From: Candidatus Parcubacteria bacterium
GTDB taxonomy: Bacteria; Patescibacteriota; Minisyncoccia; Phycocordibacterales; JAKFXT01
Reading direction: 5' to 3'
Length of the DNA: 35,831 nucleotides
Assembly: GCA_021414235.1 (NCBI GenBank)
Contig: JAIOOV010000003.1
Coordinates: 103,560 to 139,390, forward strand
Shown: one piece after another, positions 1-35,831 of the stretch
Layout: the number at the start of each line of letters is the position of its first letter
Numbering within the stretch: position 1 is the first letter of the stretch
Program-made: the position numbers and the translations under genes
The notes under the pieces: generated by a model
The model's input: the letters and a program-made list of their open reading frames with translations, nothing else
Told to the model about the DNA's origin: nothing
Databases searched by the model: none

Positions 1-431
1 ATCCCCGACTTCACGATGCAGTCCTTTTCCGGACTGAGGACCATCTCCGCCTCTAACTTGGTACGGCCATAAACAGAGCGCGCCTCTTCGTGGGCGGCCA
101 TAGAGGAGATGAAGATGAACTGCTTCACTCCGAGCTCCTCGCAGAGGCGACGTAGCGCATGGGTGCCGCCTACGTTGATGTGGCGCGCTCTGGAGAGCGA
201 GCGGGCACCATCCCAGGCAGCGTGAATGACCACGTCGGGAACTTCTTCAAACTGCCACTCTCCTGCCCTCTCCAGTTGGAAATTAGGTCGGGTCAGAGGG
301 AGAACCGCGTAACCACGCGCGAGAAGAGCTTCGGTAAGAGCGCGTCCGAGAAAGCCATTAGCGCCAGTGATGGCCACCGTCTTGGCACGGCCATGGCCGG
401 TGTGAGAAGCGGTGGGGTGGAGTGCCTCCAT
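1..431 (-). CDS. NAD-dependent epimerase/dehydratase (extended SDR), 3' end runs off the window
   Basis: Manual translation from ATG at 431: MEALHPTASHTGHGRAKTVAITGANGFLGRALT... has the Rossmann motif TGANGFLG, then DVVIHAA, INVGGT, FIFISSMA and catalytic YGRTK (YxxxK). Not in the ORF track. Confidence 0.9.
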   Translation of the reverse strand, partial: MEALHPTASHTGHGRAKTVAITGANGFLGRALTEALLARGYAVLPLTRPNFQLERAGEWQFEEVPDVVIHAAWDGARSLSRARHINVGGTHALRRLCEELGVKQFIFISSMAAHEEARSVYGRTKLEAEMVLSPEKDCIVKSG

Positions 432-596
432 GTATAGCAGGACGGGTGGAGGGGTGGGGACTTACGAGATTTCAGCGAGATAGGAATCTCGCTGGTAGGA
501 AAGAGAAGATCCTATAAAGCTTTGCGAGGTAAAAAAATCAGTTTTTACGTTCTTCTTCATCGTGCGCCAAAATGCTTTATAGACTAGACTAGCGCT

Positions 597-1514
597 ATGA
601 ACCAGGGGGATGTACTGGACAAGCACCTAATTGAAGGAAGTCTTGGTGGTGGGAGCTACGGTAAGGTTTATCGGGTTATACACCAGGATTCAGGTACGGC
701 CATGGCTCTTAAGGTTGCATCCTCAAAGGATCCGATGGACGCACTTCGTTTTCAAGGGGAAAACGAAATCATGCACAAGCTCAAGCCTCATCCTAAAGTA
801 GTACAGCCCTTTAGTAATGTTGTACAAGTTCCTCCAGACACTTTTTATTACACAATGGAACTTGTGGACACTAACCTGGCTGATTACATGAGTCTACAGG
901 GATATTTCTCACCTTCAGATTCATTTAAAATTTTTAAGGATATTTGTGAAGGTTTGGCACACGCACATCAAGCAAGTATCGCGCACCGAGATTTACATTA
1001 TGAAAATGTTCTTTTAAATATCGGTAGCGGGGTGTATGTAAAATTGACAGACTTTGGTAAGGCGAAGGATTTTGACCGCACCTGGGGTACAAACTCTTTG
1101 TCACCATGTTGGGGGTGGTTCGTCAGTCCTCCAGAAGTTTTTTTTAAAGTTTGGGATTCACCCTCGCTCCCAGAGTCTATTGCAGGAGACATGTATGCTC
1201 TTGGTATATTGCTTTTTTCACTTATTCAGGCCAAACCACTAGTTGAACTTGACACCTTAAGGCATCAAATAAAGGGTTTCCTTGGGTCCCATCCTTCACT
1301 TGATTATCTTGATATACAGGAAAAGAATAAATTGTACCGTGACTGGATTCATAGTCGATCTTTTAAAAGTAACACATTAAACGTTCGATTATCTGACACT
1401 AATGAGAACGCTAAAATTAACTCCATATTGGACCGCCTAACCCATATCGACCATTCAATTCGCTTTAAAAACATAGCTGAGTTACAGGAAGAACTAATAC
1501 TACTAGGACTATGA
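597..1514 (+). CDS. Hanks-type Ser/Thr protein kinase, kinase domain only
   Basis: Gly loop GGGSYGKVY, ALK lysine, HRDLHYEN catalytic loop, DFG, PPE (APE-like) and DMYALG. No transmembrane or sensor domain. AT-rich. Confidence 0.93.
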   Translation: MNQGDVLDKHLIEGSLGGGSYGKVYRVIHQDSGTAMALKVASSKDPMDALRFQGENEIMHKLKPHPKVVQPFSNVVQVPPDTFYYTMELVDTNLADYMSLQGYFSPSDSFKIFKDICEGLAHAHQASIAHRDLHYENVLLNIGSGVYVKLTDFGKAKDFDRTWGTNSLSPCWGWFVSPPEVFFKVWDSPSLPESIAGDMYALGILLFSLIQAKPLVELDTLRHQIKGFLGSHPSLDYLDIQEKNKLYRDWIHSRSFKSNTLNVRLSDTNENAKINSILDRLTHIDHSIRFKNIAELQEELILLGL

Positions 1515-3265
1515 TTTCTCCCACTTTAGAAAAAAAAGAATATTTTCAGACCATGCGTGACGAGACAAAGCCAAGAATGAGCTATTCAGATGCTCTTTTT
1601 GAGCTTCCCCCTATTCAAGGAGATACATTTAGGCAACAACTTGTGCGGGCTCAGTGGAATTATGTCAAAGCTCAACTAAAGAAGAATGAAAATCCAAGGA
1701 CCTTAGTCGAAACTGGAGACTTGTATCTATTGAAAAATAATTACAAAAACGCGATAGATTATTACCAAAGAAGTTTGGTACTGAATCCTGATTTCATACT
1801 GGCTTACGAAAAAATTATTCTTGCATACTCCTTACACCGCAAATATCATGAGACGATACCATATTTTAGCCGACTCCTAGAGTTAACAAACAACAGAGTA
1901 GATATCCTACGAAAATACGCTGCGCTGAGAGTTAACATATTTTTGACACAGAACGAAGGTAAAGACGACGCAATGAGAATTCTTGATGAAGCATTAAAAT
2001 TAATGCCCGAGGATGTAGAACTAATCAATACCTACGGTTTTATACTTCTTAATCATTTCCCAGAAAAACTTAGTGAAGCTAAAGACTATTTTAGTAAAGC
2101 TTTAAAAATTAATGGAGAATATATCCATTCATTAAATAATCTTGCTGTTTGTTATATTAAAGAGGGAAAATGGAAAGAAGCTGAAGAAATTCTTTCAAAA
2201 AGTATTGCCATTACTCCCCCGAATTATCCTCATACCCATCAAAACCTAGCTCTTTTGTTACTAATACAACAAAGATTTGAAGAAGCTTATTCCGTCCTTG
2301 AAAAAGCTGTTAAGAAAGGTGTCCCGATAGAAAATTCAGCCCACCATTTAATGGGGTGGATTTTGTTGGAAATGCGCGATCTGAAACGTGCGCTTGTGTG
2401 GTATGAAGAAAAGATAAAAAGTGAACCAGGGAACGAGTTGCTCTTAAATAATTTAGGCTTTTGTTATGGAGCATTTGGAGAAAAGGAAAAATCAGAAAAA
2501 TGCTTTAAACAAGCTGTTTCAATCTCTGAAGATAAGATCAGAAGAACTCGTCTCTTCGATATGCGCGCCCTTCGTGGTTATTATAATTTGGGTAGAGTAA
2601 GAGCTGCTGCGAGTGATTTCAAAGAGGTTGAGAGAATCTCAAATAGAATTTCCGAACTTAACCCGGGAGATGCTTTTTCTATTTATTTAGCAGGTGTATC
2701 AAAGGTCATTAATGAAGAATACGAAGAAGCTAAGAAATTTTTCTCTCGAACACTTGCATTAGACGAAACAATTTCAGATGTATATCCTGATTATGCCTTT
2801 ATCCATGAGTGCATCGATGGAAATGCGCAAGCGGCAGCTGATCTACTTGAAAAAGGTATTGCGTTAGGGTTCGATAAGATTCTTATTAATAACAATTTGG
2901 CTTTTGCATATATCCAATTAAACCAACTTGATAAAGCTGAGAGAATCTTGCGAAGGTACACAGAGCCTATTCCCGTCATCTTGGCTACCAGAGGATTGTT
3001 GGAAATGCGGAGAGGAAATCTTGAGGAAGCCGAAGCTCTTTACACAAAAGCCATATCTCTTTTTGAAGGTAAAAATAGAAAAATTTGCACACAAATACAT
3101 CTCTTAGAAAAAGCTCGCTATTTCTTAAAAAGAAATAGCGCCGGGAAGGCACAAAAACTACTCAGAGAAGCAAAGGATGTTATTACCTCTTACTTGACGC
3201 CCCAAATAGAACTCTTGGAGATAGAAGCTAACGAACAAGTAGCTAGCTCAAATAACCGTCATTAG
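1511..3265 (+). CDS. Tetratricopeptide-repeat protein
   Basis: Many TPR-like units (e.g. LNNLAVCYIKEGKWKEAEEILSKSIAITP, LNNLGFCYGAFGEKEKSEKCFKQA). ATGA overlap with the kinase stop. AT-rich. Confidence 0.9.
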   Translation: MISPTLEKKEYFQTMRDETKPRMSYSDALFELPPIQGDTFRQQLVRAQWNYVKAQLKKNENPRTLVETGDLYLLKNNYKNAIDYYQRSLVLNPDFILAYEKIILAYSLHRKYHETIPYFSRLLELTNNRVDILRKYAALRVNIFLTQNEGKDDAMRILDEALKLMPEDVELINTYGFILLNHFPEKLSEAKDYFSKALKINGEYIHSLNNLAVCYIKEGKWKEAEEILSKSIAITPPNYPHTHQNLALLLLIQQRFEEAYSVLEKAVKKGVPIENSAHHLMGWILLEMRDLKRALVWYEEKIKSEPGNELLLNNLGFCYGAFGEKEKSEKCFKQAVSISEDKIRRTRLFDMRALRGYYNLGRVRAAASDFKEVERISNRISELNPGDAFSIYLAGVSKVINEEYEEAKKFFSRTLALDETISDVYPDYAFIHECIDGNAQAAADLLEKGIALGFDKILINNNLAFAYIQLNQLDKAERILRRYTEPIPVILATRGLLEMRRGNLEEAEALYTKAISLFEGKNRKICTQIHLLEKARYFLKRNSAGKAQKLLREAKDVITSYLTPQIELLEIEANEQVASSNNRH

Positions 3266-3280
3266 TGTTAACAATAAACC

Positions 3281-3351
3281 TTACCCCACTGCGACGAGTT
3301 GGCCGTTGAGGACCCGGAGACGCTGGTGGAGATCACGATAACCTGACTATC
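3281..3351 (-). pseudogene. Decayed 3'-end remnant homologous to the gene at 5793-6329
   Basis: Reverse strand reads DSQVIV-ISTSVS, then after a frameshift LRVLNGQLVAVG*. The 5793-6329 product ends DGQVIV...SVGVSAYLKVVGGQLVAVE*. 8 of the last 12 residues are identical, with mostly third-position nucleotide changes. Confidence 0.7.
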
Positions 3352-3363
3352 TTACAATAACCT

Positions 3364-4497
3364 CTAGAGACCACCCTTTACTCGGTTGTGTGTTTTACAT
3401 AACATCTGACAATTTTTGGCGGTGGTTTTCCCTCCTTCGTGCCAAGGAGTAATGTGGTCAGCTTCCATTTCGGCAAATTCCCACTTCATTTTTTCACGCC
3501 TCTCCTTTTTGCAGAACGAGCATACACCGCCTTGGTGTTCGTATGCTTTCCTCTTCGTTTTGTCATCAAAATCACGCAAATTGAGGTATTTTTCCTCACG
3601 CGTAAGGATGTATGGATAAATTCCTCTCAGGCTCTGAACTTCGTCGTCATCAATCAGCTTCAAAGTCTCCTTTTCAATGTCCCTAGAGTCGTACCTGGCA
3701 TCCTTATATTTGTTGTACAAGAGCCCCCATTCTACCCCCTTCATATCTTTGCGATACGTCGTAAATGTCTTCTGCACCCAGTCAAATACTGCCTGCCAGT
3801 ATTGCCAGAGTTCTTGTGCGTTTGTATCGTCCTTGTGCTCGTTCATGTATTGCTCAATGTGATCGCTTGAAATCCATCTCAAGGCCGTTTCCAAAACCTC
3901 CTGTCGTATAGGTGAGCCACTTACTAATTTCTCTCGCCCATCTTGCACCGCGGGGGCACCCGTTTTACTAAACCATCGTTTCGCGTCGGTGAGCCACTTT
4001 CCTGTATGTTGGGCATTCAAAAGCTCTTGATCGGTCAAGGGCTTACCTGCAATATTGATCGTACGAAACCAGGCGAGTTTTTCACTTGGTGTCCCTTCGC
4101 ACACATACACCGAGAGTTCGTAGTTCAAAATCTCTTCCTGCTGATCTTTGGGTAAGCTTGTAAAAGCAAGCTCATGATCGTCGTCAAACTTAATGGGGAT
4201 GATTTTCGTCACGTATTGGCATATGGAAACAGTGCGCTGTTGCCCATCCATCAATTCGTAGTTACCATCTTCATCAACCGACCAATACATTGTGTTAAGC
4301 GGAAAACCTTGCCGCACGGTTTTAATGACCGCGTCGCGCTCCTTGTCGCCATAGATAAACTCGCGCTGAAACGCAGGACGAATGTTGAGCTTGCTTCCAT
4401 ACCCGACGACACCGTTCTCACCGTCGTCTTGGTAACCATCCACCAAATCGCGAATGGTTATTTTCGGCACATCTTTCCCGGAAAGTCTTATTTTCAT
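3364..4497 (-). CDS. DUF262 (GmrSD/ParB-like N-domain) plus C-terminal HNH endonuclease; putative restriction enzyme
   Basis: RPAFQREFIY, ELMDGQQRT and FRTINIAGKPLT match DUF262 motifs. CSFC...ADHITPWHEGGKTTAKNCQMLCKTHN matches HNH. Starts 1 nt after the methylase stop. Confidence 0.88.
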   Translation of the reverse strand: MKIRLSGKDVPKITIRDLVDGYQDDGENGVVGYGSKLNIRPAFQREFIYGDKERDAVIKTVRQGFPLNTMYWSVDEDGNYELMDGQQRTVSICQYVTKIIPIKFDDDHELAFTSLPKDQQEEILNYELSVYVCEGTPSEKLAWFRTINIAGKPLTDQELLNAQHTGKWLTDAKRWFSKTGAPAVQDGREKLVSGSPIRQEVLETALRWISSDHIEQYMNEHKDDTNAQELWQYWQAVFDWVQKTFTTYRKDMKGVEWGLLYNKYKDARYDSRDIEKETLKLIDDDEVQSLRGIYPYILTREEKYLNLRDFDDKTKRKAYEHQGGVCSFCKKERREKMKWEFAEMEADHITPWHEGGKTTAKNCQMLCKTHNRVKGGL

Positions 4498-4498
4498 A

Positions 4499-5668
4499 TT
4501 AGTTTTTTTGTCGAATGAACAGCCGCTGATAGGCAGATTGTATTACTCGACCATCCTTATTGATAAAATAGTTCTTCTTTCCGTCGTTGCCAAGTAAATT
4601 TGCATTTTCATTTGTTTTACCACCGGACGATCCAGTCCTCGTGCCATCCTGCCTCATTTCCCAGTAATCATCGTATTTCTTTGTGTCGGGAAGTTCATCA
4701 TGACAACCCCTTTGAGATGCGCCTAGTAGTTGAAACTGCTGAGGATTGTATTTATCCAGGAAAGTAATGGGCACGCCCATAGCACCGCCGTAGTCAGCTG
4801 GGATCTCCGCAACTTTGGCGACCTCAATGGCGTCGTAATTGTCATAGTGTGGATACTCTTCCGGCGTGTATTTTTTGTAGAGAGGAATATTTTGGTGGTG
4901 TTTCGCCACATCCATGTTTGTATACCAGCACGAGGTAGAAACACGCGCGATTTTTTTACCGCTTTTCTCGTCAATATGATGATACTGCGTGAAATAATTC
5001 GGAACTTCGAAAAACATGCCGACATTGAACTTAGTATAGCCGGTGCGGAATTTATTTTCTTTAATGAGTTTGAAAATTTCTTTGTAAGTAATAGCGTTCG
5101 TGTTGCCGATAATCAAAAACTTCTTGTCGTGTTCAACGAGCTGGGCAACGTACTCAATGAAGAGTGAGAACGGCGGGTTGGTAATAACGATATCTGCCTG
5201 CTTTAGGAGTTCACGGCACTCGGGTGAGCGGAAGTCTCCATCGCCCTGGAGCGGCCGCCATTCGTTTTTTTTGTTTTCTTTCAGCTTCTCGGCGATATCG
5301 CGCCGGTCAATTGCACCATCACCATTGAGATCCTCTACTTCGTTAATAAGAAAGGCGTTGGCGTTCACCTTTGGGCGGCCTTTTTTCGGCTCGAGGGTCT
5401 TGTCATCACCAAAGAGGCCGAGCTGGGTGTTAGCTATGGGCGAGGGCTTGTAGCTCGTAGCGATGAGTCGCTTGATGCCAAGTGCGTTGAAGTTTTCTGC
5501 GAAGAAGCGGAAGAAATTGCTTTCAAACGGATCGTCACAGTTGCAAAAAATGACTTTGCCTCTGAGCTGGTCGCGATAATGATTAAGCTCGTTAGCGATG
5601 TCGCTCATCTGGGTATAAAACTCATCGCTCTTTGCCTTTTTTGCTTTAGAAAGATTACTGTGTGCCAT
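4499..5668 (-). CDS. Adenine-specific DNA methyltransferase, EcoRI-methylase family
   Basis: N-terminal KAKKAKSDEFYT, CNCDDP, GDFRSPEC, motif IV TNPPFS and MGVPITFLDKYNP. Start moved from the track's 5728 to the ATG at 5668 (MAHSNL), where family similarity begins. Confidence 0.9.
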   Translation of the reverse strand: MAHSNLSKAKKAKSDEFYTQMSDIANELNHYRDQLRGKVIFCNCDDPFESNFFRFFAENFNALGIKRLIATSYKPSPIANTQLGLFGDDKTLEPKKGRPKVNANAFLINEVEDLNGDGAIDRRDIAEKLKENKKNEWRPLQGDGDFRSPECRELLKQADIVITNPPFSLFIEYVAQLVEHDKKFLIIGNTNAITYKEIFKLIKENKFRTGYTKFNVGMFFEVPNYFTQYHHIDEKSGKKIARVSTSCWYTNMDVAKHHQNIPLYKKYTPEEYPHYDNYDAIEVAKVAEIPADYGGAMGVPITFLDKYNPQQFQLLGASQRGCHDELPDTKKYDDYWEMRQDGTRTGSSGGKTNENANLLGNDGKKNYFINKDGRVIQSAYQRLFIRQKN

Positions 5669-5747
5669 GTTTTTTACATGATTCAAACTTGGAAACAGAG
5701 CGGGGCAGATTAGATGTAAACTTTGCAATCAGCTCAAAAGTACTCCC

Positions 5748-5776
5748 ATTCTAGCGGGTTTTGGGGAGGAGTCGAG
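5748..5776 (-). promoter_or_regulatory. Putative sigma70 promoter for the methylase/nuclease operon
   Basis: CTCGAC-17 nt-TAGAAT on the minus strand, about 80 nt upstream of the ATG at 5668. Confidence 0.45.
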
Positions 5777-5792
5777 GAGCCGGGGTTAGGCC

Positions 5793-6329
5793 CTACTCCA
5801 CCGCCACAAGCTGACCACCTACTACCTTGAGATAAGCAGAAACACCAACGGAAGGCTGAGCAACCATAGGCTCGCCATCCTTTCGCACAGCGAAGTTCAC
5901 AATGACCTGGCCATCCCTGATCTCCGTCGTCTGCGGAGCAATGCGATCCCCTAGGAGGATAGTGTTGGTACCGAGGTAGCCCTTCTCGCTGCCGAGCGCT
6001 ACTGCGGCGAGATAGAAAGTGCCAGAGCCGCCCGCGTTCTGGGTCATAAGGAAGGCTACGTCTTCCTTACCATCCCCATTGAGGTCTCCTCTCGCCTCAT
6101 TCCCGAAATAGCGAGTAGTCACCGTAGCCGCCGTATCCGTATCTATCTTTATCTCCGAGAGTCCTCCTGTGAGTTTGACCTTCTCGCCAAAGATCTCGTA
6201 AGTGCCGTCACGGTAGTCTGCGGCATAGGCAGGTCCTGTGGTGGAGCCTGGAGCAGGCTCGTAGGTCAGATACACGACGCCGATAACAAACAAGAGAAGC
6301 GTTACAGAGAGGATGATCACTTTATTCAT
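5793..6329 (-). CDS. Exported or membrane-anchored hypothetical protein with a DxDxDG-like loop
   Basis: N-terminal hydrophobic helix, GDLNGDGKEDVA loop, beta-rich body ending LGDRIAPQ...GQLVAVE. Confidence 0.8.
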   Translation of the reverse strand: MNKVIILSVTLLLFVIGVVYLTYEPAPGSTTGPAYAADYRDGTYEIFGEKVKLTGGLSEIKIDTDTAATVTTRYFGNEARGDLNGDGKEDVAFLMTQNAGGSGTFYLAAVALGSEKGYLGTNTILLGDRIAPQTTEIRDGQVIVNFAVRKDGEPMVAQPSVGVSAYLKVVGGQLVAVE

Positions 6330-6427
6330 CCCCTTAGTATAGTCGAATTCCCCTTCTTACTCCCGTAGACCCGCTCAAAAACCGATGATATGGTGTAGCC
6401 TGGCACATTCAGCGAGCGAGGGATCCG

Positions 6428-6790
6428 ATGCCGATCACCTTGGTAATAGAGCGTAATCTGTGGAAGAAGTTTAGCAATCCACAGGGGCAGGACGACCGGT
6501 GGGAACTCAGCATGCACGAAGAAGCTGAGTCGGCGAAAAATGAAATCGCCGACCGTCGGATCAACAAGGATCTGAAAATATTCGCGGTCATCCTGGAGAA
6601 CCCTCAAGAAGAAGAGGCCAGGGAGATGGTTCGGTGGCTCAAGGGGGTTGCGCTCAATATTTCCGTGTTCACCGCCTTCAGAAACCCCAACCTGCAGGCT
6701 GAATTCATCGCCACGGGGTGCATCGAGGCGGACTGGGAAAACCCTTTCATAGCCATCGACGCAACCCTCGAGATCAGGGCCCACGCGTAG
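6428..6790 (+). CDS. Degenerate stand-alone receiver (CheY-like) protein
   Basis: Pattern TLVIERN / IFAVILE / REMVRWLK / ISVFTA / ATGCIEADWENPF parallels ILVIEDD / LIILD / ELLRKLK / VIMLTA / EAGADDYLxKPF. Preceded by a GAGGGA RBS-like sequence and followed by a terminator. Confidence 0.6.
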   Translation: MPITLVIERNLWKKFSNPQGQDDRWELSMHEEAESAKNEIADRRINKDLKIFAVILENPQEEEAREMVRWLKGVALNISVFTAFRNPNLQAEFIATGCIEADWENPFIAIDATLEIRAHA

Positions 6791-6806
6791 CGCATCCCTA
6801 TCATCA

Positions 6807-6844
6807 CCGGCCAGCGCCCTTCGGGCACTGGCCGGCTCTTTTTT
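6807..6844 (+). terminator. Intrinsic terminator
   Basis: CCGGCCAG-CGCCC-TTCG-GGCA-CTGGCCGG stem followed by a T run. Confidence 0.8.
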
Positions 6845-6942
6845 ATAACCTTCCCTCTTCTCGAGCTGTTACTACAGCAGCTGCGCGTCATTACAAGCCG
6901 CAACGACTGATCTTTCCTCCACTCCCAGCAAAGGAGCGTGCA

Positions 6943-7365
6943 ATGAATACGGAGTCAGGACCGGAAGTCCTCCTCGTCCATGCCGACTCCCAGACCTTGG
7001 GAGGATGGGCCTGGTCGCTGCGGGAACTCTTCCCAGGCATCGGCGTCATCACTGCCCAGAAGGTGGTGCATGCATTCAACCAATTCGTCTGGGACGCCAA
7101 GCACCTCAAGGTAGCGGTGCTTCCTCGGCGAGGCGCAGACGGATGCACAATCGAGTTTGCCCGCAGGATCCGCCGCGACAAGGAATTCACAGGTGTCATC
7201 TTCACTACCGCTACGGACCCTGAGTTCCTCAAGGAGCTCGACCCCAGGAAAGGAGACCGCGTCTTCGAGAGCGAACAGGAGCTTCTCACTGCCTTAAGCA
7301 TCGCCCTCGCGCACCAGCGCATCGGCGGGACCCCCGTAGTCCAACCCGAACTAATGAGCGCCTGA
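6943..7365 (+). CDS. Degenerate stand-alone receiver-like protein
   Basis: Start moved to ATG 6943 (AAGGAG RBS). VLLVHAD, LRELFPGIGVITAQ, KVAVLP, GADGCTIEFARRIRRD and VIFTTA follow CheY topology without the phospho-Asp or the Lys. Confidence 0.6.
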   Translation: MNTESGPEVLLVHADSQTLGGWAWSLRELFPGIGVITAQKVVHAFNQFVWDAKHLKVAVLPRRGADGCTIEFARRIRRDKEFTGVIFTTATDPEFLKELDPRKGDRVFESEQELLTALSIALAHQRIGGTPVVQPELMSA

Positions 7366-7377
7366 GGCGAGCAAATT

Positions 7378-7406
7378 AACGGCCGGCGCTTGATGCGCCG
7401 GCCGTT
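7378..7406 (+). terminator. Intrinsic terminator hairpin
   Basis: AACGGCCGGCGC-TTGAT-GCGCCGGCCGTT perfect 12-bp stem followed by a pyrimidine tract. Confidence 0.75.
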
Positions 7407-7548
7407 CCTTCTTCGCATGTATCCTTTTCGCTTCCTGCGGGTTCAGTACAATAGCAGCTCTCACTGCGCGCCTTGCCTCGCTGGCTTGGACGTGATATCA
7501 CGAGCTCCAATCGATCTTTCTCCAACCAGTTCCCGAGAGGACACCCTC

Positions 7549-7974
7549 ATGCGGATCATCCTCACTCTAGGTTTCGAGGCTCCGGAAAGCTGGCGAAAAG
7601 CATTTCCGAGACGCACCTTCGTTCACCGCGAGACCGGAAGCGAAGGCCTGCAGCTCCTCAGAGAACAAGGAGTCAGGCTCGCGGTCGTCGTCTTCGACAA
7701 GGAATTCGCGAACGACAACCCAGGCCAATTTGGCACGCTATACCTCCGGTTCCGAAAGGAAGGATTCCAGGGGGAATTCCTTCCGAACATCGGCGAGGAG
7801 CGCTACATCCTGAAGACACTCATAGCGGCGTTCTACGCAAACGCTTCGAATCGTCTGACGGACAAGAGGGTCCGGAGCAGCCCGGGACGCATTCCCACTC
7901 CTTCACCCTCCACGATCCTGCGCTACCTCCAAGAAAAACTCACACAAGGAGATCTCGTCCAATTCAGCGCGTGA
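7549..7974 (+). CDS. Hypothetical protein, partly receiver-like
   Basis: ATG 7549 with GAGAGGA RBS. ETGSEGLQLLREQGVRLAVVVFD resembles alpha2-beta3 of receiver domains; the remainder is unrecognised. Confidence 0.5.
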   Translation: MRIILTLGFEAPESWRKAFPRRTFVHRETGSEGLQLLREQGVRLAVVVFDKEFANDNPGQFGTLYLRFRKEGFQGEFLPNIGEERYILKTLIAAFYANASNRLTDKRVRSSPGRIPTPSPSTILRYLQEKLTQGDLVQFSA

Positions 7975-7993
7975 CCCCTCGCACATAGCCGCC

Positions 7994-8038
7994 CCGCCGA
8001 CGCTCTCCCCCTCCTGGAGCGTCGGCGGTCTTCCTTTT
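7994..8038 (+). terminator. Intrinsic terminator
   Basis: CCGCCGACGCTC...GAGCGTCGGCGG 12-bp stem, then TCTTCCTTTT. Confidence 0.75.
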
Positions 8039-8201
8039 CTGTAACCTTTCCCTCTACCAGCAGTTATTCAGATAGACCACTCCGCCCCACCATCCTTCGC
8101 TCTTTCTCTCATCTCGTACACTCCTCCCCTGTGTGTACACCCCTCTTGCCCGCCGACCCTGAATACATTCGTATTCTTTACAGGTCGGCTTTTCTTTTTC
8201 C

Positions 8202-8564
8202 CTACCAGCTCTTCCCATCGACAGGAGTGACGTTCAGCTTCTCGAGCTCGACACCATCCAAGCAGCGTATATTAATAGCTACAGTGGGTTCGCCCTCCTT
8301 GTTGGTGCCCCGACCAAAAGACTGCACGCCGCAGATCTTACAAAAGAGATGTGCAATCTTCTTCTTGTTAAAACGATATTCCGTGAGCGCCTCTTCTCCC
8401 GCGAGCAGGGTGAACCTCTCCGCCGTAACGAAGGCAAGCAGGAGTCCCTTGATGGCACAATGCGAACAGTTGCAGGAGATGACCGTGGCGAGATCTGTCT
8501 CAACTTCGTAGCGCACTGCTCCGCAATGGCAGCCTCCTTTGTGAGTAGAGAGTATTCCTTGCAT
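8202..8564 (-). CDS. GFA / CENP-V family zinc-binding protein
   Basis: GGCHCGAVRY, CNCSHC, HLFCKICGVQSF and AINIRCL motifs. Confidence 0.93.
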   Translation of the reverse strand: MQGILSTHKGGCHCGAVRYEVETDLATVISCNCSHCAIKGLLLAFVTAERFTLLAGEEALTEYRFNKKKIAHLFCKICGVQSFGRGTNKEGEPTVAINIRCLDGVELEKLNVTPVDGKSW

Positions 8565-8658
8565 AGCCTCAGTATATCAAAGTAAGTCTGGCTTCCCGCA
8601 GACGTCTACATAGGTAGGGGTATACTTAGGAGACAGCCATATCAGTAACCTTTTACGT

Positions 8659-8820
8659 ATGGATAACAACAATAGTGGTAGTGGTATAAATACGATCCTC
8701 ATCGTCGTAGTACTTCTCCTTTTGGTAGGCGGCGGCGTCTGGTGGTACAAGACCTACGGCCCAGGCATGCCCGTCGAAGAGAACAACGGCCTGGAGATCA
8801 ATCTCGGCACCAGCGAGTAA
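8659..8820 (+). CDS. Small single-pass membrane protein (53 aa), below the ORF-track cutoff
   Basis: MDNNNSGSGINTILIVVVLLLLVGGGVWWYKTYGPGMPVEENNGLEINLGTSE*. Clear TM helix capped by WWYK. Confidence 0.75.
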   Translation: MDNNNSGSGINTILIVVVLLLLVGGGVWWYKTYGPGMPVEENNGLEINLGTSE

Positions 8821-8830
8821 GGAGAGGAAT

Positions 8831-8882
8831 GCGCAGATAGCAAAAGGGTGGACCACGTGGTCCACCCTTTTGCTATCTGCGC
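8831..8882. repeat. Perfect 52-bp palindrome with no spacer
   Basis: GCGCAGATAGCAAAAGGGTGGACCAC|GTGGTCCACCCTTTTGCTATCTGCGC. The arms are exact reverse complements. Confidence 0.95.
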
Positions 8883-8884
8883 TC

Positions 8885-8913
8885 TTTACATAAAAAATAT
8901 TACATTGTATAAT
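8885..8913 (+). promoter_or_regulatory. Sigma70 promoter of the lipoprotein gene
   Basis: TTTACA-17 nt-TATAAT with an extended -10 TG; GGAGGA RBS before ATG 8944. Confidence 0.75.
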
Positions 8914-8943
8914 GCCGAGCGAACTTAATGACGGGAGGACGTA

Positions 8944-9420
8944 ATGCCGTCAAAGATCTTTTACGTGCTCATCGCACTCGTCGCTCTCAGCGGATGCGCC
9001 CACAACCTCCCCCTGAACAGGGAGGTTCCGCCAGCATCGTGTATGACCACAGGAGACTACCATCCTGGTGGAAACCTACCGAATATCCTAGAGCAGGTCA
9101 GCCGCGAGCGTGCCACGGGTAAGAAAAAAGAGATCCGCGGCTATTACGCAAGCTCTGCGATCGCCTACCTCGCCTGGGGAGGAGAGCGAGGGGACAATCT
9201 TTGCATCTCGCCCATAGCGTGCTTCGGAGTACACGAAGCGCGGCACGGGAAATACGAAGAAGGAGTCCGTAGCGAGCTATGGACCGCAATCCTCCATCAA
9301 TACATCCCCCGCTGCACCCAAAGCCTCTTCGACTCTGAGAACGCTTTTAGCAGCGGAAAGGGGACGTTCTTCACTGGGGCAGAGGTGCTGAAGATCTGCC
9401 AATTCAAAGCTTGTAGCTGA
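8944..9420 (+). CDS. Lipoprotein, possible ClpP/crotonase-fold (Ser-His) peptidase-like protein
   Basis: Signal peptide with lipobox LSG-C. HPGG...RGYYASSAIAYLA...CISPIACFGVH resembles the PGG...G.C.SA...L...C..P.A.LGFH pattern of periplasmic ClpP-like proteins. Confidence 0.6.
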   Translation: MPSKIFYVLIALVALSGCAHNLPLNREVPPASCMTTGDYHPGGNLPNILEQVSRERATGKKKEIRGYYASSAIAYLAWGGERGDNLCISPIACFGVHEARHGKYEEGVRSELWTAILHQYIPRCTQSLFDSENAFSSGKGTFFTGAEVLKICQFKACS

Positions 9421-9432
9421 AGCCTCAACCTG

Positions 9433-9459
9433 GGCCCGCCGGATCGAATCCGGCGGGCC
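9433..9459 (+). terminator. Hairpin, probable terminator
   Basis: GGCCCGCCGGAT-CGA-ATCCGGCGGGCC directly after the stop at 9420. Confidence 0.7.
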
Positions 9460-9487
9460 TCTTGCATTTACCCTCTCGCCCATCAAC

Positions 9488-9496
9488 TTATCCACA
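9488..9496 (+). promoter_or_regulatory. Perfect DnaA-box consensus (single copy)
   Basis: TTATCCACA, overlapping the left arm of the PadR operator. Confidence 0.45.
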
Positions 9497-9523
9497 TAGT
9501 ACCTTGTATCGCAAGGTACTATG
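9495..9523. promoter_or_regulatory. Probable PadR autoregulatory operator
   Basis: CATAGTACCTTG-TATCG-CAAGGTACTATG perfect 12-bp inverted repeat ending 16 nt before the padR ATG. Confidence 0.8.
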
Positions 9524-9539
9524 CCTTATACTCTCTTTC

Positions 9540-9872
9540 ATGCACGAAGAATCCCTGGAACAAAAACGCTCGCAGATGCGCAAAGGACTGTTGGAGTTTT
9601 GCATCCTACTCGTCATCTCCGAAGACCGTACGTACTCGACGGACATCCTCAAGAAACTAAAAGAAACAGACCTCCTAGTGGTGGAGGGTACGCTCTATCC
9701 CCTGCTCTCCCGCCTCAAGAGCCAAGGGCTAGTGGAGTATGACTGGGAAGAATCCAAATCGGGTCCACCGCGGAAATACTACGGACTCACCAAGAAAGGA
9801 AAAGAGACACTCGCGGAACTCAAGAAGACCTGGAAGGGATTATCAGCCTCGCTCAGCTCGCTAACGAATTAA
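9540..9872 (+). CDS. padR: PadR-family transcriptional regulator
   Basis: QMRKGLLEFCIL, EGTLYPLLSRL, WEES.SGPPRKYY.LT.KG. Start moved to ATG 9540. Confidence 0.93.
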   Translation: MHEESLEQKRSQMRKGLLEFCILLVISEDRTYSTDILKKLKETDLLVVEGTLYPLLSRLKSQGLVEYDWEESKSGPPRKYYGLTKKGKETLAELKKTWKGLSASLSSLTN

Positions 9873-9874
9873 TC

Positions 9875-11533
9875 ATGGAAAAAACGATTCACATCCATAT
9901 CGGCAAAACCCTCTTCCAGCTTGAAGAGAGCGCCTACGAGAAGCTGTCCTCCTATCTCTCTTCCTTGAAGGTCCACTTCGCGGCCGAAGCCGATCGCGAG
10001 GAGATCATCCGGGACATCGAGTCGCGCATCGCCGAGAAGCTCCTCGAGAAGAAGCATCGCCTGGTCACCACAGAGGACGTAACCGCGGTCATCGCGGAGA
10101 TCGGCGACGCTTCCGCTTTTGAGGCGGGATCCTCGGACTCTCCAGAAGAGCCCGTGCGCACGGCGCATGGCACCAAGAAGCTCTATCGCAATACCGATGA
10201 CGCCATCATCGCAGGCGTCGCCTCAGGCATCGCCGCATATTTCAACATCGAGCCGATCATCATCCGCTCCATCTTCGCCGTCTCCATCTTCTTCGGCGGC
10301 ACCGGCATCGCCGTCTACCTCCTCCTCTGGCTCCTGATACCGGAAGCAGAAACCGCGAGCCAGAAGCTCGAGATGCGTGGGAGTCGCGTGACCCTGGAGA
10401 GCATCAAGCGCACAGTGAAGGACCGCCTCAGCGAGACCAAGGAGCGCGGCACGCTCAAGAAGATCCTCTATTTCCCCGCCGAGATCATCAGCGCCTTGGT
10501 CCGCTTCCTGCGCTTCAAAGCCTTCCCTCTTCTCGGCAAGCTCTTCGGCGCACTCTTCGCCTTCGGCTCCTTCTTCGCCATCCTCGGCCTCACTGGCTTC
10601 CTCTCCGTCATCATCGCCAATTGGAATAAGCCGTATATCGATCCAGCCATAAGAGCGGCGATTCCCGAATCGATCCTCTCCTTCTCAGTGGGTGCAGGCT
10701 ACGTGGTACTCCTCATTCCTCTCCTCTTCATCCTCCTCTTAGGCTTCCGCCTGGTACGCGGCCGGAGCACGATCGGAAGCGGGGTAGGCTTCGGCCTGGT
10801 GGGCATTTGGTGCCTCGCAGTCATCGCTTCAGGAGCCGCAGCCACCCGTATCGCCGGCGACTACTATGAATACACTTCGAACCACCCCGACTACCAGAAC
10901 GTGACCCGTACGCTCGAGATCGCACCATTCCAGAGCGTGAGCGTAGAGAACGCCCGCGTAACCTTCCGGCACGGGGATGAGCAGAGCGTCTCCCTTGAAG
11001 GCCAGATGATGGATATGGAGAGGATCGTCGCAGAGACAGAAGATGGCGTACTCAGCATCTCTACCCGGACCGCTACCAGCACCTGCGTGCTGTTCTGCCA
11101 CCACTCCCTCCCCACCGTGGTCGTCACCTCTCCGGAGATAGCCAATGTGACACTTGAGAATGGCAGCGCCTCCTTCGACGAGTTTGCGGCAAAAGACCTC
11201 GCGCTCAAGATCAGGAGCGGAAACGCGTACGGGACGCTGGCCACAGAAACTCTCGCTGTCGATATGGAGAGCTCCAGCCTGCGCCTCCGCCTTGAGACAG
11301 AATCGCTGACAGTGAAGAGCGCCAACTCCCACCTCGACCTCGAGGGTAGCGCAGACACAAGCATCCTCTCCTTCTACCGCTCCAATCTCTCTGGCGAGCG
11401 CTTCTCCATCGCGGAGGCCGAGGTACGCGCAGAAGACTCTTTCGTACAGCTTGGAGAAATGACAACGCTCCGCCTCAAGGAGAATGACAGCCAGGTCATC
11501 TACCGAGGGGAGCCAGAAGTGACGGAGATGTAG
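9875..11533 (+). CDS. PspC-domain membrane protein with C-terminal beta-solenoid (DUF2807/GIN-like) region
   Basis: KKLYRNTDDAIIAGVASGIAAYF (PspC), several TM helices and a repetitive beta C-terminus. Operonic with padR. Confidence 0.88.
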   Translation: MEKTIHIHIGKTLFQLEESAYEKLSSYLSSLKVHFAAEADREEIIRDIESRIAEKLLEKKHRLVTTEDVTAVIAEIGDASAFEAGSSDSPEEPVRTAHGTKKLYRNTDDAIIAGVASGIAAYFNIEPIIIRSIFAVSIFFGGTGIAVYLLLWLLIPEAETASQKLEMRGSRVTLESIKRTVKDRLSETKERGTLKKILYFPAEIISALVRFLRFKAFPLLGKLFGALFAFGSFFAILGLTGFLSVIIANWNKPYIDPAIRAAIPESILSFSVGAGYVVLLIPLLFILLLGFRLVRGRSTIGSGVGFGLVGIWCLAVIASGAAATRIAGDYYEYTSNHPDYQNVTRTLEIAPFQSVSVENARVTFRHGDEQSVSLEGQMMDMERIVAETEDGVLSISTRTATSTCVLFCHHSLPTVVVTSPEIANVTLENGSASFDEFAAKDLALKIRSGNAYGTLATETLAVDMESSSLRLRLETESLTVKSANSHLDLEGSADTSILSFYRSNLSGERFSIAEAEVRAEDSFVQLGEMTTLRLKENDSQVIYRGEPEVTEM

Positions 11534-11589
11534 GGATAAGAATTGGGAAGTAGGAACGGGCAGCGAGGAGAATCTCCTCGCTGCCCGTT

Positions 11590-11979
11590 TTATTCCGCCG
11601 CCCTGCACACTCGCGGCGCTTGGAGCATCGCCCTCATCTTCTGCTCGAGCGTCTGCTCCCAAGAGGGTGAATCTTCGCGGAGAAACTGCCCGCCCAATTC
11701 TACGATCTCCTCCCTCACCTCCTTAGCGAGGGCGCCACTCCGGAGGATGAAAGGAAGCCCCCTTCTCTCCCGATCCATCTTGAGCTTGCGCAGGAACTGA
11801 AGACCATTCTCCCCTCCCAGGTCGTAACCGGAAATGATCAGATCGACGTTTTGATCGGCGAGATGAGCGTAGGCGCCGCGCGCACCTGCCACCACCTCGA
11901 CTTCGTGTCCGCGACTCTCGAGCCACTTCCTGACGCGGAAGGATCCGGGATTACTCCCGACGACCAGTATCCGAGCCAT
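11590..11979 (-). CDS. Pseudo-receiver (CheY-like) protein
   Basis: MARILVVGSN...GHEVEVV...VDLIISGYDLGGENGLQFLRKLK...LPFILRSG. Gly at the phospho-Asp position. Start moved to ATG 11979 (GAGGGAG RBS). Confidence 0.82.
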   Translation of the reverse strand: MARILVVGSNPGSFRVRKWLESRGHEVEVVAGARGAYAHLADQNVDLIISGYDLGGENGLQFLRKLKMDRERRGLPFILRSGALAKEVREEIVELGGQFLREDSPSWEQTLEQKMRAMLQAPRVCRAAE

Positions 11980-12008
11980 TCGTCTCTCCCTCGGTAAGAA
12001 CAGTTGCG

Positions 12009-12377
12009 TTAGCGTCCAATATCCTTTTCGATCTGCCCGAGGAGCCGCTTCTCCCAGCCGCTCATCCCCTTGAAGAGGACGCTGGCGCCCCTGCCTTGAG
12101 CAGCTATATGGACCTCCGTATCCACCCCCTCGCCCCACAGGACGAATGGAAGATTCGGCATCTTCAGCTCATCCCGGACCAGACAGAGGAGCCCGTAGCC
12201 GCTCCCCTTGGGAATATGCTGATCAGCGAGGATGAGGTCCGCCGACCCGCCGCTCCGAAGCAAGGCAGCAGCCTGCTCTGCATCCGAGGCAAAAAGAAGC
12301 CGGTAGCGGACCCGGAGAAGCGAGCTCAAGAGATCAGCGATCGCTTTTTCGCTCTCGACGACGAGTATCCTTTTCAT
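12009..12377 (-). CDS. Stand-alone receiver (CheY-like) protein, atypical
   Basis: MKRILVVESE...ADLILADQHIPKGSGYGLL...LPFVLWG...VLFKG. Asp and Lys are retained; the Thr/Ser switch is replaced. Start moved to ATG 12377. Confidence 0.85.
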   Translation of the reverse strand: MKRILVVESEKAIADLLSSLLRVRYRLLFASDAEQAAALLRSGGSADLILADQHIPKGSGYGLLCLVRDELKMPNLPFVLWGEGVDTEVHIAAQGRGASVLFKGMSGWEKRLLGQIEKDIGR

Positions 12378-12507
12378 CAGAAACCCCTGTGTACAATTGC
12401 GTTTACCCGATGTTCCATCAAAAACCCCTCTTTTGCAACATACACCTCCCGACTCCTGTCCCAGAAGAACGTCAGTCGGGAACCGGCCTCTTCTTTTCAC
12501 TAGCGCT

Positions 12508-13128
12508 CTAGCGGATCTCCACCATCACTTCATTGCGCGCCATCCACGGCGGAGTCCACGGGGCGTTGTACCCGGCATACGAAGGACCGCCTATCACTTC
12601 CACCTTGTCGCGAGAAAGCATGGAGAGCAGCTGCTCTTCCCTTTTCTGTATGCGCTCGCTGCTCCTAAACCAGGAGAACTGGAGTACTGCCATCTTTTTT
12701 GCTGGCACCTCGACGAGCCTTACCCGGGAATCGTTCGGGGTCGGAAGCGTCGCAAGCGAGTAGCTTTTGGGCATGACGAACGCAATCACGCGCGCATCCC
12801 CTTCTGTGTGCGCAACGACCGGCGCGGTCATCGCTATCCTCTCCGACGGCTGCTTTTGCTCTCGCACCGGCGCGGTCATAGCGATGCTTTCTTTTTTGGT
12901 ATTGCCGCCGAAAATATACCCAGCGATTATCGTAAAGCCCTTGTTCAGCGCTTCATCATACGAGCCTTCTACCGTGGTTTGAGCTTCAATATGGGCGGCG
13001 TATTCACGCACCTCATATCCACCAAGCTTCTTAACGACCGAGTACTGAGCCTGTTCCACATTAGAAGAGAAATACCCCCAGACGGACCAGAGAATCACTA
13101 CAACGAGGACGACAAGGAAGATTTTCAT
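12508..13128 (-). CDS. SOUL heme-binding family protein
   Basis: GYEVREY, GFTIIAGYIFGGN, IAMTAPV (twice), FVMP, YNAPWTPPWMARNEV. N-terminal TM/signal helix. Confidence 0.93.
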   Translation of the reverse strand: MKIFLVVLVVVILWSVWGYFSSNVEQAQYSVVKKLGGYEVREYAAHIEAQTTVEGSYDEALNKGFTIIAGYIFGGNTKKESIAMTAPVREQKQPSERIAMTAPVVAHTEGDARVIAFVMPKSYSLATLPTPNDSRVRLVEVPAKKMAVLQFSWFRSSERIQKREEQLLSMLSRDKVEVIGGPSYAGYNAPWTPPWMARNEVMVEIR

Positions 13129-13209
13129 TACATGCAGTCTACCATTTTACAACCGAGGCCGACAGAAAGACGTGGCAGCTGAAACCAGAGAGGGGCTATT
13201 TCCTAAGGG

Positions 13210-13294
13210 CGGAGGGTGAGAGATTCGAACTCTCGGTGGGTTGCCCCACGCAGTCTTTCCAGGACTGTGCACTAGACCACTATGCGAACCCTCC
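13210..13294 (-). tRNA. tRNA-Ser(GGA)
   Basis: GGAGGGT acceptor stem, CAGTC-CT-GGA-AA-GACTG anticodon arm, long variable arm and GTTCGAATC T-loop. The discriminator G is followed by CCC, so CCA is not encoded. Confidence 0.97.
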
Positions 13295-13362
13295 TCTTTG
13301 TAGAACTGGCCTAGATTAGCACAGAGCTCCCGACTCTTCCATAAGAGGCAGTCTGCCAGGAG

Positions 13363-14103
13363 TTATTCCTTAAACCCAATACGGGCCGTGATCAGTCGAT
13401 GGTCGGAAACATACTCATCCCGACAAACGAAGGATTCGAAATCAAATAAGCGAGGGAGAAGCACATAATCAAGAGTATCGTTGTCCTTGGGGTAAGAAAT
13501 GTAATTATAGCGTTCGCTCGAAGACACAAATTCATCTCCATACTCAGCCTTGTATCTCGCGATGTTAAAGATGTTGAAATCCCCCATAAGGATAGGATTC
13601 TCTATCTTTCTCTGCTTCAAGAGGGCGAGCGTCTCTCTGAAATGTGCTTCTGCCCATTCATCCGAATTCGAGAAATGTAGATTAACCGCCGTGAAAGTTT
13701 TCTCCCCAATCTTTATCCGGCAAATAAGAATTCCTCTTGTTTCCTTGTCGCCTTCGGCTTTTGTCAGAAATACCACTTCCTTCTCTAGGGGGTAGCGACT
13801 GAGAACACCTAACCCGTGCGCGATTGGCCGGGCATAGACCTTGCCTTTCTGCTCCGACCTCATCTCTATAGGCTCAAAGACCGAATAAGGATATTCGAGC
13901 TCGGCATTGAGCATCTCTATCTGATTACGGGAGTCTATCTCCATATTCTGCTGGGTCTCCTGAGTAAAGACCACGTCCGGTTTCATCTCCTTAAGAAGAG
14001 AGAGGAGGTGAGGAGACCTTTCGTTCCATTCATAAAAGCACCAGAGATTGACGCTCGCTATAGTCAGGGAAGGCAGGGAGGATTCCGAGGTAATCATTGA
14101 CAT
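13363..14103 (-). CDS. Endonuclease/exonuclease/phosphatase (EEP) family hydrolase
   Basis: ASVN, PDVVFTQE, GLGVLSRYP, NLHF, ILMGDFN, LDYV and SDH motifs. Confidence 0.92.
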   Translation of the reverse strand: MSMITSESSLPSLTIASVNLWCFYEWNERSPHLLSLLKEMKPDVVFTQETQQNMEIDSRNQIEMLNAELEYPYSVFEPIEMRSEQKGKVYARPIAHGLGVLSRYPLEKEVVFLTKAEGDKETRGILICRIKIGEKTFTAVNLHFSNSDEWAEAHFRETLALLKQRKIENPILMGDFNIFNIARYKAEYGDEFVSSSERYNYISYPKDNDTLDYVLLPRLFDFESFVCRDEYVSDHRLITARIGFKE

Positions 14104-14161
14104 AATCTGTGCAATATAGTCTATTACACAACAGAAAAAACTTCAACCAGAAGGAGGTAAG

Positions 14162-14986
14162 ATGTCTACGCTCTTCCTCTCGCTGGAACCAAAAAAGCGT
14201 TTCCAGCGCATGCGCCAGCTGCTCCAGAACTTCAAACAACGCGCGGTCGAAACGAGCGCCCCTTTCGGAATACTCGCTTACGGCAGCGTGTCCTACGGGT
14301 TCAACGGCCTGCATTACGGAAAGCTCGACGACATCGATCTTTTCCTCATTGTACCCAGGGTCCTCTCAGCCAAGAACATCCTGGATGCAGCCAAGGAGGT
14401 CTTCCAGACGGAATTCGACCTCTCCCTCCTGCACATGGAGCAAATGCTCGCCGGCAAGTGGGATATGTGCCGAATGTATGGAAAGAAGGGAGACGTAAAG
14501 CTAGGATTCCGTCTTCTCTGTCGGGATGTCTTCGACCACATCTCTTCCCCACAAGGAATGCAGGGCAGCATCTTGAACGTCGCTAAGCTGGGGTCTTCAA
14601 GGATCATCGCTGACGTGGAGTGGTCTCTTCCAGAATGGAAATATATCTCAACAGAACTTGATCACTTCACGATAAAGGAAGAAGGAGATGAGTCAATTGT
14701 CGTCCTCCACCACGTCTTCTCCCCGCGAGGCGAACGACTCGGAGCCTTGGGTCGAAAACTCCTAACCTGTACGGTTGTTCACGACCCGACAAGCCACCTC
14801 TCTCAGGGCCTCGAAGAGGTGTGGAAGAGCTTCGTACAGGCATGCCTCGCGCAGCATCCATCCCTCGAGACTTCCGCCATCATTGACGCGGTCATGCGCT
14901 CAGAGAAGTTCTCTATCTCCTTCCGCAAACGCCTCACAAAAACGATCGAAACAGCACGACAGCTATCGCTACGGCTTAGTCTCTGA
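14162..14986 (+). CDS. Putative Pol-beta-superfamily nucleotidyltransferase (orphan)
   Basis: GILAYGSVSYG...LDDIDLFLIV matches the hGS...DhD signature. Strong AGGAGGT RBS. C-terminal part unrecognised. Confidence 0.6.
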   Translation: MSTLFLSLEPKKRFQRMRQLLQNFKQRAVETSAPFGILAYGSVSYGFNGLHYGKLDDIDLFLIVPRVLSAKNILDAAKEVFQTEFDLSLLHMEQMLAGKWDMCRMYGKKGDVKLGFRLLCRDVFDHISSPQGMQGSILNVAKLGSSRIIADVEWSLPEWKYISTELDHFTIKEEGDESIVVLHHVFSPRGERLGALGRKLLTCTVVHDPTSHLSQGLEEVWKSFVQACLAQHPSLETSAIIDAVMRSEKFSISFRKRLTKTIETARQLSLRLSL

Positions 14987-15027
14987 CTAGGCCGTTCTCT
15001 TTTGAGAAAAAACCGCTCGAAAACGAG

Positions 15028-15058
15028 AGGGCGGTCGCTACCGAAGTAGCGCCGCCCT
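15028..15058. terminator. Hairpin between convergent genes
   Basis: AGGGCGG-T-CGCTAC-CGAA-GTAGCG-CCGCCCT. Confidence 0.6.
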
Positions 15059-15075
15059 AGTCTGCCGCCCCCTTC

Positions 15076-15270
15076 CTATTTCTTACCCAGACCAGCACCC
15101 ATCTTGCGACTGCCGATGGAGCCCATGGCCGCAGAGGGAGGAGGGAGATTCTCGAAATACTTATTCGCCTTTTCCTGGTCACTCTTGCGCCTCTGGAGCA
15201 GAGCTTCCTGCTCCAGAGTCAGAGGTCCGACCTTCCTGAGAATCCCATTGACGAATATCATATCCGACAT
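15076..15270 (-). CDS. Small hypothetical protein (64 aa)
   Basis: Has its own promoter-like element (TTGCTT-18 nt-TATATA with TG), a G-rich RBS and a downstream hairpin. No recognisable motif. Confidence 0.45.
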   Translation of the reverse strand: MSDMIFVNGILRKVGPLTLEQEALLQRRKSDQEKANKYFENLPPPSAAMGSIGSRKMGAGLGKK

Positions 15271-15444
15271 AGTGCCGCCCCCAGTAAGCTAGGAGATTGA
15301 AGAACTTACCGAACCATTCGGGATCTTTTTATATAGCAAAATTCTCGGACAAAAAGCAAGCACGGGGTGGTCAATATTAAAAAGCAGAAGACGACATCCG
15401 TTTTAGATGTCGTCTGGTTTAGAAACGGTCTTCCTTAAGGAGAC

Positions 15445-15828
15445 CTAGGCGAACAGATAGGGAGCCTTCGCTTGGGCGATCGTCCGCCGAAGACGGGTGC
15501 GGAAGCGAAGCCCCCTGCGACCGGCGTTCCGGCGATCAGCCTTGCCGAGCTTCGGCGACCGAGGTTTCTTGTCGTCGAAGCGAGCCTCCTTCTGGACCTG
15601 AGCTGCCTTACGGCAGCCGATCTGATGCGGAAGATCCTCCGTGGCCAGCTCCTCATCGATGACGAGGGTCTGCCCCTTCTTGGGAGACCGGGGCTCCGGC
15701 CGATTGGCGAGGTCAGGCCCCCGATACTTCCCGAATGACCGGGGATCGAGGACGAGCCCGCAGAGCATGGGGTGCGACATTCCGTATACGAAGAAACCGG
15801 TGACGGCGACTTTCTCAGACGAAGGCAT
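15445..15828 (-). CDS. Basic hypothetical protein (127 aa)
   Basis: GGAGGG RBS before the ATG; downstream AGACGACATC/GATGTCGTCT hairpin. No recognisable motif. Confidence 0.45.
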   Translation of the reverse strand: MPSSEKVAVTGFFVYGMSHPMLCGLVLDPRSFGKYRGPDLANRPEPRSPKKGQTLVIDEELATEDLPHQIGCRKAAQVQKEARFDDKKPRSPKLGKADRRNAGRRGLRFRTRLRRTIAQAKAPYLFA

Positions 15829-15925
15829 TGTCCCCTCCCAGGGCCAGCTAGATGTTGATTTGATTAAAGACCAGACTACTTTTCTAGCATGCCACTTTTA
15901 TATGCAAAGTCAATAAGCCTGAATA

Positions 15926-16819
15926 TCAGCCCCGTAGCGCCTTGATCCTCTCTTCTACCGGAGGATGCGTCATGAAAAGCTTCTCCATGAAGCCGGTCTT
16001 CTGCTCCTCTTCCCCACCAAAAGGATTGGCGATGAAGAGATGAGCCGTAGCGTGATTAGCTCTCTGGAGGGGACGGCCATAGTGACTGATCTTCTGGAGC
16101 GCAGAAGCGAGACCCTCCGGGTAACGGGTAAGGAGCGCGCCGGAAGCATCTGCGAGGAACTCGCGCTTACGGGAGATGGCGAGCTGGATGAGGGTGGCGA
16201 TGATGGGAGCCAATATCGCGAGCGCGATGCCGATGACCATGACAATCGCATTCCCGCGATTGTCATTATCCCGGCTACCTCCGAAGAGATGCGCGCGGAA
16301 GAAGAAATCGGAGACGAGCGTGACGAAGCCTAAGAGCACTACCACTACGGTCATCACCAGAGTGTCGCGATTACCGATATGGGAGAGCTCGTGCGCAATC
16401 ACCCCCTCAAGTTCGTTCTTCTCGAGTATCCGCAGGAGGCCAGTGGTCACTGCCACCGCCGCGTGCTCGGGATTGCGACCAGTAGCGAAAGCGTTCGGAG
16501 AAGGATCCTCGATCACATAGAGCGCCGGCATAGGGATACCTGCGGTGATGGCGAGGTTCTCCACAATCCGCCAGAGCTCGGGATGAGTCTGCATAGAGAC
16601 TGCATGCGCTCCTGCGCTCGCGAGCGCAATCTTGTCGGAGTACCAATAGCTCGCGAAGTTCATCACGAAACTAAAAGCCACAGCCCCATAGAGAATGACG
16701 GGGTTCCCGAAGTAGCCCGAGAGGAACCAGCCGAGGCCTATGACCACGATGAGGAACGTGAGCATGAGGAACCAAGTCTTCCGTATATTGGAGTCCTTGT
16801 GGGTGTAAAGGGTGGCCAT
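15926..16819 (-). CDS. htpX: M48 zinc metalloprotease HtpX
   Basis: PNAFATGR, GVIAHELSHI (HExxH), SRKREFLADA and THPP motifs with TM helices; downstream of lemA. Confidence 0.95.
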   Translation of the reverse strand: MATLYTHKDSNIRKTWFLMLTFLIVVIGLGWFLSGYFGNPVILYGAVAFSFVMNFASYWYSDKIALASAGAHAVSMQTHPELWRIVENLAITAGIPMPALYVIEDPSPNAFATGRNPEHAAVAVTTGLLRILEKNELEGVIAHELSHIGNRDTLVMTVVVVLLGFVTLVSDFFFRAHLFGGSRDNDNRGNAIVMVIGIALAILAPIIATLIQLAISRKREFLADASGALLTRYPEGLASALQKISHYGRPLQRANHATAHLFIANPFGGEEEQKTGFMEKLFMTHPPVEERIKALRG

Positions 16820-16858
16820 CGTTATATGAGCAGACTTTCCCTATCCGCGCGGAGGAAT

Positions 16859-17413
16859 TTAGAAGTTAACCTTCACCGGCTCCGCTGCAGCTGCCTCAGT
16901 GAGTGCGAAGAGTTCCATCTTGCCGAAGTTAAAGATGCCCGCGACGAGATTGGAAGGCACGGACTCCACCATGGTGTTGAGTGCCATCACGTTCTGGTTA
17001 TAGAAGCGGCGAGCAGCCTGCACCTTGTTCTCGGTATCAGAGAGTTCGCGCTGGAGCTCCAGGAAGTTCTGGTTGGCCTTGAGATCGGGATACGCTTCAG
17101 AGACAGCAAAGAGAGACTTGAGCGCGCCGGTGAGCTGATTCTCGGCTGCACCCTTCTCCGCAGTGCCCTGCGCATTCATGGCGACAGTGCGCGCGGTAGT
17201 GATGCGATCAAGCGTAGCCTGCTCGTGCGCGGCGTAGCCCTTGACCGTGTTCACCAGGTTCGGGATGAGATCGTAGCGGCGCTTCAGCTGCACATCGATG
17301 TCGGCCCAGGCTTCCTTGGCGCGGTTCACCAGAGTGACCAGACGGTTGTAGGCGAAGATCACCCAGATTCCGAAAGCGGCGACTATTCCCAGAGTGACAT
17401 ACGTAACAGACAT
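16859..17413 (-). CDS. lemA: LemA family protein
   Basis: YNRLV, WADIDVQLKRRYDLIPNLV, EAYPDLKANQNF, ENKVQAARRFYN. Start moved to ATG 17413. Confidence 0.96.
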   Translation of the reverse strand: MSVTYVTLGIVAAFGIWVIFAYNRLVTLVNRAKEAWADIDVQLKRRYDLIPNLVNTVKGYAAHEQATLDRITTARTVAMNAQGTAEKGAAENQLTGALKSLFAVSEAYPDLKANQNFLELQRELSDTENKVQAARRFYNQNVMALNTMVESVPSNLVAGIFNFGKMELFALTEAAAAEPVKVNF

Positions 17414-17444
17414 ATCAGTTGAATAGAGAGCGATTAATGCGTGT

Positions 17445-17472
17445 ATTATAGCGTTTTTACGTTGAAAGTCAA
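17445..17472 (-). promoter_or_regulatory. Sigma70 promoter of lemA-htpX
   Basis: TTGACT-16 nt-TATAAT. Confidence 0.75.
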
Positions 17473-17485
17473 GGGTTTTTAGCGA

Positions 17486-17513
17486 AAACACCTCACCAAA
17501 AGGCGAGGTGTTT
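17486..17513 (-). terminator. Terminator after groEL
   Basis: On the minus strand AAACACCTCGCC-TTTT-GGTGAGGTGTTT, with the T run overlapping the stem base. Confidence 0.7.
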
Positions 17514-17534
17514 CTCCACTACGAAGAAAATCGT

Positions 17535-19181
17535 TTAGTATTCCATGCCGCCCCGGCCGCCCGCTGCGGGTTCCTCCTTCTTCTCCGGCTCATCCGCAAT
17601 CGCTACCTCAGTAGTAAGGAGGATAGCAGCAGCAGAGGCTGCGTTCTGCACGCAGTTGCGGGTGACTTTCACCGGATCGATGATGCCTGCCGCGAGCATG
17701 TCGGGTACGAACACATCCTTGAGTGCGTCATAGCCTTCATTGCCCTTCCCTCCACGCACACGCTCCACGATGACGGAGCCGTCATCTTTACCGGCATTGA
17801 TGGCGATCTGGCGGAGCGGCATCTCGAGCGCCTTCAGCACGATATTCACGCCCACCGCGAACTCGCTCTCGAAGTAGCCCTGAGACTTGATGCCTTTAGC
17901 ACGCACTTTCTCTGCAGCTTTGACCAGAGCTACGCCGCCTCCTGCGACGATACCTTCGTCGATGGCCGCCTTGGTAGCGTTCACTGCATCCTCGATCTTG
18001 AGCTTGAGGTATTTCATCTCTGTCTCGGTAGCTGCGCCCACCTTGATGACGGCGACGCCGCCAGAGAGCTTGGCGATGCGCTCATCGAGCTTCTCCTTGT
18101 CATATTTAGAATCGGTCTTCTCGCGCTGATTGCGGATGGTCTTGATGCGCGCGTCGATCTCGCTCTTCTTGCCCTTCCCTCCCACGATGGTGAAGGTGTC
18201 CTTAGTGGCGACGAAGCGGCTCGCGCGTCCAAGATGAGAGAGTTCCGCATTCTCGAGCTTGAGCGCAGCGCTCTCGGAAATGACGGTGGCACCGATGGTG
18301 ACCGCGATATCGCCCGCGAATTCCTTGAGGCGCTCGCCGAAGCCAGGAGCTTTAACTGCGAGCACGCTGAAGGCGCCGCGGAGCTTGTTGAGCACGATGG
18401 TGGTGAGCGCTTCGCCATCCACATCCTCGGCGATGATGACGAGTTCCTTCTTACCGCTTGCCGCGACCTTCTCGAGAATGGGCAGCATGTCCTTCACGAA
18501 AGAGATGCGCCCGTCGGTGATGAGGATGAGGGGATCCTTGTACTCCGCCTCCATGCGCTCGCCGTTAGTGACCATATACGGTGAGACGTAGCCGCGATCC
18601 TTAAACTCGAGACCTTCCACGAATTCAGTCTCGATGCCGAAGGACTGGGATTCCTCCACCGTGACCACGCCGTCCTTACCCACGCGATCCACAGTCTCAG
18701 CAATCTTCTGGCCGATCTCTTCGTTTTCTGCAGAGATGGTGGCCACCTGCATGGTCTCTGCCTTGGTCTTGATGGGCTTAGCGATCACCTTGAGCGCGGC
18801 CGTCACTTCCTCCGCTGCCTTCTCGATACCCTGGCGGATGCCCATGGCGTTGATGCCCATAGCCGTCTGCTTGAGGCCTTCGGAGACGATGGCCTGCATG
18901 AGGATGAGGGAGGTAGTGGTGCCATCTCCCGCGATGTCGTTAGTTCTGGTAGCGACTTCCTTGGCGATCTCTGCACCCATATTCTCAAACTTGTCGGAAA
19001 GGGAGATGTCCTTGGCGATGGAGACGCCATCGTTGGTGATCATCGGCGCGCCGTAGCCCTTGTCGAGCACCACATTGCGACCACGCGGGCCCACGGTGAT
19101 CTTGACCGCGTTCGCTACTGCATCCACGCCCCTACGGAGCGCTTCGCGTGCCTTTTCGTTATAGAGGATTTTCTTGGCCAT
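17535..19181 (-). CDS. groL: Chaperonin GroEL
   Basis: VKITVGPRGRNVVLDK, ITNDGVSIAK, AGDGTTT, KAPGFG and GIVAGGG motifs; 548 aa. Confidence 0.99.
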   Translation of the reverse strand: MAKKILYNEKAREALRRGVDAVANAVKITVGPRGRNVVLDKGYGAPMITNDGVSIAKDISLSDKFENMGAEIAKEVATRTNDIAGDGTTTSLILMQAIVSEGLKQTAMGINAMGIRQGIEKAAEEVTAALKVIAKPIKTKAETMQVATISAENEEIGQKIAETVDRVGKDGVVTVEESQSFGIETEFVEGLEFKDRGYVSPYMVTNGERMEAEYKDPLILITDGRISFVKDMLPILEKVAASGKKELVIIAEDVDGEALTTIVLNKLRGAFSVLAVKAPGFGERLKEFAGDIAVTIGATVISESAALKLENAELSHLGRASRFVATKDTFTIVGGKGKKSEIDARIKTIRNQREKTDSKYDKEKLDERIAKLSGGVAVIKVGAATETEMKYLKLKIEDAVNATKAAIDEGIVAGGGVALVKAAEKVRAKGIKSQGYFESEFAVGVNIVLKALEMPLRQIAINAGKDDGSVIVERVRGGKGNEGYDALKDVFVPDMLAAGIIDPVKVTRNCVQNAASAAAILLTTEVAIADEPEKKEEPAAGGRGGMEY

Positions 19182-19199
19182 AGCTTTGTATAAAGAGGA

Positions 19200-19562
19200 T
19201 TAGCTGAGAACGCCGAGGATATCGCCTTCGCGGACGATGAAGTACTCCACTCCATCGATCTTTACCTTCTCGCCCCACTGGAAGAGGACCGTATCCCCCA
19301 CCTTAAGGGTCATGGGGAGGAGATCCCCGTCGTCATAGCGGCCGGGACCTGCCGCGACCACCTCTCCGCGGCGGCTGCTTGCGTCCTTCTCCCCGTTATC
19401 CGGGATGATGATGCCGGCCTCGGTCTTCTTGGTCTCTTCCTTGGCCTGTTCCTTGATGATCACGCGGTCCGCAAGCGGTCGGAGGCCGAAGCTCTGGATG
19501 GCCTCCCTCGCAGCCTTGGCTGCTGGTTTCTTCGGGCTCTTCTTTGAAGCTTTTTTCTTCAT
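19200..19562 (-). CDS. groS: Co-chaperonin GroES with a basic N-terminal extension
   Basis: LRPLADRVII, GIIIPD, GEVVAAGPG, LKVGDTVLF and DILGV motifs; 18 nt upstream of groEL. Confidence 0.97.
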   Translation of the reverse strand: MKKKASKKSPKKPAAKAAREAIQSFGLRPLADRVIIKEQAKEETKKTEAGIIIPDNGEKDASSRRGEVVAAGPGRYDDGDLLPMTLKVGDTVLFQWGEKVKIDGVEYFIVREGDILGVLS

Positions 19563-19608
19563 GATTTTTTAAGGAATTCGTTGATAAATATGGCTTAAAA
19601 GCGCCTGT

Positions 19609-19666
19609 ATAGTAATTGAGCCACTAGGGGGTGTCAATTGCAAAAGGTATAGGTTTCTGCTAGCAT
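19609..19666. promoter_or_regulatory. Back-to-back divergent sigma70 promoters (groES leftward, secG rightward)
   Basis: Minus strand TTGACA(19637-19632)-17 nt-TACTAT(19614-19609). Plus strand TTGCAA(19638-19643)-17 nt-TAGCAT(19661-19666). Confidence 0.7.
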
Positions 19667-19672
19667 TTCCGC

Positions 19673-19903
19673 ATGCAGGTAGTGTCTACGGTCTTGCCGT
19701 ACGTACAGATAGCGCTCGCCGTTCTCCTCGCGAGCTTCATACTTCTCCAACAGCGTGGAGCTGGCCTTGGCGGCGCATTAGGCGGCGGCGATGGCTTCGG
19801 GTACAACACCCGTCGCGGCGCAGAAAAGATCCTCTTTAACGCATCCATCGTTACAGCGGTCTTCTTCGTAGCCTCTACCCTCATCGCACTCATTATTAAG
19901 TAA
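19673..19903 (+). CDS. secG: Preprotein translocase subunit SecG
   Basis: Two TM helices flanking ILLQQRGAGLGGALGG...TRRGAEK. Confidence 0.93.
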   Translation: MQVVSTVLPYVQIALAVLLASFILLQQRGAGLGGALGGGDGFGYNTRRGAEKILFNASIVTAVFFVASTLIALIIK

Positions 19904-19956
19904 TCTACACGGGTCTTCCCCGCTTGCCCGCCCCGTAAGGGTCAGGGCATCTCCTT

Positions 19957-21705
19957 GTGAAAGAACGTTTGCTTACCATTGCCCGTAAACGCTTCCACCT
20001 CCCCAAAGCCGAAGACTGGAAGCGAGCCTATGAACACTTCTCCCTCGCGGAGCGGGTCATTTTCCTCGGGCTCTTCGCGCTCTGCATAGGTGCGCTGCTC
20101 TCCATCCTCGCGGCAATCAATGCATATATCACGGTGGACGTGCCGGTACGAGGCGGAGCGCTCACGGAAGGGATCATCGGCTCTCCGCGCTTCATCAATC
20201 CCCTGCTTGCCGTCTCTGACGCCGACCGCGACATCTCGGCCATCGTCTACTCAGGGCTCCTCCGTGCGACTCCCGAGGGACGCCTGGAGAGCGACCTCGC
20301 AGAGAGCTACACCATCTCGGAAGACGGGCTCACCTACACGTTCAAGCTACGTGAGGATATCCATTTCCATGACGGCTTTCCGGTGACCGCGGAGGACGTT
20401 GAGTTCACCGTGCTGCGCGCACAGGATCCTTCTCTCAAGAGCCCGAAGCGCGCCAACTGGGATTCCGTACAGGTAGAGCGAGTCAACGAACGCGAGATCC
20501 GCTTCATCCTCAAGCAGGCCTATGCACCCTTCCTCGAGAACGCCACCTTGGGTATTCTGCCGAAGCATCTCTGGAAGAACGCTTCTCCGGAAGAGTTCGC
20601 ACTCTCCTTCCTTAATATAGAGCCGGTGGGGAGCGGGCCATATCAAGTAGAGAGTATCGCTCGTAACCCTTCAGGTCTTCCCGAGCGCTACGACCTCTCA
20701 AGTTTTAGCGGCTACGCTCTCGGCGAGCCCTACGTCGCCACCATCTCCTTCCTCTTCTACCCCAACGAGGGAGCAGTCATCGATGCTCTGAAGAAGGGAG
20801 ATATCACGAGCGCCAACAGCTTGCCGCCGGATGAGGCGCTCAAGCTGAAGCTCTCGGACACCGAGATCATACGCACGCCGCTCCCCCGTATTTTCGCGGT
20901 GTTCTTCAACCAGAACCAGAACCCGGTGCTCTTAAACCGCGAAGTACGCGTAGCGCTCGACAAAGCAGTGGACAAGCAGGCCATCATCGACACCGTACTT
21001 CACGGCTTCGGCGTGGTAGCCGGGGGGCCGCTTCCTTCCGGCGTACTCACAAAAGCGAAGACTGCTGCGAGTACGACCGCGAGAGTCGCCGAAGCTCGTG
21101 CACTCTTAGAGGACGCCGGTTGGACCTGGAACGCGGCAGAGGAGGTTCTGGAGAAGCGCAACAAGAAAGCGGTAGAGACGCTCGCCCTCTCCCTCTCCAC
21201 CTCGAACGCACCGGAATTGAAGCAGAGCGCCGAGATGATCAAAGCGGCCTGGGAAGAGCTCGGTGCCAAGGTCACCTTGCAGATATTCGAGACAGGCGAT
21301 CTCAACCAGAACGTCATCCGCCCTCGCCGCTACGACGCGCTCCTCTTCGGGCAGATCATCGGGCGCGACCTGGACCTCTTCGCCTTCTGGCACTCTTCCC
21401 AGCGCAATGACCCAGGACTGAACATCGCGCTCTACACCAATATCAAAGCCGACCGCCTTCTCTCTTCCGCGCGCACTGCAGCAGATCTGCGCGAGCGCCT
21501 CTCGCTCTACCGCTCCGTAGCTACCGAGGTAGAGAAGGATGTACCAGCGGTCTTCCTCTACTCCCCCGACTTCATATATCTCGTGCCGAAAGGACTGAAG
21601 GGAGTGGAGACGGAGCGCCTCACTACACCGTCGGAGCGGTTCCTCGGGGTGGAGAAGTGGTACATCGAGACAGAGAGCGTCTGGCAGTTCCTGACGAAGC
21701 GCTAG
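19957..21705 (+). CDS. Family 5 (peptide/nickel) ABC substrate-binding protein with N-terminal membrane anchor
   Basis: VYSGL, DLAESYTISEDGLTYTFKLR...FHDG.PVTAEDVEFT, PVGSGPY, VRVALDKAVDK. GTG start. Confidence 0.92.
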   Translation: MKERLLTIARKRFHLPKAEDWKRAYEHFSLAERVIFLGLFALCIGALLSILAAINAYITVDVPVRGGALTEGIIGSPRFINPLLAVSDADRDISAIVYSGLLRATPEGRLESDLAESYTISEDGLTYTFKLREDIHFHDGFPVTAEDVEFTVLRAQDPSLKSPKRANWDSVQVERVNEREIRFILKQAYAPFLENATLGILPKHLWKNASPEEFALSFLNIEPVGSGPYQVESIARNPSGLPERYDLSSFSGYALGEPYVATISFLFYPNEGAVIDALKKGDITSANSLPPDEALKLKLSDTEIIRTPLPRIFAVFFNQNQNPVLLNREVRVALDKAVDKQAIIDTVLHGFGVVAGGPLPSGVLTKAKTAASTTARVAEARALLEDAGWTWNAAEEVLEKRNKKAVETLALSLSTSNAPELKQSAEMIKAAWEELGAKVTLQIFETGDLNQNVIRPRRYDALLFGQIIGRDLDLFAFWHSSQRNDPGLNIALYTNIKADRLLSSARTAADLRERLSLYRSVATEVEKDVPAVFLYSPDFIYLVPKGLKGVETERLTTPSERFLGVEKWYIETESVWQFLTKR

Positions 21706-21743
21706 TCCCACATTTTCGTATTAAAAATAATTAATGTAACCGT

Positions 21744-23744
21744 ATGAACGACCAACCGAGAGACCAGCAGCACCCCCCGAGACGCCCGATGCACAGCGGA
21801 GGACACGCGGGCAACCGCGGAAGCGGCCAGCAGGTCGCACACGCAGCCGGCGCGCCACAAGGAGCGCATAACCAGCCACAGGGAATACACCCTGAGCGCA
21901 CAGGTAGCACAGGAGGACGTGGCGGACGAGGAGGACGTGGTCGTGGCGGCATGCGTCGCCCCTTCGGCGGACGCGGGCGCGATCGCCAGACGCACCCTGC
22001 TCCCGACATGACCCCGCAGCGCGATGAGCAGATCACCGAAGCGCACGCAGAGAGCCGCAAGATTCCACCCCCAGGAGACAATATCCGCATCATCCCGATC
22101 GGCGGCGTAGAGGAGATCGGCAAGAATATGACCGTGTTCGAGTACAAGGACGACATCATCGTCGTCGACTGCGGATTCCAGTTCCGCGAGGAAGAGACGC
22201 CGGGCATCGACTACATCCTGCCAAACACCAAGTACCTCGAGGACCGCAAGGACAAGATCCGCGCAGTCATCATCACCCACGGCCACCTCGACCACATCGG
22301 CGCCATCCCCTTCGTCATGCCGAAGATCGGCAATCCCCCGCTCTATTCCCGCATGCTCACCACAGTGATGATCCAGAAGCGCCAAGAGGAGTTCCCTAAC
22401 AATCCCCCCTTCGACATTCGCGTGGTAGAGAAGAACGAACGCGTCACCTTCGGCTCCCTCGCAGTGAGCTTCTTCGCGGTGACCCACACCATCCCTGACT
22501 CCATGGGTCTCATCATCGAGACGCCGCACGGCAACATCGTGCACACCGGCGACCTCAAGGTGGATCATGACGACGGCGTACCGACCAAGGAAGAGGAAGA
22601 GATCTACGCGCGCTTCAAGGATATGAAAGTGCTCGCTCTCCTTGCCGACTCTACGAACACCGAGAACCCCGGCTTCTCCATGCCGGAGCGCGTCGCGCAC
22701 AAAAACATCGAGGAGATCGTCAAGAACGTGAAGGGGCGCCTCATCATCGGCACCTTCGCTTCCCTCCTCGACCGAATCATCCGCATCATCGAGATCGCTG
22801 AGAAGTACAACAAGAAAGTTGTCATCGAGGGACGCAGCATGAAGGTGAACGTAGAGATCGCCCGCTACCTCAAGCTCTTCGAAGCTAAGGAAGAGACCTT
22901 CATCTCCGCCGAGCAGATGGAGCAATATCCTCCGGATCGCATCATCGCCATCTCTACCGGCGCCCAGGCGGACGAGTTCGCCGCACTCTCCCGCATGGCC
23001 ACCAAGAAGCACAAGTACTTCAAGATCACCAAGTTCGATACCATCCTCCTCTCCTCCTCCATCGTGCCCGGCAACGAGCGCGCCGTGCAGAAGTTGAAGG
23101 ACAACCTCGCGCGCCAGGGAGCCAAGATCATCCACTACAAGGTGCAGGACGTGCACGCCTCGGGGCATGCCAATCGCGATGAGATGGCTTGGATCCACAA
23201 GAAGGTGAACCCTCGCTTCTTCATCCCCATCCACGGCTACCACCACATGCTCCGCGTCCACGGCGAGATCGAGCGCTCCTTGGGCATGCCCGAGAGCAAC
23301 ATCGTCATCCCAGACAACGGTATGATCATCGAGATCACCGACAAGGGCGAGAAGATCCGCGTACTCAAGGAGAAGGCTCCTTCCAATCTCGTACTGGTGG
23401 ACGGCTTCTCCGTAGGCGACGTACAGGAAGTAGTCATGCGTGACCGCACACTCCTCTCCAAGGACGGCATGTTCGTGATCATCGCCAGCGTGAACCCGAA
23501 GACCGGCAAGCTCCGCAAGAGCCCGGACATCATCTCCCGCGGTTTCGTGTATCTCCGCGAATCGCAGAACCTCCTCCAGGACGCCCGTAATATCATCAAG
23601 AAGACCATCGAGGACACCACCGCAGGCCAGAATCCTCCGGACCTCGATTACACCAAGACCGTCATCGTGGACAATGTCGGACGCTTCCTCTTCCAGAAGA
23701 CCAACAAGCGACCGCTGGTCATTCCGGTGCTTATAGGGGTATAG
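21744..23744 (+). CDS. rnj: Ribonuclease J with a ~105-aa disordered RGG-rich N-terminus
   Basis: IIPIGGVEEIGKNMT, ITHGHLDHIGA, HTGDLK, LADSTN, HASGHA, PIHG and KRPLVIPV motifs. Confidence 0.97.
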   Translation: MNDQPRDQQHPPRRPMHSGGHAGNRGSGQQVAHAAGAPQGAHNQPQGIHPERTGSTGGRGGRGGRGRGGMRRPFGGRGRDRQTHPAPDMTPQRDEQITEAHAESRKIPPPGDNIRIIPIGGVEEIGKNMTVFEYKDDIIVVDCGFQFREEETPGIDYILPNTKYLEDRKDKIRAVIITHGHLDHIGAIPFVMPKIGNPPLYSRMLTTVMIQKRQEEFPNNPPFDIRVVEKNERVTFGSLAVSFFAVTHTIPDSMGLIIETPHGNIVHTGDLKVDHDDGVPTKEEEEIYARFKDMKVLALLADSTNTENPGFSMPERVAHKNIEEIVKNVKGRLIIGTFASLLDRIIRIIEIAEKYNKKVVIEGRSMKVNVEIARYLKLFEAKEETFISAEQMEQYPPDRIIAISTGAQADEFAALSRMATKKHKYFKITKFDTILLSSSIVPGNERAVQKLKDNLARQGAKIIHYKVQDVHASGHANRDEMAWIHKKVNPRFFIPIHGYHHMLRVHGEIERSLGMPESNIVIPDNGMIIEITDKGEKIRVLKEKAPSNLVLVDGFSVGDVQEVVMRDRTLLSKDGMFVIIASVNPKTGKLRKSPDIISRGFVYLRESQNLLQDARNIIKKTIEDTTAGQNPPDLDYTKTVIVDNVGRFLFQKTNKRPLVIPVLIGV

Positions 23745-23752
23745 CAAGCTAG

Positions 23753-23791
23753 GAAGAATCCCCCGCGCTCTCCGAGCGCGGGGGATTCTTC
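23753..23791 (+). terminator. Terminator after rnj
   Basis: GAAGAATCCCCCGCGCTC-TCC-GAGCGCGGGGGATTCTTC 18-bp stem, then GTTTT. Confidence 0.8.
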
Positions 23792-23817
23792 GTTTTGGGA
23801 TAGGTTATAATACGGCG

Positions 23818-24984
23818 ATGCGCGGCCTCCTCATCGCGACCTACGTCGCGAACTTGTTCCTCTCCTTCCACTACTTTATTCCCGCGTACGTGAACTCCGC
23901 GTACCTCTCCTTCTTCGTAAGGGAGAGCAGCGTCGGCTTCTACTACGCACTCGCCTCTGCCGTCTCTCTCCTTCTCCTGCTCCGCTCCGGTACGCTGCTC
24001 GCCCGTTACGGGAACGCCCGACTTCTCCTCTCCTATGGACTCCTTGATGCACTTGCGGTGGCCCTCCTCGCCTTCAGTTCCAATCCTGCTGCGGTAATTT
24101 TCGGCTTCCTCGCCCACCAGACGCTCGGACCCCTCATCCTCTTCTCTCTTGATCTCTACCTGGAGAAAGCGACCGTGAGCGAGCGCTCCACCGGTACCGT
24201 ACGCGGGACCTACCTCACCATAGCGAACGCCACCCTCATCCTCTCTCCGCTTCTAGCTGCCTTCCTCATCGAAGCCTACGGGGAGCAAGCAGTCTATGCG
24301 GCCGCGCTCATCTTCATCTTCCCTGTCTTAGCACTTGCTGCCACCCTCTTCCGCTCCTTCAATGATCCGCCGTATGGCGCTCTCCAATTCAAAGAAACTC
24401 TGCAGAGAGTCTGGCGAAGCCCTTCTCTGCGAGCCGTCTACGTGGTGAATCTCCTGCTGCAGTTCTTCTACGCCTGGATGGTGGTGTATGCGCCACTCTT
24501 CTTGCGAAGTCTTGGGCTTGGCTGGAGCGAGATTGGTCTCATCTTCAGCATCATGCTGATACCCTTCCTGCTCTTCGAGCTTCCTGTGGGGAAGCTTGCA
24601 GACACCCGGATCAGTGAGCGGCGCATCATCCTCGTCGGACTCTGCTTGATCGGCATATTCAGCCTCCTCTTCGGCCTCTCCGCAACCTATTCCTTCGTCT
24701 GGTTTGCGGGTGTCCTCTTCATGACGCGCGTCGGCGCTTCTTTCGTGGAAGCAGCCAGCGAAAGCTACTTCTTCAAGCAGGTGCAGGGCGGCGACGCTTC
24801 ACTTGTGGCGCTCTTCCGAGCCACTCGCAGCATCTCCTATATCGCAGGACCTCTCTTGGGAGCTCTGCTCCTCTGTTTCGTCTCTCTTCAGGGGCTCTTC
24901 GTGATCCTAGGCTTCATCATGCTTATCGGCATATTCTTCGCGCGCGCTCTCTGTCCGGAAGCCTTAGGAGGCAAGTGCAAGTGA
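23818..24984 (+). CDS. MFS transporter
   Basis: About 12 hydrophobic helices; GTLLARYGNAR and GKLADTRISER loop motifs. Confidence 0.88.
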   Translation: MRGLLIATYVANLFLSFHYFIPAYVNSAYLSFFVRESSVGFYYALASAVSLLLLLRSGTLLARYGNARLLLSYGLLDALAVALLAFSSNPAAVIFGFLAHQTLGPLILFSLDLYLEKATVSERSTGTVRGTYLTIANATLILSPLLAAFLIEAYGEQAVYAAALIFIFPVLALAATLFRSFNDPPYGALQFKETLQRVWRSPSLRAVYVVNLLLQFFYAWMVVYAPLFLRSLGLGWSEIGLIFSIMLIPFLLFELPVGKLADTRISERRIILVGLCLIGIFSLLFGLSATYSFVWFAGVLFMTRVGASFVEAASESYFFKQVQGGDASLVALFRATRSISYIAGPLLGALLLCFVSLQGLFVILGFIMLIGIFFARALCPEALGGKCK

Positions 24985-25785
24985 ATCCTTTGAAACCCGC
25001 ACAAGCCCCTCCTTGGACAAAGCTTCGAGCACAGCTCCTGTCTCTGCTCTGCTCCGCTTGAGCGGGAGCAGTTTTTTAAAAAGATCGGCTTTCGAGAGAG
25101 ATTTCTGTAAAGCGAGATGCTTGAGAATGGCCCCACGCAGTTCCCTATTCGATCCCTTGAAAGCCGCCTGTTTCTTATGATGTACGCTGCGGCGACTCGG
25201 ATTCGGGAGAATGGATTTCAGATGTGCGCCGTAGTCCATGAGCGCGTAGTACCAGATGCGCGGGTCTTTTTTGTATAGCGTCTGCTCTATGAGTGGCAGG
25301 ATCTCTGTATCCGACACGTCCTTCCTCTCAGCGAAGAAATGATGGAGGTATGCCGTACGGATATTGGTCTCGATAAGGATCTCTGGAGCGCCATACGCAA
25401 AGGCAGCTACTGCAGAGGCGGTATACGGTCCTACCCCAGGAAGCGCTCGTAGCGCCGCAGCATCTTTAGGAAACCCAGCTTTATTCTTCGAAAGAGCGAT
25501 AGCGGCTTCGTGCAGATATTTCGCTCTGCGGTTGTAGCCCAGACCCTGCCAGAGCACGAGCACATCCCGAAGCGGTGCGGCAGCAAGTTTCTGTATCGTG
25601 GGAAACGCCTTGAGAAAGCGCGTGTAATAGCTACGCACACGCTCCACTTGCGTCTGCTGCAGCATGATCTCCGAGAGGAGGATGCGGTACGGATCACGTG
25701 TCTCTCTCCAGGGCAAGACGCGACCGTGCGTGCGAAAATGCGCGAGTACTTTCTTCTGAAACGCTCCTATCTCCCACTTCTCCAT
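24964..25785 (-). CDS. mutY: A/G-specific adenine glycosylase MutY, short form lacking the Fe-S cluster
   Basis: LPWR, SEIMLQQTQV, WQGLGYNRRA, HhH LPGVGPYTA and ETNIR motifs. No Cys motif after ALMDYG. Confidence 0.92.
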   Translation of the reverse strand: MEKWEIGAFQKKVLAHFRTHGRVLPWRETRDPYRILLSEIMLQQTQVERVRSYYTRFLKAFPTIQKLAAAPLRDVLVLWQGLGYNRRAKYLHEAAIALSKNKAGFPKDAAALRALPGVGPYTASAVAAFAYGAPEILIETNIRTAYLHHFFAERKDVSDTEILPLIEQTLYKKDPRIWYYALMDYGAHLKSILPNPSRRSVHHKKQAAFKGSNRELRGAILKHLALQKSLSKADLFKKLLPLKRSRAETGAVLEALSKEGLVRVSKDSLALAS

Positions 25786-25789
25786 GATT

Positions 25790-26557
25790 CTAGCCGAAGC
25801 GCTCCGTGCGGATGAGGTGGGGCGCTGCGCCCTCAGCTACCAGATTACGTGAGACCGCCTCCACGAAGCCGGTAGGTCCACAGATGTAGGTCATGGGCAT
25901 CCCTCCGCTCACCTTGGCCAATACCTCTTGCAGCATCTCGCTATCCACGCGCCGCTTATACCCCACCCAGTCCGATGGCGCTTCGTCAGTGAGAGTGATG
26001 ACTACGGAGAGATTCGGATGCTTACCCATGAGCTCTTCCAGCTCCTCTTTATACAAAACCCGATCCAAGCTGCGCGCACTGATGAGAAAGACGATAGGGC
26101 GCCTTGAAGTATCGGTCAGATGATAGTGCCGCAACATGCTCATGAGCGGCACCATGCCGCTTCCTCCCCCGATGAGTACCAAGGGCCCCGGCATCTCGCT
26201 GGTCCAGATGAAATGGCCCCCAATAGGACCGCGAATCTCGATCTTCCCTCCTTCCTTTAGGTTCCAAAGATACGGCGAAACCTCTCCTTTTTCTAAAAAT
26301 TCTACACCGAGCTCGATCACCCCTTCGCTCTCAGGCGCGGAAGCAGCTGAGTAGCTGCGCTCTGCCTGATAGCCAGTAGCAGAGGTAAGCCTGATATCGT
26401 AGTGCTGCCCCGGAAGGTGTTTGACCCACTCCGGCACTTTGAAGACGAGAGACTTCACGTTCCCCGCAGCGAAACCAAAGCGGACCAAGGTTGCAGCTTG
26501 CCAGAGACGGCGCAAATCAGTCGAAGGTGTAGCGTTGTTCTTGCCAGGGGTCTCCAT
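25790..26557 (-). CDS. FAD/NAD(P)H-binding ferredoxin-reductase-type oxidoreductase
   Basis: HLPGQH, RSYS, GEVS, RGPIGGHF, LIGGGSGMVP, YICGP.GFV and RTERFG motifs. Start moved to ATG 26557. Confidence 0.92.
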   Translation of the reverse strand: METPGKNNATPSTDLRRLWQAATLVRFGFAAGNVKSLVFKVPEWVKHLPGQHYDIRLTSATGYQAERSYSAASAPESEGVIELGVEFLEKGEVSPYLWNLKEGGKIEIRGPIGGHFIWTSEMPGPLVLIGGGSGMVPLMSMLRHYHLTDTSRRPIVFLISARSLDRVLYKEELEELMGKHPNLSVVITLTDEAPSDWVGYKRRVDSEMLQEVLAKVSGGMPMTYICGPTGFVEAVSRNLVAEGAAPHLIRTERFG

Positions 26558-27116
26558 AGTTATGATAGCCGCGCACTTCCCAGAATCCGGGAACGTCGCG
26601 ATCAATGAATTCTATCCTCTTAAGCCACTTCGCGCTCTTCCAGAAGTAGAGATGCGGCACCAGAAGGCGCGCCGGGCCCCCGTGTTCTGCCGAGATATCT
26701 TCTCCTTCGTAGCGCACAGCTACCCAGGCCTTCCCATCCCGCACATCCTCTATCGGCAGGTTGGTGCTGTATCCGTCATGAGAGTACGCGATGACATGCG
26801 TCGCACTCTCGCCCACTCCTGCGCGCTTCATCAACTCATCGAGCGAGACGCCCTCCCACTCCGTATCGAACTTGGACCACTTGGTCACACAATGAATATC
26901 CTTCTTCACCTTTTCTATAGGAAGCTTCAGGAATTCTTCCCAGGAGAACGAGAGCTGGTTCTGGACCAAGCCCGTAATCTCGAGCTTCCATCCCTCGGTC
27001 GTGACTTCCGGAGTAGGCCCGAGCGAGAGCACAGGGAAATCGCGCGTCTCGTACTGCCCCGGCGGGAGACGCTTGTCGCGACCTCGCGTCGGTTCGAAAT
27101 CTTCGTTGATGATCAT
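26517..27116 (-). CDS. Sulfite-oxidase-like molybdopterin oxidoreductase (YuiH-type, no signal peptide)
   Basis: RLPPGQY, DIHCVTKWS (Mo-ligand Cys), HGGPARL, YFWKSAKWL, GFWE..GYH..GDPW.EQRY. Confidence 0.93.
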   Translation of the reverse strand: MIINEDFEPTRGRDKRLPPGQYETRDFPVLSLGPTPEVTTEGWKLEITGLVQNQLSFSWEEFLKLPIEKVKKDIHCVTKWSKFDTEWEGVSLDELMKRAGVGESATHVIAYSHDGYSTNLPIEDVRDGKAWVAVRYEGEDISAEHGGPARLLVPHLYFWKSAKWLKRIEFIDRDVPGFWEVRGYHNYGDPWQEQRYTFD

Positions 27117-27700
27117 TAGTCGCTGAAGGTACGGAAGGTAGAGCGGATGGAGACTCCATCCATGCCGATGACGAGCGGGTTCTTCTTAAGGTCGAAATCC
27201 CGGCTTGCGGTATCCCCATGGAGTATCACGTAATAGGGGTGATTCGCCTCGGTAGAGCGGAGGAGGGATATCTCGCCGAGATGCATCCCCTCTTCGAATC
27301 GCGCCGCACCGAGTACGTTGCCAGGGGTACCATCACGATCTTCGTAGACCGCTACCCAGCCAGGCTGCGAGAGTGTGAGCATAGTCACCTCCACAATGGG
27401 GCCCGCCGGCTGATCATTCACTACGATGACATCCCCGTCCACGGAAATCGGTTCCGGCCGATCATCAGACTCGGAAAGCGGCGAGACGTTCGAGCCAGTC
27501 TCGAGAGGCGCGGAGGTGTTTTCATTCTCGACCATAGGGGTCTCCGAGGCTACCTCACGGCTGCAGGCGATGAAGCTCCCTTCCGTGGTACAGCGCACAC
27601 CCATGGCGTAAGCAACGAGGGCCACGAGTCCAAAGACGACTGCCACCGTACCGAATGTGGCAACCGTCTTCTGCGAAACCGTAAGCGAATTCCAGTTCAT
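27116..27700 (-). CDS. Membrane-anchored beta-rich surface protein
   Basis: N-terminal TM helix, a Cys pair, an acidic linker and a beta domain (VVNDQPAG.IVEV..LTLSQPGWVAVYED...VLGA). TAATG overlap with the next gene. Confidence 0.75.
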   Translation of the reverse strand: MNWNSLTVSQKTVATFGTVAVVFGLVALVAYAMGVRCTTEGSFIACSREVASETPMVENENTSAPLETGSNVSPLSESDDRPEPISVDGDVIVVNDQPAGPIVEVTMLTLSQPGWVAVYEDRDGTPGNVLGAARFEEGMHLGEISLLRSTEANHPYYVILHGDTASRDFDLKKNPLVIGMDGVSIRSTFRTFSD

Positions 27701-27732
27701 ATAAGTTCAGTTTACTACCCCCCTCCAACCCG

Positions 27733-29676
27733 TCAAACCCACGGCTCCCACGGCTCCGGATGAGCATAGATAGCCACCACTTCCCCGCCGAGGATCTCTA
27801 CCGGAGAGGCAGACTGCCGCTCGATCTTGGGGCGGATATCGTGAAGTCCCACGAAGCGGTGCGGCTGATAGCTATCATACGTACCCTGCTGCTCTATGTT
27901 ATTAAAATCATGCGCAAAGTACGGCTCTCCCCAGAACTCATAGATGCGGCGCATCTCCCGCTCCGGGTCCGTGACTAGCTTGTTGTAATCAATGAAGAGG
28001 AGCCGGTCCATGTAGCCGCGCTGCACTGCCTCCTTAGTGGCGTTGTAAGCAATACCGACGGGGCCACCGGGGCCCGCAAAATACTGTGCGCGACTCGCTA
28101 CGTTCGAACCTGCACCCAGCGCTTCATCCGCACCCGTAAGCTCGAGAGGATCCCTATTCCGGAGCTTCTCGAAGGAAGCGAGGATCTCCACCACCGGGCG
28201 CACTGGCACCAGGATCTTGACCTTCCGTCCAAGAAGCTCCTCGAGGAGCGGGATGTGCGAGATCCAGCCACGGCTCTTGTCCACCACTACCGGCTTCCCT
28301 GCAGGAGCATGGTATGAGTTGAGTGCGGAGAGGAGCACGGCGCGCTTGGCTTCCTTGTTAGGAGACTCCATGTGCGAGCCGATCTTGTCCCAGTTGGAAT
28401 AGATACCGGTGAGAATATCGACGAGACCAGAAACCGGCGCACCATGGAGGCGCGGGTTCTGAGAAAGGAGGCTCGTGAGCATGGTAGAGCCGGAGCGCGG
28501 AAGTCCCGCAATGAAGTGGAGCGTATAGGGAGCCGCCACCAGAAGAGAGGAAGAAGGTCCGGGAGCAGCAGGCTCTTTAGGTAGGTAGGAGATATCAGGC
28601 GCGGGCGTGGGAGCAACTGTCGGCATCACCGTCTCAGAGGAAGCGGCACCCACCCGTTCTGAAACCGCTCTGAATACTCTCTGGAGCGGAGCACTCCAAT
28701 CACCGAAGGCTTCCTGTCGGAAGACGCGCACGGATTCGTACCACGGGGAACGCTCGCCAGGCAGCGCCCACATATAGTACGGAAGGATGGGCACGATGAC
28801 CCAGGTCTCCTTGCCCATCCCTGCAGCAAGGTGCGTGATGGAGGTGCAGGAGGTAATGACCAGATCGAGATTAGCAATCGCTCCCGCCGTATCCTCCCAG
28901 GTCTCGAGCTTATCCTTAAGATCAACAACTTCCGGTGGCAACTCGCGCAGATCAGCGTCTCGCTGGAGGCTGTACACTTTCACTCCCGGGATTTGGCTTA
29001 GCGCGATGAGCGGAGAGGGATCAAAGCGACGGTACTGCTCATGCTCAAACTGAGGGTTGCCCGACCAACGGATGCCGATCTTGAGCTCGGGACCGTTGAT
29101 GATCCCCTTCCACTTTTCTGCATAGGCTGGATCAGCGGAGAGATACGACTTACCCGAAAGAGTGCCATAAGTAAGACCAAGGAGTCGCGCTGCGGACATC
29201 GCCGGGACCCAAGAATCGTGTTTGGTATTGCACACATCCTTGTGTTCGATCACCTCTGCTACTCCCTTCACCCGAGAGAAGAGCGGCGCAAGCCCTTTAT
29301 CGCAGGCGACGATGACGCGCGCTCCGCGCTCGGCGAGAAGCGTTGCGAAGCGCACGTTGATCATCTCGTCCCCGAGGCCGCCTTCGCTACGGAGCAGGAT
29401 AGTCTTGCCTGCAGTACCGAGATCCGGATTCCAGATGGGTGTACCGCACGGAAGCGCGGGAGAGCCGAATACTTTTTCAAAGCGTCCGCGATCAAGAAGC
29501 GCCATTCCTCCTTGGAGATCGCCCTGCTGCAGGAGGTGCCAGCCACGGTTGAAGGCTACCCGATTGTTATGCGGCATAGTCTTCTCAAGATGCTGAGCGA
29601 TCTTCCAACCGGTCTCGAAATCCCCGCGCAGATTGGCGCGAAGCTGGGCGACAATGGTCATCTCATGAGGCTCCAT
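27733..29676 (-). CDS. Fusion: short TPR-like helices, GT-B (GT9-like) glycosyltransferase-like domain, Pro-rich linker, PAPS-dependent sulfotransferase
   Basis: LLRSEGGLGDEMINVRF, IGIRWSGNP, WEDTAGAIANLDLVITSCTSITHLAAGMGKETW, WYESVRVFRQ; linker PTVAPTPAP; 5'-PSB loop FIAGLPRSGSTML, VVDKSRGW, ILASFEKL. Start uncertain (TTG 29697, ATG 29676 or ATG 29661). Confidence 0.85.
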   Translation of the reverse strand: MEPHEMTIVAQLRANLRGDFETGWKIAQHLEKTMPHNNRVAFNRGWHLLQQGDLQGGMALLDRGRFEKVFGSPALPCGTPIWNPDLGTAGKTILLRSEGGLGDEMINVRFATLLAERGARVIVACDKGLAPLFSRVKGVAEVIEHKDVCNTKHDSWVPAMSAARLLGLTYGTLSGKSYLSADPAYAEKWKGIINGPELKIGIRWSGNPQFEHEQYRRFDPSPLIALSQIPGVKVYSLQRDADLRELPPEVVDLKDKLETWEDTAGAIANLDLVITSCTSITHLAAGMGKETWVIVPILPYYMWALPGERSPWYESVRVFRQEAFGDWSAPLQRVFRAVSERVGAASSETVMPTVAPTPAPDISYLPKEPAAPGPSSSLLVAAPYTLHFIAGLPRSGSTMLTSLLSQNPRLHGAPVSGLVDILTGIYSNWDKIGSHMESPNKEAKRAVLLSALNSYHAPAGKPVVVDKSRGWISHIPLLEELLGRKVKILVPVRPVVEILASFEKLRNRDPLELTGADEALGAGSNVASRAQYFAGPGGPVGIAYNATKEAVQRGYMDRLLFIDYNKLVTDPEREMRRIYEFWGEPYFAHDFNNIEQQGTYDSYQPHRFVGLHDIRPKIERQSASPVEILGGEVVAIYAHPEPWEPWV

Positions 29677-29747
29677 AGGCAGGAGCAATGGTAACAAAGA
29701 GACCCCCCTCAGGGAACTTGCGGATTTCAGACGTTACGGTATGAAAA

Positions 29748-30140
29748 CTAGCTGCTATTAAGCATCAAAAGATGGGCCCGCCAGGTGGTGCCGCCATCAG
29801 TAGTGGTAAAAGAGAGCACGTCGAGACCGGAGGACGTAAGAGAGGGCGCGGAGCCCGTAAGCCAGGTGGTACCAGAAGGCCAGGCCACCGAGACGGCACC
29901 ACCATTGGTGAGGAGCAGGGTGAGCGTACCAGTCTTCCCCGAGACAGGAGGGTTGGTGATGGAGAGGGTGAGGTTGCCGCTCGCTGTGATCGAAACTACG
30001 TTCCCCAGAGAGAAGTCCATCGCCTGTGAACCCGAGACGGAGCCGCGGGCATTCACTGTAGCGTATTTGACCTTGAGCACCGCGTTGTCGACACGTGCGC
30101 CCCCCAGATCAAATCGGGCAGCAGAGAGTTTGATCGCCAT
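29748..30140 (-). CDS. Small beta-rich protein resembling phage tail-fibre-associated domains
   Basis: TNPPVSG..GTLTLLLTNGG...VAWPSGTTWLTGSAPSLTSSGLDVLSFTTTDGGTTW is a pattern I recognise from phage structural genes. GGAGGT RBS. Confidence 0.65.
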   Translation of the reverse strand: MAIKLSAARFDLGGARVDNAVLKVKYATVNARGSVSGSQAMDFSLGNVVSITASGNLTLSITNPPVSGKTGTLTLLLTNGGAVSVAWPSGTTWLTGSAPSLTSSGLDVLSFTTTDGGTTWRAHLLMLNSS

Positions 30141-30154
30141 TACCTCCGATTATA

Positions 30155-30418
30155 TCAGAACGCGTCCTTATCGATGATAAAAATGGCGTTGCCGTCGCGA
30201 TCCGCGAAGGTGAGGGACTTATTAGTCTCCGTCACCTTGAAATTATTAAAAAGCGCCTCATGGAGCACCTTCTCTCCACTGAAGAGCGAGGTGATGGGAC
30301 CTGCGAACTTACCCAAGGTGAACGCCGCCCCGCCCACAGCCAGGAACTTGAGTACGTTACGGCGAGAGACGTCTATCTTAGACTCGCCTTTGAATAGTGA
30401 AAGAAATTTCTCCTGCAT
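30155..30418 (-). CDS. Small protein with a twin-arginine (Tat) signal
   Basis: SRRNVLK followed by the h-region FLAVGGAAFTLG; short beta-rich mature part. Starts 6 nt after the tatA stop. Confidence 0.8.
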   Translation of the reverse strand: MQEKFLSLFKGESKIDVSRRNVLKFLAVGGAAFTLGKFAGPITSLFSGEKVLHEALFNNFKVTETNKSLTFADRDGNAIFIIDKDAF

Positions 30419-30424
30419 ATGGCT

Positions 30425-30613
30425 CTAGCTCTTGTGGCCAGAAGACTTCTCCGAGTCACGCAGTTCGTCCTCCATCTCCTTCTTCCCCTTCTTGAACTCC
30501 CCGGCCACCTTGCCGAGAGAGCGAGCGAACTCCACCACCTTGCCGCTTCCGAAGAAGAGAAGCGCAAAGACGACGAGGATGACGAGAACTTCAGGTATGC
30601 CTAATCCGAACAT
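30425..30613 (-). CDS. tatA: Twin-arginine translocase TatA
   Basis: MFGLGIPEVLVILVVFALLFFG hinge, then amphipathic helix ARSLGKVAGEFKKG. Confidence 0.93.
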   Translation of the reverse strand: MFGLGIPEVLVILVVFALLFFGSGKVVEFARSLGKVAGEFKKGKKEMEDELRDSEKSSGHKS

Positions 30614-30663
30614 AAAAGTATTACAGCTAGTCTAGCAATTACCCTCCCAGTGTACCACCCACC

Positions 30664-31446
30664 CTATCCCCTACCAACCCGCCTCCTCTCTATGTAATTT
30701 GCCACCAAGAGACCCCCTCCATAGAGCGCCGCCATAGGGAGAGAGAGCATGAGCATGGTGACCCCGCTCCCATCCGGCGTGACGAAGGCGGCAAAGACCA
30801 AGAACCCCAAGAGAGCATGTCGCCACCACGCTCTCCAGAATCCTGCCTGGACCAGGCCGATCCAAGCGAGGAAGACCATCATCACCGGGAGGAGGAACAT
30901 GAGCCCGACCGAGATCATGAGGAAGGCAATAGTAGAGAGGAACTCATCCACCAGGAAGTAGGGCTGTGCGCCGAGTTCCGGAGTAAAGGAGTACAGAATC
31001 TTAAAAGTCGCCGGGATGAGGATATAGTAGGCAAAGGCGGCACCCCCGAGGAAGAGGAGCATCGCGGGCAGCAGTATGACCAAGGCGAAGCGCCGCTCGC
31101 TCTGATGGAGAGCCGGAGAAAGGTAGGCGAGGATGCGATACAGCAGGATCGGAAGAGTGAGAATGAAGGACGCGAGGAGTGCCACCATTACCCGCGTCGC
31201 AAACCCCGCAAAAGGACTGAGCGAGATGAGACGCACTTCCTCGGGAAGGAGATCCTGGCGGATCTGGGCAAATATCTCCACCGCAGCCGGGGTACTCTGG
31301 AGGGAAGGTACCGGAAGGAGCGTGCCCCACATCTGGGTATCCTGGAAACCGAAGGAGAAGAGGAACAGGGCCAAGAATGCAAAAAGGCAGAGCCAGCCGA
31401 TTAACGCCCTAACAAGCAAGGAAAGCTCCCTCAGTACCCCATCCAT
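30664..31446 (-). CDS. tatC: Twin-arginine translocase TatC
   Basis: Six TM helices; LYRILAYLSPALHQSERR loop (Glu retained), FLLPV, WRHA and AAFVTPDG motifs. Adjacent to tatA. Confidence 0.92.
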   Translation of the reverse strand: MDGVLRELSLLVRALIGWLCLFAFLALFLFSFGFQDTQMWGTLLPVPSLQSTPAAVEIFAQIRQDLLPEEVRLISLSPFAGFATRVMVALLASFILTLPILLYRILAYLSPALHQSERRFALVILLPAMLLFLGGAAFAYYILIPATFKILYSFTPELGAQPYFLVDEFLSTIAFLMISVGLMFLLPVMMVFLAWIGLVQAGFWRAWWRHALLGFLVFAAFVTPDGSGVTMLMLSLPMAALYGGGLLVANYIERRRVGRG

Positions 31447-31486
31447 GATGACCGCATACTACTACACTCCCCTCCCTACACCACCC

Positions 31487-34400
31487 CTAGTTTCCCTGGT
31501 CAAAGATCAGGAGGAGGCTTGAAGAAGCATTGTAGAGACCGAGTTCGTTGACCGAGATCTGGCGGAAGCTGAAGCCGTTGCCGAAGGTGACCGCGTTCTC
31601 TACGAAGATGTTACCCGCAGTCGAGGTGGCGGTGAGCGCCGGACAAGAGCCGCCGTCACAGATCCAGAGGTTCTCAGTGACCGCATAGATATCTCCGCCC
31701 GCAGCAGACATGGTCAGGTCGCCCGTACTATCCACCGTGAGCTCAGAGTAGAGAGAGGCGGATTTGGTGAGGCGCAACTGAGGAGCAGCGTTGGCTTCAA
31801 AAACATCGAGTCTGGTAGCAGGGGCGGTAAGACCGAGGCCCACCTTGCCCGCAGGATTGATGATGAAGGAAGTGGCAGTAGAAGAGCCGACTACAAACTG
31901 GTTCGTATCCCCGGCTATTGGGTTCACTGCGAGTTTGGCCCACGGAGTGGTTGTGCCGATACCTACGTGCGCCACATCTACTCCGCTGATACCAGCGTAG
32001 TACATAACGAGCGCCGGAGATGAGCCGATACCGAGGTTGAAGCGAGAGCCAACGGCGGCATAGGCATTCCGTATATTCAAAGTAGTCGCGCCCGAGCGGT
32101 TGTAATCAATATCCGAGTATTCGTTACCCGACGTCTGGCCAAGACGAATGGTGTTACCAGAAGTATTACCAGAATAAATATGGAGGAGTGCGTCAGGCAC
32201 GCCGTTGCCGAGAGCCAGGCCACTACCGATAGCGGTACTTGTAGCAAAGAAGTTATACGCACCCGTATCAGAGGCATAGAACGAGTATGGGGTATTGGTC
32301 TGCGTACCGGTAGTAATATCCCCCACATGTACACCGTACGTATTAGTAATGGTGCCCGCGTTAGACAGGGTATTGACACGCACTCCGTAGGCAGAGGTGA
32401 TAAGATCATTCACCCCCAAGTTGGCTATAGCGGCGCGCACACCTTCCGCAGTAGTCGTGGTCGCACTCTGCAATCCTCCCGAAACACCGTTTGTCGCAGA
32501 ACCAAAAACTCCTAAAAGGGTGGTGGCGGTGGCATTCCCACGATTCAGAGACGTGCCAGTGATTGCAATCGCAGCTGTCAACGCACCAGTTCCGTTATGA
32601 ATGGATTGGAACATACCACCCCGGAGAGAGCCGACAGCAGTCGTATTGGTCGACGGGGTAAACATATCCAATAGAAGAGCCGCATTAGCCGGCGTTGCGG
32701 TGCTGGCAAAATCATTTGACACAGCGATATATTTCGGAGCCTGCAGATACGTAGTATCCGTCAAGGAATAGCTCTCGTAATTCATAACAGAGCGCGTCGT
32801 GCCCTGAGAGTTAATTATCGGCGTAGAAGAGGAGAAGAAGGTGGCCAAAGAAGTGGAAGCAGATACCGTCAGGATGCCACTAGGAGAAGTCGTACCAATA
32901 CCCACCTTCCCTGCGTTATCGATAATAAAGCTGGTTCGGGTCGAAGAACCCACCACAAACTGGTTGGTATCCCCTGCTACTGGGTTTACCGCGAGCTTTG
33001 CCCAGGGAGTGGTGGAGCCAATACCCACAAGACTACCGGAGAGGAAGATGGCGGAGGTGCCAGCCGCCACGTTAGTACCGCTGAAGTACGCCAGTTGACC
33101 AGTCGTACCAGTGAGCGAGGAGCCACCGCCGATACACGATCCATCCAAGCCACGGAAGCAGCCTGCCGCAAGCTGGATGCCGTTTGCGAAGGTGGAGGTG
33201 GCGCCGGTCACATTAAGCGCGGTGGTCTGGATACCTGCGGAGAAGGTGGAAGTAGCTGATGCAACCGAGGTGATTACGCCAGTGTTAGAAATACTAAAGA
33301 GAGAGGTGGTGGCGCCCGCAGTAGAAGAGGCTACGTTAAAGAGAAGAGTGTTGGTGTCCCCATTGAGACCGTGCACAGAGAGCTTGGCTAAAGGAGAAGA
33401 ACTACCCACACCTGTGTTCCCTTGTACGATAAGGCCATTAGTAGGAGGAGTAACAGCAGAGAAGATAGATCCTATAGAAGCACCGGCATACAAATAAAGT
33501 TTGCCCCACGCCGTACCAGAGGCACCCAGGTCATAGCCATTAGTGGTATTAGGAACAAGTGGAGCAGAGAAGCGTAAGTGCGACGGGCCACTAATTAGAA
33601 CCTGGTTCGTATTTGAACCAGCGATGATAAGCGAGGATGTGTTGCCCGGAAAGGCGAAGGTTGCTGTACCTGTATTTGAAATGTTGAACAGTGAAGTAGT
33701 TGCACTTGCAGTAGAGGAGGCAACATCAAATAGAAGCGTATTAGTGTCTCCGTTATTCGCGTGTACCCCAAACTTAGCAAGAGGAGTAGTAGAACCGACG
33801 CCAACATTACCGCCTGTCGGCTGTAATACGAGCGCCAGAGCGGTACCAGCACTATTTACATAAGTAGACTTAAAGTAAGAGTAGGAGGTAGCAGTGGAAC
33901 CAGAATCATAGGTACCCAGATTTGCAGCTGTCCCCGTAAGTCCGTTTGAAATCACCAAACCGCTAGTTATGGAGCCAGACACAGCCGGAATACCACTGCT
34001 GTTTATGTTGAATTTACCAAAGAGAGAGGTGAGGCCAATACCCACCTTACCAGCGTTATCAATCAAGAAACTCGTTGCAGTAGACGACCCGACTACAAAC
34101 TGGTTGGTGTCTCCTGCTACTGGGTTCACTGCGAGTTTGGCCCAAGGAGTGGTGGAACCGATACCGAAAGAACCACTGGCCCTAAGGACCATTTGGTCTG
34201 TTCCCCCTATTCGGAAATTAATTTGCGAGTTTAGGGGTCTGTTGATGTACAAAGTCCCATCGGCAGGGCCGCTATAAAAGTTAGCTTGGGTAGAAGAGAG
34301 AGAGCCGTTTAGAGATATGGCACCATACGTAGTACCGCCACCCCATTCTCCCAGAAGCACGCTTCCAGTATTAGAGCCTTGCACTGCCAATTTTGCAGGG

Positions 34401-35831
34401 GGCGAAGTAGTTCCGATACCCACGTTACCAGCAGAGTCAATGAGGAACGCCGTCGCCGTCGAAGAGCCGACGACAAACTGATTGGTATCTCCCGCTACTG
34501 GGTTCACGGCGAGCTTGGCCCAAGGGGTGGTAGTACCTACACCAAAGAGACCTGTGGCCGCCATATAGTTGAGGCCGTTAGTGTCCGAAGTGCCGAATAT
34601 GCGGAAGTTGCGAGTCTTGGTATCGATATTATTAGTCGAACCATACGCACCTAATTCCAAGTAACTATTAGCGGCGGAAGGAGTACCCAAGAGAAGGCGG
34701 GGGCCGCTCGTGAGAGAGGTGGTGAAGGTATTGGTAGTGTCTCCGACACGTAGTACTCCGTTGTAGATATCGACCAGAGCCCCAGGAGTGCTAGTGCCAA
34801 CGCCGATGTTCCCCACGTTATTGATGACAAAAAGCGAGGTTGTCGCGCTTGCCGTAGAAGAAGCGACCTCAAAAAGCTTGGTATTAGTCTCGCCATTATT
34901 AGCATGAACAGCGAGCTTAGCCCCAGGAGTAGTAGAGCCGATACCCAACCTACCGGTTATCGCATCCCAAAAGAGATTCGAGGAGGTTGCTATAGCCGAG
35001 GAACCATTCCCGAACGGAATGAACCCACTCGCAAGCGAAGCCCAGCCAGTGCCACCATTGGCCACAGGAAGAACCCCGGTCACCTGCGAGGCAAGATTAA
35101 GGACACCTGAGATTGTAGAGAGAGTCGTAGAAGCAACCCACGATGGAATACCATTTGAGAGAGCGAGAACAAAGCCGTTAGTGGAGGCCGCTAATTTTGA
35201 AATTGCGTTAGTGCCGGATCCATAGAAGGTGTCGCCCGTGGTTACTGTAGTAAGTCCTGTACCTCCACTCGTCACACCCAGAGTGCCGCTGATATTCGCA
35301 AGCGTAGTAGTGGACTGCCAAGTTGGTATGCCACCAACAAGAGCCAGCACCTGGCCATTGGTACCAGCAGAAGTAGTAGCAATAGCTCCAGTACCATTAC
35401 CTATCAGAATTGAATTAGCCTGGAAGGCACCCCAGCCAGTACCTCCGTTCGAAGTTGAGAGGATGCCCGCCACTTGGGAAGCGACATTCAGAGTACCGGA
35501 AATCGTTGCCAGAGTCGTAGAAGCAACCCACGATGGAATACCATTTGAGAGAGCGAGAACAAAGCCGTTCGTACTCGAAGCTATCCTACTGAGAGTATTC
35601 GGGGAAGAAGCGTACGTAATATCTCCCGGAGTGTAGGAGGTGAGCCCGGTACCTCCGCTCGTTACGCCCAGCGTCCCGCTAATATTCGCAAGCGTAGTAG
35701 TGGACTGCCAGGTAGGCACTCCCCCGACGAGCGTGAGTACCTGGCCATTAGTACCAGCAGACGTGGTGGCTACCGCACCCGTGCCGTTACCGAGGATGAC
35801 CGTGTTCGCCTGCAGATTTGCCCAGCCCGTG
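31487..35831 (-). CDS. Giant S/T/G/N-rich fibre- or adhesin-like repeat protein (>1448 aa; 5' end outside the window)
   Basis: The frame stays open past the track's start at 35719 to the window edge (TGWANLQANTVILGNGTG...). Recurrent VGIGTTxP motifs and modular repeats. Confidence 0.9.
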   Translation of the reverse strand, partial: TGWANLQANTVILGNGTGAVATTSAGTNGQVLTLVGGVPTWQSTTTLANISGTLGVTSGGTGLTSYTPGDITYASSPNTLSRIASSTNGFVLALSNGIPSWVASTTLATISGTLNVASQVAGILSTSNGGTGWGAFQANSILIGNGTGAIATTSAGTNGQVLALVGGIPTWQSTTTLANISGTLGVTSGGTGLTTVTTGDTFYGSGTNAISKLAASTNGFVLALSNGIPSWVASTTLSTISGVLNLASQVTGVLPVANGGTGWASLASGFIPFGNGSSAIATSSNLFWDAITGRLGIGSTTPGAKLAVHANNGETNTKLFEVASSTASATTSLFVINNVGNIGVGTSTPGALVDIYNGVLRVGDTTNTFTTSLTSGPRLLLGTPSAANSYLELGAYGSTNNIDTKTRNFRIFGTSDTNGLNYMAATGLFGVGTTTPWAKLAVNPVAGDTNQFVVGSSTATAFLIDSAGNVGIGTTSPPAKLAVQGSNTGSVLLGEWGGGTTYGAISLNGSLSSTQANFYSGPADGTLYINRPLNSQINFRIGGTDQMVLRASGSFGIGSTTPWAKLAVNPVAGDTNQFVVGSSTATSFLIDNAGKVGIGLTSLFGKFNINSSGIPAVSGSITSGLVISNGLTGTAANLGTYDSGSTATSYSYFKSTYVNSAGTALALVLQPTGGNVGVGSTTPLAKFGVHANNGDTNTLLFDVASSTASATTSLFNISNTGTATFAFPGNTSSLIIAGSNTNQVLISGPSHLRFSAPLVPNTTNGYDLGASGTAWGKLYLYAGASIGSIFSAVTPPTNGLIVQGNTGVGSSSPLAKLSVHGLNGDTNTLLFNVASSTAGATTSLFSISNTGVITSVASATSTFSAGIQTTALNVTGATSTFANGIQLAAGCFRGLDGSCIGGGSSLTGTTGQLAYFSGTNVAAGTSAIFLSGSLVGIGSTTPWAKLAVNPVAGDTNQFVVGSSTRTSFIIDNAGKVGIGTTSPSGILTVSASTSLATFFSSSTPIINSQGTTRSVMNYESYSLTDTTYLQAPKYIAVSNDFASTATPANAALLLDMFTPSTNTTAVGSLRGGMFQSIHNGTGALTAAIAITGTSLNRGNATATTLLGVFGSATNGVSGGLQSATTTTAEGVRAAIANLGVNDLITSAYGVRVNTLSNAGTITNTYGVHVGDITTGTQTNTPYSFYASDTGAYNFFATSTAIGSGLALGNGVPDALLHIYSGNTSGNTIRLGQTSGNEYSDIDYNRSGATTLNIRNAYAAVGSRFNLGIGSSPALVMYYAGISGVDVAHVGIGTTTPWAKLAVNPIAGDTNQFVVGSSTATSFIINPAGKVGLGLTAPATRLDVFEANAAPQLRLTKSASLYSELTVDSTGDLTMSAAGGDIYAVTENLWICDGGSCPALTATSTAGNIFVENAVTFGNGFSFRQISVNELGLYNASSSLLLIFDQGN
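31830..34545 (-). repeat. Four dispersed ~47-aa modules (GxGxTTPWAKLAVNPxAGDTNQFVVGSSTxTxFxIxxAGxVGIG)
   Basis: Copies at approximately 34400-34543, 34034-34165, 32882-33025 and 31830-31963. Confidence 0.9.
33280..34950 (-). repeat. Three dispersed ~43-aa modules (GSxxPxAKxxVHxxNGxTNTxLFxVASSTAxATTSLFxIxNxG)
   Basis: Copies at approximately 34815-34950, 33670-33800 and 33280-33410. Confidence 0.88.
35041..35831 (-). repeat. Two tandem 390-nt (130-aa) coding repeats plus the start of a third
   Basis: The TGW anchor CCCAGCC recurs at 35821, 35431 and 35041. 35511-35569 equals 35121-35179 (59 nt identical); 35682-35710 equals 35292-35320 (29 nt identical). Confidence 0.92.

What the first reader, a model, noticed from the sequence alone, without database searches (positions are those of the whole stretch)
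597..3265. AT-rich kinase plus all-TPR two-gene module beside a restriction system: candidate new defence system
Seen: a complete cytoplasmic Hanks kinase with no sensor or TM domain, translationally coupled (ATGA) to a 584-aa protein made almost entirely of TPRs. Both are much more AT-rich than the neighbouring host genes and point head-on at a methylase/nuclease pair. Known: defence genes cluster in islands; Ser/Thr kinases act in anti-phage systems (Stk2, PglW of type II BREX); TPRs often sense phage proteins. Inference: the TPR protein is a sensor or scaffold gating a toxic kinase (abortive-infection-like). I do not recognise this two-gene layout as a named system.
Basis: partly seen in the sequence, partly recalled or inferred. 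Interest (0 to 1): 0.65.

Follow-up and report, generated by a model that had tools for sequence, protein, structure and literature searches.

The report
Mobile kinase–TPR gene pair in CPR bacteria
A foreign, AT-rich pair of genes (a bare protein kinase plus an all-TPR partner) sits beside the only restriction system of an ultra-small CPR bacterium; it belongs to a rare cassette that travels on prophages and next to restriction systems, so it is a credible but untested anti-phage defence candidate, distantly related to the already listed candidate PDC-M71.

Summary
A 305-aa Hanks-type kinase (597-1514) overlaps by ATGA a 584-aa all-TPR protein (1511-3265). Together they are the lowest-GC stretch of the 0.695-Mb genome (38% against 55%, z -6.3), 99 bp from the only DNA-methylase/restriction pair I could detect there.

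The pair is a real, co-evolving cassette:
- The kinase lies upstream of the TPR gene in every locus where the upstream DNA is held.
- The two identity matrices correlate (r 0.80).
- All catalytic residues are invariant in 26 kinases.
- There are at least 65 TPR representatives at 50% clustering.

Distribution is sporadic and almost confined to CPR/Patescibacteria: all 6 named genome hits are CPR, and 0 of 400 other sampled phylum genomes carry it. Of 17 informative loci, 4 adjoin R-M systems (twice as a Mod-Res-kinase-TPR operon), 6 carry serine recombinases, terminases or other mobile-element genes, and 7 show nothing telling.

It is this genome's only Pkinase gene, and no PP2C phosphatase was found.

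Both proteins consistently but weakly match PADLOC's untested kinase+TPR candidate PDC-M71, so the layout is not unnamed.

Verdict: a plausible mobile defence module with a TPR sensor and a kinase effector, a new CPR branch of a known candidate kind. Function is unproven.

The parts
3..431 (-). Host gene (NAD-dependent epimerase/dehydratase, 3' part lies outside the window); left boundary of the islet
   Evidence: Pfam Epimerase 6.7e-13. GC is 0.60 in window 1-500. The 10 kb upstream are host-like, 55-59% GC.
432..596 (+). Upstream non-coding region of the kinase gene, where GC drops from host level to islet level
   Evidence: Sequence read; composition. No promoter-like site above chance was found.
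597..1514 (+). Stand-alone Hanks-type (ePK) protein kinase, 305 aa, predicted catalytically active
   Evidence: Pkinase 8.3e-35. K39, E55, H130-R131-D132, N137, D152-F153-G154, P179-E180, D198 and R289 are invariant in 26 family kinases. AF2 pLDDT 89; nearest folds are PknB and CaMKII; nearest solved sequences are StkP and Stk1.
1511..1514 (+). ATGA stop/start overlap (translational coupling)
   Evidence: The same ATGA junction occurs in 10 of 15 orthologous loci; the others have overlaps of 1-22 nt or gaps of at most 7 nt.
1511..3265 (+). 584-aa all-TPR superhelical protein, the presumed sensor or regulatory partner
   Evidence: Many TPR Pfam hits, including TPR-S PF20308 (29.7 bits against a cut-off of 27.6). 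AF2 pLDDT 90.6, 30 helices. Nearest folds are the OGT TPR domain, BBS4, Ctr9 and TTC7. Discrete orthologue family: E <= 5e-67, then a cliff to 2.5e-19. PDC-M71B 9.2e-24.
3281..3351 (-). Host-GC remnant resembling the 3' end of the 5793-6329 gene; it separates the kinase-TPR insert from the R-M cassette
Evidence: The alignment shows ...NGQLVAVG* against ...GGQLVAVE*. The sequence is GC-rich, unlike both inserts.
3364..4497 (-). Restriction endonuclease candidate (DUF262/GmrSD_N + HNH)
   Evidence: Pfam GmrSD_N 8.3e-18 and HNH 1e-7; PADLOC REase_II 4.6e-121.
4499..5728 (-). EcoRI-family N6-adenine DNA methyltransferase (the likely true start is the ATG at 5668)
   Evidence: Pfam EcoRI_methylase 6.8e-132; PADLOC MTase_II 1e-111. 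It is the only DNA methylase found in the genome with five Pfam families.
5793..6329 (-). Host gene (178 aa, conserved in 20 of 40 relatives); right boundary of the islet
   Evidence: GC returns to host level.

Best explanation
The two genes form a horizontally acquired, self-contained cassette of CPR/Patescibacteria mobile elements. It most likely acts as an anti-phage (or anti-mobile-element) module.

**Shown:**
- The cassette is foreign to this genome.
- The kinase and TPR genes are always together, translationally coupled and co-diverging.
- The kinase keeps every residue needed for phosphotransfer.
- The TPR protein is a pure repeat solenoid with no enzymatic domain.
- The cassette recurs beside R-M systems and at cargo positions of prophage-like elements.

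**Inferred:**
- The TPR solenoid binds the kinase in a stoichiometric complex and keeps it silent.
- Binding of a phage protein, or loss of a host protein, on the TPR surface releases or activates the kinase.
- The kinase then phosphorylates host and/or phage proteins and stops the infection, probably at the cost of the cell's growth. This resembles Stk2 in staphylococci.
- No PP2C phosphatase was found in the genome, so such phosphorylation may not be reversed.
For: - **Foreign origin:** the pair is the lowest-GC stretch of the genome. It is more AT-rich than its flanks in 15 of 15 loci.
- **Linkage:** the kinase is directly upstream of the TPR gene in every locus examined. The identity matrices correlate at r = 0.80, Mantel p about 2e-4.
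- **Activity:** the catalytic residues are invariant in 26 kinases.
- **Distribution:** rare and patchy. There are 6 GTDB species hits, all CPR, and 0 of 400 other phylum genomes. Diversity is still high, with at least 65 representatives at 50% clustering.
- **Context:**
  - Type II R-M 99 bp away, the only R-M detected in this genome.
  - Type I R-M, C5 methylase, PemK and a serine recombinase in L003.
  - Type III Mod-Res directly upstream on the same strand in two lineages about 30% identical to each other, L006 and L039.
  - Between a large serine recombinase and TerL/TerS in L004.
  - After serine recombinase, PrimPol and TerS in L014.
  - A serine recombinase in L017; PemK and NADAR in L013.
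  - PLD, PIN and Replic_Relax in L011.
- **Not housekeeping signalling:** it is the only Pkinase gene in the genome, only 3 of 40 relatives have any, and no PP2C was found.
- **Relation to a defence candidate:** all 14 and 53 of 55 TPR members hit PDC-M71B, and all 9 kinases hit PDC-M71A. PDC-M71 was nominated because it is embedded in BREX, DISARM or type I R-M systems.
Against: - No experiment exists for this family or for PDC-M71, one of the 145 candidates the authors call untested.
- Seven of 17 loci show only housekeeping or unannotated neighbours.
- No formal defence-enrichment score against a background was computed.
- The matches to PDC-M71 are weak and partial: best 3.4e-32, and about 130 of 515 profile positions for the window protein. 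The PDC-M71B model also rings in a Bacillus subtilis control.
- Kinase plus TPR is a common signalling architecture.
- The kinase-TPR complex was not modelled.
- Prophage location fits a phage-benefit function equally well.
Confidence: 0.45

Rival explanations
1. Phage or mobile-element cargo that serves the element rather than the cell. The kinase, targeted by its TPR partner, would rewire or disarm host proteins, as the phage T7 kinase does, or exclude competing elements for the prophage's own benefit.
For: - The pair sits inside prophage-like elements next to terminase genes and large serine recombinases.
- PHROGs holds a phage serine-threonine kinase family that the kinase matches (phrog_2361, 5.3e-22).
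- A 2026 paper reports that the T7 kinase broadly disarms bacterial defences (PMC13645617, listed; I read only its abstract).
Against: - No relative was found in IMG/VR viral contigs or in 50,697 phage records.
- Many loci, including the window, have no phage genes nearby.
- Integrase-proximal position is also the classic site of prophage-borne defence cargo.
- Superinfection exclusion would itself count as defence.
Confidence: 0.2
2. Accessory regulator of restriction-modification. The kinase-TPR pair would work together with an adjacent methylase/nuclease system, as the kinases PglW (BREX type 2) and Mad6 (MADS) accompany methyltransferases, by phosphorylating R-M components or sensing their inhibition.
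For: - Two lineages carry Mod-Res-kinase-TPR on one strand. All four proteins have diverged to a similar degree (Mod 37%, Res 33%, kinase 30%, TPR 29% identity).
- R-M genes are adjacent in 4 of 17 loci.
- The best PADLOC model for the kinase is mad6 (2.2e-35).
- PDC-M71 was found embedded in BREX, DISARM or type I R-M systems.
Against: - Most loci (13 of 17) have no R-M neighbour.
- The R-M types differ (I, II, III).
- In the window the two inserts differ in GC (38% against about 45%), are convergent, and are separated by a host-like remnant. That points to separate acquisitions.
- The mad6 match is kinase-domain-level only (NCBIfam 104.7 bits against a cut-off of 460).
Confidence: 0.12
3. 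Toxin-antitoxin-like addiction module. The kinase would be a growth-arresting toxin and the TPR protein its neutralising partner, stabilising the islet or prophage without any phage-sensing role.
For: - Two overlapping genes that are mobile, patchy and AT-rich.
- Neighbours include PemK toxins.
- HipA-type kinase toxins set a precedent, and a HipA-like two-gene defence system (DS-6) was validated (PMC13092281).
Against: - The gene order (putative toxin first) and the very large 584-aa partner are atypical for type II TA pairs.
- No DNA-binding domain for autoregulation is present.
- TA and abortive-infection roles are not mutually exclusive.
Confidence: 0.1
4. Ordinary cellular signalling. A Ser/Thr kinase with a TPR scaffold would regulate some host process, and its neighbourhood would be coincidental.
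For: - Fused kinase-TPR proteins are widespread in bacteria. Examples are P0074 and a Calothrix 'kinase containing TPR domain'.
- Seven of 17 loci lie among housekeeping genes.
Against: - It is the lowest-GC island of the genome.
- It is absent from 400 of 400 other sampled phylum genomes and from all 40 relatives at the kinase level.
- No PP2C phosphatase partner was found.
- It is repeatedly carried by recombinase- or terminase-bearing elements.
Confidence: 0.08

Closest known systems
PDC-M71 (PADLOC-DB v2 'phage defence candidate'; Payne et al. 2024 preprint, 10.1101/2024.01.29.577857)
   Same: It is a two-gene cassette whose A model is matched by all 9 kinases tested and whose B model (about 515 positions) by 14 of 14 and 53 of 55 TPR proteins. 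It was nominated because the cassette is embedded in BREX, DISARM or type I R-M systems. That parallels the R-M neighbours seen here. It is also untested.
   Different: The matches are weak and partial: window kinase 5e-13 over 134 of 352 positions, window TPR 9e-24 with a best stretch of 130 of 515. No member of the present family scores better than 3.4e-32, so true PDC-M71 proteins lie outside it. PDC-M71 was defined from 31 RefSeq instances, whereas this family is almost confined to CPR metagenome genomes. The TPR partner here is about 60-70 residues longer.
Stk2 of Staphylococcus epidermidis (Depardieu et al. 2016, cited)
   Same: Both are Hanks-type kinases acting, or proposed to act, as an anti-phage effector switched on by a phage protein, with broad phosphorylation and abortive infection as the mechanistic template. 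The kinase domains are homologous (PADLOC Stk2 1.2e-16).
   Different: Stk2 is a single, longer protein (model of 500 positions), and only its kinase core aligns (positions 131-274). It has no TPR partner. Here the sensor would be a separate protein.
PD-T4-6 (single-gene Ser/Thr kinase defence from the Vassallo et al. 2022 screen)
   Same: The kinase matches many PD-T4-6 models over most of the kinase domain (best 1.4e-29; all 9 family kinases hit). The PADLOC pipeline could therefore label this gene PD-T4-6.
   Different: PD-T4-6 is defined as a single gene. The match is generic Hanks-kinase similarity. The obligatory overlapping TPR partner and the family-specific catalytic loop HRDL[H/W/Y]xxN are not part of that definition.
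Kinases attached to methylation-based systems: PglW (BREX type 2 / Pgl) and Mad6 (MADS)
   Same: A Hanks kinase is encoded next to DNA methyltransferase-based defence. mad6 is the best-scoring PADLOC model (2.2e-35). Two lineages here have Mod-Res-kinase-TPR operons.
   Different: None of the other Pgl or MADS genes is present. The NCBIfam scores are far below the equivalog cut-offs (MAD6 104.7 against 460; PglW 33.2 against 990). PglW and Mad6 are much larger multidomain proteins.
Fused kinase-TPR signalling proteins such as Mycobacterium tuberculosis PknG (from my own knowledge)
   Same: A Hanks kinase is combined with a TPR module that mediates protein-protein contacts.
   Different: Here the two parts are separate proteins, mobile and AT-rich, and they occur in genomes that otherwise lack Ser/Thr signalling.

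Membership tests
Hanks-type (eukaryote-like) protein kinase superfamily | Pkinase domain above Pfam's gathering score, with the VAIK Lys, alpha-C Glu, HRD, catalytic Asn, DFG and APE-like motifs | tested here: met
   PF00069 scores 120.9 bits against a cut-off of 31.7. K39, E55, HRD130-132, N137, DFG152-154 and PE179-180 are invariant in 26 sequences. The fold matches PknB and CaMKII. One deviation: the catalytic-loop Lys of HRDLKxxN is His, Trp or Tyr in all 26.
TPR repeat proteins | Tandem 34-residue helix-turn-helix repeats forming a solenoid | tested here: met
   TPR_1 and TPR_2 at 7.6e-38 and 8.7e-39. The AF2 model has 30 helices at pLDDT 90.6. The nearest fold is the OGT TPR superhelix, TM 0.63.
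PDC-M71 (PADLOC candidate) | Adjacent, co-oriented genes matching the PDC-M71A and PDC-M71B models | tested here: inconclusive
   Both models are hit (A 5.1e-13; B 9.2e-24), and by all or nearly all family members. Coverage of the models is partial, generic kinase models score higher, and the B model also rings in B. subtilis. PADLOC itself, with its own thresholds, could not be run.
PDC-M71 (PADLOC candidate) | Embedding within or next to BREX, DISARM or type I R-M systems (the basis of its nomination) | tested here: inconclusive
   One locus lies beside a type I R-M (L003), two follow type III R-M, and the window lies beside a type II R-M. Most loci are not embedded.
PD-T4-6 | Single-gene Ser/Thr kinase sufficient for defence | tested here: not met
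   The kinase-domain match is good (1.4e-29). However, the gene is never alone: a TPR gene overlaps or abuts it in all loci. Sufficiency of the kinase alone cannot be tested here.
Stk2 | Full-length similarity to the Stk2 model, including the non-kinase parts | tested here: not met
   Only residues 15-167 align, to model positions 131-274 of 500.
BREX type 2 (PglW) / MADS (Mad6) | Kinase reaches the equivalog cut-off and the other system genes (PglX/Y/Z or mad1-8) are present | tested here: not met
   NCBIfam PglW scores 33.2 against 990 and MAD6 104.7 against 460. The neighbours are only a type II R-M pair and host genes.
Defence-island gene family (guilt by association, Doron et al. 2018 style) | A majority of family members lie near known defence genes, compared with a genomic background | tested here: inconclusive
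   Ten of 17 loci have an R-M, TA/NADAR/PLD/PIN or mobile-element neighbour, and 4 of 17 have R-M genes. No background rate was computed and the sample is small.

The most novel reading that the evidence does not exclude
The kinase-TPR pair is a phosphorylation switch functionally coupled to restriction-modification. In the conserved Mod-Res-kinase-TPR operons, the TPR protein would sense phage anti-restriction activity or phage proteins. The kinase would then either license the nuclease or kill the cell when restriction is being defeated. In the window the pair may do the same in trans with the neighbouring R-M. This would be a CPR-borne, minimal analogue of the kinase arm of BREX type 2 and MADS, and the first dedicated abortive-infection-type immunity described for Patescibacteria.
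Probability: 0.12. Interest if true: 0.75.

Novelty: new variant of a known kind. Interest (0 to 1): 0.5.

Why it matters
Little is known about the immunity of CPR/Patescibacteria. In this genome I found no DNA methylase other than the one beside the pair.

A conserved, mobile kinase-TPR cassette that travels with CPR prophages and R-M systems would be a concrete, clonable candidate for a CPR-specific defence. It would also give a minimal two-protein model for how a repeat-protein sensor can gate a eukaryote-like kinase in immunity.

It also supplies independent genomic support, from a different phylum, for the untested PADLOC candidate PDC-M71.

If the cassette instead serves the prophage, it would be a rare example of a temperate-phage kinase with a dedicated targeting subunit.

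Tried and rejected
- **Viral and plasmid collections.** IMG/VR contigs, 50,697 phage records and PLSDB plasmids gave no specific relative. The best plasmid hit was a generic 1,650-aa TPR protein of Neochlamydia with no kinase.
- **Empty site in relatives.** The 178-aa right-flank gene is found in 20 of 40 relatives, but local synteny is not conserved. Only one relative, G033, has both flanks within about 1 kb, and in another orientation. No clean pre-insertion site could be shown.
- **Attachment-site repeats.** No convincing direct or inverted repeats were found around the islet.
- **Promoter and terminator scan.** The counts were not above the shuffled expectation.
- **True PDC-M71 proteins inside the family.** None was found: the best PDC-M71B E-value among 55 representatives was 6e-24. 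I could not fetch genuine PDC-M71 sequences for a direct profile comparison.
- **Literature.** 'PDC-M71' occurs in one unrelated survey and in a supplement of the Payne preprint.
- **Ordinary housekeeping signalling.** Rejected as unlikely for the reasons given under that rival.
Full report
**1. The observation**

- The window holds two overlapping + strand ORFs: 597-1514 (305 aa) and 1511-3265 (584 aa), joined by ATGA.
- The first is a bare Hanks-type kinase domain. Pfam Pkinase covers residues 14-290 at E 8e-35.
- The second is TPR from about residue 39 to the end. It gives many TPR hits, including the 'TPR-S' sensor model just above its cut-off. The AF2 model has pLDDT 90.6 and 30 helices with no other domain.
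- GC falls to 34-42% across the pair against about 57% in the rest of the window.
- On the whole 694,997-bp assembly, the pair is the single lowest-GC 2.7-kb stretch: 38.3% against a mean of 55.1%, z = -6.3.
- Convergent to the pair, 99 bp away, lie a DUF262/GmrSD_N+HNH nuclease (PADLOC REase_II, 4.6e-121) and an EcoRI-family methylase (6.8e-132).

**2. The host**

- The genome is 0.695 Mb in five contigs and is rated complete.
- Earlier agents call it a CPR/Paceibacteria bacterium. The closest named relatives of the pair are also CPR.
- The kinase is the only Pkinase-domain gene in the genome. Only 3 of 40 relatives have any, and none of the 11 genomes of the same family does.
- No PP2C-type phosphatase is present.
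- The neighbouring methylase is the only DNA methylase found with five major Pfam families.
- The foreign pair therefore sits beside what appears to be the genome's only R-M locus.
- Between the two inserts lies a host-GC stretch (3281-3351). Its minus strand ends ...NGQLVAVG*, like the ...GGQLVAVE* end of the host gene at 5793-6329 (lead from note e1-5219296).
- Together with the different GC of the two inserts (about 38% and about 45%), this suggests two separate insertions at one hotspot rather than a single co-transferred block.

**3. The family**

- *TPR protein.* It has a discrete set of orthologues 554-590 aa long with E <= 5e-67. After them the scores drop to generic TPR proteins at 2.5e-19.
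- *Kinase.* A kinase profile finds 21 kinases of 223-320 aa (19 of them 295-320 aa; two are 223-aa fragments on contigs of about 1-2 kb) at E <= 3e-66, then a cliff to 4e-28.
- *Family size.* An exhaustive HMMER search of 1.84 billion cluster representatives lists at least 65 single-stretch relatives (about 60 of them 510-603 aa, five shorter fragments) among its best 150.
- *Linkage.* In every locus I could inspect, a kinase gene of about 295-325 aa lies immediately upstream of the TPR gene on the same strand.
  - The junction is ATGA in 10 of 15 loci.
  - The others overlap by 1-22 nt or have gaps of at most 7 nt.
- *Co-divergence.* Pairwise identities of the kinases (28-60%) and of their TPR partners (27-65%) correlate at r = 0.80, Mantel p about 2e-4. 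The two genes evolve as a unit.
- *Composition.* In all 15 loci the pair is more AT-rich than its flanks.

**4. The kinase is built to work**

- Across 26 non-identical family kinases, K39, E55, H130-R131-D132, N137, D152-F153-G154, P179-E180, D198 and R289 are invariant.
- The AF2 model (pLDDT 89) is a complete ePK fold including the GHI subdomain. It is closest to PknB and CaMKII.
- The closest solved sequences are the bacterial kinases StkP and Stk1.
- One family signature departs from the norm. The catalytic-loop Lys of HRDLKxxN is never present; the loop reads HRDL[H/W/Y]xxN (HRDF and HRDI in one sequence each; the next residue is Trp in 19 of 26).
  - From memory, the eukaryotic kinase haspin has the same HRDLHWGN loop. 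I did not test this.
- The TPR protein is a long superhelix most like the OGT TPR domain, BBS4, Ctr9 and TTC7. These are all protein-binding scaffolds.

**5. Distribution**

- A scan of one genome per species (185,579 species) found six orthologous loci, all in CPR lineages: Paceibacterota (two), Gracilibacteria, Nomurabacteria, Doudnabacteria and Saccharimonadia.
- One further MAG is labelled Omnitrophota.
- None of 400 other evenly sampled genomes of the phylum has the cassette.
- It is therefore rare, patchy and spread across deep CPR classes, which is the pattern of horizontal transfer.

**6. Neighbourhoods (17 informative loci)**

- *R-M genes adjoin the pair in four loci.*
  - The window: type II.
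  - L003: type I HsdRSM, plus a C5 methylase, PemK and a serine recombinase.
  - L006 and L039/L040: bona fide type III Mod and Res directly upstream on the same strand (MTase_III 4.5e-155 and 2.1e-133; REase_III 2.1e-83 and 1.4e-143).
  - These last two operons are old or repeated. Mod is 37%, Res 33%, kinase 30% and TPR 29% identical between them.
- *Mobile-element hallmarks occur in six loci.*
  - L003: a serine recombinase, listed above with its R-M genes.
  - L004/L005: the pair lies between a large serine recombinase and TerL (phrog_38, 4.5e-82), TerS and a ParB-methylase.
  - L014, a complete Nomurabacteria chromosome: serine recombinase, PrimPol, TerS, then the pair.
  - L017: a serine recombinase 1.2 kb downstream.
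  - L011: Replic_Relax, PIN and a PLD nuclease.
  - L015: a DnaG-type zinc ribbon and DUF5681.
- *Other conflict genes.* L013 has PemK and NADAR neighbours.
- *Nothing telling.* Seven loci show only housekeeping or unannotated neighbours.
- I computed no background rate, so the enrichment is suggestive rather than demonstrated.

**7. Comparison with known systems**

- *PDC-M71.* PADLOC-DB holds a two-gene candidate, PDC-M71.
  - Its A model is matched by all nine kinases tested (best 1.3e-19). Its B model is matched by 14 of 14 and 53 of 55 TPR proteins (best 3.4e-32).
  - Generic TPR models hit only a minority of the TPR proteins.
  - PDC-M71 is cassette CAS_00219, with 31 RefSeq instances. 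It is one of 145 untested candidates nominated because they are embedded in BREX, DISARM or type I R-M systems (Payne et al. 2024 preprint).
  - The matches are partial, and no member of the present family scores strongly. The family is therefore a sister branch rather than PDC-M71 itself. The B model also rings in a B. subtilis control.
- *Other kinase models.* At kinase-domain level the protein also matches mad6 (2.2e-35), many PD-T4-6 models (best 1.4e-29), MkoA and Stk2.
  - NCBIfam equivalog cut-offs for MAD6 and PglW are missed by far.
  - The partner genes of those systems are absent.
- *Literature.* The literature searches found no validated two-gene kinase+TPR defence system.

**8. 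Interpretation**

- *Best-supported reading (about 0.45).* This is a mobile defence-type module.
  - The TPR solenoid is the sensing and regulating partner of an active kinase.
  - On infection the kinase phosphorylates host or phage proteins, by analogy with Stk2.
  - The linkage, foreign origin, predicted activity and contexts are shown. Complex formation, the trigger, the targets and the outcome are inferred.
- *Rivals.*
  - Cargo that serves the prophage, through host take-over or anti-defence (0.2).
  - An accessory switch of R-M systems (0.12).
  - A toxin-antitoxin-like addiction pair (0.1).
  - Ordinary signalling (0.08). This last fits the distribution, the composition and the lack of any other Ser/Thr signalling genes poorly.

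**9. Verdict**

- The layout is not unnamed. It is a new, CPR-centred variant of an already listed but untested candidate kind.
- Interest is moderate. It is a clean, clonable candidate for immunity in a poorly understood phylum, with an intriguing recurrent link to type III R-M, but there is no functional evidence.

**10. Limits**

Noticed in passing
L006:1744-8734 and L039:546-7650: A four-gene, same-strand arrangement of type III Mod, Res, kinase and TPR occurs in two lineages. All four proteins are only 29-37% identical between the two loci. L039 adds a 55-aa zf-HC2 gene before the kinase and a PLD-like gene downstream.
   Followed up: partly
window 3281-3351 (- strand): A GC-rich stretch between the TPR and nuclease stop codons ends in NGQLVAVG*. 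This resembles the C-terminus (GGQLVAVE*) of the host gene at 5793-6329. It looks like a decayed duplicate of that gene's 3' end bracketing the R-M cassette.
   Followed up: partly
window 984-1007 (kinase residues 130-137) and all family kinases: The catalytic loop reads HRDL[H/W/Y]xxN in all 26 family kinases (HRDF and HRDI once each; the next residue is Trp in 19 of 26), never with the usual Lys of Ser/Thr kinases. From memory this loop is shared with eukaryotic haspin; I did not test that.
   Followed up: partly
window 1511-1624 (TPR residues 1-38): The non-helical N-terminal tail begins with a motif conserved in the closer orthologues (MISPT-x-[ED]KKEY..QT.R). Residues 11-20 have pLDDT 83 although they are not helical. 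It could be a docking or pseudo-substrate peptide.
   Followed up: no
L004:4531-12260 (and the near-identical L005): A prophage-like element has the order large serine recombinase, kinase-TPR, TerL, TerS, ParB-N6/N4 methylase. The pair occupies the integrase-proximal cargo position.
   Followed up: partly
own genome G000:C4:410448-410966 (outside the window): A 172-aa ORF of 31% GC carries an R-x4-H (HEPN-like) motif and a sub-threshold DUF4145 hit. It lies two genes from a LexA-like repressor gene and is another single-gene foreign islet.
   Followed up: partly
own genome G000:C4:187457-189253 and G000:C5:36764-38092 (outside the window): These are two further low-GC (39-40%) single-gene islets. 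One encodes a 598-aa protein with no Pfam match; the other a 442-aa Cys-rich, EGF/TIL-like secreted protein.
   Followed up: partly
L013:1165-3821: In the Gracilibacteria locus I read the pair with genetic code 25 (TGA = Gly). Under that code both frames are open and the two ORFs overlap by 22 nt. I did not check whether in-frame TGA codons are actually present.
   Followed up: no
PADLOC model PDLC04781 (PDC-M71B): The model also gives a match at E <= 1e-5 in the Bacillus subtilis control genome, so it has some generic TPR pick-up. Weak hits to it should be read with care.
   Followed up: no

Follow-up and report, generated by a model that had tools for sequence, protein, structure and literature searches.

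A Tat-linked cassette of fibre, twin-arginine mini-protein and phage-like tip genes in Paceibacteria-type CPR bacteria

We describe a compact gene cassette, recurrent in Paceibacteria-type CPR bacteria, in which the genes of a Tat translocase lie between a fibre gene and two small genes coding for a twin-arginine (RR) mini-protein and a phage-like tip protein. Judged from sequence, in the ultra-small Parcubacteria bacterium examined here the first five genes of the locus (fibre, tatC, tatA, RR and tip) are one copy of this cassette; by "the window" we mean the whole stretch of DNA analyzed, 35,831 nucleotides long. The fibC end domain of the fibre, the RR mini-protein and the proteins sharing the N-terminal motif of the tip are three undescribed protein families, and in dozens of species the cassette ties them to a Tat translocase. 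CPR bacteria spend their lives attached to host cells, and how they construct their attachment structures is, to our knowledge, largely undescribed; the cassette singles out those proteins on which host recognition most likely depends. We found no published description of it; in the full-text literature searched, no more is said than that TatA and TatC occur in these classes (PMC9166423).

Layout and conservation of the cassette

All seven minus-strand genes of the original prediction (27116-35831) are present where it had placed them. Its picture of a closely spaced, co-oriented run without a strong terminator was borne out, with gaps of 6-50 nt between successive genes (40, 50, 6, 14, 50 and 32 nt, from the fibre gene to the DUF7282 gene) and a single, weak terminator-like hairpin at 29717-29702. 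The run does not stop at 27116, as had been supposed: genes for a SUOX-like Moco protein (with a 1-nt overlap), an FNR-like reductase and a MutY-like protein continue in the same orientation.

Searches that started from tatC covered 46 species-level CPR loci. A gene ending in a full fibC lies directly upstream of tatC in 30/43 species genomes with enough flanking sequence, an RR mini-protein gene comes next after tatA in 30/36 species loci, as it does in most of the metagenome loci, and the tip gene is present in 26/31. Among about 35 archaeal tatC loci, none contained either cassette family. When the search started from fibC, tatC was found directly downstream in 51 of 67 metagenome loci, mostly at a distance of 0-130 nt, and all of the fibC loci without tatC (16/16) had kept the neck of the domain and had its last ~30-residue motif replaced by a fused domain. 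Linkage is thus seen in both search directions, in more than 100 loci, and gene order and linkage are retained down to 37-46% TatC identity. The adjacent tip gene is missing in some modules (L004, L012, L030 and L044) and the upstream fibC gene in others (L018, L025, L034 and L053), and therefore only tatC-tatA-RR forms an invariant core. The gene for the membrane-anchored DUF7282 protein (27116-27700, minus strand; 194 aa with an N-terminal TM helix) is conserved in the closest relatives only and lies outside the cassette. The linked unit first proposed therefore stands for the fibre, tatC, tatA, RR and phage-like genes, and not for the DUF7282 gene.

The translocase consists of TatC (30664-31446, minus strand; 260 aa), which matches PF00902 (E 3.4e-45) and TIGR00945 (138.2 bits, cut-off 132.7), and of the adjoining TatA (30425-30613, minus strand; 62 aa; PF02416, E 3e-12). 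No second TatA/B gene was found within the 36-kb window. Tat had initially been taken to be uncommon in CPR; however, TatA and TatC were already reported in these CPR classes (PMC9166423), and with at least 46 species-level CPR genomes carrying it Tat is not rare in this clade.

Targeting of the mini-protein and of the fibre

The mini-protein of the window (30155-30418, minus strand; 87 aa) begins with the signal SRRNVLKF, followed by a Gly-rich h-region and then a Lys (SRRNVLKF..GGAAFTLGK), has no AxA site, and ends in the beta motif FNNFKVTETNKSLTFADRDGNAIFIIDKDAF. It scores above the cut-offs of Pfam TAT_signal (24.6 vs 22.7 bits) and TIGR01409 (23 vs 16.7 bits), and also gives a weak match to Pfam TM_PetC, the Rieske anchor (21.9 bits). 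Members of its family are 70-95 aa long and contain little besides a canonical Tat signal (RRxFLK, then a Gly-rich h-region and a basic residue), with no signal-peptidase site, and a ~30-residue C-terminal beta motif; across 37 members R20 never varies, and conservation reaches at least 90% at R19, L23 and K24. A search of 1.84 billion representatives returned 221 clusters at E<=1e-10, all of them stand-alone proteins of 59-154 aa, and the mini-protein offers a simple marker for locating the system. It is the sole real RRxFLK-signal protein in 684 kb of CPR tatC flanks, and the 36-kb window contains no other RRxFLK protein. The features that define a Tat substrate (N-terminal S/T-R-R-x-F-L-K motif, moderately hydrophobic h-region and basic residue in the c-region) are found in the 87-aa protein and not in the fibre. 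These comparisons show that the conserved Tat motif of the cassette sits on the mini-protein alone.

Of the giant fibre-like surface protein gene, the window holds the 3' part (31487-35831, minus strand), 5'-open at the window end. The 1447 codons seen encode a protein with 26% S+T and 14% G, whose stalk has repeated 'GIGTTSP...KLAV...GDTNQFVVGSST' units. It has no Pfam, NCBIfam or significant PHROG match, the best PHROG hit (E 0.0018) being to a family of unknown function. Its orthologue in L002 is 2249 aa long, with HTH_17 at the N-terminus and a single TM helix; neither L016 nor L020 conserves the 'SRRL' that precedes this helix. The last ~113 aa of the window fibre (31490-31828, minus strand; HMM 154 bits) form the fibC domain, which is found in fibre proteins ranging from 233 to >2200 aa. 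This domain of ~110 aa is made of a neck (QLRLS...ENLWxCxGGxC...GNxxVE) and a terminal three-strand motif of ~30 residues (FGNGFSFRQISVNELGLYNASSSLLLIFDQGN; 31490-31579, minus strand), the presence of which tracks with tatC. Its AF2 model is all-beta (pLDDT 79-95) and found no fold match in the PDB. Two invariant cysteines (C114 and C119 in alignment A2) suggest an extracytoplasmic disulfide.

Among 44 complete, non-redundant fibC proteins, 35 begin with Sec-like, K-rich signals lacking RR and three with an HTH domain and TM helix; two contain an incidental RR and four are unclear. No twin-arginine is conserved among the fibre homologues, and most fibC proteins of ~340 aa have cleavable signals and no other anchor. 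The Sec-type signals (35/44) or HTH+TM anchor of the fibre homologues therefore argue that the fibre is not Tat cargo. The original prediction had this protein fold in the cytoplasm before crossing the membrane by Tat, and had named beforehand a normal Sec signal as a finding against that claim; it is the signal that most relatives carry, and the claim finds no support.

The C-terminal motif of the mini-protein aligns end to end with the last motif of the fibre (hhalign score 24.8, E 0.0012). This likeness is weak (hhalign probability 19%), and although its score was reached by only 1/200 and 0/200 column-shuffled controls, such shuffling also destroys beta-strand periodicity and thereby flatters the score.

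The tip protein

The tip gene of the window (29748-30140, minus strand; 130 aa) starts 14 nt past the mini-protein gene, and a gene with the tip N-motif comes next after the RR gene in 59/67 modules. Tip proteins have no signal peptide; they consist of a conserved N-terminal docking-type motif of ~25 residues (consensus MTIKISRNRLDMG..., in the window MAIKLSAARFDLGGARVDN) and a beta body resembling phage tail-fibre tips. At E 1e-11 the window protein matches two PHROG families named 'tail fiber protein' (phrog_7760 and phrog_9017), and its tblastn matches to genes annotated as phage tail fibres share 31-43% identity. Likeness to virion tail-fibre families is seen in the 130-aa protein, and not in the giant fibre with its poor PHROG match. 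A CxxH...CxxC element appears in 36 of 66 tips; this Zn-ribbon-like element is equally compatible with a cytoplasmic location.

In one fibre that has no tatC nearby (L161), a p130-type domain is covalently joined on after the neck; this domain matches the stand-alone tip of another locus (L127; E 7e-12) as well as the 130-aa protein of the window (E 0.008). This fused-versus-split case is the single one among the 16 fused fibres.

Possible routes of assembly

We favor, with confidence that is evenly divided, a reading in which the mini-protein is inserted by Tat, probably with the tip hitch-hiking on it, and both join the end of a Sec- or TM-targeted fibre outside the cell. To enter the membrane the fibre would use an ordinary Sec-type signal, or its HTH_17+TM anchor in the lineage of the window, and the cognate Tat substrate would be the mini-protein rather than the fibre. 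TatAC would insert the mini-protein with the uncleaved signal as membrane anchor and the beta motif facing outward, and the folded, signal-less tip, probably bound by the mini-protein in the cytoplasm, would hitch-hike through Tat with it. On the outer side, docking of the tip and/or the mini-protein on the homologous C-terminal motif of the fibre may give a two-part attachment fibre. Hitch-hiking through Tat is established for PaoABC (PMC4273604), and a FAD-glucose dehydrogenase has a small 'hitchhiker' subunit with a Tat signal (PMC6719666).

A more far-reaching proposal, which we offer tentatively, is that Paceibacteria-type CPR keep Tat largely to mount exchangeable phage-derived tips, with the mini-protein as a trans-acting Tat signal that hands the tip to the fibre. 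The beta motif of the mini-protein would mimic the fibre end and capture the folded tip (in some lineages glycosylated or sulfated first) through the N-terminal strand of the tip; once carried across by TatAC, the tip would be delivered to the Sec-exported fibre, onto its identical docking motif, in a hand-over akin to donor-strand exchange in chaperone-usher pili. The cassette offers a concrete, testable reason for the retention of Tat by genome-reduced bacteria that have no respiratory chain, and Tat hitch-hiking, known from redox enzymes, would come to include the assembly of adhesins.

The mini-protein could alternatively act as an anchor only, a Rieske-like signal-anchor inserted by Tat that tethers the Sec-exported fibre through motif pairing, while the tip stays unexported or takes another route. 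The uncleaved type of signal, the weak TM_PetC match, the cleavable signals of most ~340-aa fibC proteins, which leave them with no further anchor, the similarity between the mini-protein and fibre-end motifs, and the existence of modules without an adjacent tip gene all fit such a role. However, an ectodomain of ~45 residues gives no explanation for the need of Tat over Sec/YidC, and a tethering role does not account for the signal-less, phage-tip-like gene that so regularly follows the RR gene. Moreover, the fibre of the window lineage already has an N-terminal TM anchor and the L161 fusion places a p130-type domain at the fibre end, and we find the anchor-only role doubtful. Less probable still, in our view, is the scheme of the original prediction, in which the fibre folds and trimerises in the cytoplasm, is glycosylated and sulfated there, and then leaves the cell in one piece through a dedicated Tat, with the RR mini-protein as its signal-bearing partner. 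The tight linkage of fibre and tatC speaks for it, as do a mini-protein motif that resembles the fibre end and could therefore bind it, the cytoplasmic modifying enzymes nearby, and the analogy with cytoplasmically glycosylated serine-rich adhesins; such adhesins use an accessory Sec system of their own. Against it stand the signals of the fibre homologues, none with a conserved twin-arginine, the invariant fibC cysteines with their suggested extracytoplasmic disulfide, and the lack of a sulfotransferase in most cassettes. In addition, a chain of 2249 aa is far larger than any Tat cargo known to us, and a trimer would exceed known cargo sizes even more.

Most improbable of all we consider the view that these genes make up a prophage or phage tail-fibre region, or stand by chance beside a housekeeping Tat, with no cellular function linking them. 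The phage-like character of the 130-aa protein would agree with this, and Bro-N and Fic/RhuM genes lie near L010 and one MAG is named 'viral-cat'. Yet a search for fibC in 2.9 million viral contigs (IMG/VR) gave just one weak match, housekeeping genes flank the module both in the window and in relatives (L28, M50 protease, MutY, RNase J, HisRS and MreB), and order and linkage hold across divergent TatC proteins whichever gene the search starts from.

The arrangement that we favor has partial counterparts among known systems. Like the minimal TatAC operons that Gram-positive bacteria dedicate to one substrate (phoD-tatAd-tatCd of Bacillus subtilis), the locus pairs TatA and TatC, with no tatB seen in it, with a co-operonic canonical twin-arginine protein; unlike there, the mature part of the signal-bearing protein amounts to just ~45 residues and has no enzyme domain, and the operon further encodes a fibre with Sec-type targeting and a phage-like protein that lacks a signal. 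A small signal-bearing partner next to the gene of a signal-less partner recalls the Tat hitch-hikers (E. coli PaoABC, PMC4273604; the small and large subunits of hydrogenase; Burkholderia FAD-glucose dehydrogenase, PMC6719666). These known cases are cofactor-bearing redox enzymes, whereas the presumed cargo here is a binding protein resembling phage tail-fibre tips, and both its complex and its co-export are putative. With phage tail fibres and the mosaic adhesive trimer (MAT) fibres of Bdellovibrio the cassette shares a long stalk that is rich in S/T/G and in beta structure and contains 'GIGTTSP..KL.V' repeats, the combination of a conserved stalk and a distal domain that can be exchanged, and a tip domain akin to annotated phage tail-fibre proteins. 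In contrast to these fibres, a Peptidase_S74 chaperone domain is absent, the stalk has no significant PHROG match and none in Pfam, the distal domain is a separate gene product, the fibre end carries a motif tied to the Tat operon, and the genes are chromosomal, not viral.

Accessory modifying enzymes

Downstream of the tip gene lies the gene of a 654-aa fusion enzyme (27733-29697, minus strand), with an uncertain start codon (TTG at 29697, or ATG 21 or 36 nt downstream). Its C-terminal half (27745-28521, minus strand) is a PAPS-type sulfotransferase domain, matching Sulfotransfer_3 (PF13469, E 2.7e-14 over residues 395-593) and PF00685 (E 4.7e-11), with a GLPRSGST loop that aligns with the PSB loop of TPST structures. 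The N-terminal half (28543-29697, minus strand) has no Pfam match in the window protein, PF01075 included, and 7/47 members of the fusion family match PF01075 (best 6e-6). Its AF2 model (pLDDT 91) contains TPR-like helices and a GT9-like GT-B domain; Foldseek returned WaaF (7e-8) and then 3tov, WaaC and TibC (range 7e-8 to 1e-5), with TM about 0.5 to GT9 heptosyltransferase structures.

The expected association with glyco/sulfo enzymes was supported, as a GT9-like/sulfotransferase recurs near the cassette in several lineages. In two other genomes fusion homologues lie 5-6 kb downstream of complete cassettes, among GT41-like, GT2, GT8 and methyltransferase genes, and in L012 a stand-alone sulfotransferase gene is next after the RR gene. 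A further homologue (L171) adjoins RCC1/phage-like proteins, without Tat genes. From this distribution we take the predicted modifying enzymes to be recurrent accessories, not part of the core of the cassette; in the lineage of the window the cytoplasmic fusion enzyme most likely would glycosylate and sulfate one of the cassette proteins before export.

An S/T-rich, adhesin-like protein combined with cytoplasmic glycosyltransferases and a private translocase is also found in the accessory Sec (SecA2/SecY2) systems of serine-rich adhesins and, for TibC/Aah, in the heptosylation of autotransporters. Unlike accessory Sec, the cassette has TatAC as its translocase and a fibre with an ordinary Sec-type signal, and no SecA- or SecY-like gene was found in the locus or in the cassettes of relatives. 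TibC itself has the same fold as the GT domain of the fusion enzyme, according to the Foldseek comparison of the AF2 model.

Gene organization of the locus

The seven co-oriented genes predicted at 27116-35831 were confirmed on the minus strand, with gaps of 40, 50, 6, 14, 50 and 32 nt in order, and the hairpin found among them was a weak one only. The fibre gene (31487-35830) is a 5'-open frame of 1447 codons, composed of 26% Ser+Thr and 14% Gly, with nine 'G[IVL]G[ST]T[TS]P'-type repeat units and four 'NP[VI]AGDTNQFVVGSST' copies; its product had no match in Pfam or NCBIfam and no significant one in PHROGs. It is followed by tatC (30664-31446; PF00902, E 3e-45), tatA (30425-30613; PF02416, E 3e-12) and a gene for an 87-aa twin-arginine (RR) protein, here called the mini-protein (30155-30418), whose SRRNVLKF signal scores above both the Pfam and TIGRFAM Tat-signal cut-offs. 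The fifth gene encodes a 130-aa protein (p130; 29748-30140) matching PHROG 'tail fiber protein' families (E 1e-11), and is 31-43% identical to annotated tail-fibre genes in ten phage records. The last two encode a 654-aa fusion of a GT9-like N-terminal half and a sulfotransferase (27733-29697), and a DUF7282 protein with a transmembrane (TM) anchor (27116-27700). The only RNA data for this sample, a polyA metatranscriptome of 10 Mb, had zero sequence words in common with the locus.

Conservation of the cassette

We followed the cassette (fibre-tatC-tatA-mini-protein-fifth gene) in relatives, whose loci and contigs carry L-numbers here, from both of its sides. A TatC alignment, scanned against a set in which each species had a single genome, retrieved about 46 CPR loci and then archaeal loci. 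The CPR loci bore the names Paceibacterota, Zambryski-, Niyogi-, Nomura-, Moranii-, Andersen-, Colwell- and Nealsonbacteria, and some came from MAGs labelled Saccharibacteria. As judged by HMMs of the window proteins, a gene ending in fibC, the ~110-aa C-terminal fibre domain made of a neck and a terminal three-strand motif of ~30 residues, lay immediately upstream of tatC in 30 of the 43 CPR loci with sufficient flank, and the mini-protein lay downstream in 30/36; the HMMs found neither in the ~35 archaeal tatC loci. Beyond the immediate clade TatC identity drops to 43-46%, and at that distance the gene order in L012-L014 is still giant protein, tatC, tatA, a 79-aa RR protein and a stand-alone sulfotransferase. 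L038 and L041 have miniature upstream proteins that retain a TM helix and the terminal motif alone.

On the fibre side, a fibC alignment was searched against metagenome contigs, yielding 74 loci, of which 67 have 300 nt or more of downstream sequence. The tatC gene was present downstream of fibC in 51 of these 67, mostly 0-130 nt past the stop. The remaining 16 kept the neck (QLRLS...ENLWVCxGGxCP...GNxxVE), with the last ~30 residues swapped for a fused extra domain. Tat thus goes together with the terminal fibC motif and not with the fibre in general. The fibre-tatC-tatA-RR linkage, whose conservation had been proposed as a check, was kept from both the tatC and the fibC sides. The cassette is a chromosomal module flanked by housekeeping genes; a search of the IMG/VR viral collection with fibC gave a single weak match, and we therefore reject the idea that the locus itself came from a phage.

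MAGs labelled 'uncultured Bdellovibrionales' or 'Gammaproteobacteria' (L047, L048, L051, L056, L060, L074) carry cassettes near-identical to those of Moraniibacteriota MAGs. These bins are probably mislabelled; transfer is less likely.

Targeting of the fibre

In Logan, the contig of the window itself breaks off still earlier within the fibre, and the fibre N-terminus was therefore taken from the orthologue in L002, a relative that shares 91% identity with the window in its RR protein; the contigs of four close homologue clusters of the RR protein retain the order fibre-tatC-tatA-RR-(130 aa)-fusion. From its N-terminus, the full L002 fibre (2249 aa) runs through an HTH_17 domain (E 1.4e-9) and a single TM helix near residue 110 into the repeats. 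The 'SRRLVRA' ahead of this helix was considered as an internal Tat signal and dropped, as the L016 and L020 equivalents have no twin arginine; we read 'SRRL' as ordinary positive-inside charge.

Proteins with fibC range from 233 to >2200 aa. Among 44 complete non-redundant ones, 35 had Sec-type signals (K-rich, without RR, usually with an AxA site), three had HTH plus TM helix, two an incidental RR, and four were unclear. The original prediction had made the giant fibre the Tat cargo, with a normal Sec signal among the observations that would speak against it; such signals are what most fibre homologues carry, and the proposal was not borne out.

The HTH_17 domain (excisionase/MerR-like) with a single TM helix forms the cytoplasmic start of giant fibres in the window lineage and two others (L002:2194-2700, L008:5194-5600, and the starts of the L016 and L020 fibres). 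It is odd for a surface fibre to have a DNA-binding-type fold at its inner end.

The mini-protein as probable Tat substrate

Within the mini-protein family R20 is invariant and R19, L23 and K24 are at least 90% conserved, followed by a Gly-rich h-region, a Lys and 'GPLFS'; a small-x-small cleavage site is absent from the family. The mature part had no match in Pfam, NCBIfam or PHROGs. Searched with a profile of the family, 1.84 billion representatives gave 221 clusters (E<=1e-10), all of 59-154 aa and all matched through to the C-terminus; the family is always stand-alone. Across 684 kb of CPR tatC flanks, the RRxFLK signal occurred on no other real genes besides variant mini-proteins of L039 and L054. 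We conclude that the cognate Tat substrate is probably the mini-protein, not the fibre.

Variant mini-proteins (L039:1646-1963, L054:11388-11657, and small genes of L030, L053 and L146) retain an RRKFLK signal and differ in the mature part, 'W.EP.SPPPGGNV.TPLNVG..QTKQG'. The L054 variant ends '..RLKIPVGTDLFD', an ending also seen on very short tip-like proteins elsewhere.

Across lineages, the ends of the mini-protein and fibre families give two consensus tails, 'F.NF[KR]V.E..K.L.[IF]YD..GEEIF.IDK' and 'F.N.FK..Q.....E....YD......L.FDE'. The two aligned end to end in hhalign over 28 columns (E 0.0012, probability 19%), a score reached by 1/200 and 0/200 column-shuffled controls; the likeness is weak but consistent. 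An AF2 model of fibC was all-beta, with pLDDT ~90 for the last three strands, and Foldseek found no relative of it in the PDB (best E 0.067, TM 0.19).

The tip protein

The product of the fifth gene, after the RR gene, has no signal, and we refer to it as the tip. By an HMM of its N-motif (consensus MTIKISRNRLDMGELPIN; p130 starts MAIKLSAARFDLGGARVDN), 59 of 67 modules have such a gene downstream of RR; a 'MTMRISATRIDMDD' variant occurs in three more, and a CxxH...CxxC element precedes the motif in 36/66. The bodies behind it differ between tips: some are the p130 beta domain, others RCC1 propellers or domains of ~200 aa. Single-linkage clustering put the C-terminal bodies into only four groups, and we therefore do not call the tip hypervariable.

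In L161, a fibre with no tatC or RR nearby, a p130-type domain is covalently attached behind the neck (E 7e-12 against the stand-alone L127 tip, 0.008 against p130). This fused-versus-split pattern puts the p130-type domain at the C-terminal end of the fibre; only one of the 16 fused fibres has a domain homologous to stand-alone tips.

Other post-neck domains were noted. In the tatC-less L143 and L162 the neck is followed by '...YRRxSCPxGMIEVPP...GFCVDKYEAK', a stretch reminiscent of the formylglycine-generating-enzyme/sulfatase-modifying-factor fold, and L147, L153 and other fibres have '...RRSIILTAAGAIVPT...YYVLDFD...WQWTMPDSY'.

Modifying enzymes

The C-terminal half of the fusion is a Sulfotransfer_3/Sulfotransfer_1 domain with a GLPRSGST loop. 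The window's own N-terminal half had no Pfam match; its family numbers at least 900 proteins, alone or joined to sulfotransferase, methyltransferase or GT25 domains, of which 7/47 match Glyco_transf_9 and several match TPR models. In Foldseek, the nearest structures to its AF2 model (pLDDT 91, pTM 0.90) were three GT9 enzymes (WaaF, 3tov, WaaC) and TibC, a protein heptosyltransferase (E 7e-8 to 1e-5, TM ~0.5), which justifies the earlier 'GT-like' label at the fold level.

Two of three sampled fusion homologues from other Patescibacteria (53-59% identical) sit 5-6 kb downstream of complete cassettes, beside GT41-like, GT2, GT8 and methyltransferase genes. The third (L171:841-7956) lies beside RCC1-propeller proteins (Pfam Phage_phiTE_241_C) and several methyltransferases, with no Tat genes in its 8-kb flanks. 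Other modules, too, have GT2 and methyltransferase genes downstream. The predicted sulfotransferase association recurs near cassettes and is not core, being confined among tatC-centred loci to the window and L012 clades. RCC1 propellers are the tip-protein bodies in L173 and L170.

A proposed model for Tat-dependent assembly

The analysis establishes what the genes are, the order of the five and its conservation from both sides, the Sec-type targeting of fibre homologues and a Tat motif confined to the mini-protein. We propose that TatAC inserts the mini-protein, whose uncleaved signal would act as a membrane anchor. The mini-protein ectodomain is too small to need Tat alone, and for this reason it probably carries the folded, signal-less tip through Tat as a hitch-hiker; outside the cell, tip and/or mini-protein would attach to the homologous motif in which the fibre ends, with the cytoplasmic GT9-like/sulfotransferase modifying one partner ahead of export. 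Such hitch-hiking has precedents in PaoABC (PMC4273604) and in the small Tat-signal subunit of FAD-glucose dehydrogenase (PMC6719666), to which the proposed tip-export step is alike.

We give this model as a whole about an even chance of being right. A variant in which the mini-protein is an anchor only is possible, though rather unlikely. Export of the fibre itself through Tat shares the conserved gene linkage, and is improbable given the Sec-type targeting of fibre homologues. The phage-like match of p130 recalls a phage locus, but a phage or chance neighbourhood is very improbable in view of the one weak viral match and the housekeeping flanks. The observations behind the original prediction hold, as do the linkage of fibre, Tat, RR and phage-like genes, the GT-like fold and the recurrence of sulfotransferases; its interpretation is only partly supported, failing on fibre export by Tat.

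The translocase looks like a standard minimal TatAC, the window having no second TatA/B gene. Its operon logic is like that of B. subtilis phoD-tatAdCd, while the fibre is reminiscent of the tail fibres of phages and the MAT fibres of Bdellovibrio. The three uncharacterised families are new, and so are their fixed Tat association in CPR bacteria and an arrangement in which fibre and tip are split. TatA and TatC are present in Paceibacteria, Microgenomatia and Saccharimonadia (PMC9166423), and full-text searches of the literature for the cassette returned nothing beyond that statement.

Neighbouring genes and TatC affinity

The co-oriented run extends past the DUF7282 gene into SUOX-like Moco protein, FNR-like reductase and MutY-like genes. 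Within 25790-27116 (minus strand), the 199-aa SUOX-fold molybdopterin protein has no signal and a 1-nt overlap with the DUF7282 stop; downstream, the FNR-like FAD/NAD reductase gene overlaps it. A CPR genome is an unusual place for a Moco enzyme. Close signal-less homologues (E 1e-53 to 1e-56) lie immediately upstream of tatC in archaeal L057, L069, L072 and L090. A Tat hitch-hiker role was considered and rejected for this protein, which has no signal and is missing from other cassettes.

In the scan of species genomes, the best TatC relatives outside the CPR clade (L057-L094) are archaeal, at 30-37% identity, and the window TatC scores 147 bits with the archaeal model TIGR01912 against 138 bits with the bacterial TIGR00945. 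This hints at an archaeal affinity of this CPR TatC clade, in a pattern-based scan that may be biased.

G+C content is 0.36-0.45 at window positions 1001-5000 and 0.52-0.62 elsewhere in the window, and this segment may be foreign or recently acquired DNA.

Follow-up and report, generated by a model that had tools for sequence, protein, structure and literature searches.

A conserved Paceibacteria cassette of a module-ended fibre, tatC, tatA, a twin-arginine mini-protein and signal-less tip genes

The window, by which we mean the whole 35,831-nt stretch of DNA that was analysed, carries on its minus strand a run of genes for a giant fibre, TatC, TatA, a small twin-arginine (RR) protein and a tip protein, with the following features.

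31487..35830, minus strand: giant fibre gene (ORF), its 5' end lost at the window edge, more than 1447 aa here
31490..31819, minus strand: conserved C-terminal module of the fibre, its last 110 aa (hmmsearch, AF2)
31490..31588, minus strand: terminal beta motif of the fibre, FGNGFSFRQISVNELGLYNASSSLLLIFDQGN (hhalign, HMM, pairwise statistics, AF2 strands)
30664..31446, minus strand: tatC, 260 aa (PF00902, 154.8 bits; TIGR00945, 138.2 against a cut-off of 132.7)
30425..30613, minus strand: tatA, 62 aa (PF02416, 46 bits against a cut-off of 21; TIGR01411, 52.1, slightly below its cut-off of 53.9)
30155..30418, minus strand: twin-arginine RR protein, 87 aa (PF10518, 24.6 against a cut-off of 22.7; TIGR01409, 23 against a cut-off of 16.7)
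30281..30370, minus strand: twin-arginine motif SRRNVLK (residues 18-24) and hydrophobic helix of the RR protein, residues 17-46 (AF2, family alignment)
30158..30268, minus strand: C-terminal four-strand beta meander of the RR protein (residues 51-83) with a four-residue tail (AF2)
29748..30140, minus strand: signal-less tip protein, 130 aa, with the N-terminal tag MAIKLSAARFDLGGARVDNAVLK and a phage tail-fibre-tip-like domain (phrog profiles, tblastn)
29702..29717, minus strand: weak terminator-like hairpin 3' of the 130-aa tip gene (hairpin scan)

TatC- and TatA-family genes are thus both present and adjacent in the window by profile cut-offs, as in a minimal TatAC system, and no separate TatB was seen there. 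The tatA stop lies 6 nt from the start of the RR gene, and 14 nt separate the RR gene from the gene for the 130-aa tip protein. The cassette may end, on its 3' side, at the hairpin, a placement that is no more than suggestive because such sites are no commoner than in shuffled sequence.

A cassette of this kind, made up of a module-ended fibre, tatC, tatA, an RR mini-protein and at least one signal-less tip gene, is conserved in Paceibacteria. The order of module-ended protein, tatC, tatA and RR family member was found in 16 of the 17 lineages examined, and it is kept despite RR identities down to ~30-45%, fibre lengths of 355-2249 aa and differing flanking genes. The RR gene adjoins tatC-tatA in every locus checked and directly follows tatA except in L014, which has it between tatC and tatA. 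When loci were entered from the RR gene, a module-ended gene preceded tatC in the window and in L001, L003, L010, L011 and L012. When fibres were instead chosen by their module alone (P0050, P0060, P0057, P0021, P0031, L021, L023, L024, L025 and L027), the genes that came next were in all ten cases tatC, tatA and a member of the RR family, and a negative-control fibre with an S74 tail had no tat genes within 6 kb. In one lineage (L007-L009) the tat and RR genes occur together with a tagged protein of 858 aa, and upstream of them no module gene was found. The fifth gene, for a signal-less tip, usually comes after the RR gene; the close relative L003 lacks a tip gene at that place.

The RR protein ends in FNNFKVTETNKSLTFADRDGNAIFIIDKDAF and belongs to a family of 112 representatives at 50% identity. 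We took as a twin-arginine signal the pattern S/T-R-R-x-F-L-K followed by a hydrophobic region and scoring above a curated cut-off; by this measure, and above both the Pfam and the NCBIfam thresholds, the protein carries a Tat signal, in keeping with its description as a Tat substrate in the initial annotation. Across 87 family members the RR dipeptide shows 95-100% conservation, with F/L-L-K after it. The hydrophobic helix is unusually conserved as well (GGxAFxLGKxxGP), with G at 86% at position 10, G at 85% at position 17 and K at 75% at position 18 of the RR-aligned family, and the family alignment holds no conserved A-x-A cleavage site. AF2 places a helix over residues 17-46 and strands at 51-56, 60-65, 68-73 and 78-83 (pLDDT 81-87). 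A TatB-like role was ruled out, as the protein matches no TatA/B profile in Pfam or NCBIfam. It is not of the Rieske type either, since it has no Rieske domain and scores 21.9 bits with PF25471 (TM_PetC), below the cut-off of 37.1. The proteins of TIGR02811, 'formate dehydrogenase region TAT target', are similarly tiny, have little beyond a Tat signal and stand beside a presumed partner, but the RR protein resembles them in the signal region alone (score 16.2 against a cut-off of 48.45, the match being limited to residues 12-32 rather than full length).

The giant fibre is rich in S, T and G, with repeated beta units of the form '...GNVGIGTTSP', and an 85%-identical relative is 2249 aa long. 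Its relatives are Patescibacteria 'tail fiber domain-containing' proteins, many of which carry PF13884. The window fibre itself has no Pfam or NCBIfam match and thus no Peptidase_S74 (PF13884) tail, in line with what had been noted for it before. Its C-terminal module occupies the extreme C-terminus in 17+ proteins, and hmmsearch detects it in each of the cassette loci (E 1e-31 to 1e-50). The first half contains C-x4-C-P ... ATSTAGNIFVEN and the second is a terminal three-strand motif. AF2 models the module as all-beta with a pLDDT of 69, rising to 80-86 for the terminal strands (83-89, 92-96 and 102-107). No PDB fold matches this model: in Foldseek searches of the PDB, the fibre-module and RR-protein models gave generic beta-propeller-blade matches alone, at E > 0.1. 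The module was not found in cultured phages or IMG/VR, which argues against a recent phage origin for it. Fibres without tat genes nearby retain the first half alone, and this half also occurs internally in other fibres; it is only the terminal ~35 aa that are specific to Tat-linked fibres.

The initial annotation had proposed that the RR protein and the fibre end in the same beta motif. The two C-terminal sequences it quoted are those of the translated ORFs, the six identities that it counted are present, and both chains end, as it stated, 3-4 residues beyond the Asp. Taken by itself, however, the window pair is unconvincing: BLASTP found nothing at the C-termini, its sole match being to an internal fibre repeat, and the local Smith-Waterman score of 19 is at chance level (shuffle mean 20.9). 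A profile of the internal repeat did not match the RR module. At the family level the resemblance is real. Alignment of 89 RR proteins with 15-17 fibre ends by hhalign paired RR residues 58-85 with fibre residues 81-109, in the register first suggested, at a score of 22.3-23.8 (21-24 overall), P of 1.4e-3 to 8.8e-4 and a probability of 17-23% over a match of ~16-28 residues. The last three strands of the RR protein are the part so aligned. None of 200 column shuffles reached the real score (maximum 19.7), reversed profiles gave 7.8 and 10.6, and beta-rich decoy profiles gave 7.4 and 8.4. Cross-family end pairs scoring at least 30 numbered 646 of 2159, against a mean of 28 in shuffles, and some family members are far closer than the window pair (e.g., RR KELGVYDSSGDKILVVD and fibre TELGVYNGSGQLIIIFE). 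With an HMM built from the final 33 aa of the fibre, 45 of 127 RR proteins scored positive, compared with 5.6 when shuffled and 2 when reversed. The RR-module HMM, run against 190 kb of fibre sequence, gave no match significant alone; eight of its top 13 matches were module C-termini, which count as one observation because they are homologues of each other. Judged by these sequence comparisons, the similarity of the two ends is real at the family level and at chance level for the window pair alone, and the stretch that aligns is so short that shared ancestry and convergence on a common beta-hairpin shape cannot be told apart.

Such convergence is the core of one alternative, in which the RR protein is a plain cargo of a dedicated TatAC with a role of its own and the synteny reflects co-regulated surface genes. 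Substrate-dedicated minimal TatAC operons are well known in Gram-positive bacteria, for example phoD-tatAd-tatCd of B. subtilis, in which a two-component TatA/TatC likewise lies beside its own cargo. The chance-level window pair, an hhalign probability below 25% and the lack of a fold match for either AF2 model also fit this explanation. Against it, the family similarity is far greater than in the controls, whether shuffled, reversed or beta-rich decoys, the part that sets Tat-linked fibres apart is exactly the RR-like one, and the cassette recurs across lineages in spite of different flanking genes. The B. subtilis operon differs too, since here the cargo would be an 87-aa protein and the cassette also includes signal-less tagged genes and a fibre, exported by Sec, that has a special C-terminal module. 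We consider an unrelated small substrate improbable, and a functional link between the small RR protein and the fibre C-terminus is supported by the sequence data.

The initial annotation had favoured a union of the RR protein with the fibre C-termini in the cytoplasm, so that the giant fibre would leave by Tat on a borrowed signal. The conserved adjacency of the fibre gene, tatCA and the RR gene, together with the common motif, would fit this, but the fibres themselves contradict it: a Sec-type signal peptide or signal-anchor stands at the N-terminus of all 11 full-length module-bearing fibres, and an RR motif is conserved in none of them. Furthermore, a chain of 1000-2249 aa that is folded and probably oligomeric lies far outside the range of known Tat cargo. 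We regard Tat export of the fibre as scarcely credible. In most cassette fibres the signal peptide looks cleavable, and there is no other anchor. In the window lineage, the N-terminus (taken from the 85%-identical relative) has an HTH_17-like domain and then a membrane helix. An 'SRRL' lies directly before this helix in L001; it was considered as a Tat motif and is treated as chance because it is not kept in other HTH_17 fibres.

The gene after the RR gene offers a different cargo. Its 130-aa product matches the 'tail fiber protein' profiles phrog_7760 and phrog_9017 (E 1.1e-11 and 1.3e-11), which identifies it as a tip-domain protein, and tblastn aligned 95% of it with the C-terminal end of a 1168-aa phage tail fibre. 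Its N-terminal tag recurs in 11 other lineages (12 with the window), again in the gene that comes after the RR gene, and neither the 130-aa protein nor its 11 tagged counterparts have a hydrophobic N-terminus. Tagged proteins can be very large, several of them having 858-1331 aa, and in L014 the tag heads two 1.3-kaa RCC1/fn3 proteins. In other Patescibacteria fibres (P0022, P0027 and P0030), a half-module is followed by a tag-less tip domain in one chain (E 1e-13 to 5e-19), so that the fused tip occupies the place of the terminal motif of cassette fibres. A hitchhiker's partner should carry no export signal; the 130-aa protein has none, whereas the fibre has its own. The tip protein would thus be a better candidate for piggy-back cargo than the fibre, one that the initial annotation had missed.

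Our preferred reading, to which we give a probability of roughly 45%, is a split fibre whose shaft leaves by Sec and whose folded tip passes through TatAC on an RR protein that displays the shaft's docking motif. This figure jointly covers the suggestion that the minimal TatAC next door has the 87-aa RR protein as its dedicated substrate. The shaft would be exported or anchored by Sec via its own N-terminal signal, while the tip, a phage tail-fibre-tip domain with a conserved N-terminal tag and no signal, would fold in the cytoplasm. The RR mini-protein would combine a Tat signal or helix with a four-strand beta meander that copies the shaft's last three strands. The tip's tag could then dock on this meander, the complex could cross TatAC by a hitchhiker route, and outside the cell the tip may end up on the equivalent motif at the shaft C-terminus. 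All of the physical contacts in this scheme, the Tat hitchhiking, the hand-over to the shaft and the cleavage status of the RR signal are what we infer. A stronger version, in which a two-route fibre has interchangeable phage-derived tips that are passed by their ~26-residue tag from carrier to shaft outside the cell, seems to us doubtful. Several observations weigh against a split fibre: the conserved hydrophobic RR helix is equally compatible with a transient signal and with permanent anchoring in the membrane, tagged proteins of 858-1331 aa would be demanding for Tat if oligomeric, L003 has no adjacent tip gene, and the hhalign probability is only 17-23%.

Hitchhiker export through Tat is established for E. 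coli HybO/HybC, DmsA/DmsB and PaoABC (Rodrigue et al. 1999; PMC4273604). As in the proposed cassette, one partner bears the twin-arginine signal and is accompanied across the membrane by one or more signal-less partners that have already folded. The cassette would differ in that the carrier is a ~40-aa cofactor-less beta module, the cargo consists of tagged phage-type tips rather than redox subunits, and the cargo is passed on to a partner that leaves by Sec and bears the same motif.

The RR helix raises the alternative, close to the fallback in the initial annotation of an uncleaved RR protein that anchors the fibre, that the protein is an uncleaved, Tat-inserted signal-anchor (N-in/C-out) whose beta meander pairs with the terminal strands of the Sec-exported fibre and tethers its C-terminus after the signal peptide has been cut. 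The 30-residue AF2 helix, its conserved G, K and GP positions and the missing A-x-A site are consistent with this, as are the motif common to both ends and the cleavable-looking signal peptides of most cassette fibres. Tat inserts a known class of signal-anchored or tail-anchored membrane proteins, Rieske/PetC among them (PMC10924467), and Rieske proteins are uncleaved signal-anchors of the kind proposed here. The RR protein likewise has a twin-arginine motif followed by a long, possibly membrane-retained helix and bears a weak TM_PetC resemblance, although it lacks the Rieske domain and cofactor. Tat is not required to insert a 40-aa external tail, however, and this reading gives no reason for reduced genomes to keep a private TatAC. 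In the window lineage the fibre already has an N-terminal anchor, and neither the signal-less tagged tip genes nor the fusion pattern is accounted for. We judge a membrane dock of this kind unlikely.

Comparison with related fibres suggests another role for a folded RR module. Many homologous Patescibacteria fibres end in Peptidase_S74, an intramolecular chaperone, where cassette fibres end in the module, and Tat is a route for folded or oligomeric cargo; a pre-folded oligomer of RR beta-modules might be exported by Tat and nucleate fibre trimerisation from the C-terminus. Oligomerisation of the RR module is purely conjectural, though, and the tagged signal-less tip proteins would have no part in such a process, which we think quite improbable.

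A split shaft and tip would have parallels in phage tail fibres, which have conserved attachment ends and variable distal parts, in some cases as separate distal fibre proteins, and to whose ends the 130-aa protein is homologous; phage fibres with a tip or S74 are also mirrored by the related Patescibacteria fibres that end in S74 or a fused tip. The cassette departs from them in a terminal module absent from phage collections, in a split that would be bridged by a Tat-linked mini-protein and in its place in a cellular genome. An extreme C-terminal module on variable surface proteins, paired with a dedicated membrane machine, also recalls LPXTG/sortase, PEP-CTERM/exosortase and the T9SS CTD, but here there is no transmembrane tail, the machine would be TatAC plus the RR mini-protein, and no processing enzyme is evident. 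We found no description of such a split fibre in the literature, and the cassette is unmentioned in a 2026 review of Tat evolution and in papers on CPR secretion.

Patescibacteria spend their lives attached to other cells, and the way in which they build the structures for this is poorly understood. If the split-fibre reading is correct, the cassette would extend Tat hitchhiking to a structural, non-redox use and would explain why the reduced genomes of ultra-small Paceibacteria keep Tat at all. The stronger version with interchangeable tips would make it a new use of Tat hitchhiking and a modular host-attachment organelle in episymbiotic bacteria. The docking motif of ~35 aa and the tag of ~26 aa are short, portable parts that could serve to carry folded proteins through a membrane and to place them on a fibre.

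The cassette at this locus comprises the following genes.

31487-35830, minus strand: giant fibre ORF of >1447 aa, truncated at the window edge, whose last 33 codons hold the end resembling the twin-arginine (RR) protein
30664-31446, minus strand: tatC, confirmed by Pfam and NCBIfam
30425-30613, minus strand: tatA, confirmed by Pfam and NCBIfam
30155-30418, minus strand: RR protein gene, 87 aa, with a twin-arginine signal by Pfam and NCBIfam
29748-30140, minus strand: tip gene, 130 aa, starting 14 nt past the RR stop

The twin-arginine signal scored above the cut-off with both PF10518 (24.6 vs 22.7) and TIGR01409 (23 vs 16.7). The fibre had no family match in Pfam or NCBIfam, including Peptidase_S74, in agreement with the earlier remark that it lacks an S74 tail.

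The initial annotation had proposed that the RR protein and the fibre share a C-terminal motif, and the two terminal sequences it quoted were both exact. The likeness did not stand for the window's own pair, which was at chance level: BLASTP found no C-terminal match, and the best local score of 19 fell under the shuffle mean of 20.9. It did stand when family was compared with family. The RR family (112 representatives at 50% clustering, nearly all 67-148 aa and alignable end to end) has the consensus RRxFLK, GGGAFxLGKxxGP, a short linker, and FxNFxVxExxKELxxxDxxGxEIxIIDK. The last ~95-110 aa of the fibre form a conserved module found at the extreme C terminus of many Patescibacteria proteins. 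In hhalign, RR columns 58-85 paired with fibre columns 81-109, which is the register first proposed, with scores of 22.3-23.8 (P, 1.4e-3 to 8.8e-4; probability, 17-23%). Among 200 column shuffles (mean, 9.8; maximum, 19.7), none matched the real score; reversed profiles gave 7.8 and 10.6, and the beta-rich decoys gave 7.4 (the fibres' internal repeat) and 8.4 (the tip-protein family). The reverse profile check suggested at the outset was also run: an HMM built on the 33 C-terminal residues of the fibre scored positive on 45/127 RR proteins, vs 5.6 with shuffling and 2 with reversal. Cross-family end pairs scoring at least 30 numbered 646/2159, vs ~28 in shuffles, and some members were much more alike (LYFKNFKITESKREIGVYDSSGDQILIIDKE vs IYFGNGFKIDQVTGTTTELGVYNGSGQLIIIFEEE). 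Taken together, the hhalign result with its controls, the HMM, and the pair counts indicate that the similarity is real at the family level. At only 16-28 columns, the matched stretch does not distinguish common descent from convergence; that the RR protein is an unrelated small substrate whose motif is convergent seems unlikely to us.

AlphaFold2 modelled the RR protein (mean pLDDT, 78) as a helix at 17-46 followed by strands at 51-56, 60-65, 68-73, and 78-83, and the C-terminal 110 aa of the fibre as all-beta (mean pLDDT, 69), with the last three strands best modelled (pLDDT, 80-86). Neither model had a fold match in the PDB. Across the RR family the hydrophobic region is unusually conserved, and no A-x-A cleavage site was found. 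The RR protein might be a membrane dock for the C terminus of the fibre, a reading we also hold to be unlikely.

The cassette recurs well beyond the window. In a survey of loci around RR-family members at 25-91% identity, tatC-tatA lay directly upstream of the RR gene in every locus. Wherever upstream sequence was present, the gene before tatC was module-ended (L001, L003, L010, L011, and L012), the sole exception being L007 (1-20267), where no module-ended gene was found upstream of tatC. The L007 assembly is fragmented, with tatC, type II secretion ATPase genes, and DNA ligase split into several short ORFs, and it probably carries frameshift errors. Starting instead from module-ended fibres (P0050, P0060, P0057, P0021, P0031, and the five GTDB genomes L021, L023, L024, L025, and L027), tatC, tatA, and an RR-family gene followed in 10/10. 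The RR-family matches had E values of 1e-24 to 1e-33 except in L023, where the contig ends within the RR gene and the match is partial (E = 4.5e-4). In L014 the RR gene sits between tatC and tatA. The shortest module fibre has 355 aa and the longest 2249 aa, and the genes on either side vary from locus to locus. No tat genes lay within 6 kb of a fibre that has an S74 tail and whose half-modules are all internal. We found no paper describing the cassette; CPR surveys note the presence of TatA and TatC and nothing further (PMC9166423), and a 2026 review of Tat evolution makes no mention of these bacteria.

A functional tie between the RR protein and the fibre end, as first suggested, is supported, but the fibre is not the cargo. 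All 11 full-length module fibres carry an N-terminal Sec-type signal peptide or signal-anchor (e.g., MTLLRTQLHIVSWILALAGVFFVYAHTAHA in L010) and so are not in need of Tat, which contradicts the proposal that the fibre is exported piggy-back on the RR signal and leaves it very improbable. In the window lineage, the N terminus, known from an 85%-identical relative, consists of an HTH_17-like cytoplasmic domain and then a membrane helix. In the full-length relative in L001 (2194-8943), SRRLVRA follows the HTH_17-like domain, and the membrane helix after it ends in VARA. Several other Patescibacteria fibres share the domain (P0022, P0030, P0114, and P0116); a DNA-binding-type domain is odd on a giant surface fibre.

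The tip protein, by comparison, has no signal sequence. It matches two phage families annotated as "tail fiber protein", phrog_7760 and phrog_9017 (E = 1e-11), and also phage tail fibres at their C-terminal end. The protein opens with a tag of ~26 residues (M-x-I/V-K/R-I/L-S-x-x-R-x-x-L/M...) that is conserved on the post-RR gene in 11 other lineages; tagged genes were found in L001, L008, L011, L012, L013, L014, L015, L016, L018, L021, L024, L025, and L027. The tagged product in L008 is 858 aa long. In L014 (10019-14424), two tandem ~1.3-kaa proteins with RCC1/WD40/fn3 domains each start with the tag and a tip-like domain (MKISGSRIDLENGRIDNAVLKNYGETLV), so the tag marks interchangeable large proteins.

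Of the module, fibres chosen without regard to tat have the first half alone (C-x4-C-P ... GN..VE). In P0022, P0027, and P0030, the same chain continues from this half-module into an untagged tip domain (E = 1e-13 to 5e-19), whereas cassette fibres have a ~35-aa terminal motif in place of the fused tip, and their tip is separately encoded with the tag. This pattern of fusion and fission is that expected if motif and tag stand in for a covalent link. The most economical model is a split fibre, to which we give a probability of roughly 45%: the shaft would be exported by Sec, and the signal-less folded tip by TatAC, carried on the RR mini-protein, which would present a docking motif equal to that at the shaft end, so that the tip ends up seated on the shaft. 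An RR protein that acts as an external assembly template is less likely than either a membrane dock or an unrelated substrate. Two fibre relatives, P0013 and P0033, have a divergent full module internally and then a conserved ~118-aa C-terminal domain (GTARVIQTKQKIWSVTVAST...YGYWTRE), a possible further alternative end piece with no relation to the tip protein.

Downstream of the tip gene, a weak terminator-like hairpin at 29702-29717 (minus strand) precedes a sulfotransferase gene and may be the operon end. That gene (27733-29697, minus strand) encodes 654 aa, with the sulfotransferase domain at the C terminus, and also follows the cassette in the close relatives L001 and L003; because it is missing from distant cassettes, it is not a core part. 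At 26517-27700 (minus strand), a DUF7282 membrane protein has a stop/start codon overlap with a 199-aa molybdopterin oxidoreductase domain without a signal, and in relatives an FAD/NAD-binding reductase adjoins it. Lying near tat without a Tat signal, the molybdenum enzyme is probably cytoplasmic.
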